This document shows positions 1-64,000 of a stretch of 64,000 bases of DNA, piece after piece (position 1 is the first letter of the stretch; each line of letters begins with the position of its first letter). This DNA comes from Mobula hypostoma (taxonomy: Eukaryota). The notes under the pieces are model-generated. The model saw only the letters and a list, made by a program, of their open reading frames with translations, did no database searches and was not told the DNA's origin. Position numbers and translations under genes: made by a program. The stretch is from positions 61,878,001 to 61,942,000 of the forward strand of contig NC_086108.1 in assembly GCF_963921235.1 (NCBI RefSeq). Reading direction: 5' to 3'.

Positions 1-849
1 TTTAAGTAACAACAAGGCAAAACATTAATTATCTCATGGAACTTTCCAGAGGTTTTCAATAAAACGGGTAAAAATATCTCTGAATATTTTTGGAAGTGAC
101 TCTCTCTTTCTCTCAAACTGTGGCATACATAAGATCAGCGAGTACTGCAAGCAAAAGCAGTAACGTTATCGGAAATAACCTTGTTGCTTACTTACATTTT
201 TCTGCATATTTATTATGCTTCACTGTGCTTCCAGAAGGTGCTTGAAACGTCTGAACAGAGGCCTACCCAAATATTGAACCAGCCACGTGCTCTCAGTCCT
301 GCATTTGTATGTCTCTCCTGAGTTCACACAAACAATAAATCTTCTTGGGCTTTTCCTCCAGAAATCCCCCTGAAGAATGATCAATTCATGGCATAACTCA
401 TGGGTGTGTCACAGTGCATGCTCTACCTAAAACTGTTCCCGATTCCACGGTAGGAAAGGATCCTGATTTGCACAATTAAGAAGCCAAACACCCTTTAAGT
501 AGCAGGCACTCTTGTCAATTAAATGTTGTCTAAAATAATACATCATCTTGTCTATTTGAGATGCAGTTCAGCTGTTGCAGTTTCAATCTGATTTACATAG
601 CAGCAGGTAACTTCAGTTCCATTTCTTTCCTGGAGAAGACAGATATAAAGCCTTCAGTTTTTATTTCTCTCGGAGATTCATGAATTTTTTAAAGTCCTTT
701 TCTCAAAGGGCAGTGGAAAAAGAGTTTCTGAATATTTTCTAAGGCAGAGCTACATGGAGAGTTGATAAGTGGGGGGACATGGATGGAGAAAGATGCAGAA
801 GAATGGTTACAAGCAGATGGCCACAATCTTATTAAGTGATGGAGCAGAC

Positions 850-1230
850 CTGGGGCCTTAATTGGAGTATTCACACTTCCATTTAGTACGGCTGTATGTT
901 TGGATACAAGTTCCTGAATTCTGGGGATTAGAATGTTGAAGTCGGCAGTCTCTCCTTGTAATTTATTAGTCCAGGTATTACGATGATAAATATGCACCAT
1001 ATTCTCCAGACAACAATTTATCCTTTCTGCAGTGTAATTTCCAGAACTGCTCAGAGTACTCTAGGAATGGTGTAGTTAGCACATTGCACTGATTTTTTAC
1101 TCTTTCTACCCATTTCTGGTACAGTCCTTCAAGTACAATGAACAACTTTCCATTCACCCTTTCGATTTCTTTCTCCACTCTTCCATGATCTTCCAAATCC
1201 ATAGCATTCTGCACCTCCTCCCTCTCCAGC
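850..1230 (-). mobile_element. Highly degenerate CR1-type LINE ORF2 fragment
   Basis: ORF 978..1268(-) contains TTPFLEYSEQFWKLHCRKD, a decayed form of the CR1 motif RPHLEYCVQFWSPxxRKD seen intact at 55802..56851. Confidence 0.6.
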
Positions 1231-2075
1231 ATTAGTGATTCCCAATGCAGATAGGGGAATTGCATCATCTAGTACCTTTGTTCCATCCACTGCCAGTGGC
1301 CACCTAATTCCACTTCCCATTCCCACACTGACATGTCTGTCCACAGTCTCTACTATTGCCATGTTGAGGCTAGAGACAGGTTGCAGGAGGAACATCTCAT
1401 ATTCCGCCTTAAAACCATAAGACATTGGAGCAGAATTAGGCAATTCTGCCTATCTAGGCTGCTCTACCATTTGATCGTGCCTGATTTACTTTCCGCCTCA
1501 ATTCCATTCCCCTGCCTTTTCACCTGTAACCTTCGATACCCATACTGATCAAGAACCTATCTAACTCCACTTTAAAATATACTCATTGACTTGGTCTCCA
1601 CAGCCATCTGTGGCAATGAGTGACACAGATTCAACACATACTCGCTAAAGAAATTCACACTCATCACTGTTGTAAAGAGGTCCATTCTATTCTGAGGCTG
1701 TGTCCTCTGGTCCTAATGGAAACATCCTCCCCATGTACACTCTATTTAGGTCTTCCAGTAATTGTTATGTTTCAATGAGAACCCTGTTCATTCTTCTAAA
1801 CTCCTCATGCATTAATCCTTTCATTCCCTGGATCGTTCTCATAAACTTCCGCTGGATCCTCTCCAATTCCAACACATCCTGACATGGATATGAGGCCTAA
1901 AACTGCTCATAATACTCTGCTCCTCCCCCTTTCTTTCTTATTTAGGCTTCAGCCCTCTTCCTTTCCAGTCCCGATGAAGCCCAATGAATATCTCTGCCCA
2001 AAATATTGACTGTTCACTTCCTCCATAGATGCTGCCGGATGTGTTGAGTTCCTCCAGCACTTTGTGTGTGTTGCA
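1230..2075 (+). mobile_element. Degenerate Penelope-like element 3' part, interrupted by a minus-strand CR1 3' end (about 1412-1915)
   Basis: 1290-1410 matches the 15300-15420 Penelope segment (HCHxEAxxRLEEQHLIFRL). 1960-2075 matches its terminal repeat. The intervening sequence is the reverse complement of a CR1 3' end. Confidence 0.7.
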
Positions 2076-2279
2076 CAGTATTAAGTTTGGTCTGTCACTG
2101 CCTCAGGCCAACAAGAAGTTGGCTTATACCAACCAAAAACTCAGGAGCAAATGATATGCCCAGTGAAGCTGTAAAAGCATGTGAGAAGATAATAACGCTA
2201 AACACAGCTTCAAATTAATGGTAGCAGTGATCGCTGTCTGCCACTGTTTGGAGGCATACACTACCTACATCAGATGCCA

Positions 2280-2810
2280 CAAAGTAATGGACCCTTGATA
2301 ACAGTGCTCTCATTGTCAAATATGCTGATAGGATAGAGGAACCCAATGTCAGTGTTCTTTCCACAATAATATCGAGTGCGGAAGTTCAGCCAGCTGTGAA
2401 GAATAGGCCACATTGTTCATGTTCCCCACACCAGACTCCTGAACTAGGCACTCTATTTGAGCTCTATCATGATATAAAGTCAGCAGGAAGACAGAGAAAA
2501 CTCTACAAGATTGCTCTCAAAGCTTCTTTGACAAAACACAAGCTCCCCACAGACCCACAGCATCCACTGGTCCATAATTTTCAACATTTAGAAGATGTAT
2601 TCAGAATGGCATTGAGACCCTCTATTTGTCAGGAGTACACAGAAACCCAGTGAAAATGATGGAAGGAGAGCACCACCTCATAAATTATCCACCATCTTCT
2701 GCTGTACTTGTGGCATAATCTGGGAACCTACACTTGCCTCAAAAGCCACCTCAGAACCCACAGGTATTGAGTGGAAGCAAATCATCTTTGATTCTAAGAG
2801 AGTGATCTAA
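2280..2810 (+). mobile_element. Degenerate RTE-clade LINE 3' fragment
   Basis: ORF 2396..2653 LFELYHDIKSAGRQRKLYKIALKASL resembles the RTE/BovB motif LYGEL...GGQKKRFKDTLKASL. Confidence 0.6.
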
Positions 2811-2849
2811 GGGAATGGTCCTGAGGCCTTAAAGCTGTAGAAATATTAA

Positions 2850-3290
2850 AAATTGTCAAGGAAGTGTTCTGATGTTATGGATCGATCACTCTGTTATAGG
2901 AAAGGCTCAGCTGGACTGGATGCGGAAGAGATTTTCAAGAGTGCTATCTGGACCAAAAGACTTGAGTTATAGGGAGAGGTTAGTCACACTAGAATTTTAC
3001 TGCCTGGCATGCAGAAGAATGAGCGGAGAGCCCATGGAGATGTATAAAACTAGGAAGGGTATGGATAAGATGAAGGATCATAGTCTTATCCCCAGGGTTT
3101 GGGAGTCCAAAACTCAAGGGCACAGATACAAGAGCAGAGAGTTTTAAAAGAGACTTGAGAGGTAATTTCTTTACACAAAGGGAAGCGGGTATTTGGAATG
3201 CGTTGTTAGAGGAAGTGGTCGAGGCAGGTACAATTGCAACATTTAAGAGGCACTTAGAGAGGTACATGGAAAGGCAGGTCTTTTTTCGTG
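2850..3290 (+). mobile_element. CR1 LINE 3' fragment
   Basis: KRFSRVLSGPKDLSYRERL...RRMSGEPMEMYK is the CR1 ORF2 C-terminal motif. Confidence 0.8.
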
Positions 3291-4599
3291 ATATTTGACT
3301 CTATGACTCTATAATGAGCCGTGAACTGAAATAAGAAAACGTAGACCAATGGCTTTGAGACGTGAATGCAAGAACTACACACGCCATCCCTGTGTTTCTT
3401 CTTAGGAGATGTAACACAGCCAATTTACACATATAAACTGTTACATGATTCACTTTGCCAAGATTTCAGAAGGCAGGTCATGTAAACAAGCATTAACATT
3501 TCTTCTCATCGAAGTTGCATTTAATACTTAGTGTCTCCAGGATGCCACTGAGAGTATGGGAGAGAGGTGTTAGGCTTTGACAATCTTATTGCAATTTCCT
3601 TTGCAGAAATTTTAAAACATTCCTCCCCTTTTTACCCAAACACCACTAGCTATAATTTTAAATTGCCGCAACAATTTTAGAGCAAATTAAATGTATTAAT
3701 AATGTTAACAGAATGAAAATATGGACCCAGTAGCTTCCAGGTAGGTGTTGAAAATTTCACCAGCATATCTTACTCATCATCTCTTCATGCAATCATTTTG
3801 GACTACTTGATGTCAAGAGCCACACTGCAGAAAGCCAGCACTGAAATGAATCCATTAGTTATTTATCGTACATTACGGCAGTTCTCTTTAATAAACACAG
3901 CAGTGAAAAATAATACATTTTTAATGTTCTTGAAATCAGCCAGTGGAACTGATGAAAATGAAAAGTGAATCATATCTGTGGAATCTTTAAAGAAAGGAAA
4001 TGTCAGCTCCCAAGTGTGTTGTTTGTTGAACCTGGGCCAAGCTCAGTAGTCATTACACACTGAAGTCTCCAATCATTCTGTCAGTATTCATCACTGCAGA
4101 GCATGCCAAAGCAAAATATCTAATTAATGATAGCAAATATATAACTAAGTTATAAATGACAAAAACTGCATATTTCCCGATTGTCTTGAAGGGAGAACAT
4201 GGTACCAGGAGGAGATTATTCAATCCATCAGGTGATTCATTGAACAGTAAATTGTCTGAGGTGGGATGGAAAGGGGAAACATGCAAATTCTTATTTCCCC
4301 CTGTGATCAATGAAAATCCACACTAAAGTCATAAACTAACGGTTGAAACTTCGAATTGAGATTCTCTGTACAAGTTCACCCTATCTACTGACAACTTCAA
4401 TTGAACTCAGGCCCGGATCTCAGAGTAGCAACATAATCAACAACATAAGCAACAGGAGAGTAGAAAACTTCCCTATTCCATCAGAAGAGAAGCTGGGGGA
4501 ATTTCCTGGCAGAAATGTTATAGTTTTGGTGTCAATTGAAAACGGAATGAGAAAAGGCTTGGAAGGAGGAAAAAAGATGAAGATTAGCTTCATTTCTCA

Positions 4600-4935
4600 C
4601 CTGTACACCAAAATATTGATGCATGCAGTGAAATGCACCATTTGCAACAGCATCCACACAGTCTGAATACAGGGGCAGCCCACAAGTGTTGCTATGCTTA
4701 CAGTGCAATATAGCAACCCCACTGACTGACTGACTGACTGACTGACTGATAGCATCCCCACAATTTACTAACCCTCACTGATCCATACGTCTTTGGAATG
4801 TGGGAGGAAACTGGAGTATTCACAGGAAACCTACATGGTCACAGGGAGAACGTACAAGCTCCTTACAGAGAGCAGTGGGAATTGAACTTCGATTGCTCCT
4901 GCTGTAAGCTGCAACACCAGTCACTATGCTATCAT
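4600..4935 (-). mobile_element. tRNA-derived V-SINE-like element containing a (CTGA)n microsatellite at 4723-4749
   Basis: Reverse complement of 4798-4860 reads TTGTACGTTCTCCCTGTGACC...GTTTCCTCCCACA, similar to the V-SINE/HE1 central domain. Confidence 0.6.
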
Positions 4936-5539
4936 ACTGTCCTTAAGGTTGTTTGGGGAGATTTACTTGTCAGGACTTCCTGTATCATCTGTGCCTTGAA
5001 ACAGTGAGTGTAAAATGTGGGTAATCTGCTGTAAATTAAGAGTACAACATTCAATAATTCTACAGTGGCTGAAGCCTAGAACGGTTTGCATGAACATCAG
5101 GTTAACAAGGAGCAGTGCTTGGCTCTGTCTCTTGAATGTCAGCTTGTTTGCATATTTCATAAATCATTTTCTGCCACTTTCCCAGAACCGTAGCAGCTGG
5201 CATGGCAGCGGGTCTTGGCAGAGCAAAAGGTGCCAGAATTTCACAGACTTTAACTTTGACTTTCAAACCCTCCAAAAATATCTAGGTGAGGGGACACGTG
5301 GATCTGGACAGCAGTTCTGGACAGCAGCTCTAGGTGCCAAATCCCTCACCTCCACAACTGCAGACTGGTGCAGTATGAAATTCAACAACTTGTAAGGAAA
5401 GGCATCCAGGACTAGTGATCAGAAACCAGATTCTGATCTTTAGTGGACATCTTTGGGATCGCACACTCTTTGCTATTCAAAAAAACAAAAATCGTGTTGC
5501 CAACTTTTCACATGCTGGTACGAGAGACTGCATATACTG

Positions 5540-5765
5540 GGATCTGGAGCAATAAAATTTGCTGGATACATCAGTGGAACGAGCAGCACCACTGGGAGGA
5601 AAGGAATTGTCGACATTTTGGATTGAAACACAGCTCCTTTTCTCCATTTTATCCTAGCCTTCTGACCCTTTCACTCCCTGGAATTTGACCTGAAAAAAAA
5701 ATTCCCTTCCTTCCACCAGTGCTGCTTGATTTGTCGAATTCCTCCAACAGATTGATTTTTTTCAC
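5540..5765. mobile_element. Old inverted pair of Penelope terminal-repeat fragments
   Basis: AAAATTTGCTGGA...GCAGCACCACTGG at the left end and CCAGTGCTGCTTGA...CCTCCAACAGATTG at the right end are inverted, diverged copies of the repeat seen at 21830 and 59580. Confidence 0.5.
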
Positions 5766-5904
5766 AATGCACACAGATAGCAGCAGTTCATCATGACTGT
5801 GGAGCTCCCAGACAGCAATTACTATGCACACAACTTTGGAAGTAATTCTGTTCCTTTGAACTTTTGAACTCATCACATCTCTTACTTCGTTCTCTCATTT
5901 TGTT

Positions 5905-7443
5905 ACCGGGACTGGATGAGATGTACACCAGGCTACTGTGGAAGGCGCGGGAGGAGATTGCTGAGACTCTGGCGATGATCTTTGCATCATCAGTGAGGAT
6001 AAGAGAGGTTCCAGAGGATTGGAGGGTTGCGGATGTTGTTCCATTATTCAAGAAAGGGAGTAGAAATAGCCAAGGAGATTATAGACCGGTGAGTCTTACT
6101 TCAGTGGTTGGTAAGTTGATGGAGAAGATCCTGAGAGGCAGAATTTATGAACATTTGGAGAGGCATAATGTAATTAGGAATAGTTAGCATGGCCTTGTCA
6201 AAGGCAGGTCGTGCCTTACGAGCCTGATTGAATCTTTTGAGAATGTGACTAAACGCATTGATGAAGGTAGAGCATTAGATGTAGTGTATATGGATTTCAG
6301 CAAGGCATTTGATAAGGTACCCCGTGCAAGGCTTATTGAGGAAGCAGGAGGCATGGGATCCAAGGGGACACTGCTTTGTGGATCCAGAACTGGCTTGCCC
6401 ACAGAAGGCAAAGAGTGATTGTAGACTGATCATATTCTGCATGGAGGTTGGTGACCAGTGGTGTGCCTCAGGGATCTGTTCTGGGACTCCTACTCTTCGT
6501 GATTTTTATACATGACCTGGATGAGGAATTGGAGGGATGGGTTAGTAAATTTGCTGATGGCACAAAGGCTGGAGGTGTTGCGGATAGTGTGGAAGGCTGT
6601 CAGAGTTTACAGCGGGACATTGATAGAAAGCAAAACTGGACTGAGAAGTGGGAGATGGAGTTCAACCCAAGTAAGCGTGAGGTGGTTCATTTTGGTAGAT
6701 CAAATATGATGGCAGAATATAGTATTAATGGTAAGACTCTTGCCAGTGTGGAGGATCAGAGGGATCTTGGGGTCCAAGTCAATAGGATGCTCAAAGCTGC
6801 TGCACAGGATGACTCTGTGGTTAAGGAAACATATGGTGCATTGGCCTTCATCAATTATGGAACTGAGTTTAAGAGCCGAGAGGTAATGTTGCAGCTATAT
6901 AGGACACTGGTCAGACCCCACTTGGAGAACTGTGCTCAGTTCTGGTTGCCTCACTATAGGAAGGATGTGCAAACCATAGAAAGGGTGCAGAGGAGATTTA
7001 CAAGGATGTTGCCTGGATTGGGGAGCATGCCTTATTAGAATAGGTTGAGTGAACTCGGCCTTTTCTCCTTGGAGCAACAGAGGATGAGAGGTGGTCTGGT
7101 AGATATGTATAAGATGATGCGAGGCATTGATTGTGTGGATAGTCAGAGGCTTTTTCCCAGGGCTGAAATGGCTAGCACAAGAGGACACAGTTTTAAGGAG
7201 CTGATTGGAAGTAGGTACAGAGGAGATGTCGAGGAATGTTTTTTACACAGAGAGTGGTGAGTGTGTGGAATGGGCTGCTGGTGACAGTGGTGGAGGCAGA
7301 TACAATAGGTACATGGAGCTCAGAAAAATAGAGGGCTATGGGTAACCCTAGGTAATTTCTAAAGTAAGGACATGTTCAGCACAGCTTTGTGGGCTGAAGG
7401 GCCTGTATTGTGCTGCAGATTTTCTATGTTTCTATGTTTCTAT
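5905..7443 (+). mobile_element. 5'-truncated CR1 LINE (RT domain to 3' tail), pseudogenic
   Basis: [29 protein letters not shown] and RPHLENCAQFW motifs. (TTTCTATG)n tail at 7421-7442. Same subfamily as 50190-51530. Confidence 0.95.
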
Positions 7444-7779
7444 TCTGCTTGGTGTTTTTGTCTAAGCTAGTCTCTCTCTAGATCCATTCTTAATTAATGC
7501 TCATCATGGTCCTTCTGATATTAATGGTCCCTTCTGTCTCAACTATTACCATTGCCCTACAACTGCCAGGTCATTTCAATCTTCAGAAATGTTTCCCTTC
7601 TATAACTATGCCTACTGAATCCCTGATTTCCATCATTGTGAGGGCAACACAGCTTAACTATTTTTTTGATTATTCATCTTCCCGCCAACAATTGCAGTTG
7701 AATGTGCAAACAGCAACACTTTGGCTTCCTGTGCAACTCAGCTGCAATCTGTATAGCCTGACTTCAGTGAGAAAAAAAG

Positions 7780-8100
7780 AGCTTGAGCAATGAAGAAAGA
7801 GGAATCTGAAGTGGTTGCCATCTTCAGCCAAGAAGTGCCACATAGAATGTCCATTTTGGCCTCTTCCTAATGTTCCTACCATCACAGGAGCCAGATCTTT
7901 GCTAGTCACCATTCACTAGAAATTCTAAACAGCTCACTTTGACATTACCAACATAAAATACCCAGCCATTAATGTTCCTGAGGTCACCACTGATCAGGAA
8001 CTTCTCTGGACAATTCACTTTAATATGGTTGCTGCAAAATCAGATCAGAAACGGAGTATTCTGCAGTGAGGTAGCTCAATATGATTTGATCCATCACCGT
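7780..8100 (+). mobile_element. Ancient LINE (CR1/L2 group) RT C-terminal remnant
   Basis: NVPEVTTDQELLWTIHFNMVAAKSDQKRSIL resembles the LGVTIDxKLxWxxHIxxVxxKA motif. Confidence 0.45.
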
Positions 8101-8959
8101 CTGCACCATTCTCATTGCAACATGAATGAAGGAAGAAAAGAAGAGAAGGGACAAATAAACTAGATTCATGTTTCAACTTTGCATTATTTAATCCAATGTT
8201 CAGACACTATACCTACAGATCAAATAGCAGACATTCATTTTTAAGAAAAATTGGATTCCATATAAAACAATTTCTCTTTTCAGCTATGTTATGCATAAAT
8301 ATTGATATCTTTTGAATTATTTATTCAAACCTTAAGTCTTCTATATCATCTAGCGTGGTACTTATTAAGAAATTGAAATATAAACATTTTTTGCACAGGA
8401 AGTGACTCATCATTTGACACCTGTTGATTTCTCACTTTTGGGGGCAGTTGACATGTGAAATCAATCATATTATTTCACTGTGTGTGTTACCAAATTGCTT
8501 TAAAAGAAGCTACAACATTGTAAGATTTTTAACCTTTTTCATTTACCACAGACCACCAAGAGAGTTAGAGTATAAAGTGGTTAATCAGTTCTTTTAAAAA
8601 GAACAATAAATGCTATAATATATAATTACACAAAATGAATGATCTATCTGCACTAATTACAAGATTTCATCGTGGTTCAGTTGTTCAGGCAAACTGTAAT
8701 GTGGCGATTGTACAGGTTGACCTTGCATCTCAGTGGGAAAAGGGATCTTGTTGAACTGAGTGAGCATAGTGCAAAGCCAAGGCATTTATTCCAATCTCAG
8801 AAGTTTGATGACTTTTCCACCCTTATCCCTTTTTGCATAAACTTAAATATTCTTTGTCAATATTGATTTTAGTATCTCATTGGTCCCTTACAATTAAGAG
8901 CCTTAGGCAGTGATCAACTACAAACTTACAGAAACCCTTGTGGGCTCTTTCCTGCTGGG

Positions 8960-9740
8960 GCAGTGATCATACAACTTTCTGTTATTCCAAGCCTTGTCAG
9001 CTGCCCCTCCAGGTCTTTTTTGGACGATATCCACAGATGTACCCTTTCTTGTATTAGCATGTGGTCATCATGCCTGCGTCCACCACCTCCTCTGGCAGCT
9101 CTTTCTAGATACCAACTACGCTTTGTGTGAAAAGTATACTCCTCATATCCCCTTTAAACCTCATGCCTCTCACCTCAATCCAATGCTCTCTAGTTTTAAG
9201 TATGTCTATCATACCTACCCTATCTATATCCGCCCTATCAAAACCTCACCTCTTCACTGCAGGGAAAACAGAACTATCCTCTCCAATCTCTGTTGAGGAT
9301 TCAAACATCCAATACAGGTAACATCCTTACGAATCTTTTCTGTGCCATCTCTAATTTAATTACATCCTTCCTAAAGAACGGGAACTAGAAGTGCATACAA
9401 TACTCCAGAACCTTTCTCACCATGCTGCCTACCTGCGTTGCCTTTTTCCAGGAAATATGTACTTAGACCACACTATTTCTTTATTCAGCACATTCCCCAG
9501 GGCCCTGTCCTTCACTATGTACAATCTGCTCTGGTTTAACTTACCAAAATACATCACTTTGGACTTGTCCGTGTTAACTTCTATCAGCCATTCCCTGGCC
9601 CATATTCCCAGCTGATCTGTATCTTGCTGCAATCTTAGACGACCTTCTTCAGTCTCCTCTATACCACCAGTCCAGTTTTGATTCATCTCCAAGCTTTCTA
9701 ATTATGCCACTCCAAATTCCTATCCAAATCATTAATACAT
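8960..9740 (-). mobile_element. Degenerate CR1 LINE fragment
   Basis: ORF 9429..9692(-) RLQQDTDQLGIWAREWLIEVNTDKSKVMYFG is the CR1 RT thumb motif. Confidence 0.8.
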
Positions 9741-12700
9741 ATTTTTTCTTACAGTTATTGCATGAAGATCACATTCACAGTGCCACTGGATGGATAGACC
9801 CCACACTTTGATTCAAGGAGCTAGTCTTTGGCCATGGCAAAAACATGGTTAAAAAGGACCCTGGAAGACACAGGGAAACCCCTCTATAATTACCACAGTA
9901 AGATTTTTCTCCTCTTTGAGGAATTAGCACATTTATGCAGTGAGCTAATTAACCTTTCTAATTATAATTCTATTAGTTAGGATTATAACCCAATTTCAAG
10001 TGCATTAAATGGTATGATAACTGGAAAGTTACAATGTGATCTAAAACTAAAGGTCATTGCTATAACAGCTCAAAATAGCAAACTCAGGGGATCATCTTTG
10101 AGATCATGAGAATGGTGTTCGGGGAAAACATCTTGGCAGATTATCACATCAGAGTAAAATCTTCCAGAACTTCTAGAAGAAGAAAAATCTTGGGCAGATT
10201 TAATTCCAATTGTTAGTGCTTGCTGGATTAAAGAGGAATCCAGAGTGGTCAGAAAGTAGAGCTGCAGTCAAGACCAGGTCAGCCAAAATCTAGCTGCTAA
10301 ACGGACGTAATTATAGTACTTACCTAGATGTTTCTCTGCTGTCTGCATCAGGAGAAGTCGTTGCTTGATTCCTCCTCAACCATTTCTTTTCAGTGTCTGA
10401 TATTCTTTGCCACAATAGTTACAGCACAGACTCAGCCAACTGAGGAGCAAAATTTACCATACAACAAAGCAGGAAAATGTAGGGAGTGGTGGCAACAGAG
10501 ACTTTCACAGCATTTAAGTATCTAGAATCATCAAAGCAGAGAAGGCCATGGACTAAGTGCTGGAAAATGGGGTTAATATAGATAGGTACTTGATAGGTCA
10601 AAGGGGTCTTTTTCTGCACCATATGACTATTTGTACCAAGCACAACATCAAATTGAAAATCTGTTAAACTTACCTAATGAGAAACAAATCATATGGGAAG
10701 GCAACATCACCTACAGTAGCAGGGGTCGGAGGAAAAATGACATGTAGAGCAATTTATGAAGAATATTAGAATCGCTGCAGTATGATAGAAAGCCATTTGG
10801 CCCAACAAGCCCATTATGAACTTTTGAAACAGCATTTTAGTCAGTTTTATTCTGAACACATTACGCAGATTTTCATGGAGTTATCAAAGACTTTTGGAGG
10901 ATTTTTTGTAAAGCACTGGTTGTAGACCAGTAAAACTGCAGGGTGGTGAGAGAGAGGGGTAAATTCTTGGAGGGTTTGAATGTAAAAAATATAATAATGA
11001 AATGAAGACATTACTCAACCAAGTTATTTAATTGATGTCAGAAATAAAATTTACTAAGAGTGATCCTTAGAAATAGTTAAAGATGGGTAAATTAGACTTA
11101 TAACCCAATAGATTCTTGTGATTAATTAATATGTCACTTACCTAATTATTTTGATGAAGGTAACCGATTACAAAACAGAAAGGGAAACGGAAAAAGAAGG
11201 AAACTCAATATTTGAAGCAAATGGTGATTTGATTCAATCTATATTTCTGTATCTTTCTAGGAAGGATAGGTTCTACTTAGAATCTTTTCTTAAAATATAA
11301 TTTTATTACTTTGGTAACCATGGAAACTAAGGATAACTTGCTGACTTCCCATCACGATTTCATCAAGGCCATTTAAAAACTAGAATTAATGACCATTCTG
11401 GACAACATTGGCATATCACTGCAGTAAATATTATCTGCCAGTGGGATAAATGATCAACTAAAATTATTGGAGAGTGAGAGACAATCTAATATAGTGCTAC
11501 ATTGCAGATTCCAGATTTGAAAATTCTACTACATTTGAAGTTATTGTCAGAGCAGTCTTCATTTTTTGCTGAGACTTATGTCAGTATAATTTGGATCTAC
11601 AAAGCTCTTCATATCACATTATATTAGAACACTATTTTGAACTAACACATTAAAAATAGATGCAGATTTAATATTAATGTGAAGAATAGAGTAACTCTCC
11701 AACTGTCACAGATTACCTGAATATATTATGGATGGGAAGACAGGGAAAGGTTGCACTCAATGTTCCCAAGGATTGCAGAAACTATTAATGAAAGAGAGTG
11801 GGTAACTGATATGCTCAGGGGCTCTGATTTAAAAATGGAACTGGCATGATGGAGGAGAAGTGTCACCCGAGTATTTCACAGACCAATATTCTGAAGAAGC
11901 GCTACATTAGATCCAGTGTATCAATACGTTTTGCCGATGAGCAATATGATACCAAAGGGTCCAGCTTGAATCCTTGCTGGGCAACAGCCTTGATCATTTA
12001 TATGGATAAAGTTTTCAAATGGTATTCTCATCTATCTGTAGCAGATGGTTGAAAAATAGAGAACAATGAATTAAATACATCTCTGTTTCTTAATCCTTAA
12101 GATCGCGTCCTTTGTGTTTCTGCACTTCCAGTATTGGTGCAAGTTAGTTGGTCTAAAAACATTGCAAAAATTTTTTTATGGAAAATATTTTCTTTGTTCT
12201 CTTTCCTCCAATACAAAACAAATAATTCATCTTCCCATAGACTCCTCATTTGCCTAGATTCTCCACAGCATTCATGGGAAGGCAGGGGCATCACATAGGC
12301 AGCAGAAACAGAATAACAACGGTCTCTTAATATAATGGTTTGTCTACGTAGACTGTAGCCCTTTGACTTCGCTTTGTGCTGAAATGCATACTAGTGCCAT
12401 AAAGCCACAACAGCCTCTTTCATTCTCACCTAATTAAGTGATAAATATCTTGTCATCCCCAGTAATATACATTATTAACAAAGCATTGCTTGCAAGATCA
12501 GACACACAAATTGTGCATCAGCTTTAAGGATACAGAATCTTTTTCAATTGCAAATGAAATTTGGTTTTACTGTGCATTTATTATACTGAGGATTACTTCT
12601 TTCCAGAAACACGATTTTTCCCTTTTAAATTTTAGCTTGTTGCTCTTCTGACAACAACTGAAGTGGTAATTTTAAGCCAACAGGCATCAGATTACAAATC

Positions 12701-13839
12701 TAACGATGTCTTAAAGCAGTCACAGGTTGCCTTTCTATAAGGAAAATATTTGTCATTCAATGGCTAGCACTTTATCCTCACTTGAAGATATTTGTGGCAG
12801 GCAGAGAAAAAAGAGAACTGTGCAGCAGAGTAAAAGGAAGAAATGTCTGTGCACTACAGATGTGGCATTTTGACAATATTCTAAGTTGCATGTTAAAACA
12901 TGTGCATAATTCATCACACAATTATTTAATTAACAACTCTTCAGTAAACTTTCTTTTCTGTCCTTGTGTTCTTGATTTTTTGGCTTATACATTTTTGATT
13001 AGTTTCATATGTGAATCTTCTACAGCTTTACCCCATGGAGACGCATCAGTGGGTTTTAATAGTGTGCCAAGGATAATGAAGTGGAAATCTTATTTTGCAT
13101 TTGTTTATCTACAGGATATTACTCTCATTTTCCAAGACATAATGTTGCCACAGATCACTTTAGTAATTAACTACCAAACAAGTTCATTGAACAGTAGATG
13201 CATTCCTGAAAGTACAATATTATGTAAATATTAAAATGTATCAGTTCCTTAAACAAGGAAGTAGTTTTCACTCTATATTAAACCATGTTTTTTTATAACT
13301 GCCACCTTCATAGGCATTTTTTTCCTATATTCTTATCAGCAGTGGGAGCTGCATGTTGTTGAACTGTTGCTGAACTGTTCTTGGTCATAAATATGCACCA
13401 CCTAACAAGGCTTCTATATTTCAGTAACTATCAGCTGGATTCAAAAGACCTGCCAGTCAGGTACATAATTAAACAAATCACAGAATGCAATTTAGTTTGA
13501 ACTGTGCAGACACCAGACTTGCCAACAATCTTTGCTAAACAATATTGAGCCAGACTGAAATAAGATTCAGAATACAACTGGTTATTAAACTTTTATGTGC
13601 TGTGATCTTTTCTTAGGAAAGCCACAACCAAGCTGAACTGAATAAACAGTGCATCAATTTTGTTTTGAACAACAATAATCTATTATTACATAATGAATTT
13701 GCATCACACTATGTATGCACTGTACCTGTTGGCTTTATGTTTGCAGATTAGTTTCACAGCAGTTATTTAAATGTATTAAAGTATTTTTAAGTGTATTAAG
13801 TTATTTACAGCTTTGAAGAAGTCACAAGAAGTGTTAATG

Positions 13840-14137
13840 ACAATAGCACACTTAATGTCGTTTGACAGGAGCTTTGAAAAGATCCCAGATAGCAGATTAG
13901 TCAGTAAGGTAAAATCCAAAGGAGGAATGGCAAGTTGGATCAAAAATAAGCTGAATAGCATACACCAAGGGGTATTGATCGATTGATGGAGATGTTTAAA
14001 ACATGGCAACTTTTTCAGTGAAGTTTCCCAGCCATCCTTGCTTTTTGTAATATATATTTGTGATTAGACCAAAATGGAGGAGCATCCTTAAGAAACTTGC
14101 ATATGATAGAGAAAACTTCTGCCACAAGGTTAATTGT
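13840..14137 (+). mobile_element. Ancient CR1 RT fragment, left half of the provirus target site (continues at 27907-27960)
   Basis: Decayed KAFDKVP...WI...KFADD region ending AAGGTTAATTGT. Joined to AAGGAAGAAAGC at 27911 it reads KVNC-KEES, like CR1 KVNCEED. Confidence 0.65.
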
Positions 14138-14396
14138 TCTGATGGCACTGGGTTTGCTGACCACGAAGTTCAAAACTCTTATGAAGATCTTAAGCCCTAT
14201 CCGATATAGATAGCTACAGGAATCCTCACTAAAGGGAGGTTATACTGCAACCACCTACTCTACAAAAGCTAGTTCATTTCCCTGTTTATCCTTCACAGGG
14301 AGTTGAGCTGCCGATATCCATAATTTGAGCAGTGTGCCCCCATCCCAACCAAGGAGGATATGCTTCCAGCTGACAAAGTAGATTAAACACAGTTCA

Positions 14397-14402
14397 TTTA
14401 TT
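14397..14402 (-). terminator. LTR polyadenylation signal AATAAA (also at 27255-27260 in the 5' LTR)
   Basis: TTTATT on the + strand, conserved in both LTR copies about 260-270 nt from the U5 end. Confidence 0.6.
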
Positions 14403-14602
14403 TATAGTGATACATGTTTAAATTTAGATAAATTCTTAAATCATATTTAAAACTTAGAGGATTTCTATCTTATAAAAGATAAAAAGATTACAAAGGATTT
14501 CCAAAACACAGGTACAATTCCTATAAGCTAAAAATACATACCAACAAGTTGCAGATGAACAAATTGTCCATTGCAGAAATCAAAAGCAGAGGAATGGATT
14601 CT

Positions 14603-14681
14603 AGTTTACCTCGTCTTTCTCTCATTCTTCTTGTTGTTCCTTGACCGTTCCTCACAGCCTGACTGCTCTCACACATTTATA
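14603..14681 (-). promoter_or_regulatory. Putative LTR TATA box (14675-14681) and R-region major splice donor (GAG|GTAAACT, about 14603-14612)
   Basis: Minus strand TATAAAT followed about 65 nt downstream by GAGGTAAACT. Foamy viruses place the major splice donor early in R. Confidence 0.5.
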
Positions 14682-14771
14682 CTGTGTTTTTTTTATCACT
14701 TTGGTGACTTCATGTGATTTTTTTTTCAGATACCTTTTCACATAGGTGGTCTAAAAGCTTCTGGGGACAGA

Positions 14772-15865
14772 CTTCTGCTGTCATCAATGACGCCCTCACG
14801 CGCATCTCCTCCATTTCCCGCACTTCGGCCCTCACCCCATCTTCCCGCCATCACAACAGGGACAGAGTTCCCCTTGTCCTCACCTACCACCCCACCAGCC
14901 TCCGGATCCAGCGCATTATCCTCCACAACTTCCCCCACCTTCAACAGGGCCCCACCACTAAGCACACCTTTCCCTCTCCACCCCTCTCCGCCTTCCGCAG
15001 GGATCGGTCCCTCCGCGACTCCCTGGTCCACATATCCCTTCCCACAGATCTCCCACCTGGCACTTATCCCTGTAAGCGCAAGTGCTACACCTGTCCCTAC
15101 ACTTCCTCTCTTGTCACCATTCAGGGCCCCAAACAGTACTTCCAAGTGAGGCAACACTTCACTTGTGAGTCTGTTGGGATGATCTATTGTAACTGGTGCT
15201 CCCGGTGTGGCCTCCTCTACATCGGTGAAACCCGACGCAGATTGGGGGACCGCTTCGTCGAGCACCTCCGCTCCATCCGCCACAACAGACAGGATCTCCT
15301 AGTAGCCACCCACTTCAACTCTGCTTCCCACTCCCATTCAGATATGTCCATACATGGCCTCCTCTACTGCCATGATGAGGCTAAACTCAGGTTGGAGGAA
15401 CAGCACTTCATATACCGTCTAGGTAGTCTCCAGCCCCTTGGTATGAACATAGAATTCTCCAAGTTCTGGTCATTCCCTCCCCCTCCCTTTCTCTATCCCT
15501 ATGTCACTCTGCCCCCTCCCCCAGCTGCCTACCACCTCCCACTTGGTTCCACCTCCTTCACTATCCATTGTGCGTTCCCCTTTTCCTTCTTCACCTTTCC
15601 TGCCTATCACCTCCCTGCTTCCCCTCCCCCACCCCTTTACCTTCCCTCTTACTGTTTTTTCACCAGGAACCTACCAGCCTTCTCCTTCCCACCCTTCCCC
15701 CACCTTCTTTATAGGGCCTCTGCCCCTTCCCTCTACAGTCCTGACGAAGGATTCTGGCCCGAAATGTCGACCGATCGTTTCCACAGATGCTGCCCGACCT
15801 GCTGAGCTCCTCCAGCATGTTGTGAGTGCTGCTTTGACCCCAGCATCTGCAGAATATTTTGTGTT
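14772..15865 (+). mobile_element. Penelope-like element 3' portion (GIY-YIG endonuclease region and terminal repeat)
   Basis: ORF 14714..15805 has CKRKCYTC, IYCNWCSRCGLLYIGETRRRLGDRFVEH, VATHF and GMN motifs typical of the PLE GIY-YIG domain. Confidence 0.92.
15736..15773 (+). ncRNA. Minimal type I hammerhead ribozyme motif in the Penelope terminal repeat (slightly decayed)
   Basis: CAGTC-CTGACGA-AGGATTCTGGCCC-GAAAT-GTC-GACCG. Confidence 0.6.
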
Positions 15866-15883
15866 AGTGAATATCCATCACAA

Positions 15884-15904
15884 TCCTCCCCATTCCCACT
15901 CCTT
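15884..15904 (-). promoter_or_regulatory. Polypurine tract of the provirus
   Basis: Minus strand AAGGAGTGGGAATGGGGAGGA lies one base before TGTGATGG, the start of the 3' LTR. Confidence 0.8.
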
Positions 15905-16048
15905 GCTATGTAAAAATTTCTAATCCAGCTTCTCCCTACAGAAATCAGTTGTGCCATCAGACTTCTGCAAAAACTTCTCTTGGGAGTAGACTATCACTCC
16001 ACCAACCATTCCAGTAGGTTACCAGTGCTGGAAGACCCTGCCTTGATC

Positions 16049-16279
16049 AGATGCTCAAAGAACTCATTGAGTTCTTATTTAATTTAATATTTGATATATT
16101 TTTCTGTGATCGTATGCTTTACTTGCTATCTTATATGTGCTATATGTGCCTTGTGCTGTCTGTGACTGTTTGGTACTGCGTTTTGCACCTTGGCCCCCAG
16201 AGGAACACTGTTTCATTTGGCTGTATTCATGGGTATGCATGTATGGTTGAATGACAACTAAACTTGAACTTGAACTTGA
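16049..16279 (+). mobile_element. Short non-LTR retroelement 3' end nested in the provirus
   Basis: Ends in an (AACTTG)n tail at 16261-16278. Confidence 0.55.
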
Positions 16280-17059
16280 GTATTTCCCAATGTAGGGATT
16301 TCTGTGTGAATTTTTCTTTGTATTCATTTCCTTAATCTCAGCTGTGCACATTTCTGCAATCTCAAAGGATTGTTACCAATATAATTTTTCCATAAATGTG
16401 CAACCACAATGCATCAATGTCTATATTAGTCCATTTTTAAGATTTTCTGCCTCAGAAACAGTTTTTGCTATTTCCTTGATGCAAGTTTGGATCACTGTCT
16501 GTCGCTGTTAGTTCATCAGGTCAGCTGGTAATGTCTTTCAATAAACCGAAGATAGTTCATTTCTTTCACAGGAGTGTTGGCATTGCTTTGGATACGGTGC
16601 AAAATTTTATTCAGATTTTCCAAGAACAAGTCTTGTAAACAATTTACTAATTACATATGGCTGTATTCTTTTGCCTAAGTATTACATTTTAGTTACAGTC
16701 AGTTACACAATTTCACAACATAATAAAAATCATAGTGGATAATCATCACTTATTGAGGTAACCTGCCTCAATATGTGTAGTGAGGTAAGGACAAGTATAT
16801 TACTCCTCTAGAGGATTCTTTCTGTTCTTTTAATTTTGGATGACCAGATAAAAAGGTGTCAGAACATAGGGATTTGTTATTTCTCTCCAATGGGAGTGAA
16901 CACCCATTGGTGTGCTGTAGCTTGGCATTTTGATACCATCTCCATAAATTTCTTCCCATTTTGATGATTCTGGACTCTAGTTGTAATTGTCCAGGTCTCC
17001 CCACTCCCTCCCCATTTATTTTGTTAAGGATTGGACCTGACTGAGAAGAATGACACACC

Positions 17060-17648
17060 CTGAAAAATGAAGTGGCTCTGGAGACGGGTTGAAGGTCAGT
17101 GTCAGGGCAGGAAATCGGTGTGAAATGGTAGATGGAAGATCTAAGGCTGTGTGCCCAAAGACCTGAGATCTTTGGGCACAGAGCTCAGAAAAAGCGACGC
17201 AACGGACTTCTAACATCGTAAACCAGTGAGTTGTTTGTCATGTCACCCCTCTCGCTGTGGAACAGAGACACTCCTTTCTCCCTTATTAGGAAGAGAGAGA
17301 GAGCCTGTGGTATGTCAAATACTGGGTGAATGAGCAGTCTTTGGAGTACTGCAAGTCTGTGTCTTTGCTGTTGCTTTGCTCACGCTTGAGTGCTCAGTGC
17401 CAGGTGCCAATGCTTTTTTTTGCTGGTGGGGGTGGGGGGATTGTTGCTTGCTGCCACTTACACACAGGAGAGAGGGGAGCTGGGGGTACTTTGGGGTTCT
17501 AACGTTCAACTGTCATTCATTCTTTGGGGCATTCCTCTGTTTTTCGTGGATGGTTGCAAAAAAAAAAAGCATTTCAGGATGTATATTGTAAACACTTCTC
17601 TGACATTAAATGTATCTTTGAAACTTTGAAACTTCAAAACTTCAAAAC
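17060..17648 (+). mobile_element. Non-autonomous retroelement (SINE-like) nested in env
   Basis: GC-richer body ending in ATTAAA plus a tandem (CTTTGAAA/CTTCAAAA) tail at 17617-17648. Confidence 0.55.
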
Positions 17649-17803
17649 CTTCACACTTTTGTGTTTTCCCAGAAAACTTTAACTGCGCACGGGCTACCAG
17701 TCTGTTCTATTAGACCATGGGATTTTGTCAACCGAATATTCTGATTCTGCTTGAAACGTTAAGAATAACACAAATGGCAGTATTGGTAGGCTGAGTGGTC
17801 CCA

Positions 17804-18188
17804 CAAGGGGTGATTTACAAGTTCGTGGCCTAAGGTAGAAGGAGTCAGTTTTAGAAAACCAAGCACATTTAATTTTCAACATAGTCCCCTCCTTCATGTA
17901 CACACACAGTTCCAGCGGTCGTGGAGCATACGGATCTTGGACGTCCAGAAAGTGTCCATAGTGAGGGTGATTGATAAGTTCGTGGCCTAAGGTAGAAGGA
18001 GATGAGTTATTAATTTCAAACTTTCTGCGTAATCACTCAAAGCATTGAACTGCATGTGCATGTAACGAGAGCCGTATAACTCATCTCTTTCTAAGTGTAG
18101 GAGGGGACTATGTTGAAAAATAAATGTGCTCGGTTTTCTAAAATTGACTCCTTCTACCTTAGGCCACGAACTTATCAATCACCCCTTG
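17804..18188. mobile_element. Mariner-derived MITE with a third, internal TIR copy
   Basis: Termini CAAGGGGTGAT...AAGTTCGTGGCCTAAGGTAGAAGG and its reverse complement, followed by TA. Internal TIR copy at 17962-18000. Confidence 0.85.
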
Positions 18189-18354
18189 TATGTAATATCT
18201 AAATAGGTGAGTAAAAAGATGTTTGTCGACTCATCTTTCTGTGGGATTGTGTAATTAGACCAATTATTTGCAACATCCCAACTCCCGACCACAACTGCCC
18301 CACCCCCAAGATGAGGCAAGAATCATGCATACCCTTTCACAAAGTTAGTGATCA

Positions 18355-18870
18355 GGACTAAGAAACGAAGAGGACAAGGATAACATGATTAAGGCAGTCC
18401 CCGCACTTCGCTCTTCTGGGGCTGAAGATGAACTGGAGGAATGGATAAAAGACGAGTACGAGGCAGTGCTTAGCAAAGTAGACATACTTTGCAGGGTACT
18501 GCAGGTCAGATATTGGATTTGGTGGAGTCCTGAGAGTGGAGCCGTTATACAAAAGGCAGAAGCCACCTAAAATCTCTCATTGCTGGCTTCAATATTTCAA
18601 CAGAAAGAGCACTATAAAATAATAGTACCATGGCTAGAGGAATCATGCATTGGAAAACTGCAAGAAAAGATCTTATTACCCAATTTAACGTAGTGTCAAT
18701 TCTCCCAGAGACTGTATTCACTGCTGCAGAAGTTAAAACAGCAACATCCGGAAAGGTCAAAGCTATTGTTTGACCTGCAGTCAGGGAATTAGTATAGATT
18801 TAGAAGGAAAACTGTGAAAGGAGGTACCTTTCTCATCTGATTGTGTATTGAGAAATATTCTTTTGATTTA
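18355..18870 (+). pseudogene. Gag-like pseudo-ORF (possibly the foamy Gag central domain) in inverted orientation inside env
   Basis: One frame with 2 stops reads IKAV...DELEEWIKDEYEAVLSKVDILCRVLQ...RLYSLLQKLKQQH, resembling PFV Gag IRSV...REIPIWLGRNAPAI...DLRCRIIN...QLGNVIKGIVDQEG. Confidence 0.4.
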
Positions 18871-18874
18871 AATG

Positions 18875-19280
18875 AGATTTTTCTAGACAAATATCAGGTC
18901 CTTCTAGAATATTCTTTGTTGCCTCTATAATGAATCTTTCCTTAAAACCAGACTTGCATTTTTGTCCTGAGCTACGCATCATGAATTAAATAATCAGATT
19001 ACTCCATGAGCCATTTCCTTTATAAACCTCCGATATTGGTATGTCTGAACAATTTTTGTCATCAGAAATTTTTATCTTCTGAGTGAACTGAAAGATCACA
19101 TCAGTGTTACTCTGAGAGTGAACACTCAATGCCATGGCTGTACAGGCAGTTTTACTCTAATATTTTTTAAAATAACATGAAAAATTGTTAAGGGCTAAAT
19201 TGTTGGTTTTTGCTTGTGATAATAATACCATGCAATTGAATACATGGGAATAATTGAAGGTTTGTCTGTGTAACGTTACA
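18875..19280 (-). pseudogene. env: Foamy-like Env SU C-terminal remnant
   Basis: ACTAMALSVHSQSNTDVIFQFTQKIKISDDKNCSDIPISEVYKG parallels PFV ECKLASKAYGIDTVLFSLKNFLNYTGTPVNEMPNARAFVG. Confidence 0.5.
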
Positions 19281-19282
19281 TA

Positions 19283-21232
19283 CAATGCATATTCTGCCCC
19301 CACAACTATTTTCACATTTTACTGTCTCATTTTCTAAATTTAAAATATATTGAAGTTCAACTTTTGAGCTAACCTACAAAACATCGTGCATCGCATCGAA
19401 TAAAAGTAAAATTTCCAAAACCTAAAAAATTAAAAACCAAAATCGTGAAGCTGAAAAAATATTCATCCCCTTTGTAATTACTACACTAATTTAGAGTTAT
19501 AAATCTAGTCGGCTTCATCTTGCGTACTGGCTTACAAAGTACCCAGGACATCTTCAGGGAGCGGTGTCTCAGAAAGGCAGTGTCCATTATTAAGGACCTC
19601 CAGTACCCAGGGCATGTCCTTTTCTCACTGTTAGCATCAGGTAGGAGGTACAGAAGCCTGAAGGCACACACTCAGCGATTCAGGAACAGCTTCTTCCCCT
19701 CTGCCATCCAATTCCTAAATGGACATTGAACCCTTGGACACTACCTCACTTTTTTTACTATACAGTATTTCTGTTTTTTGCATGTTTTTTAATTTATTCA
19801 ATATACATATACTGTAATTGATTTACTAATTTATCATTATTATTTATTTTACTTCTCTTCTATATTATGTATTGCTGCTACTAAGTTAACAAATTTCACG
19901 TCACATGCAGGCGATTATAAACCTGATTCCAATTCTGATTTCCTTAGGTGCAATACTGAATATTACCTTACCAATCTGTCAATGTAGAAAATTGGAGGGT
20001 CACCTATTTTCAATGAAGTCATAACAATAAATACCACTCTATCAGTAAGATCCAATGGTATGGTAGAATTTCAAGAGACCAAACCAAAATGAAAACAAAA
20101 GAGCATTCAAGACAAGTCAGGGAAATGATAATAAAGAAGCACAAATCTGGGGAAAAGGATTAGACCATCTTAAAAGCACTGAACTTAACTCAGAGCACCA
20201 TGGAGTCCATCATGAAATAGTGGGAAAAAATATGAAACCACAGTCACACTGCCCAGGTCAGGCCGCCCCTCTAAATTTAGCCGCAGGAGAAGAATACCAC
20301 TTATAAGAGACCCTACTGTGACACCATCAGTCAATCTGAATGAGCTGCAGAAGTCAGTGGTTGCAACTGCAGATGCATTTCCTATCTCCACAATCTCCTC
20401 GGTCTTGCACAAAAAGGGTACTTATGGAAGAGTGGCAAGGAAGAAGCCTTGGCTGAAGAAAATGTATCCTTGCCCATAAAGACTTTGAAAAGCATCACTT
20501 GGGAGATACTGTAAAGACTTGTAAGAAGGTCTTGTGGTCGGATGAGCCAAAAGTAAACTTTTTGGCCTCAACACTAAAAAGTATGTGTGTCTTAAATCTA
20601 ATACTGTGCATCAACCAGTAAACACCACCCCTACCATAAAGAATGGCAGAGGTAGCATCATGCTATGGGAATACCTTTCAGCAACAGAGACTGGAAAATC
20701 CGGTCAGGATTGGAAAATCCGGTCAGGATTGATGGGAAGATGAATGCTGCTATTTACAGAGAAATCCTGGATAAAAACCTGCTAGCTTAAAATGGGGCGG
20801 ATGTTTGTCTTTCAGCAGGACAATGACCCAAAGCACACTGCCAGAGCATCACCAGAGTGACTTCAAATGAAGAAAGTTGTCCTTGAGTAGCTTAGTGAGA
20901 GTCTGAGCCTAACCCGATCAAATATCTCTGGTAAGGCCTTGAGAATGCTGTCCACCGCCACTCCCCAACTAACCTGGCACAGCTTGAGTACTTCGGAGGA
21001 GGAATAGGCAAATCTTGCTCCATCATGTTGTGCAAAGCTAATAGAGGCTTTTCCAAAAAGACTACAGGCTGCAATAATTGCGAGAGGTGATTAACACTGA
21101 GCAATGGGGAATGAATACTTTGGAACTGCTGGTATTTCAGTTTTGAGTTTTTAGTTTGTCATGCTTTACAATTTTACCTGATTTAGGGCTCTACTGTGGG
21201 AAAAAAAGGAGCACGTGATTCACATGTGACTG
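19283..21232 (+). mobile_element. Tc1-like DNA transposon with decayed transposase (about 20088-21090) and a nested Rex1/Babar 3' fragment (about 19490-19940)
   Basis: MKTKEHSRQVRE, LPRSGRPSK, VLWSDE and FQQDNDPKH motifs. Inverted inner repeats AAAATATTCATCCCC (about 19456-19470) and GGGGAATGAATACTTTT (about 21106-21121). Confidence 0.9.
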
Positions 21233-21239
21233 TTCAACT

Positions 21240-21550
21240 AAAAGCAAGTAGGAAATCCAGGTGGGTACAATAAAATCTCTAAAGAGCTCATTTGACTTCT
21301 CAGTTTCATCTCACCAGGGAGGAAAACATTTTTTTTTATTTTACCTTCTGCTTCAGTGCATCTTTCCATCTTATTTTCCCATGCAAAAATCAGATCAAGA
21401 GCTTTGCTGAGCCATTTAGAATATAAACCAGTAATGCTGCAAACTACTGTTCCTGTTACCATGACATTTAACGGTGGAGTAGAATCGTGGCCAGAATTAG
21501 AGAAGTTGAAATATCTGAAGTCTTCATAGTATGTATATTTGTATACTTGT
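21240..21550 (-). pseudogene. env: Foamy-like Env SU middle remnant
   Basis: VVCSITGLYSKW and KIKKNVFLPGEM parallel PFV LFCSDQLYSNW and LKKRALPKDW. Confidence 0.55.
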
Positions 21551-21599
21551 TTAGTATACTAAAATAAAAGTACAATGACATGTCTGTCTAAAGTAGAAG

Positions 21600-21822
21600 A
21601 GTCAATTAAAATGTTTTTTCACAATGTTCTAGTCTAACAATTTCAAAGTCATGTTTCTCATATTTCTCAATACACAAACGGATGAGCGAGGCACCTCTTT
21701 CACAAGTTTTCTCTGCAAACCCATACTAAGCCCATAACTAGCTTAACGCTCCAGCTGGAACAATAACTAAGACCTTCCCAGCTGTTGTAATTTTAACTCC
21801 TGCAGCAGCAAATACAGTTTCC
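21600..21822 (-). pseudogene. Second copy of the gag-like segment
   Basis: Reverse complement of 21660-21821 aligns to 18708-18858 (13 mismatches in the first 63 nt). It reads KLYLLLQELKLQQ...KEVPRSSVCVLRN. Confidence 0.45.
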
Positions 21823-22125
21823 ATGCAACACACACAAAATGCTGGAGGAACTCAGCAGGCCAGGCAGCATCTATAGAAAAGAGTGCAGTTGATGTTTTGG
21901 GCCGAGACCCTTCATCAGGGCTGGAGAAAAAAAGATGAGGAGTCAGAGGAAGAAGGCTGGGGGAGGGGAGGAAGAAACACAAGGTGATAGGTGAAACTGG
22001 GGGGAGGGGTGAGTGATGAGGTAAAGAGCTGGGAAGTTGATTGGTGAGAGAGATACAGGGCTGGAGAAGGGGAATCTGATAGAAGAGGACAGAAGGCCAT
22101 GGAAGAAAGAAAAGGGGGAGGATTT
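21823..22125 (-). mobile_element. Penelope terminal-repeat fragment with decayed hammerhead motif (21886-21923)
   Basis: Minus strand CAGCC-CTGATGA-AGGGTCTCGGCCC-AAAAC-ATC-AACTG, then GATGCTGCCTGGCCTGCTGAGTTCCTCCAGCATTTTGTG. Confidence 0.85.
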
Positions 22126-22129
22126 GATG

Positions 22130-22875
22130 AGTGGGACTAATCGGTGACATAACGGTGTCTGTGCTTTCCTGAAGGTCCAGAAGGATCCATGTCAGGAGAT
22201 TTCCCTACTTGGTTACCTTCAATATCTGGGCTGGAGTCTTTTAGTTTTGTTAAAGGGTCGTGAATCATTTTTGCAAGTGATTCTTTGCCTTCCCACGTAT
22301 CTATGTTCACTTCATCCGCAATGCGGTCAGAGTGAATGTTTAAGTGGACAGGAACAATCGCTTTGCCGGAGGCAAGGATGAAGGATTCCAGTGTATTAGT
22401 TCACACATGAACAAGAGGTAAGGGCCATCTGGTGATATTTAAATTAGTATCATCATTACTCACAGAGGTTCTTACTCTAATATTTTCTGAGTCATTATGT
22501 TTCGGGGTGTCCAAGCCAGATGAGGCAATTTCAGTGGCAAATACTACTTCTTCTGCTAAAGAGCAAATGGTAAGTAAGGCAGCACTGAATTATATTGTTA
22601 TGAACACAAATATTAAAAATAAAGCATAACAAGAGGAGCATTTCTTCCTGAAGTTTGAGTCTTTCTTACTCCAACAACAACAATGCATTTTGAGTGCGTT
22701 ATTCATGGGCAATACATCTATGAAATCTTCCTCAAGTGAACAGGAATCTCTATTTTTTTTAGATCTAAACATGTGCTATATCTTTTCAATACTTCTCACC
22801 ACACCTCTTCTCTCACTAGGTGTAGGGGTTTTATGGCGTACTCACATACCAGTCAAATGTAAGGGTTCCACTCAT
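22130..22875 (-). pseudogene. env: Foamy-like Env leader peptide and SU N-terminus
   Basis: Candidate start MSGTLTFDW overlapping the IN end. Hydrophobic span CYALFLIFVFITI*FSAALLTIC. Furin-like RVRTS. LNIHSDRIADEVNIDTWEGKESLAKMIHDPLTKLKD versus PFV MINSENIANNANLTQEVKKLLTEMVNEEMQSLSD. Confidence 0.7.
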
Positions 22876-23179
22876 TCTGGGGGATAAATCCTGCTGGGGC
22901 AGCTTTGATGTTCTCTATGGAGACCACTTTACTGATAGTTTTGTTTCCCCTCCCAGTCTTGATTACCACAGTCCTATCATTGATAAGCCAGGTAACAAGA
23001 CAAGAAGGTTTCTATTTAGGATGGAAACTAGAGTTAGAATTATAATTATAAATTTTGTTTTCTAGGACCCAATCCACTTTTTGTGGTATAAATACTTCCT
23101 TATCAGGTTATTTTGGTTTCTCTTGAATTCCCATAAACCCTGTCAACTCCTTGAGGAGAGATGTATCAGGTATACGCAA
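22860..23179 (-). pseudogene. pol: Foamy-like integrase C-terminal (SH3-like) domain
   Basis: SLLKEL...SFHPK*KPSCLVTWLINDRTVVIKTGRGNKTISKVVSIENIK versus PFV SLLQEI...[39 protein letters not shown]. Confidence 0.85.
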
Positions 23180-23181
23180 TA

Positions 23182-24517
23182 CAGGTGACCCCGCTTTTCG
23201 AACGTTCGCTTTAGAAAATATCACTGTTACGAAATAGCTACATTAGTACCCTGTTTTCGCTAACAGAAGGTTTTTTCACTGTTACGAAAAAAGTGACACG
23301 CGAAAAATGACGGCGTGTGGGAAAAAAAGCAGCATGCGCCCCAAGCAGCCAAGCTCCTCCCCCAGAACTGCATTCTAGCCGCCATTGCTTAAACACGTGC
23401 TTTATCTCGATTTATTTTGTGCATCCATTAGCAAGGTGAGTTCGAAGGTATCGGAAAAGCCTAAAAGAGCTCGGAAGGGTGTTACACTTAGCGTAAAACT
23501 AGACATAATTAAGCATTTCAATTGTGGTGATCGAAGTAAGGACATTGTCCGTGCATTGAACTTGCCTGCATCCACCATTCACACTATTTACACACAGAGA
23601 GAAAAAATCTTGAAAGCTGCCGATGTTACTGTTGGTTCTGCTCGTAGCAAAGTGGTCTCTCTTAGTCAGCATCCAGTAATGGATAAAATGGAAAGTCTAT
23701 TGCTTGAGTGGATTGGTGGATGTACACAACGTGGTGTTCCTTTAAGTTATCTTATACTTATGGAGAAATCAGTCAGTCTTTTTAATAAGCTGAAACAGAA
23801 AGCACTGGCCGATGGTGATGAAAGTGTTGTGAAAGTGGAATTTAAAGGTAGTCATGGGTGGTTTGATCGGTTTCTGAGGCAAGGGCAGCTTCATAGTTTA
23901 ACGTTTACCGGAGGGAGTGCTTTGGCTGATACTGAAGCTGCTGAGAGGTTCCCAGCAGAACTGAAGAAAATAATTACAGAAGGTGGTTATTGGTATAAGC
24001 AAGTGTTTAACTGTGACAAAACTGCAATTTATTGGAAAAAATTGCCGAGTAAGACATTTATTTCGAAAGAAGAAAAGCAGGCTAAGGGACACAAGGCATC
24101 GAAGGACAGGTTTACCCTAATACCTATTATTAACGCCACTAAGCTTCTACTAGGGTACCATTCAGAAAATCCGAGGGCACTTAAAGGCGTTGATAAGAAA
24201 ACACTTCCCGTTGTGTTCCATTCACATCCAAGCAGTTGGAACACCCAAGTGCTATTTTCTGAGTACATGAGCAGATACGTTAGTCCTTTTGTTGAAAAAT
24301 ACTGTTGAGAAAATAACCTCGATAATAGGTGTCTTGTGATTGTCGATAATTGTGCTGCTCATCCGCCTGATATTACCGAGTATGGCAGTAACATTCGTAT
24401 TGCGCTCTTACCGCAATACGAATGTTACTGCCATACTCGGTAATGTCAAACGGATGAGCAGCACAATTATCGACAATCACAAGACACCTATTATCGAGGT
24501 TATTTTCTCAACAGTAT
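23182..24517 (+). mobile_element. Tigger/pogo transposon, 3'-truncated, with transposase ORF 23385..24308 and a terminal foldback
   Basis: TA followed by TIR CAGGTGACCCCGC. HTH_psq and CENP-B-like HTH regions, FKGSHGWFDRF, QVFNCDKTAIYWKKLP, KDRFTL. Confidence 0.92.
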
Positions 24518-24700
24518 GGAAACAGGTCAGACTGGCCAACAGATCTCTGGTGAAGCTGTATAAGCCAATCGCCTGTACAGTCAATACAATGGATTACAGA
24601 AACAATGGTGAACTCCAACCATACCATCGAATTTGGACAATGGAGCAGGAAGTCATAAATGGCCTATGCTCCACTGGGAGCTAAGGGCCCAAGAAGAAAA
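24518..24700 (+). mobile_element. Probable RTE-type retroelement 3' end
   Basis: Ends GGCCTATGCTCCACTGGGAGCTAAGGGCCC-AAGAAGAA, resembling RTE 3' termini with a GAA tail. Confidence 0.4.
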
Positions 24701-25140
24701 TATAATCAATTTTCCACACATGCATTTGTGTAGTTGGTTTTATTTGTCTAATAGGTGGTGGGCTTGTGACTGCTCCTTTATGATAGACCAGGCATTCTTC
24801 ACAATTTGCAATAAATTGCTTCCAATCACCTAGCATGTAAGGTAACCAGTATAACATAGCTAATTTCGTATGAGTGGCTTGTCTGTCACATTAATTGTGT
24901 CCGAATCCTTGGTGGGCTTCTCAGATCAGTGCTTCCAGCTTGTGGGCAGGAGATATTTGCTTCTGTTTTCTAGGGTGGCAAACCCAAACCTTACCTTCAC
25001 CATTAGCTTCATACTTGTACGGTATTGGAAATTGTTTGGAATTGGGCTCAGTAGTATCCAGGAGAATTCTTAAAACATCGTCCCAGTTATTTTTCATTTT
25101 TTGTTTAGTTACTACTAAAAACCTGGCTTCCCTCTGCGTT
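24700..25140 (-). pseudogene. pol: Foamy-like integrase N-terminal extension and HHCC zinc-binding domain
   Basis: EAHQGFGHN*CDRQATHTKLAMLYWLPYMLGDWKQFIANCEECL...SPPPIRQIKP...WKIDYI versus PFV [40 protein letters not shown]...SGPILRPDRP...FFIDYI. Confidence 0.88.
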
Positions 25141-26024
25141 GTAAGGTCCATCCCGACAGCTTGTTTTGCTTGCTCATTGACTAGTTTATTACCGTAGCTG
25201 TGTAAGAGGCCTGCAGTATATACCAGAATGTAAAACTTGTACTAATAGTTGAATCAATAACAATTCATAAATATTCTTTCATGTGGACAAAGGTGGAAGC
25301 AGTTTACCTCTGTGTGTTCTCCATCTAATTGTTGACCAGATTGGAAGATCTCTTTCTACTGCATTCCTAACATAATTAGAGTCAGTACAGATCAAGGCTG
25401 GTTCTGTTTAATTTACATGTTTTAGACATCATTCTAGGGCTTTTGCCTCTGCTAATTGAGCTGTATGATTTTCTGAAAGATTCATGTAGTTCAAATTCAG
25501 TTTCAAATAAAAATAAATTCCTTTTATAATCCCTGCTCCTGCCTGTAGTTGAGAGGATCCATCTTTTTGGATTTCCATTGTTGATCCATCCTGGTACTGG
25601 ACTATAACTGAGAACAGTGCTCTAAAAGATGTGCTACACTGGGCCATGGAGAAGGTGGTTCTGTATCTTCCATGACAGTCAAGGATTGTAAATTATACCT
25701 CTGAGGAACATATTCCCACTTTAAGGTGTCAACTTGTAAAGTGTTTGCCATATCCCATAGCTAGTTATGGTAGCTCTCTGTTCATTTGTTGGTAATGTAC
25801 TTTTGTTTCTCAAAGCCAAAACTCTGTTTGTATAGTAATTGGTTTGTTCCCTTGCAGTGGTCATACTACAAATAAGTGTATATAACAAGACATCATTCTA
25901 AGGCAGTAAATTTCTGTTCTGTTAGAGTGAAATTATATGAGGCATAGTGTCTGGTGGCTTGTGCTTTTTCTCCCTTAATATAGCAGATGGCTACAGCAGT
26001 TTTTGGATTCACAGAACTAAGTTC
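25140..26024 (-). pseudogene. pol: Foamy-like Pol connection domain and RNase H
   Basis: YASYNFTLTEQKFTALE, YQDGS, AGAGI, NHTAQLAEAKALE, PALICTDSNYV...RDLPIW and LHSYGNKLVNEQA versus PFV YLNYVFSKAELKFSMLE, YTDGS, AGMGI, NHTAQMAEIAAVE, PVLVITDSFYV...KELPYW and IHTEGNALADKLA. Confidence 0.92.
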
Positions 26025-26880
26025 ATTAAGAACTAAATTTATATCAAACTACATACTGTATAAGTCACCATATACAACCTTGAAATTCATTTTCTTGCAC
26101 ACATACTCAATCTATCCATCAAATAATAACTTTAACAGAATCGGTGAAAGACTGCACCAACCTGGGCATTCAACCAGTGTGCAAAAGTCAACAAACTGTG
26201 CAAATACAAAAAAGAAGGAAATAATCTAATAAATAAGCAACAAATATTGAGAACATGAAAAGAAGAGTCCTTGAAAGTGAGTCCATTGGTTGCGGGAACA
26301 TTTCAGTGATAGGGCAGGTGAAGTTGAGTGAGGTTATCCCCGCTGGCTCGAGAGCCTGGTGGTTGGAGGGTACTAGCTGCTCCTTAATGTAGTGGTGTGG
26401 GTCCTAAGGCTCCTGTACTTCCTTCCTGATGGCAGCAGCGTGAAGAGAGTATGCCCTGGGTGCTGGGGGGTCCCTGATGATGGATGCTGTTTTCCTGTGC
26501 ACATTTTTCATGTAGATGTGCTCACTGGTGGAGAGGACTTCACCCATGATGGGCTGAGCTGTATCCACTACTTTTTGTAGGATTTTCTGTTCAAGCACAT
26601 TGGTCTTTCCAAACCAGGCTGTGATGCAGCCCATTAATATACTATCCACTACACACCTTTAAAAATTTGTCGAAAATTTAGATATCATGCCGAATCTTTG
26701 TGAATTCCTAAGGAAGTAGAGACTTTGCTGCGTTTTGTTCATACTTCCATTTACAAGTTGGGCCCAGGACAGATCCTCCAAAATAATAAATATTTAAACC
26801 GAGGAACTTAAAGTTGCTAACCGTCTCCACCTCTGATCCTTCGATAAGGACTGGCTCAGGGACCTCTGGCTTTCTTCAGC
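26025..26880 (-). mobile_element. Rex1/Babar-type LINE 3' fragment nested in the provirus
   Basis: DSILMGCITAWFG...LQKVVDTAQ...ASIIRDP (DUF1891-like C-terminus). Confidence 0.85.
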
Positions 26881-26962
26881 GCTACAGTGCTTGTTGAACA
26901 TGCTCCGAGTTGAACTACTGCTAAATAATGATACTCTGTAAAGTAATACTTTTGGTATAACA

Positions 26963-26980
26963 TGACCACATTGGCTGCCA
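26963..26980 (-). promoter_or_regulatory. Primer-binding site, degenerate tRNA-Lys1,2 type
   Basis: Minus strand TGGCAGCCAATGTGGTCA versus Lys1,2 PBS TGGCGCCCAACGTGGGGC (12 of the first 15 match; two changes are CpG-type). It lies 2 nt after the 5' LTR. Confidence 0.7.
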
Positions 26981-26982
26981 AC

Positions 26983-27906
26983 TCTGATTGTATTGGGTTT
27001 GCTGACCGTGAGGTTCTGAACTCTAATGAAGATCTTAAGTCCTATCTGATATAGATGGCTACAGGAATCCTCACTAAAGGGAAGTTATACTGTAAGCACC
27101 TACTCTACAAATGCTAACTTACTACCCTGATTATCCTCTGTGGTGAGTTTAGCTATCAATACCCACTAACTGAGTGGTGGAACCCCCCCCCCCACCCCTC
27201 CCCTACCGAGGAGGAGATACTTCCAGCTGATAAAAGTAGTTTAAACACAGTTCATTTATTTTTAATGATACATATTTAAATTTAGATAAAATTTTAAAAC
27301 CCGCTTAAAACTCTGAGGATTTCCATCTTGTAAATTTTTTCTAAATTACAAACTATTTCTAATACAAAGTATTTCCAAAACCAGGTACAATTCCTATAAG
27401 CTAAAAAGACATTTTCACATAGGTGGTCTAAAAGCTTCTGGGGACAGAGTTGCCAGATACTCACAATAAATGCTGTGATATTGACCTTTTGGGTACCCAA
27501 ATCTTCCAGATATTAATAGATCACCTATTTGATATCAGTCTGGTCTTTGGGCTTTCTTAAACAAAATAATTTAGCCAGTGTTGTCTGGTTTGATACAAGC
27601 CCAATTAACATAACCCCATTGTTTTACACTGCATCTCTTAAGCAGTCAGCTCCGTGCCATGGGCTTGCAGTCTGTGCTCTATAGACAGTGCTGTCCTTTT
27701 CACTTCACACTGATTATTGCTTTCCATATACATTAAGAACTGAAGACTGGCTCCCATTTATGACAAGAAGCTGAACATAGAGTATTGGCTGGAAGTTTAA
27801 CTTAAACAAAAACTAGTTTTTGGTCTCTAGAAGATTCAGCTGCTATGTTAGAAAGCTGAGCTTGGCAAAAAGCCTCCCTGGCCCTGGACAGTGAATGTCC
27901 ATCACA
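26983..27906 (-). repeat. 5' LTR of the foamy-like provirus (924 bp; lacks a ~195-bp segment kept in the 3' LTR)
   Basis: Direct repeat of 14138-15882, starting TGTGATGG on the minus strand and flanked by the TTGT TSD. Confidence 0.9.
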
Positions 27907-29119
27907 TTGTAAGGAAGAAAGCTGCCGTCTAGGAAGATGGTAACAGATGAGTCAGGTAGACAGGAGCTTGCCATCAATTACTGCTTGGGCTTTCTCTCCT
28001 CTTTCTCACTATCCACCCATTTTCCTGAGGCATTCTGCTCACTGGGGTTGGTGTAACTTTTCCCTTGTTCACTGGAACGGGCTTCTCAAGGATTCAAAGT
28101 ACATTTATTCTCAAAGTATATACACAGTATATACTCTTCTTCCCACAAACAACCATGAAACAAAAACAAAACATGGTACCCATTCAAAGAAAAGCATCAA
28201 ACCCCAACATGCAAAGCAAAAAGAAAACAAATCACGCAATGGTAAAATAAAAGAGCATACAGCACCCAGTATAAAATCCCAAACCAGATAGTCATCGAAG
28301 GAGTCAAGGCACATTCAGTCCAGCTCAGTTCAGCCCAGCCCAGTGCTGTGTCTTCATTATCTGCAGCACTGTTGTGGATTCCTTCCCATGCAATGCAACA
28401 AATTAGCTATGACACAGCTCGTCTTCTACAATAGCTGTTTAATTTTAAAGTTCTTTATTCTCAATTTTTAAGGAGTATATTGTCCATTGCTAGATAAATG
28501 GATTAAAGGCAGCCATGAAGTGTAAGACTTTAGCTTTATTTGCCAGAGCCAGCTATGTAGACACAAGCACAATCTGAACAGGTGATGCCTAATGAAATGA
28601 GACAGGTAGAAGGACTAACAAGTATTTTATTTTGTCTTCTCTTCCTGAGGAATGTTTTCTCAGATCATTAGGTTAGCATAAATCATTCAGGTACGGTTAA
28701 AAGCCCTTTGGCAGATCTTAGACTGCAGAAGTAGCCATATTATACATTAATTATTTCCACCAATCCAAGTTTCACATTGATCTTGAACAGAATTTTAAAT
28801 TTTGTCTTTACAGAATAATTTTTTTGCTTTTACACATGCCACCTTGACGTTGGCCAAGCAAACACCAGCACTTCTCAGAACTTTTATTCCTTGTCACACA
28901 AAGGGATGATTCCCCACCGATATGTACGGTGCTTCATACCAAAGCTGACGGATCTTATTGAAATTATAGTTTAGAACCTCAGGCAGCTGCTGTGGCAGAG
29001 TCTTTGCATATATTACAGTCAGAGACTAACAGACAATTAAACTACAAATGAGTTGTGGGACAAGCAGAGAATGGAAGTTGTGTTTAAGCTAAGATTGGAT
29101 CAGCCTTGACTGCTAATTC

Positions 29120-29445
29120 AGCACCTTCCAAACTTTCTACCAGGCTAGATGGACATGGGCAGCAAAGGCCTAGGAACAATACCACCTGCAAGTTGCCCTC
29201 CAAGTCATACACTGTTCCAAATGGGAACGTATTGTTGTTCATTCACCATCACCATTCTTTCTGTTTTGCCAAATCTAAAGTCTTGGAGCTTCCTCCCAAG
29301 CAGTATTGTGGGAAAAGCAACATGTCATGAGCTGCAGCAGTTCATGAAGGCAGCCCACCACCACCTTCTCATAAGCACGTAGGGATGGGGGCTGTTGGGC
29401 AATCATATGCTGGCTTGGCCTGTGAAGCCCATATCCTTTGAATTA
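29120..29445 (+). mobile_element. Old LINE (CR1/L2 group) 3' end
   Basis: ACCACCTGCAAGTTGCCCTCCAAGTCATACAC and GCAGCAGTTCATGAAGGCAGCCCACCACCACCTTCTC...GCTGGCTTGGCC resemble a recurrent chondrichthyan LINE 3' sequence (from memory). Confidence 0.55.
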
Positions 29446-31279
29446 ACTAAAATTAAAAATGTGTGATATTATTGAACGAACAGACTTGATTTGCTAAATG
29501 ATCCTATTTTGTGTGTTTATGCATTTATTTATTTACACAAGGAAGGAGGATAGTTGCCTGTTGAGCCTTTACAAATCTCTGTGAAAAAACAATCCATCTC
29601 CTTCAATTAGCTGGTCTTAACGTAAAATAATCTATTTCAATGCTGTTAACCTTGGGGCATCTGTAATTTATCTCTATCTTATGAGTACAAGTTCTCTGGC
29701 CACTAAAACCATTCACAAATAACAATTGAGTCCTACCTACAGATCTTCAGGACAGACATGAAACCCTGAAAAATGTTATTTCCCTTTTACAGTTACTTTT
29801 CTTAAGTCCCTGTATTCAAAACATTTCCTTATTCCGATTAATGTTTCTGATTATTATTGTGGTAATTTAATTATAAGTTGAGCGCTTAGGGGGTAAAAAT
29901 ACATTAAAAATATCAATTTGCTTACAGCCTAAATTTTAGCGAGTTATGTGATAGCCACTTGAGAAGGTCAAATCATGACCATTGTAGGAAGGATAAGAAT
30001 GTAATCTCAAAAATCTATAACAATGGAGCTCATTTTTATATCACATATAAACCAAATGGATGAAGGGACCAGGGCATGGAACTTGATGGCTTATTCCTGT
30101 TCATTTGTCCCTTCTGTCAGCACCACTTAATGTTTTCAGTTTTCTCAATTGTTACATAGCTATATTTCACAGAAATAAGCCATTCAGCCAATCAGTCCAC
30201 ATCAGAGTTTCTGCTCCAGACACGTTCCCTCTGGTTTTCCTGATCTAGATGCAGCGGTGTAATCCTCTAATCCCATCTCCATTGTATGCTGGTCCAATCT
30301 CCTACTCAATACATCATTATTCTTTGCTTCAGTCACTGCCTCTTATGGTAAATTCCACATTCTCACCACCCTTTGCAAAATGGGGTTTCTTCTACACATT
30401 TTTCTAAGGTTTTGCTACCTATGGCACAACATTTCGTGATTTGAGTGTTTGTACACCAAGATTCCTTTGTTCCTCTACCCCACCTACACTCCTTTACAAA
30501 TTCTTTTCTCAGTCCCTCAAAATCAGCTTTATTCCAATTGAATAACTAGTTCATAATCCTATTGAGATTCTCCTCTCAATCAGCTTCAAAGTGTTTTCTA
30601 TTATTGTAATGTACAAATCTATTTCTTTTAGCACAAAGTCTCCCCTTAGCACTAATCATTGACTGATAACCTATTCATGCACATTGATTTGTTGCTGTCT
30701 CTGCAAAGTGAATATACCACTTAACCTCACCTCCGCATGTGTGCTTTTATTGAATTAATATGTAGTTGTACAGACACAAGTTGGTGGCATGTATGAACCT
30801 GAATGTCAGCGAATATCACCAATTGCACTGATAGTTACAAGACAACAGAATTTGGAGGAAGGAAGAGAAAGAGTGAGAGGAATCAGTATGGAGAAGGCTG
30901 TCACGGATACCAGTAAGGAATGCATGAGAAATAGCGCAAGGTAAACAGTGAGAGATGCATAATCAGCAAAGTTAAAGTGAAAATAATGTGCCAAAGGCCT
31001 TAGTTGGGAAAGATGATGAATCTGATGGAGCTAATGAGGACTAGGAATAATATATTGAGAGGTTTGAACTGTATTGTATTGCGAAGGGCGGAATGAGGAA
31101 AAGAATGTCTCCATACTTAGCTTAATGAGTGCGAAAACATACAGGTTCTTACGCAAATTAGTAACATGTGAAAAGCTAGCAAAAGCAATACATTCAACGA
31201 AATTGTTACAATTTTACAAAATCACTTAAGCCCTAAACCACTAATAATAGCTGAGAGATTAAGATTTCACAAAAAGCAT

Positions 31280-32650
31280 TTAATACCCAATCTATCCCAT
31301 TCTTTAAAAACTAGATTGGTCATAGAAGGTTTAAAAAATTAATTAGAAAAATGGTACTTGAAAGAGAAAATCTCGATAAACCAAAGTATTTTCTAAATTG
31401 TACCCAGATCCTCAAAGTATGTTTAACTACCAAATTGTCAGTTAATTTACTTAAAGATAAAGGAAGTGAGGATCCAAGAAGAGAAATGGGATAGATTGGG
31501 TATTAAATACTTCCAGGATTTGTTTGTTGGAGGAAGTCCCTTTTAGTTTGAGCAATTGTCAGCTAAATATAGTTTACCAAAAACCCACTTTTTTCGATAT
31601 CTACAAATTAGAGACTTTCTGCAATCTCAATTATATACATTCCCTAAAAGTCCTGATAAGAACTTATTAGATGTAATTTCTAATTTGAAACCTTTTCATA
31701 ATGGTTCAATATCCAATATTTATGGCATGTTGCTGGGAATGAGAAATGCTCCTTCAGACAAAATTAAAAATCTCTGGGGACAAGATTAACAGACTTCAAT
31801 TTCTGAAGAAACTTGGAATGAAATTTTTTAATTGGTTAACACTTCATTGTTATGTGCCCGCCACTCTCTCCTACAAGTTAAAGTGGTCCATAGGGCCCAC
31901 ATGACTAAGGATAAGCTATCTCGTTTTTATTCAGATATATTTCCCTATTGTGATAGATGTAACAACGGAGAAGCTTCACTAATTCATATGTTTTGGACAT
32001 GTCTGGGTCTTGAAAAATATTGGAAGGAAGTATTTCAAACTTTCTCTGTACTTTTCAAAGTAAATTTTAAGCCTAACCCTTTGATTGCCTTATTCGGTAT
32101 TGTTGGAGGAAAAGATATTATTTTGGAGACATCTGATTTGCCCATTTTGGCTTTTATTTCTCTTATGGCTAGGAGGGCGCTCTTGCTTAAATGGAAGGAT
32201 GTCGTTCTGCCTACTCACACTCAATGGTTACGTGATGTTATGTCATGTTTAAATTTAGAGAAGATCCATTGTTCAATTTCTGAATCTAGCCAAGACTTTC
32301 AAACATTGCGGGGACCATTTTTGAGCTATTTTCAAAACCTTTGATTTGCTGGTGTTGGCTACAGATGTTGGCTAATAACATATTTCACCATATGATAAGG
32401 ACTTTTTTTCCTTTTTTCTTTCTTTACCAAACAATTCAATCTTGGTAGTGGGTTTAGATTCTCTTTTTTTGTACAATAAAATGATCATATTTCAATATTA
32501 TGATTTAATTTAATTTACATGAATATAGGGTAATGAGATTGCAAGTGTGACTCAAATATAATGTATTTGATTTTTTTTTTACTTATAATATATCTTCGTG
32601 TACTCTATATTCTTCTATGTAGAAATCAATAAAAATATTGAAAAAAAAAG
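31280..32650 (+). mobile_element. L1-clade LINE 3' fragment inserted in Gypsy gag
   Basis: HFFRYLQIRDF, CDRCNNGEASLIHMFWTC zinc knuckle, AATAAA and poly(A) at about 32628-32649. Confidence 0.9.
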
Positions 32651-32956
32651 ATTTTATTAAAAGAACCGGTCAAAGGATGAAAACAATTCTGAATACATTG
32701 CAGAACTGTGCAAACTTTCTAAATACTTTAGAGATGGGCTTTCTGGTGCATTATGGGACAGGCTTGTGTGTGGCATGCATAGTGGAAGCACTCAAAAGAG
32801 GCTACTGTCAGAAAGAGATCTAACCTTAGAATGGGTATTGACCATTGCAATGTTATTAGAGACTGTAGCAAAGGATGTGTCAAAACTACAGAAAAAGTGT
32901 TTGGAATGTAAAATGAACAAAATGTCCCTGCATGGTGCAAAAAGCCAAAAACATCT

Positions 32957-33497
32957 TTAACATCTGCCAAATGATGCTGAGGATGTTCTACGAGTCTGTG
33001 GTGGCCAGTGCTATTATGTTTGGTGTTGTGTGCTGGGGCAGCAGGCTGAGGGTAGCAGACACCAACAGAATCAACAAACTCATTCGTAAGGCCAGTGATG
33101 TTGTGGGGATGGAACTGGACTCTCTCACAGTGGTGTCTGAAAAGAGGATGCTGTCTAAGTTGCATGCCATCTTGGTCAATGTCTCCCATCCACTATATAA
33201 TGTACTGGGTGGGCACAGGAGTACATTCAGCCAGAGACTCATTCCTCTGAGATGCAGCACAGAGCGTCATAGGAAGTCATTCCTGCCTGTGGCCATCAAA
33301 CTTTACAACTCCTCCCTTGGAGGGTCAGACACCCTGAGCCGATAGGCTGGTCCTGGTCTTATTTCATAATTTACTGGCATAATTTACATATTACTATTTA
33401 ACTATTTATGGTTCTACTACTATTTATTATTTATGGTGCAACTGTAACGAAAACCAATTTCCCCCAGGATCAATAAAGTATGACTATGACTATGACT
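32957..33497 (+). mobile_element. Rex1/Babar-type LINE 3' fragment inserted in Gypsy gag
   Basis: MFYESVVASAIMFGVVCWG...SHPL...RKSFLPVAIKLYN and a (TATGAC)n tail. Confidence 0.88.
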
Positions 33498-33598
33498 AAA
33501 TGTTATTGATGTGGCAAATCTTCCCATGACACAAATGATTGTTGGTTCAAAGAAAAAATTTGCAGAAAGTGTCATAGACAAGGTCACAGAGAGAGCAT

Positions 33599-34459
33599 AC
33601 TTTATACTTTATTGCCGCCAAACAATTGATACTTGAATGTACAATCATCACAGCGATATTTGATTCTGCACTTCCCGTTCCCTGGATTACAAATTGATAG
33701 TAAATATTAAAAATTTAAATTATAAATCATAAATAGAAAATAGAAAAATGGAAAGTAAGGTAGTGCAAAAAAAACGAGAGTAGCTCCAGATATCTGGAGG
33801 GTACAGCCCAGATCTGGGTCAGGATCCGTTCAGCAGTCTTATCACATTTGGAAAGAAGCTGTTCCCAAATCTGGCCATACGCGTCTTCAAGCTCCTGAGC
33901 CTTCTCCCAGAGGGAAAAGGGACGAAAAGTGTGTTGGCTGGGTGGGCCGTGTCCTTGATTATCCTGGCAGCACTGTTCTGACAACGTGCGGTGTAAAGTG
34001 AGTCCAAGGACGGAAGATTGGTTTGTGTGATGTGCTGCGTCGTGTTCACGATCTTCTGCAGCTTCTTCCGGTCTTGGACAGGACAACTTCCGTACCAGGT
34101 TGTGATGCACCGTAGAAGAATGTTTTCTATGGTGCATCTATAAAAATTAGTGAGTATTTTAGGGGCAGGACAAATTTCTTTAGTTTTCTCAGGAAGTAAA
34201 GGCACTGGTGGGCCTTCTTGGCAGTGGACTCTGCTTGGTTCGACCAAGTCAGGTCATTTGTGATATTGACCCTGAGGAACATAAAGCTTTTGACCTGTTC
34301 CACTTGCGCACCACCGATGTAAATTGGGTCGTGCGGTCTACTACTCCTTCTGAAGTCAACAACCAATTCTTTCATCTTGCTGACATTGAGGGATAGGTTA
34401 TTGTCTTTGCACCATGCCACCAGGTTCTTAATTTCCTCTCTGTACTCAAACTCATCATT
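33599..34459 (-). mobile_element. Rex1/Babar-type LINE 3' fragment inserted in Gypsy
   Basis: WCKDNNLSLNVSKMKELVVDFRR, ILTNFYRCTIENIL and NSFFPNVIRLLN. Confidence 0.9.
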
Positions 34460-37400
34460 ATGCAAGTCTGACAAGAAGCATAACCAAAGAGAAAAGCCAA
34501 GTGAAAAGTCTCAAATACAAAATTAAACAAATGCACAAAGTGACTGAATGGGAAAGAGAATCAGACAACACAGAGTCTTACAAAGGTGAGCTGTCATGTC
34601 TAGAACTGCGTAGCATTACTGAAGCAGATTGCAAAATTGTCTGGATCACAACAGATATGTGTGATGTAAAACCAAAAATGGAGCTGGATACAGGGTCAGC
34701 TTTGTCTGTAGTTTCTAAGAGTGACTACAACAGACTGTTTTCTAAGCTACTGTTTAAAAACAAACCCTTGGTGATGCTAAAGTCCTACACAGGCAAAAAA
34801 AAGTGTCTCCCAAAGACAAGCTGAAAGTAAATGTGACTAATTGAGGCAAAACACAACAGTTAGGGTTTTATGTGTTGAAACGTGGAGGGCCAGTGAATAG
34901 TTGAGAAAAATCCAACTGGACAGGCATACAATTGAAACTCTCAATGTATCATTAACAGGCAATGGCAGCCCAAGCAATATCACTAATCAGAGACTGTCAC
35001 AACTGCTTAATGCTAATGAGAAGATGCTTCAGAAAGGGATTGGTAAACTCAAAGGCATGAAGGCCAGAATTGAACTGAAGGAAGCAGCAACACCAAGATT
35101 CTATAATGTGTGTCTAGTGACTTATGCAAATATGACCTCAAAGTGAATGCTGAACTTGAAGGTGTCTAGTATTCTCTCCAAGGTTGAGTGGAGTGATTGG
35201 GCCACGCTCATTATCCTGGTGATCAAGAAAGGAAAGGCTGGAGCCGTTTGCACATGTGGGGACTTTAAAGTGAGCATCAACCCTGTGCTGCATACTGTGC
35301 TGCATCCCCTGCCACGAATAGAAGATATTTTTGCATCTTTGGCAGGTGGGGAGAGGTTTTCAAAGATTGACTTATCACAAGCCTATCTATAAATGGAGAT
35401 CGGGGAGTCAAGCAGGAAGTTCCTCACAATCAAAATGTACAAGAGACTCTTCCCGTGTAATCGTCTCGTGTTTAGTGTCGCATCAGCTCCAGCAATTTGG
35501 TAAAGAGCAATGGACTAAATGCATCAAGATATCCCAGGAACACAATGTTACCTTGATGACATAATTGTAACTGGCAAGAATGATAAAGAGCATCTCCAGA
35601 ACCTTGGTTAAGTGCTTACCAGGCTGTGAGAGTATGGTCTGCGTGCAGAGAGAGAAATATGAGTCTGTCAAGAATGAAATCTAATATTGTGAACATGTCA
35701 TTGACAAGCATGGTGTACATAAGCCACAAGGGAAAAGTGAAGCAATGCTGCTGGCACCCAAACCAGAAAATGTGTCACAACTCAGGTCATCCTTGGACCT
35801 TGTAAACGACGAACACCAGTTTCTCCCAAACATTGCTAAAGTGCTACATCCATTGTATGCACTGTACAGACAGGAGCTAAGTGGGAATGGTCAGAAAGAT
35901 GTGTAAGAGCATTCAATGAAACAGAGACTAATAACATCTGATGAACTGCTCACTCATTATGACCCACCTCTGCTCATCAGACTGGTGTACGATGCACCCC
36001 CTTACGGTATTGCTGCTGCTTTATCACACGTCATGAAAGATGGATCTGAACACCCAATTGCATTTGCTTCAAAATCACTGACAAGTGCAAAATGCAATTA
36101 TGCACAGAAAGACCGAGAAGCCTTTAGCCTAGAATGGGGAATAAAGAAGTTCCACGACTACCTCTGTGGACAACCATTCACTCAAGTGACAGATCACCAG
36201 GCCTTATGTCTATTTTCAATCCCAGGAAGGGAATCCTAGTGATGTCTGCTACTCGTTTGCAATGTTGGGATCTTATCCTAGGAGCCCACTCCTCCGACAT
36301 AGAATTCAAGGGTACCAAACAACACATCAATGCTGACGCCTTGTCACACCTTCCACTGTTGACAACTGAAGAAGAAGTCTTCATTCTTGACGCAGCAGAG
36401 GTGTTCCACAGAGCATTGGTGGACCAGTTACCGTTAACAAATTCTGAAATACAAAGAGAAACAGGGAATGCCCCAACATTGTCAAAAGTCTATTACATCA
36501 GCATGCAAGGATGCCAGCTCATGGTAATCCTGTGTTTCCAGAGTTCTCAGAGAGATGAGACCAACTGTCTCTATGTCAATGAACACTGATGTGTAGATCT
36601 CATGTTGTGGTTCTCTCTGAAGTGTCCATCAGGGTGTTAGAAAGTGTGCATGAAAGATACCTGCTTACAGTCAAGATGAAGAGTCTCACCCAGAGATATG
36701 TGCAGTGGCTGGGATAGATAGACAGTTTGAAGATTTGACCAAAAGCTGTTCAGCATGCCACAAATTCAAAATACATCCCCACAAGCACCATTACATCTGA
36801 AGGAGTGACCATCTTCACCATGGTAAAGAGTGCATATTGACTTTGCTGTGCCATTCATTAACTCCATGTTTCTGATTGCTGTAGATGCTTATTCAAAGTG
36901 ACCAGAGGTTATACCAATGAAGTCAACCACCTCAGCAAAGACTGCCTCCGCTCTGAGGATTGTCTTTACCAGAAGTGGCTTACCTGAACAAATTGTGAGT
37001 GACAACGGGCCACTATACACGTCAGAAGAGTTCAGACTATTCATGAAGAAAAATGGCATCAAACATTTCAAGTCAGCTTCTCACCACCTAGCAATGAAAG
37101 GGGTTAACTGAAAGGTTTGTCCAAACCTTCAAGAAGTCCATTAAAGCTATGGACAACATGCACAACCTCCTTTTTGTGTATCGGAACTCTATTCATGCGA
37201 CGACAAGTCAAACACCTGCAATGCTGTTCGTGAGCAGGAATCTGAGATCTTGGATAGACCTCCTGAAACCAGATCTATGGAGTGAAGTGAAGAATAAACA
37301 GTTCAGCCAGTTGCCAAGTAAATCAGCAAGGAACTTCAAGGTTGGGCCAAGAAGACAAGTGGACACCTGGTAGGATAGTTACAAGAACCAGACCACTGAT

Positions 37401-38890
37401 GTACACCTTGGATGTTGGAAATCGGACATGGAGACATCATGTGGACCAGATGCTGGATGCTCAGTCAAAGAACACACCTGAGTCAACTGCATCCAACAAA
37501 ATGGATACATTGCATCCACCGGACTTACCTCTCCGTGATGACTACATCACTGACAGCTACGTGACACTGGCAACAGAGAAAGTTGTCTTTGACAAGACAC
37601 CTGCCAAACCTGATGCCATTCTACAGGTCCAAAGGCACTAGCCTGAAAGAAACATAGCATTATGCAAAAGAATGAATTTTTAGTGTAGCAAAATTAGTTA
37701 TGGACTGTTATTATGAAAGCATTTTTATTTGAATATGATTTATTATAGGTAAATTGAATGTTTTGTTATATACACAGTTTTGAATGTTTTGTACATATAC
37801 AGTTTTATGTTATATTAATCTAAAGGGGTGGGAAGTATAATATATAGATCTATTTCTTTAAGCACAGTGATTCCCGTTAGCACCACTTATTGACTGATAA
37901 CTTTGCACCATGCACATTGATCTGTAGTTCTCTCTCTGCAATGTAAATACACCATTTAACCTTACCTTCAAGTGCATGCTTTTATTGAATTGACATTGTT
38001 GTTGTACAGACACAAGTATAGTCACAATTTCTTACATGTTCCCCATTTTTCTCATCTATTCTGATTAATTTCCTATTATTAAATGCAATAGTGAATCCTA
38101 CCATGTTTGGAATGTTTACATTTTGAGTTAGAATGGAATCCTGCAAACACATTAGGAACTGAATTCCCTCATTCCTTTTACCTGGCTGTTCAGTCCAAGT
38201 AGTACTGAGGTAGTCAAAACCTCAAATCATTATTATTCAGTATGTTTTATTTATGTCCCTAATTTGCTCATTTTTTTCTTTCTCCACTTCTCTTCCAATA
38301 TTAGATAGTCTGTAAATTATGCCAACAATATCGGCAATATTTTAGTATTTTTTATTCCAATGCATATGGCCTTTATCTTTGTCTTCTTTTAACTGTGTAT
38401 CATTTTCCCATTCCCAAAGTTATCCCTCATAATTATCATTACTCTGTCCTCCTTTCTTTCCACTCTCTTGCTCCAATGTTAGACCCTTTAATATTTAATT
38501 CCTAGCTCTTATTTTTTTTCAGTAGTATGTCTCAATAGTTCCTATTCTGTCAGATTCCAGTCAATTCATGATTGTCTCTAATGCAAGACAGGACATTAAT
38601 TCCAGAGAAACAAAGAGAATTGTAGAAGTGAACTGTGGGAAAAAATGCTGCAAATATAGTCTTTCCTGTGCTCTTTTTCATTTTATACATGAACAGTTTG
38701 TATTCTTAGATGTCCCACCCCACAGCCTACCAGCTTATCATTATTGCCACCTCTCACGCAGGAAATGTATCCCATCCGGTTCAAATGGGGCTTTTTCCAG
38801 TGGCACAAGACCTTTCAGTTCTTGAATTGGTACAGTTGATCCGTGAGAAGGAAAGACCATGTGTTAATCCCCCTGACCTTTCACCTAAGG

Positions 38891-39157
38891 CAGGGGTTCC
38901 CAACCTCTTTTACGCCATGTTCTAATACCATTAGATTAGATTAGATTATGAGAACACTCAGTCCTCTTTTATTGTCATTTAGAAATGCATACATGCATTA
39001 AGAAATGATACAATGTTTTTCTGGAGAGATATCACAGAAAACAGGACAAACCAAAGACTAACACTGACAGAACCACATAATTATAACTTATAGTTACAGC
39101 AGTGCCAAACAATGCCATTAAGCAAGGGATCCATGGACCCCAGTCTGGGAACCACTG
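38891..39157. mobile_element. hAT (Charlie-like) MITE with a nested retroelement tail (about 38930-39115)
   Basis: TIRs CAGGGGTTCCCAACC and GTCTGGGAACCACTG. 8-bp TSD ACCTAAGG/ACGTAAGG. Confidence 0.8.
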
Positions 39158-41764
39158 ACGTAAGGCAATAAACCGGAGGCAATCGCCCTCAATGTCCTGC
39201 TTTTTAAATTGGAGCCTAATTCAGGATGTTCTTTTAGCATTTCCCATGTTATTGTTTGTTCCAACATGGACCACCTGGACCTCTCTCATTCCAACTCCAT
39301 AAGATATTCCTTAGCCAGGCACCGTGTCAGCAATATACCTGGTTGCAGAGGATATTATCTATCCCCCTAATTTTATCAATTCCTATTTCGGACAATTATC
39401 ATTCCATTCCACCATTAACAAATCAATGCTTATTTTAAATCAGCATTTCTCTGACATCAAGTATTCTTTCCTACCTAATACTTCACTGTTTTAGTTCACT
39501 TAAACAACCTCAGTGTCTCATGGTCAGCTGCTTTCTAATTTCTCATCTGCTTGGTCTGTAGCTATGTATTGAACAAATTATTTCCACTTTTATAGTATAT
39601 ACATTATCATTACATAATCATAATTCCTTATTCACCTTTTAAGTTCGCTTTCCTTGGCTCACAGATCCAGCTGACATAATCAAACACACACTAACCTCCT
39701 CTCTTGTCAGTATCAAATGGAAATTACAGTTTGCGGTTCAAACTGTAATCATACACTAAGGGCATGGTTTGATCTGCTCAAAATTTCACCAACAAATGCT
39801 GTCATAACATGCATTTTTCTCAGCGTAGAAATGCCAATGGTGGACAGTGTGTCATTTATCAACTTAATCTCTGGATACAATGTGTATTCATTGGTCAGGT
39901 ATATAGCAAATGTTTATTTGATGTACTATGTTTCTGAAATGTATCTTTATCTCAGAACCAGAAAGCTGAACCTATTACACATGTGACACCCTTATTTTCA
40001 ATGCTTTTGATTGTGCTTTGTGAAGCAAAATGAAGTGCTATATTTTAAAGCAGTTTTTTTTAAATCTGTAATCGCATAAGAAACAGATTATTAGAAGGCA
40101 ACATATTGTGGCTTATAAGGAGCATTTGATAATCTTATTTTTTTCCATTTGGGATGAAGGATAACCTTTGAATGTTTGGAAAAATGCTAAACTTCCCAAT
40201 GGATAACACAAGGTTATTATAATCAGGGCTTATTTTGTTTGATTATTGAGTGGGCATGCCCTCCAGTACTAATTAAGGTAATCCCAGGAATGAAGGACTT
40301 ATTGGTTGAATAAGAGAAGGGTTTATTTCAGATTTCAAAAATCTATGTCATCTTTGTGCATTGTGCATATTTTGCATTGTTAGATGCCAGAGAAGTCAAT
40401 TGCCTTATTTTTCAAATTTTCTGCACCTCCTAAGTGAAGGTCAACCTTTACCTGCAATAAAAAAAATCAGATCACATTGCTAGGAAATCTCAACTTGACA
40501 CTTCCAGCGAACATGTAGACTTCTCATGGACAGCACCGGAGGTCAGATCTGAACACGGAGCTGCACTATCAGGCCATCCCATTCTGTTTTATTTCTTATC
40601 AATAAGACATTGACCAAAACCACCCCATCAGAAATATCCATACCTACCCCACCCTTTCCTCAACTTAAAAAAAATAATTTCTCAATGTCAGTTTATGAGC
40701 CACATAACAGAAATAGAAAGTAAATTTTGAATTGAGTCTCATTGGAAATAAATTTGTTAGAATATAGCTTTAGTTTAGTTCTAGTTCTAGCGGAAATTGT
40801 TTCCCTTCAAGAATACTAGGACACATCTCTTTAGCTAGTTGCTTCATCTGTGAATCTATTTATTTGTGTAGAGGAAATTGTTAACCCCGCCCCCCCCCCC
40901 ATTTTATAATTCTAAACTGGGCAAGAACAAAATATTCTATGAAACCCAGGCAAGAGCAAAATATTCTGAGAAAGAATCATGACCTTGCCTGCTGAAACAA
41001 CACTTTATGACATTTAAACATGTGCTGTGGACAGCATTGGAAGTGCTCTCCTCAGCAGGTCAAGCTTGACTAATATGGTTGATTTTACGGTAGGCATTAA
41101 CACAAAGCACAAACAAGTGGTTATTCTAAGTTTGTACTTTCTAATATCTTTTTAACTGCACCATCTTGCCTGTTTGGTCTAAACTGTAGCCCCGAGGATG
41201 AACACTGCACTATATCAGTAGGGCCCCAGGGAAGCATCTGCATTCATTTGTCTATATGAACTTCAAGGAGCAATTCTTAAGCTTCCACATGAGAGATCAC
41301 TTGCCAATATTGGTTGTAAACTGCAGTTGCTGGCTGGTATTTGCCAGGGCAGTATATAACAGAGAACATGAGTAATAGTATTGTTCTGTGATTGGCACAA
41401 TGTGATAATTGCAGTATCCCGGAGATCTGAATTTGGACCAACATGCCTCTTTTTTTTTTGTTTTTGTTACAGCTGCAGAGACAAACCATTGCTTTGAACA
41501 GGAAATTTTTTTTTATAGAACAGCCTGAAAAATACTCGCCACTTTAATTTTTTTTGTAATATGCATATTGTAAATAGAATGAAAATTGAAACATTGACAA
41601 TGTAAGTACTTTGAAGTTCGAAATTGTTTCAAAATAAAGGTTATGGTACACATATATTAACCCCACTGTGTGGCAACAAAGGCTATGTACATGACAGCAT
41701 TTCAGTTACTGCATAGCTGTGCACCCATGCAGCTTTGAGAGAACAGTGATTTGGACTTCATCTT

Positions 41765-42717
41765 TTCACCATATATGTCAATGATTTGGACTATGGGATT
41801 AATGGATTTGTGGCTAAATAGTTGGAGCAGCTGGTAGTGTTGAGGAAATGGAGAGCCTGCAGAGAGATTTAGATAATTCAGGGGAATGGGCAAAGAAGTG
41901 GCAAATGAAATACAATGTTGGAACGTGTATGGTCATGCACTTTGGTGGAAGAAATGAATGGGCAGACTATTATTTAGATGGAGAGAGAATTCAAATTGCA
42001 GAGATGCAAAGGGACTTGGGAGTCCTTGTGCAGGATACCATAAAGGTTAACCTCCAGGTTGTGTCGGTGGTGAAGAAGGTGAATGCAATGTTGTTATTCA
42101 TTTCTAGAGGAATAGAATATAAGAGCAGGGATGTGATGTTGAGGTTCTGTAAGGCACGGGTGAGACCACATGGAGTATTGTGTGCAGTTTTGGGCTCCAT
42201 ATTTTAGAAAGAATATACTGACATTGGAGAGGGTTCACAAGAATGATTCCAGGAATGAAAGGGTTACCATATGAGGAACATCTGGCAACTCTTGTGCTGT
42301 ATTCTCTGGAGTTCAGGAGAATGAGGGGGGATCTCAGAGAAACATTCCAAATGTTAAAAGGCCTGAACAGATTAGGTATGGCAAAGCTATTTCCCATGGT
42401 AGGGGAGCCTAGGACAAGATGGCACGACTTCAAGGTTGAAGGATGTCCATTTAGAACAGAGATGCGGAGAAATTACTTTAGTCAGAGGGTGGTAAATCTG
42501 TGGAATTTGTTGCCATAAGTGACTGTGGAGGCCAAGTCATTGAGTGCATTTAAGGCAGAGGTAGTAGGTTCTTGATTAGCCAGGGCATCAAAGGATATGG
42601 GGAGAAGGCTGGGGAGTGGGGATGACTGGAAGAATTGGATCAGCCCATGATTGAATGGTGGAGCAGACTCGATGGCCAGAATGGCCTACTTCTGTTCCTA
42701 TATCTTATGGTCTTATG
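41765..42717 (+). mobile_element. CR1 LINE 3' fragment
   Basis: LQRDLD...WQMKYNV, SRGIEYKSRDV and FSQRVVNLWN motifs. (TCTTATGG)n tail. Confidence 0.92.
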
Positions 42718-44209
42718 GAAATGGATAAAAACCCAAAGATTAAGAGGATGAAATTTATATACATTTAGCAATCACAGTAAATTCTGTGCAGAGGAAGAGA
42801 AAGGTAAAAAGGAACAAAGGCAGATTAATTGCAATTTTGGAATTCAACATGGGAAAATCAAAGGCCTTTCTTTGGGCCCCACTAGGTCGTGGTAGACCAT
42901 TGGGAGATGGAGAGAAAGTGTTAAAGTCTAGTGCACAGGTACAATAAGCAAAAAACAAAAAAAAAAAGGAATCTTGAAAATATACTTCCTTGTAGATAGC
43001 CTGGTCACATCCAGCTGGAGTATTGTCTTGGCCGCATACCTCTGGAAAGATACTAGAGCAGAAGATATAAAGTGTTAAGCAGAGACTCCTCTAACTAAGA
43101 ACAACTTCAAAAATGGTTAAGTTAAAAGGATATTTAGTAAATCATGAACAATAAGAAATATTTGTAATCAGAACATCAGTCATTGCCAATCGAGTGGCAG
43201 AGAGGACTTGAGCTGCTGTGCATCCTCTTTCACTGTTTGTAATGTTGATGATCAGGATTGTGTGGAAGGCTCCAGTTACAGTGTGAGGCAATTTAATATT
43301 CAATTAAATTGAGCTTAAAGAAAAACACCTATATCATGCAAAAAACTGGAATAAATTGTAATTCTTCCCTATAATTGCTGATTACCTGCTTGGATGACAG
43401 GCATCAAAGCTTATGATTAACTCAGCATCAAATACATATAACAGGTATGAGCCGAAATGGATGAACAGCCCCTTCAAATTTAAACACCTTCAATGAGATC
43501 TAACGAGTTTCTACGCAAATTGGGATTATTCTGCACTGTTAGTGTTTTTGGCTGGGTTCAATCAATTTTGATTTCTGATGAATGAGCAAACCAATGACAA
43601 ATAGTTCAACCCTAAATGAAGTTAAATTTGCTGTGGTCCTCTATGCTTATAATTTCAGTAATTGCAGAGGAGCTAGAGTTTCCTGAGATTCAGAATTCAG
43701 TTGATCATACTGTCTATGAACTCTGCCCCTCTCCAGCTCACTCTCTACCCACGCTGGTACAATGGAACTGCAGTATTTATCTTCAAAGTCACTGCTCTAA
43801 ATTCTACAGCACCATTTCAATTGAGAGAATGGGAGTCAAGTCTTGTGGCTACCCGTACATTCAAACAGAAGTATTTATGTCAATAAAGTAGAATTTAAGA
43901 AAATTCAGACTGCTGCAAACGCACAATGATTCAGTCAGCATGCAAATGTGAATGAGCTTCAAGTACAAGCATTAAGTAGAAAATCTGACTTTGGGGACTT
44001 ACTGCATTTTCTGTTTGCCATAGCTAAGCAATGTACTGTAAAGTTAATGATGTGGGTATTAGTAGGTGTAGAAGCAAGTAATTGTCCAGGTTTAGTTCTG
44101 CTCTGAGGATTCCTGTTACACCAGAAATTTCAGTTTAAGAGAAGATGCACTAGATTAGGAGCCACTCCCTTACCCTTTTCTCTTTCTTTTTGCAAGAGGG
44201 TTGCACGTG

Positions 44210-44640
44210 TGAATTACAAGAATGATCCCGGGAATAAAAGGATTTGATGGCTTTGGGTCTGTACTTGCTGGAGTTTAGAAGAATGAGTGGATATTTTATT
44301 GAAACCTACTGATTATTGAAACACCGGGATAGAGTGGACATGAGAAGATATCTTCAATAATAGAAGAGTCTAAAACTAGAGGGCATAGAATAGAGGGATG
44401 TCCCTTTAGAACAGAGATAAGGAGGAATTTCTTTAGCCAGAGGGTGGTTAATTTGTGTAATTCATTACCACAGATGGCTGTAGAGGCCAAGACATTTGGT
44501 ATATTTAAAACAGAGGTTGATAGTTTCTTGATTAATAGAAGCATCTAAAATTACAGGGAGAAGGCAGGAGAATGGAATTGAGGGAAAAATAAATCAGCCA
44601 TAATCAAATGGGTTAGCAGACTTGTTGGGCTGTAGGGGCA
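44210..44640 (+). mobile_element. CR1 LINE 3' end fragment
   Basis: Homologous to 42240-42680 (LEFRR...FRTEIRRNFFSQRVV). Confidence 0.8.
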
Positions 44641-44929
44641 GAATTAGACCACATGTTTTATGGCATGTAAGAAAGAAACTGCAATTATCATGGGAATCTG
44701 CATATTGAATGAACTAGTTAAACTTCCATGGGATGCCATGGAAGTGGAATATGTCAGGAAGTTTTTTTAAAAAACAATGTTTCTGAACCTTTTCAAAAAC
44801 AGGCTTCTTCAGAGTAAGTAGGGTTATTAAGAGATCTGTTGAAGTTCCTCTAGGCAGTGGGGAACATATCATAATGAAATTCCAGATACAGTGTGAAAGT
44901 GAATACTTAAGATTGAAAACCATTTTTTT

Positions 44930-45965
44930 TGCTGCTGCCATCAGGAAGGTGGTACAGGAGTCTCAAGATTCACACCACAACATTCAGGAACAGTTATTAC
45001 TCCTCAGCCATTAGGCTCTTGAACCAAAGGGGATATCTTCAGCCAACTTCACTTGCCCCATCATTGAAATGTTCCCACCATCAATGGACTCATTTTCAAG
45101 GACTCTTCATCTCAAGTTCTCAATATTTATTGATTTAATTCTTAGGGATAAGATATATGAGCAATTGGAAACCCATGGCCTAATTACAGAGAGCCAGTAT
45201 GGCTTTGTGCAGGGCAGGTCATGTTTTACCAACTTGATTGAGTTTTTGACAAGGTGATGAGAGAAATTGAAGAGGGTAGGTCAGTGGATGTTGTCTACAT
45301 GTATTTTAGTAAGGCATTTGGCCAAGTCCCTCATGGGAGGCTAATCCAGAAGATTAAGGTGCGTGGCATCCACAGCGAATTAGCTGCTTGGATTCAGAAC
45401 TGGCTTGCACCTAGAAGACAGAGGGTAGTGGTCAAAGGGACACTCGAGCTGGAGGTCTGTAATTAGTTGTATTCTGCAGGGATCTGTACTGGGACCTCTG
45501 CTGTTTGTGAGGCATAAGGTTTTCACTCAGAGAGTGACGGATGCCTGGAATGTGCTAACTGGTGTGGTGGTAGAGGCAAGTACTTCAGAGGCTTTTAAGG
45601 GACATTTAGATAGGCACATGAAAGTGAGGAAGGTGGAAGGGGATGGACATTGTGTAGGTAGGAGGGATTAATTTTGAGGGGTTTTTGATTTAGTTTTTAA
45701 GCTGGTCACAACATTGTGAGCAGAAGAAGCTGTTCCTGTGCTGTACTCTTCTATGTTCTATTGATTACTATTATTGCTTCTTTTTCTATTTGCACAGCTT
45801 ACTATCTTCTGCACTCCAGCTAAACACCCTAGTTGGGCAGACTTTCACTGATCCTGTTATGGTTATTATTCTATAGATTTATTTAATATACCCACAAGGA
45901 AATGAATCCCAGGGTTGTATATGGCAACATATTTACTTAGATAATAAATTTACTTTGAATTTTGA
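44930..45965 (+). mobile_element. Rex1/Babar 3' end split by a CR1 fragment (about 45137-45760)
   Basis: LLPSGRWYRSLK...FRNSYY on the left. CR1 SQYGFVQGRSC and VDVVYMYFSKAF inside. TATTGATT repeated at both junctions. Confidence 0.75.
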
Positions 45966-46436
45966 CTTAAATAACAGCAATTACAAAAGTATAAAGGGAC
46001 AGTTGTTCTAGAATGCACTAGGGAAATGAGCTAAAATAAACGTTAGTGGTTTCAAGATTAAAGATTGTCATTTCCAGCTTACAAGAGTAAAGGAGAATGA
46101 AATGAATAATGAATAGTGCAAGTATTTAAGCAACTATTTTGGAATGCTTAACAGAACTTGTTCCAATTTAAAAGGACTCGACAGGGAAGATGAACATTCC
46201 ATGGTTAAGAAAGTTGGTCACGCAAAATAGTAAACCCAAAATGAAAGTTCACAGTGGCAAAAGCTAGTGGTAGATCGAAAGACTGAGAATCTTTTAGCAA
46301 CTTGCAGCTGCGGCATTGAATTAAAAAGCTAATAAGGAGAGAGAAATATGATTGAGAGAAAGTTGGCAACTAATGACAAAACAAACACCAAGTGCATCAA
46401 TAGATACAAGAAATCAAAACAAAAAGCTACAGAAAG

Positions 46437-47638
46437 AAGAGAAAATCTGCAGATGCTGGAAATCCAAGCAACACACACAAAATGCTGGAGGAACACAGCA
46501 GGCCAGTCAGCATCTATTGAAAAGAGTACAGTCAAAATTTTGGGCTGAGACTCTGGAGAGAAAAAGATGAGAAATCAGAATAAGAAGATGGGGGGAGGGG
46601 AGGAAGAAAGACATGGTAGTAGGTGATAGGTGAAACTGGGAGGGGTGAAGTAAAGAGCTGGGAAGTCGATTGGTGAAAGAGATAAAGAGTTGAAGAAGGG
46701 GAAATCTGAAAGGAGTGAACAGAAGGCCATGGAAGAAAGGGAAGGGGAGAGAAGCACCAGAAGGAGGTGATGGGCTGGCAAGGAGATCAGGTGAGAGGGA
46801 AATGGGAATGGGAAATGGTGGGGGGGGGGGCGGGGTTGGATATTACTGAAAGTTCAAGAAATCAATGTTCATGCCATCAGTTTGGAAGCTACCCAGATGG
46901 AATGCAAGGTTTTGCTCCTCCAATCTGAGTATGGCTTCATCACAGTCATGGACTGACATGTCGGAATGAGAGTGAGACGTGGAATTAAAATGGGTGGCCA
47001 CCAGGAGTTCCCACTTTTTCTGGTGGATGGAGCGTAGGTGCTCGGCAAAGCAGTCTCTCAATCGTACATTGGATCTCACCGATACACAGGAGGCCACACC
47101 AGGAGCACCAGGTACAGTAGATGACCCCAATAAACTCACACTTGGAGTGTCACCTCACCTGGAAGAACTGTTTGGGCCCCTGAATGGTAGTGAGGGAGGA
47201 GGTGTAGAGTAGGCGTAGCACTTGTTCCCCTTGCAAAGGTAAGTGCCAGGAAGGAGATTAATGGACAAGAGAGTCACGCAAGGAACCCTGCGGAAAGTAG
47301 AATGGGGAGGGGAAGGAAAAAAGTGCTTGGAGGTGGGATCTCACTGGGGATGGTGAAAGTTACAGAGGATTATGTGCTGGATGCAGAAGCTGGTGGGGTG
47401 GTAGGTGAGGACAAGAGGAACCCTATCTCTGGTGGGGTGGCAGAATGAGGGAGTGAGGGCAGATGTATGTGAAATGGAAGAGATGTGGCTGAGGTCAGCA
47501 TTGATGGTGGAGGAAGGGAAGCCCCTTTTTGAAGGAGGACAACATCTCCTTAGTTCTAGATTGAAAAGCCTCATCCTGAGAGCAGATGCAGCAGATATGG
47601 AGGAATTGAGAGATGGGAATAGTATTTTTACAAGTGAC
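46437..47638 (-). mobile_element. Penelope-like element 3' portion (decayed)
   Basis: RDRVPLVLTYHPTS, RLRDCFAEHLRSI and RLEEQ...GMNIDF motifs. Homologous to 14772-15865. Confidence 0.9.
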
Positions 47639-47699
47639 AAGCTACAGAAAGTGCTGGACTCTTTAGAAAATGTGACTTGAGAACTGTCGATGAGGAATA

Positions 47700-49145
47700 A
47701 GGAAATAAATTAATTAAACCAACTCTTTTGCATCAGTCTTCATAGTGGAGGATACTGCAAACAGTTCAGGGTATAAAATGATGTAATCTCAAATAGCATG
47801 GAAGACTTTACTACAGAGGAGAGAAATAATGAAAAAAATTTAATGGGACTAAAAGAAATGCAAATAGCCAGGACCTGATTATCTGCACCAAATGTTTTAA
47901 ACAAAGTGGCTGCAGAGGTAGTAGAGCTATTGGGTGAAGTTTTTCATAACTTGCTGAGTTCTGGGAAGATATGAGCAGATTGGAAAGCTGCAATTGTAAC
48001 TCCTGTGTTCAAGAAGATTGGGAGATAAGAAGTGAGAATCTCTGGCCTAGTTCACTTAACATGTATTGTTGGCAAAATGTTGGAGACTACAACCGAGGAA
48101 GAAATGCTGGAGTCTACAACCAAAGGAGCAATAGCTAGTCACGTTAAAAAAAAGATTAATGTAATCAGATAAAGTCATCATGATTTTATGAAAGTTAATT
48201 ATGTTAGACAAATTTGCTTTGGTTATCTTAGGTGGTAATAAGTAGAGGTCACAGAAGGAAATGTGTAGTAAATTTGGATTTCCAGAAGAAAATTGATAAA
48301 AGATAATTTCATAAAGTATGAGCTTAGGGTTCTTCAGTAATTATGTTAACAAGGATTGAAAGGCATCATATTGAAGCCAGTGAGTCTGACATCAGATGTG
48401 GAAAAGTTATTGGAAGGTATTCTTGGGAATCAGGTGTATAAGTATTGTATTTGGATAGACATGAACTGATTAAGGATAGTCAGCATGGCTTCATATGTGG
48501 TAGGTTATGTCTAACCTATCTTAGAGAGTTTTTCGAGGGAATTACCAGGAAAGTGGATGAAGGCAAGGCAATTGATGTTGTCTACATGGACTTTAGAAAG
48601 GCATTTGACAAGGTCCCGTACGGAAGGTTCAGTCGCTCAGCATTCAGGATGAGATGGTAAATTGGATTAGACAATGGCTCTGTGGGAGAAGCCAGAGAGT
48701 GGTAGTAGATGGTTGCTCTCTGACTGGAGGCCTGTGACTAATGATGTACACAGGGTTCAGTGCTGAGTCCCTTGCTATTTGTCATCTATATCAATGATCT
48801 GAATGCTAATGTGGTCAAGTGGATCAGCAAATTTGCAGATGACGCCAAGACTGGGGGTGTAGTGGACAGTGAGGAAGGCTACCATGAATTGCAGAGGGAT
48901 CTGCATCAGCTGGTAAAATAGGCTGAAAAAAACGGCAGATGGAATTTAATACAGACATGCGTGAAGTTTTACACTTCAGTAGGACCAATGAGGGTAGGTC
49001 TTACACAGTCAACGGTCGGACACTGAGGAGTGTGTTTGAAAAAAAGAAATTTGGGAATTCATTGGAAGTGGCAGAGCAGGAAGGCAGAGTCGCAAAGAAA
49101 GCTTTTGACACATTGTCTTACATAGATTGAAATATTGAATACAGG
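47700..49145 (+). mobile_element. Cluster of degenerate CR1 RT fragments
   Basis: SQHGFICGRLCLT, DVVYMDFRKAFDKVP, KFADDAK and MEFNTD motifs. Confidence 0.8.
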
Positions 49146-49209
49146 TGAAACATTTAAGGGGAACATGAATGAGAAGGGGTCAATAACTCTTCTGGGTGTT
49201 TTTTTTACA

Positions 49210-51530
49210 GACCATGGATTAGTAACAGATAGAGAAGCAGAAAGGGCGACAGATTCTGGAAAGGAGTAATAATAAGAGGGTTATTATGGTGGGAGATTTT
49301 AATTTCCCAAATATTGATTAGCATCTCCCTAGAGTGAGGGTTTAGATGGGGGTGGAGTTTGTTAGGTGTGTTCAAGAAGGTTTCTTGACACAATATGTAG
49401 ATAAGAGCAGAGGCTGTACTTGATCTGGTATTGGGAAATGAACCTGGTCAGGTGTCAGGTCTCTCAGTGGGAGAGCATTTTGGAGATAGTGATCACAATT
49501 TTATCTCCTTTACCATAGCATTGGAGAGGGATAGGAATAGGCAAATTAGGGAAACGTTTAATTAGAGTAAGGGGAAATATGAAGCTATCAAGCAGGAACT
49601 TGGAAGTATAAATTGAAAACAGATGTTCTCAGGGAAACGTACGGAAGAAATGTGGCAAATGTTCAAGGGATGTTTGCATGGGGTTCTGCATAGGTATGTT
49701 CCAATGAGACAGGAAAAGAATGGTAGGGTACAGGTACAGTGGTGTAGAAAGGCTGTTGTAAATCTAGTCAAGAAGAAAAGAAGAGTTTACGAAAGGTTCA
49801 AAAAACTAGGTAATGATTGAGATCTAGAAGATTATAAGGCTATCAGGAAGGAGCTTAAGAATGAAATTAGGAGAGCCAGAAGGGGCCATGAGAAGGCCTT
49901 GGCAGACAGGATTAGGGAAAACCCCAAGGCATTCTACAAGTATGTGAAGAGCAAGAGGAAAAGGCGTGAGAGAATAGGACCAATCAAGTGTGACAGTGGA
50001 GAAGAGTGTGTGGAACTGAAGGAGATAGCAGAGGTACTTAATGAATACTTTGGTTCAGTATTTACTATGGAAAAGGATCTTGGTGATTGAAGGGATGACT
50101 TGCAGTGGACTGAAAAGCTTGATCATGTAGATTTTAAGGAAGAGGATGTGCTGGAGCTTTTGAAAAACATCAAGTTGGATAAGTCACCAGAACCGTACAG
50201 GTTGTACTCCAGGCAACTGTGGGAGACGAGGAAGGAGATTGCTGAGCCTCTGGCAATGATCTTTCCATCATCAATGAGGACGGAAGAGGTTCCGGACGAT
50301 TGGAGGGTTGCGTATGTTGTTCCCTTATTCAAGAAAGGGAGTAGAGATAGCCCAGGAAATTATAGACCAGTGAGTCTTACTTCAGTGGTTGGTACGTTGA
50401 TGGAGAAGATCCTGAGAGGCAGGATTTATGAACATTTGGAGAGGCATAATAGGATTAGGAATAGTCAGCATGGCTTTGTCAAAGGCAGGTCGTGCCTTAC
50501 CAGCCTGATTGAATTTTTTGAGGATGTGACTAAACACATTAATGAAGGTAGAGCCGTAGATATAGTGTATATGGATTTTAGCAAGGCATTTGATAAGGTA
50601 CCCCATGCAAGTCTTATTGAGAAAGTAAGGAGGCATGGGATCCAAGGGGACATTACTTTGTGGATCCAGAACTGGCTTGCCTACTGAAGGCAAAGAGTGG
50701 TTGTAGACAGGTCATATTCTGCATGGAAGCCAGTGACCAGTGGTGTGCCTCAGGGATCTGTTCTGGGACCCCTACTCCTCGTCATTTTTATAAATGACCT
50801 TGACGAGGAAGTGGAGGGATGGGCTAGTAAATTTGCTGATGACACAAAGGTTGAGGGTGTTGTGGATAGTGTGGAGGGCTGTCAGAGGTTACAACGGGAC
50901 ATTGATAGGATACAAGACTGAGCTGAGAAGTGGCAGATGGAATTCAACCCAGATAAGTGTGAGGTGGTTCATTTTGGTAGGTCAAATATGATGGCAGAAT
51001 ATAGCATTAATGGGGTCCGAGTCCATAGGACACTCAAAGCTGCTACACAGGTTGACTCTGTGGTTAAGAAGGCATATCGTGCATTGGCCTTCATCAATCA
51101 TGGGATTGAGGTTGAGTGAACTCAGACTTTTCTCCTTGGAGCGACGGAGGATGAGAGGTGACCTGATAGAGGTGTACAAGATAATGAGTGGCATTGATCG
51201 TGTGGATAGTCAGAGGATTCTCCTCAGGGCTGAAATAGCTTGCATGAGAGGGCAGAGTTTTAAGGTGCTTGGAAGTAGGTACAGAAGAGATGTCTGGGGT
51301 AAGTTGTTTTTTTTCTTTTATGCAGAGTGGTGAGTGGACGGAATGGGTTGCCAGCGGCAGTGGTGGAGGCAGAAACAATAGGGCCTTTTATGAGACGGGA
51401 TGGCTACATGGAGCTTGGAAAAATAGAGGGCTATGGGTAAAGCCTAGGTAGTTCTAAGGTAGGGATATGTCTGGCACAGCTTTGTGGGCCTGTATTGTGC
51501 TATATGTTTTCTATGTTTCTGTGTTTCTAG
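49210..51530 (+). mobile_element. CR1 LINE, endonuclease C-terminus through RT and 3' tail, with an internal deletion near 51110
   Basis: MVGDFNFP, LDLVLGNE, SDH, ENPKAFY, YRPVSLTS, QGSVLGP and KFADDTK motifs. Confidence 0.95.
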
Positions 51531-51922
51531 GGGGGATGACTACTTTTTAAATCAGTACTGTATATAGTTACAGTAATTGACAACAAACTTAAATATTTTT
51601 ATCTCTACTGCTTGTTTTCATCCTTTCCTTTGAAATGCCAACTGCCGATCATCCACACACTCTTCCCAACGAGTCTCATATTCCCTGCCCCACTGTTTCC
51701 ATCAGCTCCCTTATTTGATTCCACTCTTCACTTTTCTTTCTTTCAGATTCCATAGTCTACAATTATCACTTCCCAGCCTCTGTTGATATCTCCACCATTC
51801 CCTCCACCAACTGACTCCATCTGCTTGTCAACCCCTCCTCACCTGGATTGACCTATCACTTGGCAGTTCTTCCCCATCTCTCCCACCACCCCGCCACCAA
51901 AGCTGCTCTTTATACTGACTAA

Positions 51923-52826
51923 GGCTACGTCCACACTAGACCAGATAATTTTGAAAACGCCAGTTTCGAGTAAAAACGACAGGTGTCCACACTATGCGTT
52001 TTTTCAAAGTATCTCTGTCCACACCAAAACGGATACTTGGGTGAATCTACTCCTACTGGGCATACACAGACATATCTGCAGAAAACAAGCGAAGAGGAAA
52101 CGGTATAATATTTACATTTCCGCGGCAGCGTTGTGCTATTTCCAAAAAATAAAACTAGAGTGCCAACAACAGCAAAAGAAAGTTTTCAACAATGTCTTCG
52201 AGGGATATAAAGAAAACATTCGCTGAAAAAATCAGACCGACTTCTTCGTTTAGACAGATGCTGAAGTCGAGCTGTTTCTGCGAGTTACAAATGACTACAA
52301 AGTCAGCAAAGCAGTAGAGATGTTTAATTTCAAACAAATTATTAATGTAGACAATAAAGTAAACAACACACGCATGAAGCCCTCCTCTACCCAGGATCAA
52401 CAAGAGACTGGAATCTCCTGCAGCCAGAATTGCACAGTATTTCTGACATTAATATTTTTAAAGATAGACTCAATCAAATCAATTTAGGGGATCTAGTCAA
52501 AAAAGCTCACTTTACAATTTAACTCTCACGTTGTTCACACCGACTGCGCGTTATAACAGCCGTCTGGCAGTGCTTGCACAGTACCAAGCAGAAGCAGAAA
52601 AAGCATTGTTGTTGTGGTATTGTCATGACAATGTTTTTAAATCTCTCCGTTTTCCCTGTCCACACTACAACCGAAACAATCGTTTTCAAATTTACACACT
52701 CTGGAGAGTGTTTTCAAAAATCTCCGTTTTCAGGGGATGAAAATGCCGTTTCAGTGTGGACGGAGAGTCAAAATGAAGAGAAAAAGCTTCGTTTTCAAAA
52801 TTATCCAGCATAGTGTGGACGTAGCC
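51923..52826 (+). mobile_element. PIF/Harbinger non-autonomous element retaining a Myb/SANT-like ORF remnant, inserted into a Penelope repeat
   Basis: TIRs GGCTACGTCCACACTA and TAGTGTGGACGTAGCC. 3-bp flanks TAA/TCA. DFFV*TDAEVELFLRVTNDYK at about 52239-52301. Confidence 0.8.
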
Positions 52827-54203
52827 TCAACTTCCTCCACTTTTTCAATCCGGGTGAAGGGTTTTGACCCAAAATGTCAAGTCCAGTTCAAACCATGACT
52901 AGTTAATCCATCGAGTTCCTCTAGCAGTTTGTATTTTTTGCTCCAGATTACCTGAAGCTAATTGGACAATAAAGAGAAATTCTTGAATTTACCAAGTTTC
53001 AGCTACTAATAATGATATCATCAGAATATTTACCACAGGTTCAAACTCATTAAGTTGCTTATCCAAGACAGATGAATGAATTTTAGAAAGTCTATATTTT
53101 TGCTATTAGCTGCTTGAAAGATGGTGCAGCAGTATTGTTGTGACTGGCCATTATCCTTTTCCTACAACTACACAGAAAATTATATTTTTATCATCGCATT
53201 TCAGAAAAATATTTTCCTTAGATTTACTTCATGGGATATCAAATCTGACAAAATAAAGAAGTCAGTTTTTTTGATGGAAGTAATGGAAGCCTGTTGGTGC
53301 ATAGCCCATTAGAATTATGTTTTTATTTCTGAAGGACCAGCAGGTCTGGAACCCTATCTTTGTTTGGATAAGCTCATCATGTGTGCCATTTGATCCATTG
53401 CAGGTCCCAACTATTTCATGTCAATTTTCTGTATATGTGAAGGATGGATTCCTCTTCAACAGCAAGCAATCTACTACGCTTTAATCAACTCTTTTGTCTA
53501 CCTTTGCTATAAATTAGCCAGATTATGAAGAGGGCAGTTCTATTTTGTCTGCTAAATAGCACAAAAGATATGCTGTAATTTTATGTGATTGAATTCACGT
53601 TGCATTCAATTCTTTGGCCATCTACAGGTCTGTGAAGAATCAGTTTGCAGTAATTGCTTAAGCAACATTAGCACCTGGTGGTGAATTGGATAATATCAAA
53701 TAAGATCCACGTTTACAGTGGGGTTATTATACCTGAGGTTCAAGTGTCCATTGACCGTTTTATCTCAGAAGCAGATAAATATCTTTCCTGAAAAAAGTGT
53801 TTCAGACTTTTACCTAATATATAAGGGTCATACACTTTGGTATCAATAGACCTGACATTTATCTAATGTGATGCCCTTTGTGAACACTCAGATGCAAAAG
53901 CTATAATTTTTAGCCCCGACAGCTAGATAAAAATGAGACATTAAGGTTTTGGTGGAATATGAGCGAAATGAAGGGGAAATAGGGGTGAAGAGTTGAACTA
54001 TCACAGCATGTGTCTTACTGCGCTCCGTACTGCAATGACATACAATATCCTTGAGAAAGCAGACTAAACTAACAGGCAGAATTAAATGCAGACAAAGAAG
54101 CATGCATATAGATGGGAGGATCACAAAACCAGGAGCATTTACATACAGTTTCTATGTATGTTAATTAGTCTCTGCTGCCCAGTAGAAATCTGTACTCATG
54201 CTA

Positions 54204-54522
54204 CGAGGGGTGATTGATAAGTACATGGCATAAGGTAGAAGAAGTCAATTTTACAAAACCTAACACATTTATTTTTCAACATAGTTCCCTCCTACATTTA
54301 CACACTTAGTCCAGCAGTCATGGAGAATACGGATCTTGGACCTCCAGAAAGTGCCTACAGCAGGGATAATTGATAAGTTCATGGCCTAAGGTAGAAAGAG
54401 ATGAGTTATACAGCTCTTGTTACATGAACATGCAATTCAACCCTGAGTGATTATGCAGAAAGTTTGAAGTTAATAACTTACCTCCTTCTACCTTAGGCCA
54501 CGAACTTATCAATCACCCCTCA
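54204..54522. mobile_element. Mariner-derived MITE, same family as 17804-18188
   Basis: TA-CGAGGGGTGATTGATAAG ... CTTATCAATCACCCCTCA-TA, with an internal TIR copy. Confidence 0.85.
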
Positions 54523-55109
54523 TAGTTGAACAGTTTATCAGTAATGATTTTTTTTTATTTTGGTTAATTCAAACTTGTTTTTTCACTGCTAAAGACTGAA
54601 GTTGGGCTCACTTGCTGATAAGGAAAGAAAATCTTGAAATGTGAACTTCATTATTTTGTTAATGTTTTTTCAGATACGGTAAGTTATTCTCAGTTTAAAA
54701 AGCCTTTTTCATTCAGCACTAAAATCAAGAAGAAGCAGCCATTTGTAGAAGGAAGATATGAAAAATACATGATAATGCAGCCTATATAATGCCCCCATAA
54801 AGTTGATCATCTTTGGAAACTTTTCATGGAGCTGACATTAAACCTTTCCAGTTTGCATTTCCCAATACAACATCAACAACAAACAATTTCATTTATATAG
54901 GATTGTTAGCAGCATAAATCCACAGAAATTCCAAGCTTGCCAGAATACTTAATCTCCCAACGTTTTCTACTTCGAGTTAGTATCTGGTCAAAGATTTTCC
55001 AAACCTTGGCCCTTGGTGCTGGTTTCTGCATCTTTATGTGGAACAATGCCTTTCTTGAGATAAACTACGCTAAAGATATGAATGAACAACAACTGAAATA
55101 TCTGCCCTG

Positions 55110-55742
55110 TGTAGGGGGTTTCTTCTTTTATGGTTACTGCTAAGGCTATAAAAATGGCTTCTTTGTTACGTTAGAATAAAATGGCTTCTATGTTATGTTA
55201 ACTGCTGAGAAAGTACTTCTCTCTCGCAGCTTGTTTGGGTTATATTACTGATAAGAGCATTGTATTCATTTGCTAATCAATTGGGATAGATGTTACTCTT
55301 TTTTGTGTGTCTGTAAGCTATTGTTTCACGGGCTTTGGGGCGGAAAGTGGATGGGGACAGAGAGAGGAGATGCGATGCTGTAAGCTGGAGAGCGGGTTGG
55401 ACCCCGAGTGGGAGTCCGAGGCCCAGGGTCTTCGGCGGGTCGAGGAGGCCGAAGGGGATCGAATGGTGGAAAGAAAACTTTGTTAATTGAGCTCCAACTG
55501 TTGTGCATGGAGTGGTTGAACTTTGATAAGTTTGGTGCCTTTTACTTTCCTTTTGTATTTTATCTCTATTAATTACATAGTTCCAGTAAGATCTATAAAG
55601 TGTAAGCATATGGTGTATTGTCTGTTATTTGGCGGGGTGGGGTACATCACACAAACTTGATTACCCAGTTTGGTGGGGCCGAAGGCTGCTCCCCCTAGAC
55701 AAAAGTGAGCTGAGCGAGCCTGAGGCTTACCAGGGGGCTACA
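55110..55742. mobile_element. Solo LTR (about 633 bp)
   Basis: TGTAG...CTACA termini, 4-bp flanks CCTG/CTTG, CpG-retaining interior. Confidence 0.65.
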
Positions 55743-55777
55743 CTTGTGTAGAGCAATACCTTATGAGTGAGACCTAA

Positions 55778-56947
55778 TAAAAGGTCCCACACAGGAGATT
55801 AGTGTGCAAACTTAAAGCACACGGTATTGGGGGTAAGGTATTGGTGTGGGTGGAGAATTGGTTAGCAGACAGGAAGCAAAGAGTGGGAATAAATGGGACC
55901 TTTTCAGAATGGCAGGCGGTGACTAGTGGGGTACCGCAAGGCTCAGTGCTGGGACCCCAGTTGTTTACAATATATATTAATGACTTGGATGAGGGAATTA
56001 AATGCAGCATCTCCAAGTTTGCGGATGACACGAAGCTGGGTGGCAGTGTTAGCAGTGAGGAGGATGCTAAGAGGATGCAGGGTGACTTGGATAGGTTGGG
56101 TGAGTGGGCAAACTCATGGCAGATGCAATTTAATGTGGATAAATGTGAAGTTATCCACTTTGGTGGCAAAAATAGGAAAACAGATTATTATCTGAATGGT
56201 GGCCGATTAGGAAAAGGGGAGGTGCAACGAGACCTGGGTGTCATTATACACCAGTCATTGAAAGTGGGCATGCAGGTACAGCAGGCGGTGAAAAAGGCGA
56301 ACGGTATGCTGGCATTTATAGCGAGAGGATTCGAGTACAGGAGCAGGGAGGTACTACTGCAGTTGTACAAGGCCTTGGTGAGACCACACCTGGAGTATTG
56401 TGTGCAGTTTTGGTCCCCTAATCTGAGGAAAGACATCTTTGCCATAGAGGGAGTACAAAGAAGGTTCACCAGATTGATTCCTGGGATGGCAGGTCTTTCA
56501 TATGAAGAAAGACTGGATGAACTGGGCTTGTACTCGTTGGAATTTAGAAGATTGAGGGGGGATCTGATTGAAACGTATAAGATCCTAAAGGGATTGGACA
56601 GGCTAGATGCGGGAAGATTGTTCCCGATGTTGGGGAGGTCTAGAACGAGGGGTCACAGTTTGAGGATAGAGGGGAAGCCTTTTAGGACCGAGGTTAGGAA
56701 AAACTTCTTCACACAGAGAGTGGTGAATCTGTGGAATTCTCTGCCACAGCAAACTGTTGAGGCCAGTTCATTAGCTATGTTTAAAAGGAAGTTAGATATG
56801 GCCCTTGTGGCTACAGGGGTCAGGGGGTATGGAGGGAAGGCTGGGTTCTGAGTTGGATGATCAGCCATGATCATAATAAATGGCGGTGCAGGCTCGAAGG
56901 GTCGAATGGCCTACTCCTGCACCTATTTTCTATGTTTCTATGTTTCT
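55778..56947 (+). mobile_element. Young 5'-truncated CR1 LINE with an uninterrupted ORF2 C-terminus (349 aa)
   Basis: ORF 55802..56851 is open from the RT core (QGSVLGP, KFADDTK) to its natural stop. (TTTCTATG)n tail. Confidence 0.95.
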
Positions 56948-57759
56948 AAAACATCTGAAGCGATGATTTCACCCCTTTCCCTTAAAGCTTCCACACTTCA
57001 TTTCAGAATGATACATCTTCCAATGCATTGGAATCTTACCACTCTTACAAAAGAAAAGAACAGTACAAGGCTGTTGTCTGCCAAGCTGTACCACCTCTGC
57101 ACATTTGGTTAAAAGTGTGGAATTTGTGGGATGATTACAACTGTCAATTAATGTCCCAATATGTTTTCAGTACCAGCAACAAAAGAAGAATTTATCCTTT
57201 CATGTAGTTTTAACACCCTCATTTCCACATATTAGATAAATGCCATGGCTGTTGGCATTCATAAAAAGCATTGCTCACTTTACGAAAGCTGCCTTGACAC
57301 TGAAAGTGGTACAGAGGGCTTGATAGAACAGTTCTGCAGTCATCGCAATTGTCCTGAGTCTGGGATATGTCAAGGAAATGGAAAATTTACCCTCTTACTC
57401 CTGAACCGTTCACATCAGAAAGACATTATCTGATGGATCGAATTGAAGTTTATCTCATTCCATCATCCATCTTTCTGTGAAGCTTGGTGCCTGGAAGAGG
57501 GATCGCTAATTCAGTGCCACCTCAGGCTATAACGCCCAACTAAGTAGAAATTGCCTTAGGTGTTCAAATTTGTTTTGAGGTTCAAGATGGAAAAGGTCTT
57601 CTAACCATTTTTTAGTCCTGATGGAAAAGCTATTGTACTCCTAGTATTGATAAAGAAAGTTCCCTTTTGTGCTCAAGAAGGATGAATGTAATCATCATTC
57701 TCACTTCAGCAATCCCAAATCCCTATCCCAAATTCTAAACATTAACACCAACCAAACTA

Positions 57760-59373
57760 CAGGTGTCCCCCACTTTTCGAATGTTTGCTTTAGGAAACCT
57801 CACTGTTATGAAAGACCTACATTAGTTCCCTGTTTTCACTAACAGAAGGTGTTTGCACTGTTACGAAAAGAATCAGCGCGCGATAAAAAATTAGCACGCG
57901 CCCTGAGCAGCCGCACTCCCCAGGATTTGGAACGGCATTCTCGCCGGCATTGCTTAAACACGTGCCTGTGAGCAGCCGTTTGCAAGATGAGTTCTAAGGT
58001 ATCGGAAAAGCCTGAAAGAGCTCATAAGGGTGTTACACTTGGCGTAAAACTAGACATAATTAAGCGTTTCGATCATGGTGAACGAAGTAAGGACAAAGTG
58101 AGTTTGGCTTGTGGAAGTTGACGAACATGATGTTGAAGAGGTTTTGGCATCCCATGGCCAAGAACTGATAGATGAAGAGCTGATGCAATTGGAAGAGGAA
58201 AGGATAACAATTGAAACCGAATGCAGTAGCGAACTGAACATGAAGCAACTACGTGAGATTTTCGCTGCAATGATAAAATACGACTTTAATTTTGAAAGGG
58301 TACATAGATTTAGGGGATATTTGCAGGATGGTTTGAGTCTTTATAAAGAACTGTATGATAGAAAAATGCGCGAGGCTCAGCAGTCAAACAAGCTTCCACA
58401 TCAGCCGCAGCAGACGACGAACCTCGACCTTCGACATCGAGGTGGGCAGTCATGGGAGAAGATGAGCTGCCTGCCCTAATGGAAACAGACGACGACGAGA
58501 TGACACCCCAATGTCCCACCACCCCAACCCCCAGGCCACGGACAGATACCGATTCCCGGAGAATGCAGCGGTAGCCGGGAGGCACACAGCACATCTTTAA
58601 GAAAAAAGCCAAAATAAACATGATAATTAATTACATGCTGCCTGACACGTAATTGTCAGCCCAGATCAGAGGTGATGCAATCGGCAATCACCTCTCATCT
58701 GGGCCGACAATTACGTGCCAGGCGGCACCTAATTAATAGGCATGTTTATTTCGGCTTTTTTCTTGAAGATGTGTTGGGTGCCTGCCGGCTACCGCTGTAC
58801 CCCTGCATGCTTCGCGGATCAGTATCGGTTCGCTGCCCGGAGGGTGGGAGCCACTGCACCACCCAAACTCCAACGACTCAGTCTAACACACCATCATCAG
58901 TGTGCTCGGCAAGCTGTCTTCCCGATTCCTGTAAGTGATACTACACTGTACATACATTATTTCTACTTAGGCTGTGTATTTTTACGTGTTATTTGGTATG
59001 ATTTGGCAGCTTCATAGCTTAATGGTTACTAGAGAGAGTTTTTTTGCCAACAGCGCTTGTGTGAGATTTTCTGCTGAGAGCACATGCACCCTATTTTTGC
59101 CAACGGCGCTTGCATGAGATTTTTGCTACGGACAACAGTGCAGGCAATGATTGTGGAGAAGTATTTCTACTTTATATAGGCTGTGTATTTATCATATCAT
59201 TCCTGCTTTTACTATATGTTACTGGGTTTTATGTGTTATTTGGCATGATTTGGTAGGTTATTTTTGGGTCTGCGAATGCTAAATAAATGGTAATTGCTTC
59301 TTCGCTTTACGACATTCTGGCTTATGAACCGTTTCATAGGAACGCTCTACCTTCGGATGGCGGGGGAAACCTG
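57760..59373 (+). mobile_element. Internally deleted Tigger element, same family as 23182
   Basis: TA-CAGGTGTCCCC ... GGGGGAAACCTG-TA. 57760-58095 aligns to 23182-23545. Transposase C-terminal remnant in ORF 58111..58479. Confidence 0.9.
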
Positions 59374-59439
59374 TATCCTGTGGCTGATATGCATGGCATG
59401 GTGTCTTGCTTCATTGCAAAAGAAAATATTTGAATGCCA

Positions 59440-59626
59440 AGGGTCATTACCACCTATCACCTTCCAGTTAGCCTCCTCCCCCTCCCCCCACCTTTTTATT
59501 CTAGCATCTTCCCCCTTTCTTCTCAGTCCTGAAGAAGGGTCTCAGCCTGAAACGTCGACTGTTTATTTATTTCCATAGATGCCACCTCAGCTGCTGAGTT
59601 TCCCCAGCATTTTGTGTGTGTTGCTT
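59440..59626 (+). mobile_element. Penelope terminal-repeat fragment
   Basis: Matches 15660-15830 and the reverse complement of 21823-21990. Confidence 0.8.
59524..59561 (+). ncRNA. Minimal type I hammerhead ribozyme motif with intact catalytic core
   Basis: Stem I CAGTC/GACTG, core CTGAAGA, stem II AGG/CCT, GAAAC, GTC cleavage triplet at 59554-59556. Confidence 0.75.
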
Positions 59627-62022
59627 TAAATAGAAGCAGGAGTAGGCTATTTAACCCCTCATTCAACTATTCTGCCATCCTCAAAAAATAGGGATCATTA
59701 TTTATCCTACAAATACTTTGATTTCTTTAATATCTAAAACTCTTTAGATTTCACTCTCAGAATACACCCAATGACTCAGCTTCAATGGTCCTCTTGAGTC
59801 AATGATTGCAAGGATGTACTGTGCTGTGGGTGAAGAAGTTTCTTCTCATATCAACCCCAAATGGCCAAAGCACCAACCTGGAGAAATATCTTCTTCTCTG
59901 CATCACTATTATGGAATAATTTACCTCGTGGATGGGAATCCAACTTTCACCAGTAATGAAGGTTGTCCTTCCTTCTGAGTAGCACTTTGATTAATGACAA
60001 TTCGTAAGCTTGCAAACACTCAAAGTCTACTTCATGGTAGCAAATACAGAGACATATAACATATTTTGGAAAGCATTCAAACAGAAGGACTAAGCACCAT
60101 TTTTAATAGCATACAAATGTGGTAGTGTCCAGTTACTGTCAATCACTAAGAATCTAATATTCTGCTCCAAGTAAAATAGTTAAAAAAGAATAAAATATTT
60201 TGATAACAAATTCTGATTAAGAAATGTGTCATGGCTAAAAGAAGAAAATGAAAATTATTTCTACGTCTGTAGCAATAAATAAAGTTATCTCCTTCCTTCC
60301 AAGATTCACTCCAAGGACTGGTCCTATGAAAAACAATCTCATGTTGATACAGTCATGCCTACTACACAATCCCATTTGTTTTCAATTCCCTTTGGATGGG
60401 ACTTACAGGATCTCCCTTGTAAGGAATATACATCTCATCTTTTCGATCCAATGCCAACATTAATATACTTCTTCAACAAATCAAAGGATCAGGTTCCAGA
60501 GAGAGTTTCCATGGTAACACAATCATAAAATGTGCAAATTTTATTTAGGATCTTGTTCACAAGCTTTATATAGAAACCATTTTGGCCAGGATCAATGACT
60601 TGGAAAAATAATCTACTGCATGTCTGTTTATTAAATTTAATGTAATATTATTAACATAACAAAAATGTCATAATTGCCTCCTTAGTATCTTGTGAACGGC
60701 ATGAAAAGCTCCAATTTCCTGCTATGAAAGACATGACATGCTTTAAATGCAGTAAACCCAGTATTTTATGAAGGAAACTGCATTCTGGATAGTTTGGATT
60801 CCAATCATTTTTCTGGTAATTTGATTGATAATAGCTGCAGCTTAATGTCAAAACATAAAGTTTCTCTGTCTAGGTCTGAAGGATTGACAGGAATGTAGTT
60901 TTTTTTTTAAAAATACATGTGCAGACATCTTCAAATAGCTTGTTTGAAGGAAGAACTTTCCTTGTTTTGTTCATCCAACTTCTGGGAGCTACAGAACTTC
61001 ACAGGATTTATTTAGGCTCTACCCAATGGAGAAAAAGGAAATCGCAGTTTAGACTTAAACTTATTTTTCATGACGAAATATTTATTTGAACATCTGATTA
61101 ATCCTTATAGAAGGAAACTGCCTCATTCATCTTCGACTGAACCTGTATCATGTTGATATTGGACACATGATCATTCACTCTATTTTGCAAAATTTGATTC
61201 AGATACAGATTCATTTATTTATCACATGTACTTCAAAACATACAGTGAAATGCATAATTTGTGTTGACAACCAATAGAATCTTAGGATGTGTTGGTGGCA
61301 GCCCAGATGTTTTGCCACACATTCCAGCATCAAAATAGCATACCCATAATGTTCAGCAGAACAACACAAACAACAGCAATAACAAGAGAACAAAGGCAAA
61401 ACAAAACAACAGCAAAACAAGCCCTTCTCCTACCTCCCACCTCTTTATACATACATACATACACACACACACAGTCCTCCAACACTAGAATAAGCCTGAA
61501 ATCTGTCCATGGAGTTCCCTCATCACACACCCACATCTCTAGACTTCAAACATGGAGCAAAGGTCTGGACTCTAGCCAGATCTCAAACTCCCTACCATCT
61601 CTGCCCTTAAACCATAAGCTGACCTCTAACTCCTCTCTCATTCTCCTAAACTATTCCTAGGAACTTTAGCATACCACTTAATATTTGATGAAGTAAATTG
61701 CCTTTTGTAAAATTGCATTCCACAGAAGAATGTCCCATCTGATGATCTGAGGTTATATATTTCTGCAGGTACCCTTTCTCATCTCCAGTACAAATACTGT
61801 ATCAGTTCCCATAACAAGGTTTGTGTTTCCTGTGAGTAAAAGTAAAAATTGTGTCCTGGTTAATATGGTTATTCCTGTTTAGGACCAACAACCTGTCCCA
61901 TTTCTGTCTTCTGGATGTTCATCTACACCACTACTGTTGTAGCAATTTGAATTACTTATCAAATTTCTTCAGTGGCGTAATCATTGACAGGAACAGATGC
62001 AAAAGCATGTTGTGTTAAATTA

Positions 62023-62182
62023 CACAACAAAATGCTGGTGGAACACAGGATGCCAGGCAGCATCTATAGGAAGAGGTACAGTTGACGTTTCGGGCTGAGA
62101 CCCTTCGCCCTGACCTGCTGCGTTCCACCAGCATTTTGTGTGTGTTGCTTGAATTTCCAGCATCTGCAGATTTCCTCGTGTT
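62023..62182. mobile_element. Short Penelope-derived insertion made of two inverted terminal-repeat pieces
   Basis: CAAAATGCTGGTGGAAC...GTTCCACCAGCATTTTG inverted arms. 10-bp direct repeat TGTTAAATTA at 62013-62022 and 62183-62192. Confidence 0.8.
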
Positions 62183-63744
62183 TGTTAAATTAATTCAATT
62201 CAAATGAAAACTTGGGAAAAACTCACAAAGTAGGTAAACTTGGTCTTCAGTACAAAGCCCTATGCAAAACTTTGATTTTTTGCTGATCCTTTACATAGTG
62301 TTGAACAACTACAGACAATAATGTGTGGAACTCTTCAACAATTATTGATAAAGCAATAATCTTAAATACCGTGAAAATTACTCAGGGGATAACATGTGAC
62401 CCATGTTGGAGATACTCTCCACAGGTGCTGCTTGACCTGCTGAGCATTTTATTGTTACTACTTCTGACATTTGTATGTTTAAAGGTGATTTTAAACATAC
62501 AAGTTGTTTTGCTCAAAATTTACAGTTTTGAAGCTAATGAAGTCTCTTTCTCCTTTACATTGTAGCTTTCCCTCCTTTGGTTCTTTCCAGACTCAGCTGT
62601 AACAAGGAACACCGTGAAAACTGAAGTGGCAGGCAGCAAGGGTACCGAAGACTGCAGCAGATCCAGCACCTACCAGAAGACCCACCAGCTACCAGCCCCA
62701 GTAGGCAACCGTGAAAAAGTAATCAGGGTGTGAACCTTGACAAAAGGTCAGAACAGCTCAGGTTAGACTTTGGGTGACAGATAACAGATTTTGCAGAACA
62801 GCAGTATTTCATGTTAGGAACTGTTAGGAATTTGCAGGGACATTTTAATTGCCTGTATTATTGCTCAGTGAATCTCTTCCATATAAACCTCCAGAAAAAA
62901 AAATGAAGCAAAACACTGAGGAACTTAAGTGACATATTCTACATATTTTCAAATATAATGAGCACAACTGTTGTTGTATTCGTATTTACATTAAAGTCAA
63001 TAATCCAATAGTTGAAACAGCATTTGATATTAGATAAATCAATGTGACTTCCACTAATGTAATGGAGATAATACTTCATAGCATGATATTGTTTAAATTG
63101 GATTATTGTATGGACCAGAAACATGTATTTTCTGCTTTACGTGAAAAAGATGAAAGCTTCCCCAATCTGCCGACAGTCAACACTTGAAGACTTTAACTTC
63201 CTCCCATTTCTGTCAGTACCCTTAGTCCTGCTACTAGTTTACAGAGGCATTCACTCTCCTGTTTCAGCTGCCCATTCTTGTCACTGTCAGTCAGTATTGC
63301 ACCATAGCTGACATCACTGATAAGTCTGGTGTTTCATAAAGCCCTTGCCTGTCATTTACCAACATGGTTTTACCTCCAAGAGTGATAGGACGGCAATAAG
63401 AAGCGAAGACCGTGGATGATTATCCCCATCTGATTAGCCCACCTGCTGAGAAATCACTTAAAGTAACCCTACCAGCAGTGAGATCAGCTAATTCACCATA
63501 AAGAATAGATCCAACGCAAGACCTAGCTGGGTTGCAGGCTTCAGTTTCACCTGAGAGAGTGCAGCTCCCAAATGAGCCCCTGGCAGAGCTCTCAAGCGTT
63601 TGCAGAATTATTCATTCATTTATGCTGAATAATTCCAAGAACATTTGGAGTTTTCAAAAGCAAAATAGGTGCTTCATGATACAAAACTCAGAAATATTTT
63701 ATATAAAAAGCAATACTGGATATTGAGGTGAGTGAGACACCCCT

Positions 63745-64000
63745 CACCCCCCACCATTCTAACCAATTTTTACAGGAGCACCATTGAGAGTGTCCTGAGC
63801 AGCTACATTACTGTCTGGTACAGGAATTGTAGGGCATCTGACCACAAGTCCCTACAAAGGACTGCACAGATGGCTGACAGGATTATCAGGGTATCTCCTC
63901 CACCCAACAGAGATAGTAATCAGGAGCACTGCCTATGCAAGGCCCTTAGCTTTGTCAATGATCCCTCCTATCCGTCCAACAATCTCTTTGACCCCCTATG
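63745..64000 (+). mobile_element. Rex1/Babar-type LINE fragment (runs off the window end)
   Basis: ILTNFYRSTIESVLSSYITVWY...KSLQR. Confidence 0.75.

Follow-up and report, generated by a model that had tools for sequence, protein, structure and literature searches.

The window analysed here, a stretch of 64,000 bases, contains the remains of a retroviral provirus on the minus strand, running from 27906 to 14138, with a copy of the tetranucleotide TTGT at each end and a decayed CR1 LINE fragment on its left. The features of the provirus and its target are the following (LTR stands for long terminal repeat, PBS for primer-binding site, PPT for polypurine tract, TSD for target-site duplication and RT for reverse transcriptase):

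13812..14137, plus strand: decayed CR1 LINE RT fragment, left flank and insertion target (nhmmer, blastx, frames to 14137)
14134..14137, plus strand: left TSD copy, TTGT (letters and TSD option scan)
14138..15882, minus strand: broken 3' LTR, U5 end GA (self-BLAST and alignments)
15883..15902, minus strand: PPT, before the 3' LTR
16300..22700, minus strand: env-position region, ends approximate, decayed and interrupted by later elements (raw frames)
22901..23026, minus strand: possible integrase C-terminal SH3 domain relic, weak (Pfam SH3_11, E 0.12)
24684..24998, minus strand: integrase N-terminal relic with stops, from the HHCC zinc finger to the region of the first catalytic Asp (Pfam Integrase_H2C2, E 3.9e-6)
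25156..25596, minus strand: RNase H relic with stops (Pfam RNase_H, E 3.9e-7)
25881..26015, minus strand: tether (connection) domain relic, weak (PDB)
26964..26980, minus strand: PBS, tRNA-Lys-like, two bases after the 5' LTR
26983..27906, minus strand: 5' LTR of 924 bases, starting TG, U5 end GA (self-BLAST and alignments)
27907..27910, plus strand: right TSD copy, TTGT (letters; bridged by a contig of organism C, 27773-28400)
27911..27965, plus strand: stretch of about 50 bases that probably continues the CR1 RT relic, modestly supported by anchored tests

The paired LTRs are directly oriented and align over 461 columns, 84% of them identical and 72 different, plus large indels, with a K2P divergence of 0.18. 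The aligned blocks of the 3' LTR lie at 14138-14539, 14732-14774 and 15866-15882; this copy has 192 extra bases at 14540-14731 and lacks about 440 bases that the 5' LTR carries at 27452-27889. Both LTRs begin with TG, yet both U5 ends read GA, and TG...CA termini were not found; the CA at the LTR end is described as invariant in the accessible text of PMC1180852. An LTR ending at an inner CA two bases earlier was rejected, since the extra bases are present in both copies and no TSD fits. The LTR family is multi-copy, with a contig depth over the LTR bins far above that of the flank bin, and the JGI metagenomes gave 0 matches to a 25-base pattern from the LTR. The PBS agrees at 13 of 17 positions with that of the coelacanth EFV, an agreement reached at 1 place of 127,984, and at 12 of 17 with that of human foamy virus, for which five places are this good (foamy motifs taken from PMC3386198). 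The border between PPT and 3' LTR reads GAT then TG, against GGG then TG in foamy viruses (GGGTG motif in the accessible text of PMC5210030), so that two of three bases differ; decay may be the cause. With the PBS two bases inside one LTR and the PPT inside the other, the element has one coherent orientation.

Relics of the tether, RNase H and integrase follow in order, each matching foamy virus structures best in the PDB. All three tether matches correspond to foamy Pr125Pol 462-504 (E 0.14-0.19), foamy Pol/RNase H takes the top five places of 28 for the RNase H relic (E between 1e-12 and 1.5e-10, the next at 0.055), and the five integrase matches are all prototype foamy virus (PFV) integrase (E 8e-10), with nothing else at E<=1. 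The SH3-like relic had no retroviral match in the PDB. The env-position region, with hydrophobic and Cys-rich stretches, would correspond to env by its position between integrase and PPT; no Pfam family matched it at E<=1 in the scanned frames. Neither Gag_spuma nor Foamy_virus_ENV matched at E<=1 in nine minus-strand frames, the env region being heavily decayed, and no RT or Gag Pfam match was obtained in 24520-26960; gag, protease and RT were not found in the provirus. Word-based searches that used the relics of RNase H and integrase as queries returned no retroviral relative, a full HMMER search with the relics gave three matches, all read as generic RNase HI-like and none a retroviral relative, and Rfam gave 0 matches. 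At least six other elements were inserted into the provirus:

14775..15865, plus strand: later insertion that interrupts the 3' LTR and carries a GIY-YIG-like ORF (E 0.0051 to Pfam GIY-YIG, under the curated cut-off; second copy at 46857-47506, 72%), which we take to be Penelope-like
17803..18189, strand not assigned: MITE-like insertion whose terminal inverted repeats are 94 bases long (a related copy lies at 54203-54520)
19950..21100, plus strand: Tc1-like DNA transposon relic, ends approximate (Pfam HTH_SB, E 1.1e-7; HTH_Tnp_Tc3_2, E 1.3e-5)
21820..22140, plus strand: high-copy insertion (repeat family; loose contig ends at 21825-21830 in 4/4 runs), presumably SINE-like
23181..24517, plus strand: Tigger/pogo-like DNA transposon splitting the integrase (Pfam CENP-B_N, DDE_1, HTH_Tnp_Tc5) and ending in a 106-base fold-back (inverted repeat)
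26060..26880, minus strand: LINE fragment in the place of the missing gag, protease and RT (73-81% to copies at 44931-45145 and 45759-45932), assumed to be L2/Rex-like

Judged from its sequence, the element is likely to be foamy-like rather than Loki-like or of another type, an assignment of tether, RNase H and integrase that is based on best matches and not on a tree, the clade-defining RT being missing from this copy. The features of foamy-like endogenous retroviruses (ERVs) found here comprise the tether with a foamy-type RNase H and foamy-like integrase, a 4-base TSD, and a PBS for tRNA-Lys (or Asn/Thr); the GGGTG border was absent. An element of lokiretrovirus-like or other dual-RNase-H type, inserted by the same single integration with the same TSD, was considered as an alternative. 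To our knowledge, the PDB holds no Loki structure, in which case best matches may default to foamy, and both the foamy PPT border motif and a Foamy_virus_ENV match are lacking. According to the accessible text of Wang and Han 2021 (PMC7947760), the RNase H of lokiretroviruses clusters with that of foamy viruses, so that the RNase H match does not separate the two, and the Loki tether is recognisable. Against this, the integrase relic matched PFV integrase exclusively, whereas the Loki integrase is reported there as nearer CGIN1; the PBS resembles that of the coelacanth EFV; no fusion-glycoprotein (PF00523) match was obtained in the decayed frames; and cartilaginous fish are not among the five host classes given in that text. 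Lokiretroviruses share with our element a dual RNase H with a foamy-type RNase H and would differ in their integrase and in an Env like paramyxovirus F, neither of which was seen here; their RT is placed as sister to other retroviruses (PMC7947760, accessible text). We regard a Loki-like or related origin as improbable. Foamy viruses and fish foamy-like ERVs have 4-base TSDs and mostly tRNA-Lys (PMC5210030, PMC4422553, as far as accessible), and the former text notes 4-base TSDs as common to gammaretroviruses, so that this length is not foamy-specific.

Concerning the target, the left flank was matched at 13812-14105 by nhmmer with seven CR1 copies of the window (E 6.5e-8) and by blastx with 120 CR1 proteins of rays and sharks, P0001-P0120 (best E 4e-9), the identity to P0033 being about 43% across 77 residues. 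It is a decayed RT segment of the CR1 clade. Compared with the CR1 LINEs that rays and sharks carry, only some 330 bases remain to the left of the provirus and perhaps 50 to its right, and this remnant has frameshifts, stops and deletions. The right flank alone was undetected by nhmmer, by blastn and tblastx against the window, and by blastx against the 120 CR1 proteins (best E 2.5). In anchored tests over 60 bases, 7/1500, 49/1500 and 16/3000 random segments scored as well (p 0.005-0.04, the best values being optimistic as several tests were tried). A 16-protein profile ranked the expected place second of 393 anchors (7/1500 null), the best DNA offsets were 31-33 of 130 (16/3000 null), and the LTR side scored at background. 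Over 80 bases the anchored DNA test was not significant (171/3000 random segments and 346/2000 shuffles as good). A DNA PSSM from the seven window copies had its best offset at -148, with the expected offset fourth and not significant; its null of 17/3000 refers to offset -148 and is thus not counted for the right flank. Counted from the Ala codon, the best offsets range over 31-39 bases, which makes the register good to one or two codons. The tests leave out 80 metagenome CR1 loci, which have 29-62% protein identity to the query.

The earlier note had described the target as an older CR1 whose decayed RT frame is restored by joining the flanks. Its quoted neighbours (AAGGTTAA before, AAGGAAGAAAGC after) and peptides (KLAYDRENFCHKVNC from 14093-14137, KEES from 27911 onward) are correct, and the older CR1 holds for the left flank, but support for the right continuation is modest over 60 bases. 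No open frame is restored: reading the left relic takes three frames and meets a stop, and on the right the frame shifts after some 7 codons and stops occur. The comparison motif KVNCEED occurs in 0/101 CR1 RT proteins and VNCEED in 2/101, and between the FADD position and the Cys the relic is longer than these proteins by one codon. The left flank is homologous to CR1 ORF2 RT; on the right, a colinear continuation after the FADD region gave a signal in the anchored 60-base tests, and none that was significant over 80 bases or unanchored. We nevertheless consider it quite probable that both flanks derive from one CR1. Alternatively, the integration point may have lain at, or close to, the edge of a short CR1 relic, with an unrelated right flank of chance similarity and a TSD that is still real; the failure of stand-alone detection, the fading of similarity after about 27-55 bases with the 80-base result, and the number of tests tried all favour this, whereas the three 60-base tests respond just where the left flank leads one to expect the continuation, and a weak signal is expected of a relic decayed throughout. 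This alternative is accordingly given little weight.

The left junction was bridged in 4/4 runs, with 0 differences in organism A, possibly the source, 6/356 in B, 38/855 in E and 71/886 in C, and the right junction in organism C (64/628), in 1/4 runs among the 32 pieces listed. The relatives B, E and C, whose divergence reaches about 9%, thus all have a filled site, which bears out its usefulness for orthology and places the fixation of the provirus before the split of A, B, E and C. Of the filled and empty sites in relatives suggested for study, only filled ones appeared: no empty site was seen among the three relatives (3/3 filled), and no 14137-27911 joint was present among the 15 of 15,725 joints listed. 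The LTR divergence of 0.18 is about 1.9 times (ratio 1.85) the distance to the most diverged relative (A-C), and an LTR distance of about twice the A-C distance is expected for an insertion older than the A-C split.

The TTGT copies lie at 14134-14137 and 27907-27910 by direct reading of the letters, exactly as had been claimed, and the points where the similarity between the LTRs stops give both positions independently (U5 ends, 22/25 identical inside vs 3/12 outside; U3 ends, 16/17 vs 2/12). The chance that two random 4-mers of the 64-kb window match is 0.005, and the probability that a 4-mer pair survives intact at 15-20% divergence is 0.4-0.5. The TSD at the LTR ends, the PBS/PPT orientation and the filled junctions support the assignment of both LTRs to one event, and a single integration is very probable; TSDs likewise serve in the accessible text of foamy-like ERV (FLERV) studies to argue that paired LTRs represent one insertion (Aiewsakun and Katzourakis 2017, PMC5512871; Ruboyianes and Worobey 2016, PMC5210030). 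LTRs from two insertions, joined by recombination or mis-assembly with a chance TTGT match, would explain the 16% LTR difference and the large indels, and the family is multi-copy and no listed contig spans the whole element; however, besides the low chance of such a match, C has both junctions, and B and E have the left one, so that they are not an assembly artefact of A, the unusual GA stands at both U5 ends, and the LTR distance fits an insertion older than the split, which leaves this origin very improbable.

The full direct repeat comprises five letters, ATTGT, exact at 14133-14137 and 27906-27910; among all 4-6 base options within four bases of both ends, only ATTG, ATTGT and TTGT were found, all one repeat, and a 6-base TSD was rejected with 2 mismatches. 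Because both U3 ends read CCATCACA (15875-15882 and 27899-27906), the A at 27906 is assigned to the LTR, and on LTR anatomy the TSD is 4 bp, in agreement with the earlier note. A paralogous contig of organism E matches 27604-27906 and then runs on unlike the window. A 5-base duplication, with the 5' LTR starting one base further in, is the least probable reading: the five-letter repeat is exact and the flank join is the same either way, but the A at 27906 has its counterpart at 15882 and makes the TG start complete, alignment of the paralogous contig extends through 27906, and FLERVs make 4-base TSDs (PMC5210030, accessible text). The view that the CR1 join independently fixes the boundaries was overstated, as the join cannot separate a 4- from a 5-base duplication; they are fixed instead by the LTR alignment, the PBS, the PPT and the paralogous LTR contig stopping at 27906.

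The best explanation overall, with a probability of roughly 0.72, is a foamy-like provirus integrated once into a dead CR1. A foamy-like (class III) retrovirus would have entered a dead CR1 LINE in an ancestral ray's germ line through a single integration of the ordinary integrase kind, the integrase cutting the target strands 4 bases apart and host repair copying TTGT to both sides; a staggered integrase cut followed by host repair is the established source of TSDs. The provirus had become fixed by the time A, B, E and C diverged and would then have decayed neutrally, with its LTRs diverging to the present distance and gag-protease-RT now missing; the later elements presumably entered during this decay, and about 50 CR1 bases probably continue at 27911. 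No present function of the provirus seems apparent.

In their accessible text, FLERVs of fish, amphibians and the elephant shark (PMC5512871, PMC5210030) share the 4-base TSD, long LTRs, tRNA-Lys-like PBS and foamy-like pol; in contrast, our element lacks the GGGTG border, has U5 ends GA, misses gag-protease-RT, has an env region without family match and resides in a ray, and its LTR distance of 0.18 compares with 0.002-0.044 for the dated AciFLERV and NviFLERV-1 copies. The prototype and mammalian foamy viruses supply the best structure matches (PDB 3OYK for integrase, 7O24 and 2LSN for Pol/RNase H) and share the 4-bp TSD (PMC4422553, accessible text) and the PBS at 12/17, but the similarity is distant (E 1e-9 to 1e-12), without a Foamy_virus_ENV or Gag_spuma match, and our element is endogenous and dead. 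The foamy-like ERV-Spuma.0-Sca of the small-spotted catshark (PMC10699275) and the elephant shark CmiERVs (PMC4422223), compared here by description, are likewise ERVs of cartilaginous fish, dated by LTR divergence; the accessible text gives CmiERV LTR distances of 0.024-0.033 and about 36 Myr for the oldest catshark copy, and reports no cross-species orthologous sites for either.

A TSD inside an older repeat is routine, foamy-like ERVs are already known from sharks and the retroviral mechanism is ordinary. Class III ERVs are abundant in cartilaginous fish, with 2,843 RT loci in 6 genomes (PMC11089739, accessible text), and a literature search, from which subscription papers were mostly outside the scope, found no foamy-like ERV or orthologous ERV site in rays (PMC5512871 and PMC7947760 in main text). 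A GA end, if family-wide, would be an exception to the textbook rule of retroviral integration. It is conceivable, though unlikely, that the element represents an undescribed multi-copy foamy-like lineage of rays with GA as the family-wide U5 end and without the foamy PPT border, whose integrase treated DNA ends unlike known foamy viruses yet made clean 4-base duplications, and whose shared insertion counts as one of the oldest orthologous retroviral sites of cartilaginous fishes that can be dated directly. The value of the locus is that of a fossil, since a site common to four ray taxa yields, as soon as these have names, a minimum age that needs no assumed rate. The dates in the papers cited here rest on LTR clocks with assumed rates of 2.2e-10 and 5e-10, more than twofold apart (PMC10699275, PMC4422223, accessible text), and the LTR/species distance ratio of 1.85 can calibrate such a clock.

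The decayed, foamy-virus-like provirus, read on the minus strand from 27906 to 14138, carries an integration footprint at its ends and retains a proviral anatomy, and it occupies a site that is also filled in relatives. As the earlier note had reported, TTGT is present at 14134–14137 and again at 27907–27910. Self-comparison of the window placed the beginnings of the LTR pair at 14138 and 26983 (22 of 25 bases identical inside, 3 of 12 outside) and the opposite ends at 15882 and 27906 (16 of 17 inside, 2 of 12 outside). Since LTR-LTR similarity sets these ends without reference to TTGT, both copies abut independently set boundaries; the chance agreement of two random 4-mers from the window is 0.005. 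A scan of all 4–6 base options no more than 4 bases from both ends gave a full direct repeat of five letters, ATTGT, of which the fifth, A27906, was assigned to the LTR because CCATCACA stands at the U3 end of each copy. Joining the flanks from 14137 to 27911 gives the same sequence under the four- and five-letter readings, so the length of the duplication is undecidable from the CR1 target; the CR1 join thus supports the boundaries that the earlier note took it to fix, without fixing them, while its reading of both LTRs as products of one integration event is right. An LTR boundary independent of CR1 is the 27906 edge in a 445-base contig of E (one of four coded organisms, A, B, E and C, compared with the locus), which aligns to 27604–27906 and continues with 78 unlike bases, and which was read as a paralogue on account of its 16% difference. 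In retroviral integration the viral ends are inserted into the two target strands at points 4 bases apart, and the repair that follows leaves a copy of those bases on each side. PMC5210030 and PMC4422553 describe 4-base duplications for foamy viruses, for gammaretroviruses and for almost all complete foamy-like ERVs of fish.

The left region was present in the sequencing runs of five organisms, with shares of 0.99, 0.56, 0.26, 0.09 and 0.05. For A, B, E and C, a single run per organism was compared with 13300–28400, and the listing covered 32 of the 846,687 pieces and 15 of the 15,725 joints. The left junction was bridged in all four organisms.

Pieces bridging the left junction
13300–14210, organism A (possibly the source itself), 0 differences
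13855–14210, organism B, 6 differences
13317–14171, organism E, 38 differences
13324–14209, organism C, 71 differences

The right junction was bridged in C (27773–28400, 64 differences); the lack of a bridging piece for A, B and E among the 32 pieces listed proves nothing. The 15 listed joints included no 14137–27911 joint, i.e., no empty site. Summed depth over the LTR bins, which gives no copy number, was far above that of the flank bin and therefore points to a multi-copy family. A contig of C stops matching at 23181, the start of a Tigger-like element that may be absent from C, and a contig of C starts matching at 18189, after 199 unlike bases, at the end of a MITE-like element (17803–18189) that may postdate the split from C.

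Judged by similarity, the left flank is CR1: 13812–14105 matched a profile of seven CR1 copies in the window (E 6.5e-8) and CR1 proteins (E 4e-9), as a relic of three frames and one stop with no open frame. Unanchored searches of the right flank (nhmmer, blastn, tblastx, blastx) returned no match, and with a DNA PSSM the expected offset came only fourth. Anchored tests used frameshift-aware extension at the place predicted from the left flank. With a 101-protein profile, random segments did equally well in 49 of 1500 cases and shuffles in 22 of 500; with a 16-protein profile composed of the left flank's best matches and cartilaginous-fish proteins, random segments did so in 7 of 1500 (60 bases) and 10 of 1500 (90 bases), and the expected anchor ranked second of 393. 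Right-flank DNA was also aligned with six CR1 copies of the window. Over 60 bases (best offsets 31–33 versus 36–39 expected) it was equalled by 16 of 3000 random segments and 53 of 2000 shuffled ones; at 80 bases these counts rose to 171 of 3000 and 346 of 2000. The LTR side of the junction scored as background in every test. A continuation of CR1 for about 50 bases past 27911, in a register good to a codon or two, is probable but unproven. Of 101 CR1 proteins, 2 contain the motif VNCEED and none KVNCEED. The order of events was probably CR1 first, the provirus next and the other insertions afterwards. A CR1 of young appearance at 55781–56851 retains an open RT frame of 356 codons; among the named matches of this intact ORF, the highest identity was 92%, to a Mobula protein, which marks the host as a ray. 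Two further CR1 RT proteins (P0033 and P0043) share approximately 60% identity with the ray element although their records name Proteus mirabilis and Klebsiella pneumoniae as the source; vertebrate contamination of the bacterial records is the probable cause.

The 5′ part of the provirus begins as follows.

27906–26983, minus strand, 5′ LTR
26980–26964, minus strand, PBS, two bases past the 5′ LTR

After the PBS come about 80 bases, a LINE fragment at 26880–26060 that we take to be L2/Rex, and immediately the pol tether region. No Pfam match to Gag, protease or RT was found in three frames of 24520–26960, where roughly 100 bases are all that is left of the virus, so these genes are considered missing, lost either by the LINE insertion or from an incoming genome that was already deleted. 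The gap (26015–26963) coincides with the LINE fragment, with about 80 bases of leader remaining. Downstream, Pfam identified relics of RNase H (E 3.9e-7) and the integrase zinc finger (E 3.9e-6). Against solved structures, the best 5 of 28 RNase H matches were foamy Pol, with E values from 1e-12 to 1.5e-10 against 0.055 for the match below them, all five integrase matches were PFV integrase (E 8e-10), and all three tether matches, which were weak, were foamy Pol (E 0.14–0.19). On the 3′ side of the integrase are the env-position region, in which the Pfam scan and raw reading frames gave no assignable family, the PPT and the 3′ LTR (15882–14138). Among the elements inserted later are Tigger-like, SINE-like, Tc1-like, MITE-like and GIY-YIG ones, the SINE-like one presumably a SINE and the GIY-YIG one presumably a Penelope element. 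The Tigger-like element (23181–24517) terminates in a fold-back of 106 bases (24299–24517) that is 97% perfect, and a similar fold-back follows another Tigger-like copy at 58566–58797. The PBS agrees at 13 of 17 positions with that of the coelacanth foamy-like element, which none of the other 127,984 places examined across the window does, and at 12 of 17 with that of human foamy virus (motifs from PMC3386198).

The locus works like a foamy-like ERV insertion and is a candidate member of that group (domain list from bioRxiv 10.1101/2020.12.18.423569), from whose template it departs in two features. The PPT border is GAT then TG, the foamy GGGTG being absent, and both U5 ends (14138–14139 and 26983–26984) are GA on the viral strand, next to a clean TSD. 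The CA at the LTR end is described as invariant in a passage of PMC1180852, and changes to it cut lentiviral integration by up to 3–4 logs according to a passage of PMC5423482. At this one locus, which says nothing on the family-wide state, GA was probably already in the incoming DNA, since the same transversion arising twice independently would be unlikely (roughly 3e-4 by our arithmetic) and 3 of the 10 adjoining bases are not shared by the LTRs; a short gene conversion between the LTRs could also have given both GA ends. Membership is tentative, because RT is absent, one foamy hallmark does not hold, and lokiretroviruses, as stated in PMC7947760, share the foamy RNase H type that the provirus also has. 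Our literature search, which covered papers without their supplements, found none on such a foamy-like element in rays.

Between the LTRs, 72 of 461 aligned columns are different, giving a K2P distance of 0.177 with a resampling interval of 0.136–0.222. Set against the A–C distance of 0.090 (JC 0.096), taken from seven of the eight listed C pieces after leaving out a paralogue-like one at 18%, this dates the insertion to about 1.85 times (1.4–2.3) the A–C split, consistent with C being filled. A relative old enough for an empty site would have a divergence of about 18% or higher, at the limit of the search methods used. No ray substitution rate was found in the literature, and age in years rests on assumed rates: 177 Myr at 5e-10 per site per year (assumed for the catshark in PMC10699275), 402 Myr at 2.2e-10 (assumed in PMC4422223), and 88 and 44 Myr at illustrative rates of 1e-9 and 2e-9. 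For the epaulette shark, a portion of PMC10587355 gives a measured rate, but per generation (7e-10). The 3′ LTR has 192 bases (14540–14731) without counterpart in the 5′ LTR and, where the GIY-YIG element is inserted (14775–15865), is missing about 440 bases. The 43-base block at 14732–14774 is 95% identical between the LTRs versus 83% in the main block, reflecting either constraint or conversion. At 30690–38000 lies another LTR element, Gypsy-like on visual inspection and interrupted by LINE pieces, with protease-, RT- and integrase-like stretches at about 34600–37300 and similar ends near 30700–30780 and 37900–38000.

What the first reader, a model, noticed from the sequence alone, without database searches (positions are those of the whole stretch)
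14138..27906. Hidden endogenous foamy-like retrovirus in a probable elasmobranch genome
Seen in sequence: after removing about ten nested insertions, the minus strand reads LTR-PBS-(deletion)-connection/RNase H-integrase-env-PPT-LTR. The diagnostic motifs resemble foamy virus proteins much more than Gypsy or orthoretroviral ones: NHTAQLAEAKALE, TDSNYV...DLPIW, ATHTKLAMLYWLPYM...CEECL and INDRTVVI...VSIENIK. Established knowledge: foamy viruses use tRNA-Lys1,2, make 4-bp TSDs, have long LTRs and encode Env with a long leader peptide; all four fit here. Foamy-like ERVs are known from ray-finned fish, amphibians, coelacanth and a chimaera. Inference: a ray or shark copy retaining both LTRs and env would bear on the deep marine origin of spumaviruses. 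I cannot confirm from here that this lineage is undescribed.
Basis: partly seen in the sequence, partly recalled or inferred. Interest (0 to 1): 0.95.

Follow-up and report, generated by a model that had tools for sequence, protein, structure and literature searches.

The report
Decayed foamy-like endogenous retrovirus in ray
This is one old, badly broken copy of a foamy-virus-like retrovirus family that colonised the germ line of a ray ancestor, and it extends a known kind of viral fossil to rays with more of the virus still recognisable than in earlier shark reports.

Summary
On the minus strand of 14138-27906 lies an LTR-flanked provirus with a 4-bp target duplication, a tRNA-Lys(CTT)-type primer site, RNase H, part of integrase, an env-like region and a polypurine tract. 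At least eight other mobile elements are nested in it.

The foamy-like reading is supported:
- The window's own RNase H and integrase N-terminus match only foamy-virus chains in the PDB, at E 5e-13 and 1e-8.
- The best hit among 1.84 billion proteins is feline foamy virus Pol.
- A sibling copy carries the spumavirus Gag central domain above Pfam's cut-off.
- A Pol tree puts the family in the foamy/foamy-like clade (SH-aLRT 99). An AU test rejects a place with gamma-, delta- and lentiviruses (p 4e-37).

Env homology shows only by profile-profile comparison (91.8% and 42.7% probability, colinear over FV Env 72-391). Pfam PF03408 gives nothing.

The element is not unique: the genome holds hundreds of decayed copies. 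The two LTRs differ by K2P 0.18, and the same insertion is bridged in contigs of two other organisms.

Foamy-like ERVs were already reported from a chimaera and a catshark, so this is a new member of a known kind. Epsilon-, ERV-L- and lokiretrovirus references could not be obtained.

The parts
27907..27910 (-). Target-site duplication, 5' side (ACAA on the minus strand)
   Evidence: Sequence read. The same 4 bases follow the 3' LTR.
26983..27906 (-). 5' LTR, 924 nt. It lacks about 190 nt that the 3' LTR and sibling copies carry.
   Evidence: Direct repeats. Sibling LTR matches. Depth step and loose ends at 27906 in four runs.
26963..26980 (-). Primer binding site, 2 nt after the LTR. It is complementary to the 3' end of the host tRNA-Lys(CTT).
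   Evidence: 12 of 18 positions match the complement of the genome's own tRNA-Lys(CTT)+CCA. Seven siblings match at 11-14 of 18.
26005..26868 (-). Scar of the gag-pro-RT deletion, filled by the 3' part of a LINE. This is nested sequence, not viral.
   Evidence: Sibling homology stops at about 26005. The same LINE piece continues from RNase H in one sibling as a single 1673-nt match.
25153..26004 (-). RT connection remnant and RNase H (RNase H about 25599-25164), with in-frame stops and one frameshift.
   Evidence: Pfam RNase_H PF00075, E 3.3e-6, 27.7 bits against a cut-off of 25.8. The top five PDB hits are all foamy-virus RNase H or PR-RT, E 5.2e-13 to 2.5e-11; the next hit is E. coli RNase HI at 0.025.
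24700..25152 (-). Integrase N-terminal extension domain, HHCC zinc domain and the start of the core.
   Evidence: All five PDB hits are prototype foamy virus integrase, E 1.3e-8. Integrase_H2C2 E 1.8e-5, 25.2 bits, just under the cut-off of 25.5.
23181..24699 (+). Nested pogo/Tc5-like DNA transposon that stands where about 480 nt of integrase core are missing.
   Evidence: CENP-B_N E 2.5e-7, plus HTH_Tnp_Tc5 and DDE_1, in ORF 23379-24308. The sibling has 486 nt here instead.
22900..23180 (-). Integrase C-terminal part (SH3-like region with INDRTVVI...VSIENIK).
   Evidence: Colinear with siblings whose homologous stretch hits SH3_11 at E 7e-5 and 0.0032, both under the cut-off, and FV Pol HMM positions 953-1124. 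The window's own stretch finds no foamy chain in the PDB.
22128..22808 (-). Env-like ORF, N-terminal block: basic N-terminus, hydrophobic span 22640-22593, then the start of the surface subunit. It has 2 in-frame stops.
   Evidence: Alignment A1 (window plus 15 sibling fragments) against 12 foamy Env: probability 91.8%, E 7.5e-7, FV Env 72-241. Control against FV Pol: probability 0.06%.
21269..21652 (-). Env-like block B (surface subunit), frameshifted.
   Evidence: Alignment A3 against foamy Env: probability 42.7%, E 2.5e-4, FV Env 216-391, continuing block A. The same FV region was hit from four further seeds.
18545..19272 (-). C-terminal part of the env-like region, with a hydrophobic anchor-like span near 18691-18600.
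   Evidence: Shared with 4-6 of 10 siblings. The hydrophobic run is read from the translation. Matches to the FV Env C-terminus were no better than antisense controls.
15908..18544 (-). Post-env internal region, in pieces (18189-18544, 17655-17804, 16276-17057, 15908-16075) between nested repeats. It lies where foamy viruses carry accessory genes.
   Evidence: The pieces are colinear in siblings. No family hit was found.
15883..15907 (-). Polypurine tract directly before the 3' LTR.
   Evidence: Sequence read.
15861..15882 (-). First 22 nt of the 3' LTR.
   Evidence: It begins like the 5' LTR.
14775..15860 (+). Nested element with a weak GIY-YIG match (Penelope-like). It replaces about 430 nt of the 3' LTR.
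   Evidence: GIY-YIG E 0.0051, under the cut-off. The LTR register was read.
14138..14774 (-). Remainder of the 3' LTR.
14134..14137 (-). Target-site duplication, 3' side (ACAA).

Best explanation
The stretch is one germ-line copy of a foamy-like (spumaretrovirus-related) endogenous retrovirus family of a ray. An ancestral virus with the layout LTR-PBS(Lys CTT)-gag-pro-pol-env-further region-PPT-LTR integrated here with a 4-bp target duplication. That happened before several present-day organisms split, and the copy has decayed neutrally since. It lost gag, protease and RT by a deletion next to a LINE insertion. It lost the integrase core at a pogo-like transposon. It lost part of its 3' LTR at a Penelope-like element. 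It has also gathered stops, frameshifts and further nested repeats. It is dead and does nothing as a virus today. Shown here: the anatomy, the kinship of Pol, Gag and the N-terminal half of Env with foamy viruses, the multi-copy family, and the shared insertion. Inferred: the original gene order of this copy (taken from siblings), amplification by reinfection or retrotransposition, and the age in years.
For: Anatomy: LTR pair, TSD, PBS and PPT. Copy 8, the only sibling of the ten with both ends found, also has a 4-bp duplication, so 2 of 2 elements with both ends show it. Pol: the window's RNase H finds foamy chains as its top 5 of 37 PDB hits. The window's integrase N-terminus finds PFV integrase in 5 of 5 hits. 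A sibling RT-RH-IN stretch of 599 aa finds foamy chains in 6 of 6 hits, E 1.1e-27. That stretch gave only 17 hits at E<=0.001 among 1.84 billion proteins. The top hit is feline foamy virus Pol at 6.4e-19. Of the 10 of these 17 whose names were looked up, one (a Logan record) carries no name and the other eight are salamander, frog, teleost and catshark ORFs; another of the 17 (P0013, not among the ten) carries Gag_FV_central. An HMM built from six foamy Pol sequences hits all ten siblings and the window, with E down to 1e-33. Gag: PF20672 in sibling L014 at E 1.1e-7, 32 bits against a cut-off of 30. Env: hhalign probability 91.8% and 42.7%, colinear. Controls: probability 0.06% against FV Pol, and a best E of 0.01 among 9 antisense profiles, against 3-5e-5 for the two sense profiles that hit. 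Tree of 52 rows: the family (11 rows, SH-aLRT 100) sits inside a foamy/foamy-like clade of 29 rows (99), next to a catshark RT (86). An AU test rejects joining it to gamma-, delta- and lenti-type viruses (delta lnL 145.7, p 4e-37). Age: LTR K2P 0.18 over 444 sites. The insertion junction is bridged in contigs of organism B (4 differences in 277) and organism D (32 differences and 6 gaps in 398).
Against: Pfam Foamy_virus_ENV gave no hit in the window or in 15 frames of five siblings. An HMM of six foamy Env sequences found nothing above antisense noise. No homology was found to the fusion (TM) subunit, which is the best-conserved part of foamy Env. Spuma_A9PTase was not found in 15 frames of five siblings. 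Gag_FV_central was seen in 1 of 5 siblings scanned. The window's integrase C-terminus finds no foamy chain. SH3_11 and Integrase_H2C2 scores lie under Pfam's cut-offs. The tree has no epsilon-, ERV-L/class III or lokiretrovirus rows. It uses a quick search with SH-aLRT only. It also flags long branches and uneven letter make-up.
Confidence: 0.92

Rival explanations
1. It belongs to a retroviral lineage that is related to, but lies outside, the foamy/FLERV clade (class III ERV-L-like, epsilon-like or lokiretrovirus-like). On this view the foamy hits only reflect which references were at hand.
For: No reference of these three groups could be fetched. One frog ERV row (Xenopus15), the 15th of the 17 hits of the sibling query (E 4.9e-6), falls outside both main clades in the tree. 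No Spuma_A9PTase hit was found.
Against: The spumavirus-specific Gag central domain scores above its cut-off. There are colinear profile matches to foamy Env 72-391. The family nests inside the clade between a teleost ERV and the salamander plus mammalian foamy rows, with SH-aLRT 99. The PDB holds many gamma- and lentiviral RT, RNase H and IN chains, and none reached E<=1.
Confidence: 0.06
2. It is a Gypsy/Metaviridae LTR retrotransposon that acquired an env-like ORF.
For: Integrase_H2C2 is shared with Gypsy elements. Some database names for related ORFs read 'Gypsy retrotransposon integrase-like'.
Against: Eight Gypsy rows form the outgroup, and the branch separating them from all 44 retroviral rows has SH-aLRT 100. 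The RNase H is of the added PF00075 type. No chromodomain was found. The Gag and Env matches are to foamy viruses.
Confidence: 0.01

Closest known systems
ERV-Spuma.0-Sca of the small-spotted catshark (PMC10699275, 2023; abstract, passages and supplement tables searched)
   Same: It is a foamy-like ERV of an elasmobranch, classified by Pol. In my tree the ray family's nearest named row is an RT-bearing ORF of another catshark species (SH-aLRT 86, long branch).
   Different: [quoted passage not shown] Here a spumavirus Gag domain and an Env N-terminal match are found. Its screen listed three batoids (Amblyraja, Leucoraja, Pristis) but reported no ray element. I could not compare the sequences themselves.
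CmiFLERV / CmiERV of the elephant shark, a chimaera (PMC5512871 and PMC4422223; passages of the first read, the second seen in a search listing only)
   Same: A chondrichthyan foamy-like ERV lineage that is basal to tetrapod foamy viruses.
   Different: Only pol could be detected there. The ray family also keeps LTRs, PBS, a gag domain, env and a post-env region.
Teleost and salamander FLERVs (AciFLERV, AliFLERV, NviFLERV; PMC5512871)
   Same: LTR-gag-pol-env plus a further region before the 3' LTR. AciFLERV and AliFLERV also have a tRNA-Lys primer site, and the elements have TSDs.
   Different: Those elements are young (LTR distances 0.2-1.1% for AciFLERV). The window's LTRs differ by 18%. 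Their acc genes were not compared here.
Exogenous mammalian foamy viruses (feline, simian, equine, bovine)
   Same: Pol is the best match anywhere. Also shared are the Gag central domain, the Env leader-peptide/SU architecture, the Lys(CTT) primer and the 4-bp TSD. That these viruses use that primer and make 4-bp duplications is established knowledge, recalled here.
   Different: Pol identity is only 24-30%. No protease or Env-TM match was found. The ray family is endogenous, multi-copy and dead.

Membership tests
Foamy-like ERVs (Spumaretrovirinae and FLERVs) | RT-RNase H-integrase closest to foamy viruses and placed in their clade | tested here: met
   The caveat is that no epsilon, ERV-L or lokiretrovirus rows were included.
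Foamy-like ERVs (Spumaretrovirinae and FLERVs) | Spumavirus-type Gag (conserved central domain) | tested here: met
   PF20672 at E 1.1e-7, 32 bits against a cut-off of 30, in 1 of 5 sibling copies scanned. The FV Gag HMM gave E 4e-6 on the same copy. The window copy has lost gag.
Foamy-like ERVs (Spumaretrovirinae and FLERVs) | Foamy-type Env with a long membrane-spanning leader peptide | tested here: inconclusive
   Met by hhalign (91.8% and 42.7%, FV Env 72-391, with controls in 50 and 61). Not met by Pfam PF03408 or by the FV Env HMM. The fusion subunit was not matched.
Foamy-like ERVs (Spumaretrovirinae and FLERVs) | Spumavirus A9 protease at the start of Pol | tested here: inconclusive
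   No PF03539 hit in 15 frames of five siblings. FV Pol HMM matches begin at position 120. This may be decay or divergence.
Foamy-like ERVs (Spumaretrovirinae and FLERVs) | Primer binding site for tRNA-Lys1,2 (anticodon CUU) | tested here: met
   The window matches 12 of 18 positions and siblings 11-14 of 18 against the genome's own tRNA-Lys(CTT) 3' end. The chance of 12 or more matches at a fixed place is 2e-4. Other tRNAs of the genome were not compared.
Foamy-like ERVs (Spumaretrovirinae and FLERVs) | 4-bp target-site duplication | tested here: met
   The window (ACAA) and sibling copy 8 (AATG) both show it, which is 2 of 2 elements with both ends found. Gammaretroviruses also make 4 bp (recalled), so this feature is not exclusive.
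Foamy-like ERVs (Spumaretrovirinae and FLERVs) | Accessory genes between env and the 3' LTR; Pol made from its own spliced mRNA | not testable with these tools
   About 2.6 kb of family sequence lies after the env-like region, but no ORF or family match was found in it. Expression cannot be read from dead copies.
Orthoretrovirinae (gamma-, delta-, lenti-type) | Pol groups with these genera | tested here: not met
   The tree and AU test give p 4e-37. The outgroup labels were checked through their Gag Pfam families.
Gypsy/Metaviridae | Pol groups with Gypsy; no added RNase H | tested here: not met
Epsilonretroviruses, ERV-L/class III, lokiretroviruses | Pol groups with these | not tested
   No reference sequence could be obtained.

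The most novel reading that the evidence does not exclude
Rays hold a foamy-like lineage that kept env, multiplied to hundreds of germ-line copies and spawned a gag-deleted derivative that also spread. Together with catshark elements it forms a chondrichthyan branch of the foamy clade old enough to be shared across ray species. If so, it would give the first near-complete gene map (gag, pol, env, post-env region, PBS) of a cartilaginous-fish foamy-like virus. It would also give a calibration point for the deep, marine history of spumaviruses.
Probability: 0.4. Interest if true: 0.6.

Novelty: new member of a known kind. Interest (0 to 1): 0.45.

Why it matters
Foamy viruses are the retroviral lineage used to argue for a marine, early Palaeozoic origin of retroviruses. 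Cartilaginous fishes are the thinnest part of that record: only pol in a chimaera, and a Pol-only element in a catshark. A ray family with recognisable LTRs, primer site, Gag domain, Pol and part of Env adds a third chondrichthyan host group. Its insertions are shared between species, which gives material for dating and for testing virus-host co-divergence. It does not change the current picture.

Tried and rejected
- Pfam on the three minus frames of the window gave no env or gag family. Pfam on the env regions of five siblings found only a nested LINE RT and weak noise.
- An HMM of six foamy Env sequences, run against six-frame translations, gave best E values of 0.017-0.039, and two of the top three were on antisense frames.
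- Matches of the env C-terminus to the FV Env membrane anchor (E 0.14-0.2) were no better than antisense profiles hitting the same hydrophobic region.
- Two long open frames near env-like matches (795 and 389 aa) are LINE reverse transcriptases, not intact env.
- A search with feline foamy Env found only mammalian foamy Env, 20 of 20 hits, so it gave no bridging sequences.
- The first PDB query for the integrase C-terminus was in the wrong frame. The right frame found no foamy chain.
- The search for related loci with a mixed Pol alignment failed for lack of a conserved stretch. A general RT pattern had too few fixed bases. Epsilonretrovirus references were therefore not obtained.
- Run X20 (organism F) has a contig across the junction with only 30 letters on the LTR side, under the tool's 31-letter rule, so it is not counted.
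- Chen et al. 2021 (J Virol) is not held. Its preprint abstract concerns amphibians.

Full report
**What is there**

On the minus strand the stretch reads as an LTR-flanked provirus.
- The 5' LTR runs 27906 to 26983. The 3' LTR starts at 15882, is interrupted after 22 nt, and resumes at 14774 to 14138.
- Four repeat blocks join the two LTRs at 79-95% identity.
- The same four bases, ACAA, flank both ends.
- Two bases after the 5' LTR lies an 18-nt primer-site candidate (26980-26963).
- A purine run (15907-15883) lies directly before the 3' LTR.
- When contigs of four public runs are laid on 27600-28200, depth falls from hundreds or thousands to 5-13 at about 27906-27914. Many contigs stop fitting at 27906. 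That marks the repeat boundary independently.

**It is one copy of a large, old family**

The RNase H-integrase DNA has 44 listed matches (283 candidates, 40 scored) elsewhere in the 3.48-Gb genome, at 73-80% identity. The env-like N-terminal protein has 153 matches (449 candidates, 150 scored). Nearly all listed matches contain stop codons; 4 short partial ones have none. I fetched ten sibling copies (20 kb each) and six further env regions.

Mapping them on the window separates family sequence from nested repeats.
- Family sequence is 14138-14774, 15861-16075, 16276-17057, 17655-17804, 18189-19272, 21269-21652, 22127-23180, 24700-26004 and 26869-27906.
- Between these lie a weakly GIY-YIG-like (Penelope-like) element, a Tc1/mariner remnant, a pogo/Tc5-like transposon, a LINE tail and others.

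**How this copy is broken**

- Siblings carry RT upstream of the point that matches window 26005. The window has only a LINE fragment there, followed by the leader and LTR. So gag, protease and RT are deleted.
- Between 24700 and 23180 a sibling has 486 nt of integrase core. The window has a 1.5-kb pogo-like element instead.
- About 430 nt of the 3' LTR are replaced by a 1.1-kb insertion. The 5' LTR lacks about 190 nt that the 3' LTR and siblings have.
- The remaining reading frames hold stops and frameshifts.

**Pol is foamy-like**

Read with X at the stops, the window's RNase H meets Pfam PF00075 above its cut-off. Its top five PDB matches are all foamy-virus PR-RT or RNase H (E 5.2e-13 to 2.5e-11). 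The next match is E. coli RNase HI at 0.025, and no gamma- or lentiviral chain reaches E 1.

The window's integrase N-terminus matches prototype foamy virus integrase in 5 of 5 hits (E 1.3e-8). A 599-aa one-frame stretch of a sibling (RT C-terminal half to integrase zinc domain) finds foamy chains in 6 of 6 hits, E 1.1e-27.

Scored against 1.84 billion representative proteins, that stretch has 17 hits at E<=0.001.
- The best hit is feline foamy virus Pol (6.4e-19).
- Ten of the 17 were looked up by name. Besides that Pol, one (a Logan record) carries no name; the other eight are ORFs from newts, a frog, a teleost and a catshark.
- Another of the 17, not among those ten, carries the spumavirus Gag domain.

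**Tree**

The tree had 52 rows: 11 from the ray family (pieces chained with X at each break), 10 foamy viruses, 10 ERV ORFs, 5 gamma-type, 4 delta-type and 4 lenti-type viruses from IMG/VR, and 8 Gypsy rows. The IMG/VR labels were checked through their Gag Pfam families.

A quick IQ-TREE search (LG+G4, 1056 columns) gave these results:
- The family forms one clade (SH-aLRT 100).
- It sits inside a foamy/foamy-like clade of 29 rows (99).
- It lies next to a catshark RT row (86) and an unnamed sequence (97).
- It is sister to salamander ERVs plus mammalian foamy viruses (98).

Forcing the family together with the gamma-, delta- and lenti-type rows costs 145.7 log-likelihood units (AU p 4e-37). 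The tree flags long branches and uneven composition. It lacks epsilon, ERV-L and lokiretrovirus rows, which I could not obtain.

**Gag**

The window has none. In five siblings scanned in three frames each, one shows the spumavirus Gag central domain PF20672 at E 1.1e-7, 32 bits against a cut-off of 30. A profile of six foamy Gag proteins hits the same place at E 4e-6. No spumavirus protease family was found.

**Env**

After integrase comes a shared reading frame. It has a basic start, a long hydrophobic span (22640-22593 in the window) and an N-glycosylation-type motif. In several siblings a dibasic furin-type motif follows, which is degraded in the window.

Direct sequence-to-profile searches found nothing:
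- Pfam PF03408 finds nothing in the window or in five siblings.
- A foamy Env HMM also finds nothing.

Profile-profile comparison does find it:
- The window plus 15 sibling fragments, against 12 foamy Env, gives probability 91.8%, E 7.5e-7, over FV Env 72-241.
- The next block gives 42.7%, E 2.5e-4, over FV Env 216-391, colinear with the first.

Controls and replicates:
- The first block against foamy Pol gives probability 0.06%.
- Nine antisense profiles give E 0.01 or worse, against 3-5e-5 for the two sense profiles that hit.
- Other seeds hit the same two FV regions again.

So the leader-peptide span and the lower half of the surface subunit look homologous. The fusion subunit was not matched, and the C-terminal anchor match is no better than noise.

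**Primer site and target duplication**

The genome has 18 sites of a tRNA-Lys 3' motif against 1 for the reversed control. ARAGORN calls tRNA-Lys(CTT) at all three sites fetched. Against the complement of that tRNA's last 18 nt with CCA, the window's site matches 12 of 18. Seven siblings match 11-14 of 18, and one or two of the mismatches in each are CpG transitions. The last three positions differ in all copies. Of the ten siblings, only one had both ends found, and it has a 4-bp duplication too.

**Age**

The LTRs differ by K2P 0.18 over 444 aligned sites. With the rate of 0.5e-9 per site per year that PMC10699275 assumes for a catshark, this would be about 180 million years. With 1e-9 it would be about 90 million years. 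Both figures are inferences from a borrowed rate.

Independently, contigs bridge the LTR-flank junction in organism A (0 differences; possibly the source), organism B (4 in 277) and organism D (32 plus 6 gaps in 398). So the insertion predates their split.

**What is known**

- Foamy-like ERVs are described from a chimaera, where only pol was detectable (PMC5512871, passages).
- One is described from the small-spotted catshark, with no Gag or Env domains (PMC10699275, passages and supplement search). That screen listed three batoids but reported no ray element.
- Six searches of the held library turned up no foamy-like ERV of a ray or skate. Papers outside the library could exist.
- Earlier notes of this scan call the genome a ray. 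I did not test that.

**Verdict**

The element is an ordinary dead copy of a multi-copy family. It is a new member of a known kind, with modest added value for the chondrichthyan part of foamy-virus history.

Noticed in passing
window 25229-26868; sibling L013/L014 (joint 10022-11591): The LINE fragment next to RNase H in the window continues as one 1673-nt match (74%) into a single sibling copy on another contig. In that sibling the LINE lies between RT and RNase H. Two copies thus share a nested insertion at the same place. This suggests a LINE-carrying provirus was itself copied, or that a segment was duplicated.
   Followed up: partly
sibling loci L010, L016, L019, L026 versus L014, L018, L022, L024, L027: Four of ten sibling copies share the same internal junction, which skips roughly 1.3-1.9 kb between the leader and RT. 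That is the part holding the Gag central domain in other copies. A gag-deleted derivative therefore seems to have multiplied.
   Followed up: partly
window 23181-24699: A pogo/Tc5-like transposon with a 309-aa open frame (CENP-B_N, HTH_Tnp_Tc5, start of DDE_1). It also has a 219-nt stretch, 24299-24517, that matches its own reverse complement at 95%. DDE-like residues are read on the opposite strand beyond it, so the element seems internally inverted.
   Followed up: no
window 28083-28124: A 40-nt stretch just outside the provirus has contig depth of about 60,000-125,000 in all four runs laid. It is a very abundant short repeat of these genomes.
   Followed up: no
L029 3520-5628; L020 about 2400-3100: LINE reverse transcriptase ORFs (702 aa open in L029; RVT_1 E 3.5e-30 in L020) are inserted inside env regions of sibling copies. 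In L029 the LINE frame runs on in frame into env-like residues.
   Followed up: no
protein P0014 (catshark annotation): A public catshark protein model fuses a foamy-like RT fragment to a PR/SET domain (PRDM-type). This is probably a gene-model artefact over an ERV insertion.
   Followed up: no

What the first reader, a model, noticed from the sequence alone, without database searches (positions are those of the whole stretch)
16280..22875. Foamy-type Env architecture (LP-SU-TM) preserved in pieces
Collinear fragments show a start overlapping the IN end, an internal hydrophobic span followed by a furin-like RVRTS site, SU motifs (IHSDRIADEVN; CSITGLYSKW) and TM motifs (KIPW; LKNG). This points to the spumaviral Env rather than a gamma-type Env or the paramyxovirus-F-like Env of lokiretroviruses. 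The TM membrane anchor and any tas/bet-like accessory genes are not recognisable before the PPT, suggesting a 3' deletion.
Basis: partly seen in the sequence, partly recalled or inferred. Interest (0 to 1): 0.7.

Follow-up and report, generated by a model that had tools for sequence, protein, structure and literature searches.

The report
Decayed foamy-type envelope gene fossil
This is the broken envelope gene of an old, dead provirus, likely a foamy-type retrovirus in a cartilaginous fish; its front half still lines up faintly with mammalian foamy-virus envelopes, which makes it one more fossil of a known lineage.

Summary
The interval is the env region of a decayed minus-strand provirus. It has two LTRs 17% apart, a 4-nt target duplication, and RNase H/integrase that match only foamy viruses among retroviruses; gag, protease and RT are gone.

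All quoted motifs exist, but each alone scores at chance level. No piece matches Pfam Foamy_virus_ENV, and the X-read 5' half reaches only 7.6-16.1 bits, below the cut-off of 27. The evidence is order: with transposon insertions set aside, leader peptide and SU follow one diagonal against a profile of 16 fetched foamy Envs (49.4 bits versus at most 21.8 at 14 other offsets; 0 of 40 shuffles). One TM-ectodomain stretch (18295-17675) falls on the same diagonal. Lentiviral and betaretroviral Env controls give no on-diagonal window.

On that diagonal KIPW is out of frame and LKNG lies past the Env end. RVRTS is well placed but lacks the P4 arginine. About 3.3 kb of non-transposon DNA fits a whole Env, so a 3' deletion is not required; anchor and tas/bet are not recognisable. 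One junction is shared by 4 of 4 organisms laid. Verdict: a likely foamy-type Env fossil, new member of a known kind.

The parts
26983..27906 (-). 5' LTR
   Evidence: 77% blastn match to 14138-14539 and 95% to 14732-14774; start matches the 3' LTR start at 17 of 20
27907..27910 (.). target-site duplication, upstream copy (TTGT on +)
26963..26980 (-). primer-binding-site-like stretch, 12 of 18 to the tRNA-Lys1,2 site of the fetched foamy genomes
24520..26003 (-). pol remnant: connection, RNase H, integrase N-terminal and core part; gag, protease and RT missing upstream
   Evidence: foamy Pol profile columns 462-885 and 861-969; PDB best hits are foamy chains
22853..23170 (-). integrase C-terminal SH3 part and stop
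   Evidence: PF18103 E=0.0069; columns 1043-1123; stop at 22855-22853
22126..22847 (-). env piece 1: leader peptide with membrane span (from 22622), LP/SU boundary region, N-terminal SU; broken by stops
   Evidence: columns 62-211, 28.3 bits, 0 of 50 column shuffles; hhalign E=0.009, probability 4.5%
21822..22125 (.). insertion: high-copy retroelement tail (Penelope-like label recalled)
21660..21821 (+). inverted copy of the env stretch 18708-18858, sitting beside the retroelement tail
   Evidence: 72% over 163 columns; homology does not extend
21245..21659 (-). env piece 2: first half of the receptor-binding domain
   Evidence: columns 262-375, 20.9 bits, 1 of 50 shuffles, 0 of 60 in band; hhalign E=0.15
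19282..21244 (.). insertion: Tc1-like transposon with a nested LINE tail (labels recalled from translations)
18191..19281 (-). env piece 3: likely rest of SU, SU/TM boundary and N-terminal TM; hydrophobic 19-mer at 18667-18611 where the fusion peptide is expected
   Evidence: 9 stops in 360 codons versus 18-26 in the other five frames (Poisson p=0.0009 before correction for six frames); no profile match of its own except its last 105 nt
17804..18190 (.). insertion: MITE with terminal inverted repeats
17655..17802 (-). env piece 4: TM ectodomain (QTGSPC frame); KIPW is in another frame
   Evidence: 18295-17675 aligns to columns 715-791, offset +2, 0 of 30 shuffles; 0 of 60 and 1 of 60 in band
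17058..17654 (.). insertion: high-copy repeat fragment
   Evidence: contig depth, sequence
16280..17057 (-). env piece 5: probably the C-terminal TM and 3' untranslated or accessory DNA; register unresolved, anchor not recognisable
   Evidence: no TM register above shuffles
16051..16279 (.). insertion: LINE-like tail
15883..15905 (-). polypurine tract
14138..15882 (-). 3' LTR, interrupted at 14540-14731 and 14775-15865, about 430 nt missing
14134..14137 (.). target-site duplication, downstream copy (TTGT on +)

Best explanation
This is the dead env gene of an old provirus, likely a foamy-type retrovirus that infected the germ line of a cartilaginous fish, and it likely once made a three-part LP-SU-TM fusion protein. 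Shown: two LTRs, a 4-nt target duplication, foamy-matching RNase H and integrase, loss of gag-PR-RT, six insertions in the env region, and colinearity of the leader peptide and the first 375 profile columns with mammalian foamy Env. Weakly shown: colinearity continuing into the TM ectodomain (columns 715-791). Inferred from solved foamy Env (PMC11468914): the ancestral precursor of about 1000 residues would have kept its leader peptide in the membrane and been cut twice by furin-like proteases. It would have carried a receptor-binding domain inserted in an F-like class I scaffold and fused membranes through the TM N-terminus. Today it codes for nothing and decays with its flanks.
For: Integrase: PDB hits under E 0.5 are all foamy integrase (E=3e-11); 32% identity over 174 residues to a fetched foamy Pol. 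RNase H: top five hits foamy, E 7e-12 to 2e-10. Pol region scores 142.7 bits on the foamy profile versus 18.3 lentiviral and 21.2 betaretroviral. Env: all pieces 93.2 bits versus 69.9+/-5.8, 0 of 40 column shuffles; lentiviral control 7 of 40, betaretroviral 15 of 15. 5' half 49.4 bits at the predicted diagonal versus at most 21.8 at 14 other offsets, 0 of 40 shuffles. Sliding windows: 7 of 21 best alignments within 3 codons of one diagonal; 0 of 21 for each control Env; 0-3 for 8 column-shuffled foamy profiles. Leader span aligns to the foamy leader span. 4-nt duplication as in foamy viruses (PMC5210030). The 3' LTR-flank junction is bridged in 4 of 4 runs from four organisms.
Against: No PF03408 hit in 60 pieces; no foamy Env hit in PDB, in 1.84 billion representatives or the word search. 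HMMER gives 7.6 and 16.1 bits for the 5' half, and its frames were chosen with the same profile. With my standard profile the best hit of 1704 chunks lies outside the provirus. The lentiviral control also beats DNA shuffles, so part of the signal is composition. Piece 3 has no match over most of its length and piece 5 none in the expected register. No R-X-K/R-R in non-transposon env DNA, no GGGTG at the purine tract, PBS 12 of 18, no tas/bet. Gap settings, the softened profile and piece borders were my choices, some made after first results; nulls had 8-60 draws; windows overlap.
Confidence: 0.8

Rival explanations
1. Only the 5' half is foamy Env in register. The 3' part is shifted or chimeric: piece 3 restarts inside SU (SEYSLWE as the foamy YSLWE motif), the KIPW piece holds RIDW, piece 5 holds the C-terminal TM, and Env ends at the purine tract with the anchor lost at the 16051-16279 insertion. 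This is closest to the first reader's TM reading.
For: Best local hits with the standard profile: 18737-18702 to columns 390-401 (18.5 bits, 3 of 60), 17714-17697 to 651-656, 16793-16752 to 787-800; hhalign aligns 95 columns of piece 5 to 788-886, E=0.11.
Against: None of these passes its shuffle test in band (10-28 of 60). It needs about 120-180 extra codons. The unshifted diagonal has a TM hit at 0 of 30.
Confidence: 0.2
2. The element is a lokiretrovirus or a teleost-type foamy-like element whose Env is only distantly F-like; the colinearity reflects shared class I architecture and composition.
For: Lokiretrovirus RNase H groups with foamy RNase H (PMC7947760), so that match does not discriminate. 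RT is deleted. No tas/bet. No lokiretrovirus or fish references were available to compare.
Against: Lokiretrovirus integrase is nearer CGIN1, while this one aligns with foamy integrase from its N-terminal extension to the SH3 domain. Loki Env has a signal peptide, this one an internal span at foamy position. Teleost foamy-like Envs share no detectable homology with foamy Env (PMC5210030), whereas this one keeps a diagonal within 3 codons.
Confidence: 0.12
3. There is no recognisable env; the motifs are chance matches in decayed, transposon-filled DNA.
For: Each motif is at chance level; all library searches are empty.
Against: Position right after the integrase stop, stop-poor frames, and two separately searched pieces landing on one diagonal.
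Confidence: 0.04

Closest known systems
Cartilaginous fish endogenous foamy virus (Wang, Chen & Cui 2023, J Virol 97:e01816-22, PMC9972966)
   Same: By its title, a foamy virus endogenous in cartilaginous fish (seen only in reference lists). From recall, not from a call: found in sharks and rays and very old.
   Different: Paper not held, so identity with its lineages, its Env annotation and its accessory genes could not be compared.
Exogenous mammalian foamy viruses, Env gp130 (PF03408; PMC11468914)
   Same: Env directly after pol, internal leader span, colinear SU, similar total length, foamy integrase and RNase H, 4-nt duplication, LTR start TGTG.
   Different: Far below the PF03408 cut-off; no intact furin sites or anchor; about 350 nt of non-transposon DNA between the predicted Env end and the purine tract versus 1093-1483 nt in three fetched genomes; no GGGTG junction.
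Coelacanth endogenous foamy-like virus CoeEFV (PMC3386198)
   Same: Fish host, Env homologous to foamy Env.
   Different: Its consensus Env matches pfam03408 at E=1.3e-69 and it has two 3' ORFs; this single old copy gives only an order-dependent signal.
Teleost, newt and chimaera foamy-like ERVs (PMC5210030, PMC5512871)
   Same: Foamy-like pol, 4-nt duplication; the newt element has only 492 nt between env and LTR.
   Different: Teleost Envs show no homology to foamy Env, and some carry extra ORFs between pol and env; here env abuts pol.
Lokiretroviruses (PMC7947760)
   Same: Foamy-related RNase H; class I fusion protein of the F-like kind.
   Different: Signal-peptide Env similar to PF00523 and CGIN1-like integrase; neither is seen here, though no loki reference was compared.

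Membership tests
Foamy-like endogenous retroviruses (defined by Pol) | Pol most similar to foamy-virus Pol | tested here: met
   comparison set lacked fish, loki and other class III elements
Foamy-like endogenous retroviruses (defined by Pol) | RT phylogeny inside the foamy/foamy-like clade | not testable with these tools
   RT is deleted; pol starts at profile column 462
Foamy-like endogenous retroviruses (defined by Pol) | paired LTRs with 4-nt target duplication | tested here: met
Spumaretrovirinae proper / PF03408 Env | PF03408 match at the curated cut-off (27 bits) | tested here: not met
   0 hits in 60 pieces; 7.6 and 16.1 bits with my own profiles
Spumaretrovirinae proper / PF03408 Env | order-dependent homology to foamy Env | tested here: met
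   clear for columns 62-375, weak for 715-791, absent elsewhere
Spumaretrovirinae proper / PF03408 Env | long leader peptide with internal membrane span | tested here: met
   span from 22622, column 79, aligned to the foamy span
Spumaretrovirinae proper / PF03408 Env | R-X-X-R site between LP and SU | tested here: not met
   RVRTS at column 128 (foamy site 122-129) lacks the P4 arginine
Spumaretrovirinae proper / PF03408 Env | R-X-K/R-R site between SU and TM | tested here: not met
   only minus-strand hit lies inside the Tc1-like insertion; decay may explain it
Spumaretrovirinae proper / PF03408 Env | C-terminal membrane anchor | tested here: not met
Spumaretrovirinae proper / PF03408 Env | W-x-x-W motif in the leader N-terminus | tested here: inconclusive
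   not visible in the decayed frame; invariant in 11 aligned foamy Envs
Spumaretrovirinae proper / PF03408 Env | tRNA-Lys primer site | tested here: inconclusive
   12 of 18 at the right place
Spumaretrovirinae proper / PF03408 Env | GGGTG at the purine tract/LTR border | tested here: not met
   GGAT|TG here; GGG|TG in 7 of 8 fetched genomes shown, the eighth starts elsewhere
Spumaretrovirinae proper / PF03408 Env | tas and bet genes after env | tested here: not met
Lokiretroviruses | Env similar to PF00523 with N-terminal signal peptide | tested here: not met
   no PF00523 hit; span is internal; sensitivity is low for such decayed DNA
Lokiretroviruses | integrase closest to CGIN1 | not tested
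Gamma-type Env | CX6CC and immunosuppressive motif; TLV_coat match | tested here: not met
   none on the minus strand; no PF00429 hit; betaretroviral-profile control at null

The most novel reading that the evidence does not exclude
The ancestor was a simple foamy virus of rays: a full-length, mammal-like LP-SU-TM Env colinear with today's foamy Env, followed by only about 350 nt before the purine tract. Tas and bet would then never have been there and would be later gains, and the receptor-binding insertion in the F-like scaffold would predate the split of cartilaginous and bony fishes.
Probability: 0.25. Interest if true: 0.6.

Novelty: new member of a known kind. Interest (0 to 1): 0.3.

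Why it matters
Env homology, not Pol, separates true foamy lineages (coelacanth, tetrapods) from teleost foamy-like elements. A probable cartilaginous-fish element whose Env keeps foamy colinearity, shared at one site by several species, supports a very old origin of this fusion-protein design and bears on when tas/bet arose. A 2023 paper already reports foamy viruses in cartilaginous fish by title, and this copy is too decayed to add much alone, so the gain is modest.

Tried and rejected
Library searches with no relevant env hit: Pfam, 30 + 30 frames; PDB phmmer; word-indexed search with env piece 1 and with integrase; 1.84 billion representatives. The foamy Env alignment found only 28 exogenous mammalian foamy Envs, no fish relatives. 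An IMG/VR scan with an integrase query used the wrong frame and is uninformative. The ESM Atlas gave no result for this broken frame. No genome is held, so paralogues could not be read. AlphaFold2 of piece 3 alone: pLDDT 32, not used and not fold-searched. No RNA holder listed.

Rejected readings: piece 3 as an inverted gag-like block (stop-poor frame is on the minus strand; no gag match); the inversion extending over 600 nt (177 of 200 shuffles score as high); DNA shuffles as a null (the lentiviral control also passes); KIPW and LKNG as foamy TM motifs; a co-opted env (stops and insertions in every piece). Notes of this scan by place and by sequence were empty.
Full report
WHAT IS THERE. The interval lies inside a decayed provirus on the minus strand. 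Self-comparison gives an LTR pair (26983-27451 versus 14138-14774). Both LTRs begin TGTGATGGA, at 27906 and 15882, the latter after a purine tract. TTGT flanks the element on both sides (14134-14137, 27907-27910), and a primer-site-like stretch follows the 5' LTR (12 of 18 to the tRNA-Lys site). The LTRs differ at 69 of 401 aligned columns (K2P 0.198). Pol is foamy-like. Integrase hits only foamy integrase under E 0.5 in PDB and RNase H hits foamy chains first. The region scores 142.7 bits on a foamy Pol profile versus 18.3 and 21.2 on lentiviral and betaretroviral profiles. It starts at profile column 462, so gag, protease and RT are absent. The host is not given; a cartilaginous fish is my inference from the repeat landscape (recalled) and from unchecked notes of this scan that call the genome a ray.

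THE OBSERVATION. About half of the interval is inserted DNA: a retroelement tail plus an inverted env bit (21660-22125), a Tc1-like element with a nested LINE tail (19282-21244), a MITE (17804-18190), a repeat fragment (17058-17654) and a LINE tail (16051-16279) (family labels recalled). What remains between integrase and purine tract is 3313 nt, enough for a whole foamy Env of about 985 residues. The first ATG lies 5 nt after the integrase stop.

REFERENCES AND TESTS. No library search recognised env. A primer-site scan fetched 31 loci. I took 16 with foamy layout as references, leaving out one broken foamy-like genome (L011). Five of 5 references checked carry PF03408. Five lentivirus-like and seven betaretrovirus-like genomes were controls (labels from layout and recall; 1 of the 7 checked, PF00429). 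With HMMER and my profile, the best env-region hit was second of 1704 chunks (5.6 bits). Single motifs score 14-16 bits, which chance DNA in this window matches often. I therefore tested order with a frameshift-aware alignment, X at breaks. DNA shuffles proved too easy, since the lentiviral control also passed. Against local column shuffles, foamy Env passed (0 of 40 at two gap settings), lentiviral Env did less well (1 and 7 of 40) and betaretroviral Env failed (9 and 15 of 15). Searched separately against the whole softened profile, piece 1 hit columns 62-211 (0 of 50) and piece 2 columns 262-375 (1 of 50). Of the other five stretches, four were at null and piece 5 gave an off-register borderline hit. 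Pieces 1 and 2 share one diagonal: 49.4 bits versus at most 21.8 at 14 other offsets, 0 of 40 shuffles. In 21 overlapping windows, 7 best alignments fell within 3 codons of that diagonal, five in LP-SU and two (one stretch, 18295-17675, columns 715-791, 0 of 30) in TM. Controls gave 0 of 21 each; eight column-shuffled profiles gave 0-3, none in the 3' part. HMMER still gives only 7.6 bits (standard) and 16.1 bits (soft, E=0.005) for the 5' half, with frames chosen by the same profile. hhalign gave E=0.009 for piece 1 and 0.11-0.55 for five other frames. Settings, the soft profile and some borders were chosen after seeing first results.

The leader span, the IHSDRIADEVN region and LYSKW sit at columns 79, 174 and 323, where foamy Env has them (72-94, 173, 322). 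It carries a hydrophobic 19-mer at column 588, next to the foamy TM start (586), so it likely holds the rest of SU and the fusion peptide; that is inference, since it has no profile match of its own. On this diagonal KIPW is out of frame and LKNG lies beyond the Env end. The anchor is not recognisable in any frame. About 350 nt of non-transposon DNA would remain before the purine tract, versus 1093-1483 nt in three foamy genomes. So either about 1 kb was lost or tas/bet were never there; one copy cannot tell.

AGE AND SPREAD. Twenty-four runs were listed; I laid 4 of them, from four coded organisms. The first may be the window's own source. The 3' LTR-flank junction is bridged in 4 of 4, with 0, 11, 42 and 52 differences over about 500 nt. 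The 5' junction is bridged by one listed record (X11). The insertion thus predates the split of these organisms; LTR divergence of about 0.10 per LTR suggests roughly twice the age of the deepest split, if rates are equal (inference). Several differing contigs at env and pol sites point to a low-copy family; depth was not used as copy number.

MECHANISM. By analogy with solved foamy Env (PMC11468914), the ancestral virus would have made one precursor that keeps its leader in the membrane and is cut into LP, SU and TM. It would bind cells through a domain inserted in an F-like scaffold and fuse through the TM N-terminus. Integration by a foamy-type integrase left the 4-nt duplication. Deletion, stops and insertions then killed it. 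Shown: architecture, Pol affinity, colinearity of LP-SU, shared site. Weakly shown: TM colinearity. Inferred: processing, fold, host.

COMPARISON AND NOVELTY. It works like a foamy Env and is filed as a foamy-like endogenous retrovirus by Pol similarity. It is not filed under PF03408 or Spumaretrovirinae proper, because several defining features were tested and not met. Lokiretrovirus is unlikely but untested by tree. Foamy viruses in cartilaginous fish are in print by title (Wang, Chen & Cui 2023); I could not check whether this lineage is theirs.

WHAT I READ. Passages: PMC11468914, PMC5210030, PMC3386198, PMC5512871, PMC10581153, PMC12386078. Parts 1-2 of 4: PMC7947760. Part 1 of 4 plus passages: PMC10699275. 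Title only, rest recalled: PMC9972966 (not held). Search listings; none showed this locus, which does not prove it is unpublished. No supplements were read; their alignments of fish and amphibian Envs could change the TM register and the lineage call.

VERDICT. Observation partly confirmed, interpretation partly supported. A real but faint foamy-type Env fossil; new member of a known kind; interest 0.3.

Noticed in passing
window 21660-21821 and 18708-18858: A 162-nt inverted copy of the env stretch just before the expected SU/TM boundary sits next to the retroelement tail, apparently inserted with it. About 78% identity in aligned columns, near the LTR divergence. The junction at 21660 is bridged in 4 of 4 runs. 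Origin (same provirus or a sister copy) unresolved.
   Followed up: partly
window 26983 and 14138: Both LTRs end in ...TCAGA on the coding strand, not the usual CA, while the 4-nt target duplication is intact.
   Followed up: no
window 16996-16760 (minus): A weak second match to the N-terminal SU (columns 107-182; whole piece 23.9 bits, 0 of 50 shuffles but null maximum 23.7, one of seven pieces tested). Probably chance; unexplained.
   Followed up: partly
window 26003-26960: gag, protease and RT are missing, with a LINE-like fragment at about 26060-26880; the provirus's large deletion is here.
   Followed up: partly
window 24299-24517 and 58566-58797: Near-perfect hairpins (106-nt arms, 97%; 111-nt arms, 87%), the first at the edge of a Tigger-like insertion inside integrase (label recalled).
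   Followed up: no
window 18352-18570 (plus): A 72-codon antisense open frame with charged, helical-looking composition inside env piece 3; no Pfam hit.
   Followed up: partly
window 32600-37700 (plus): A separate decayed Gypsy-like LTR element with RT, RNase H and integrase remnants and nested LINE pieces (label recalled).
   Followed up: no
window 5846-7260, 50091-51333, 55781-56851: CR1-like LINE RT copies, one with a 356-codon open frame (label recalled).
   Followed up: no
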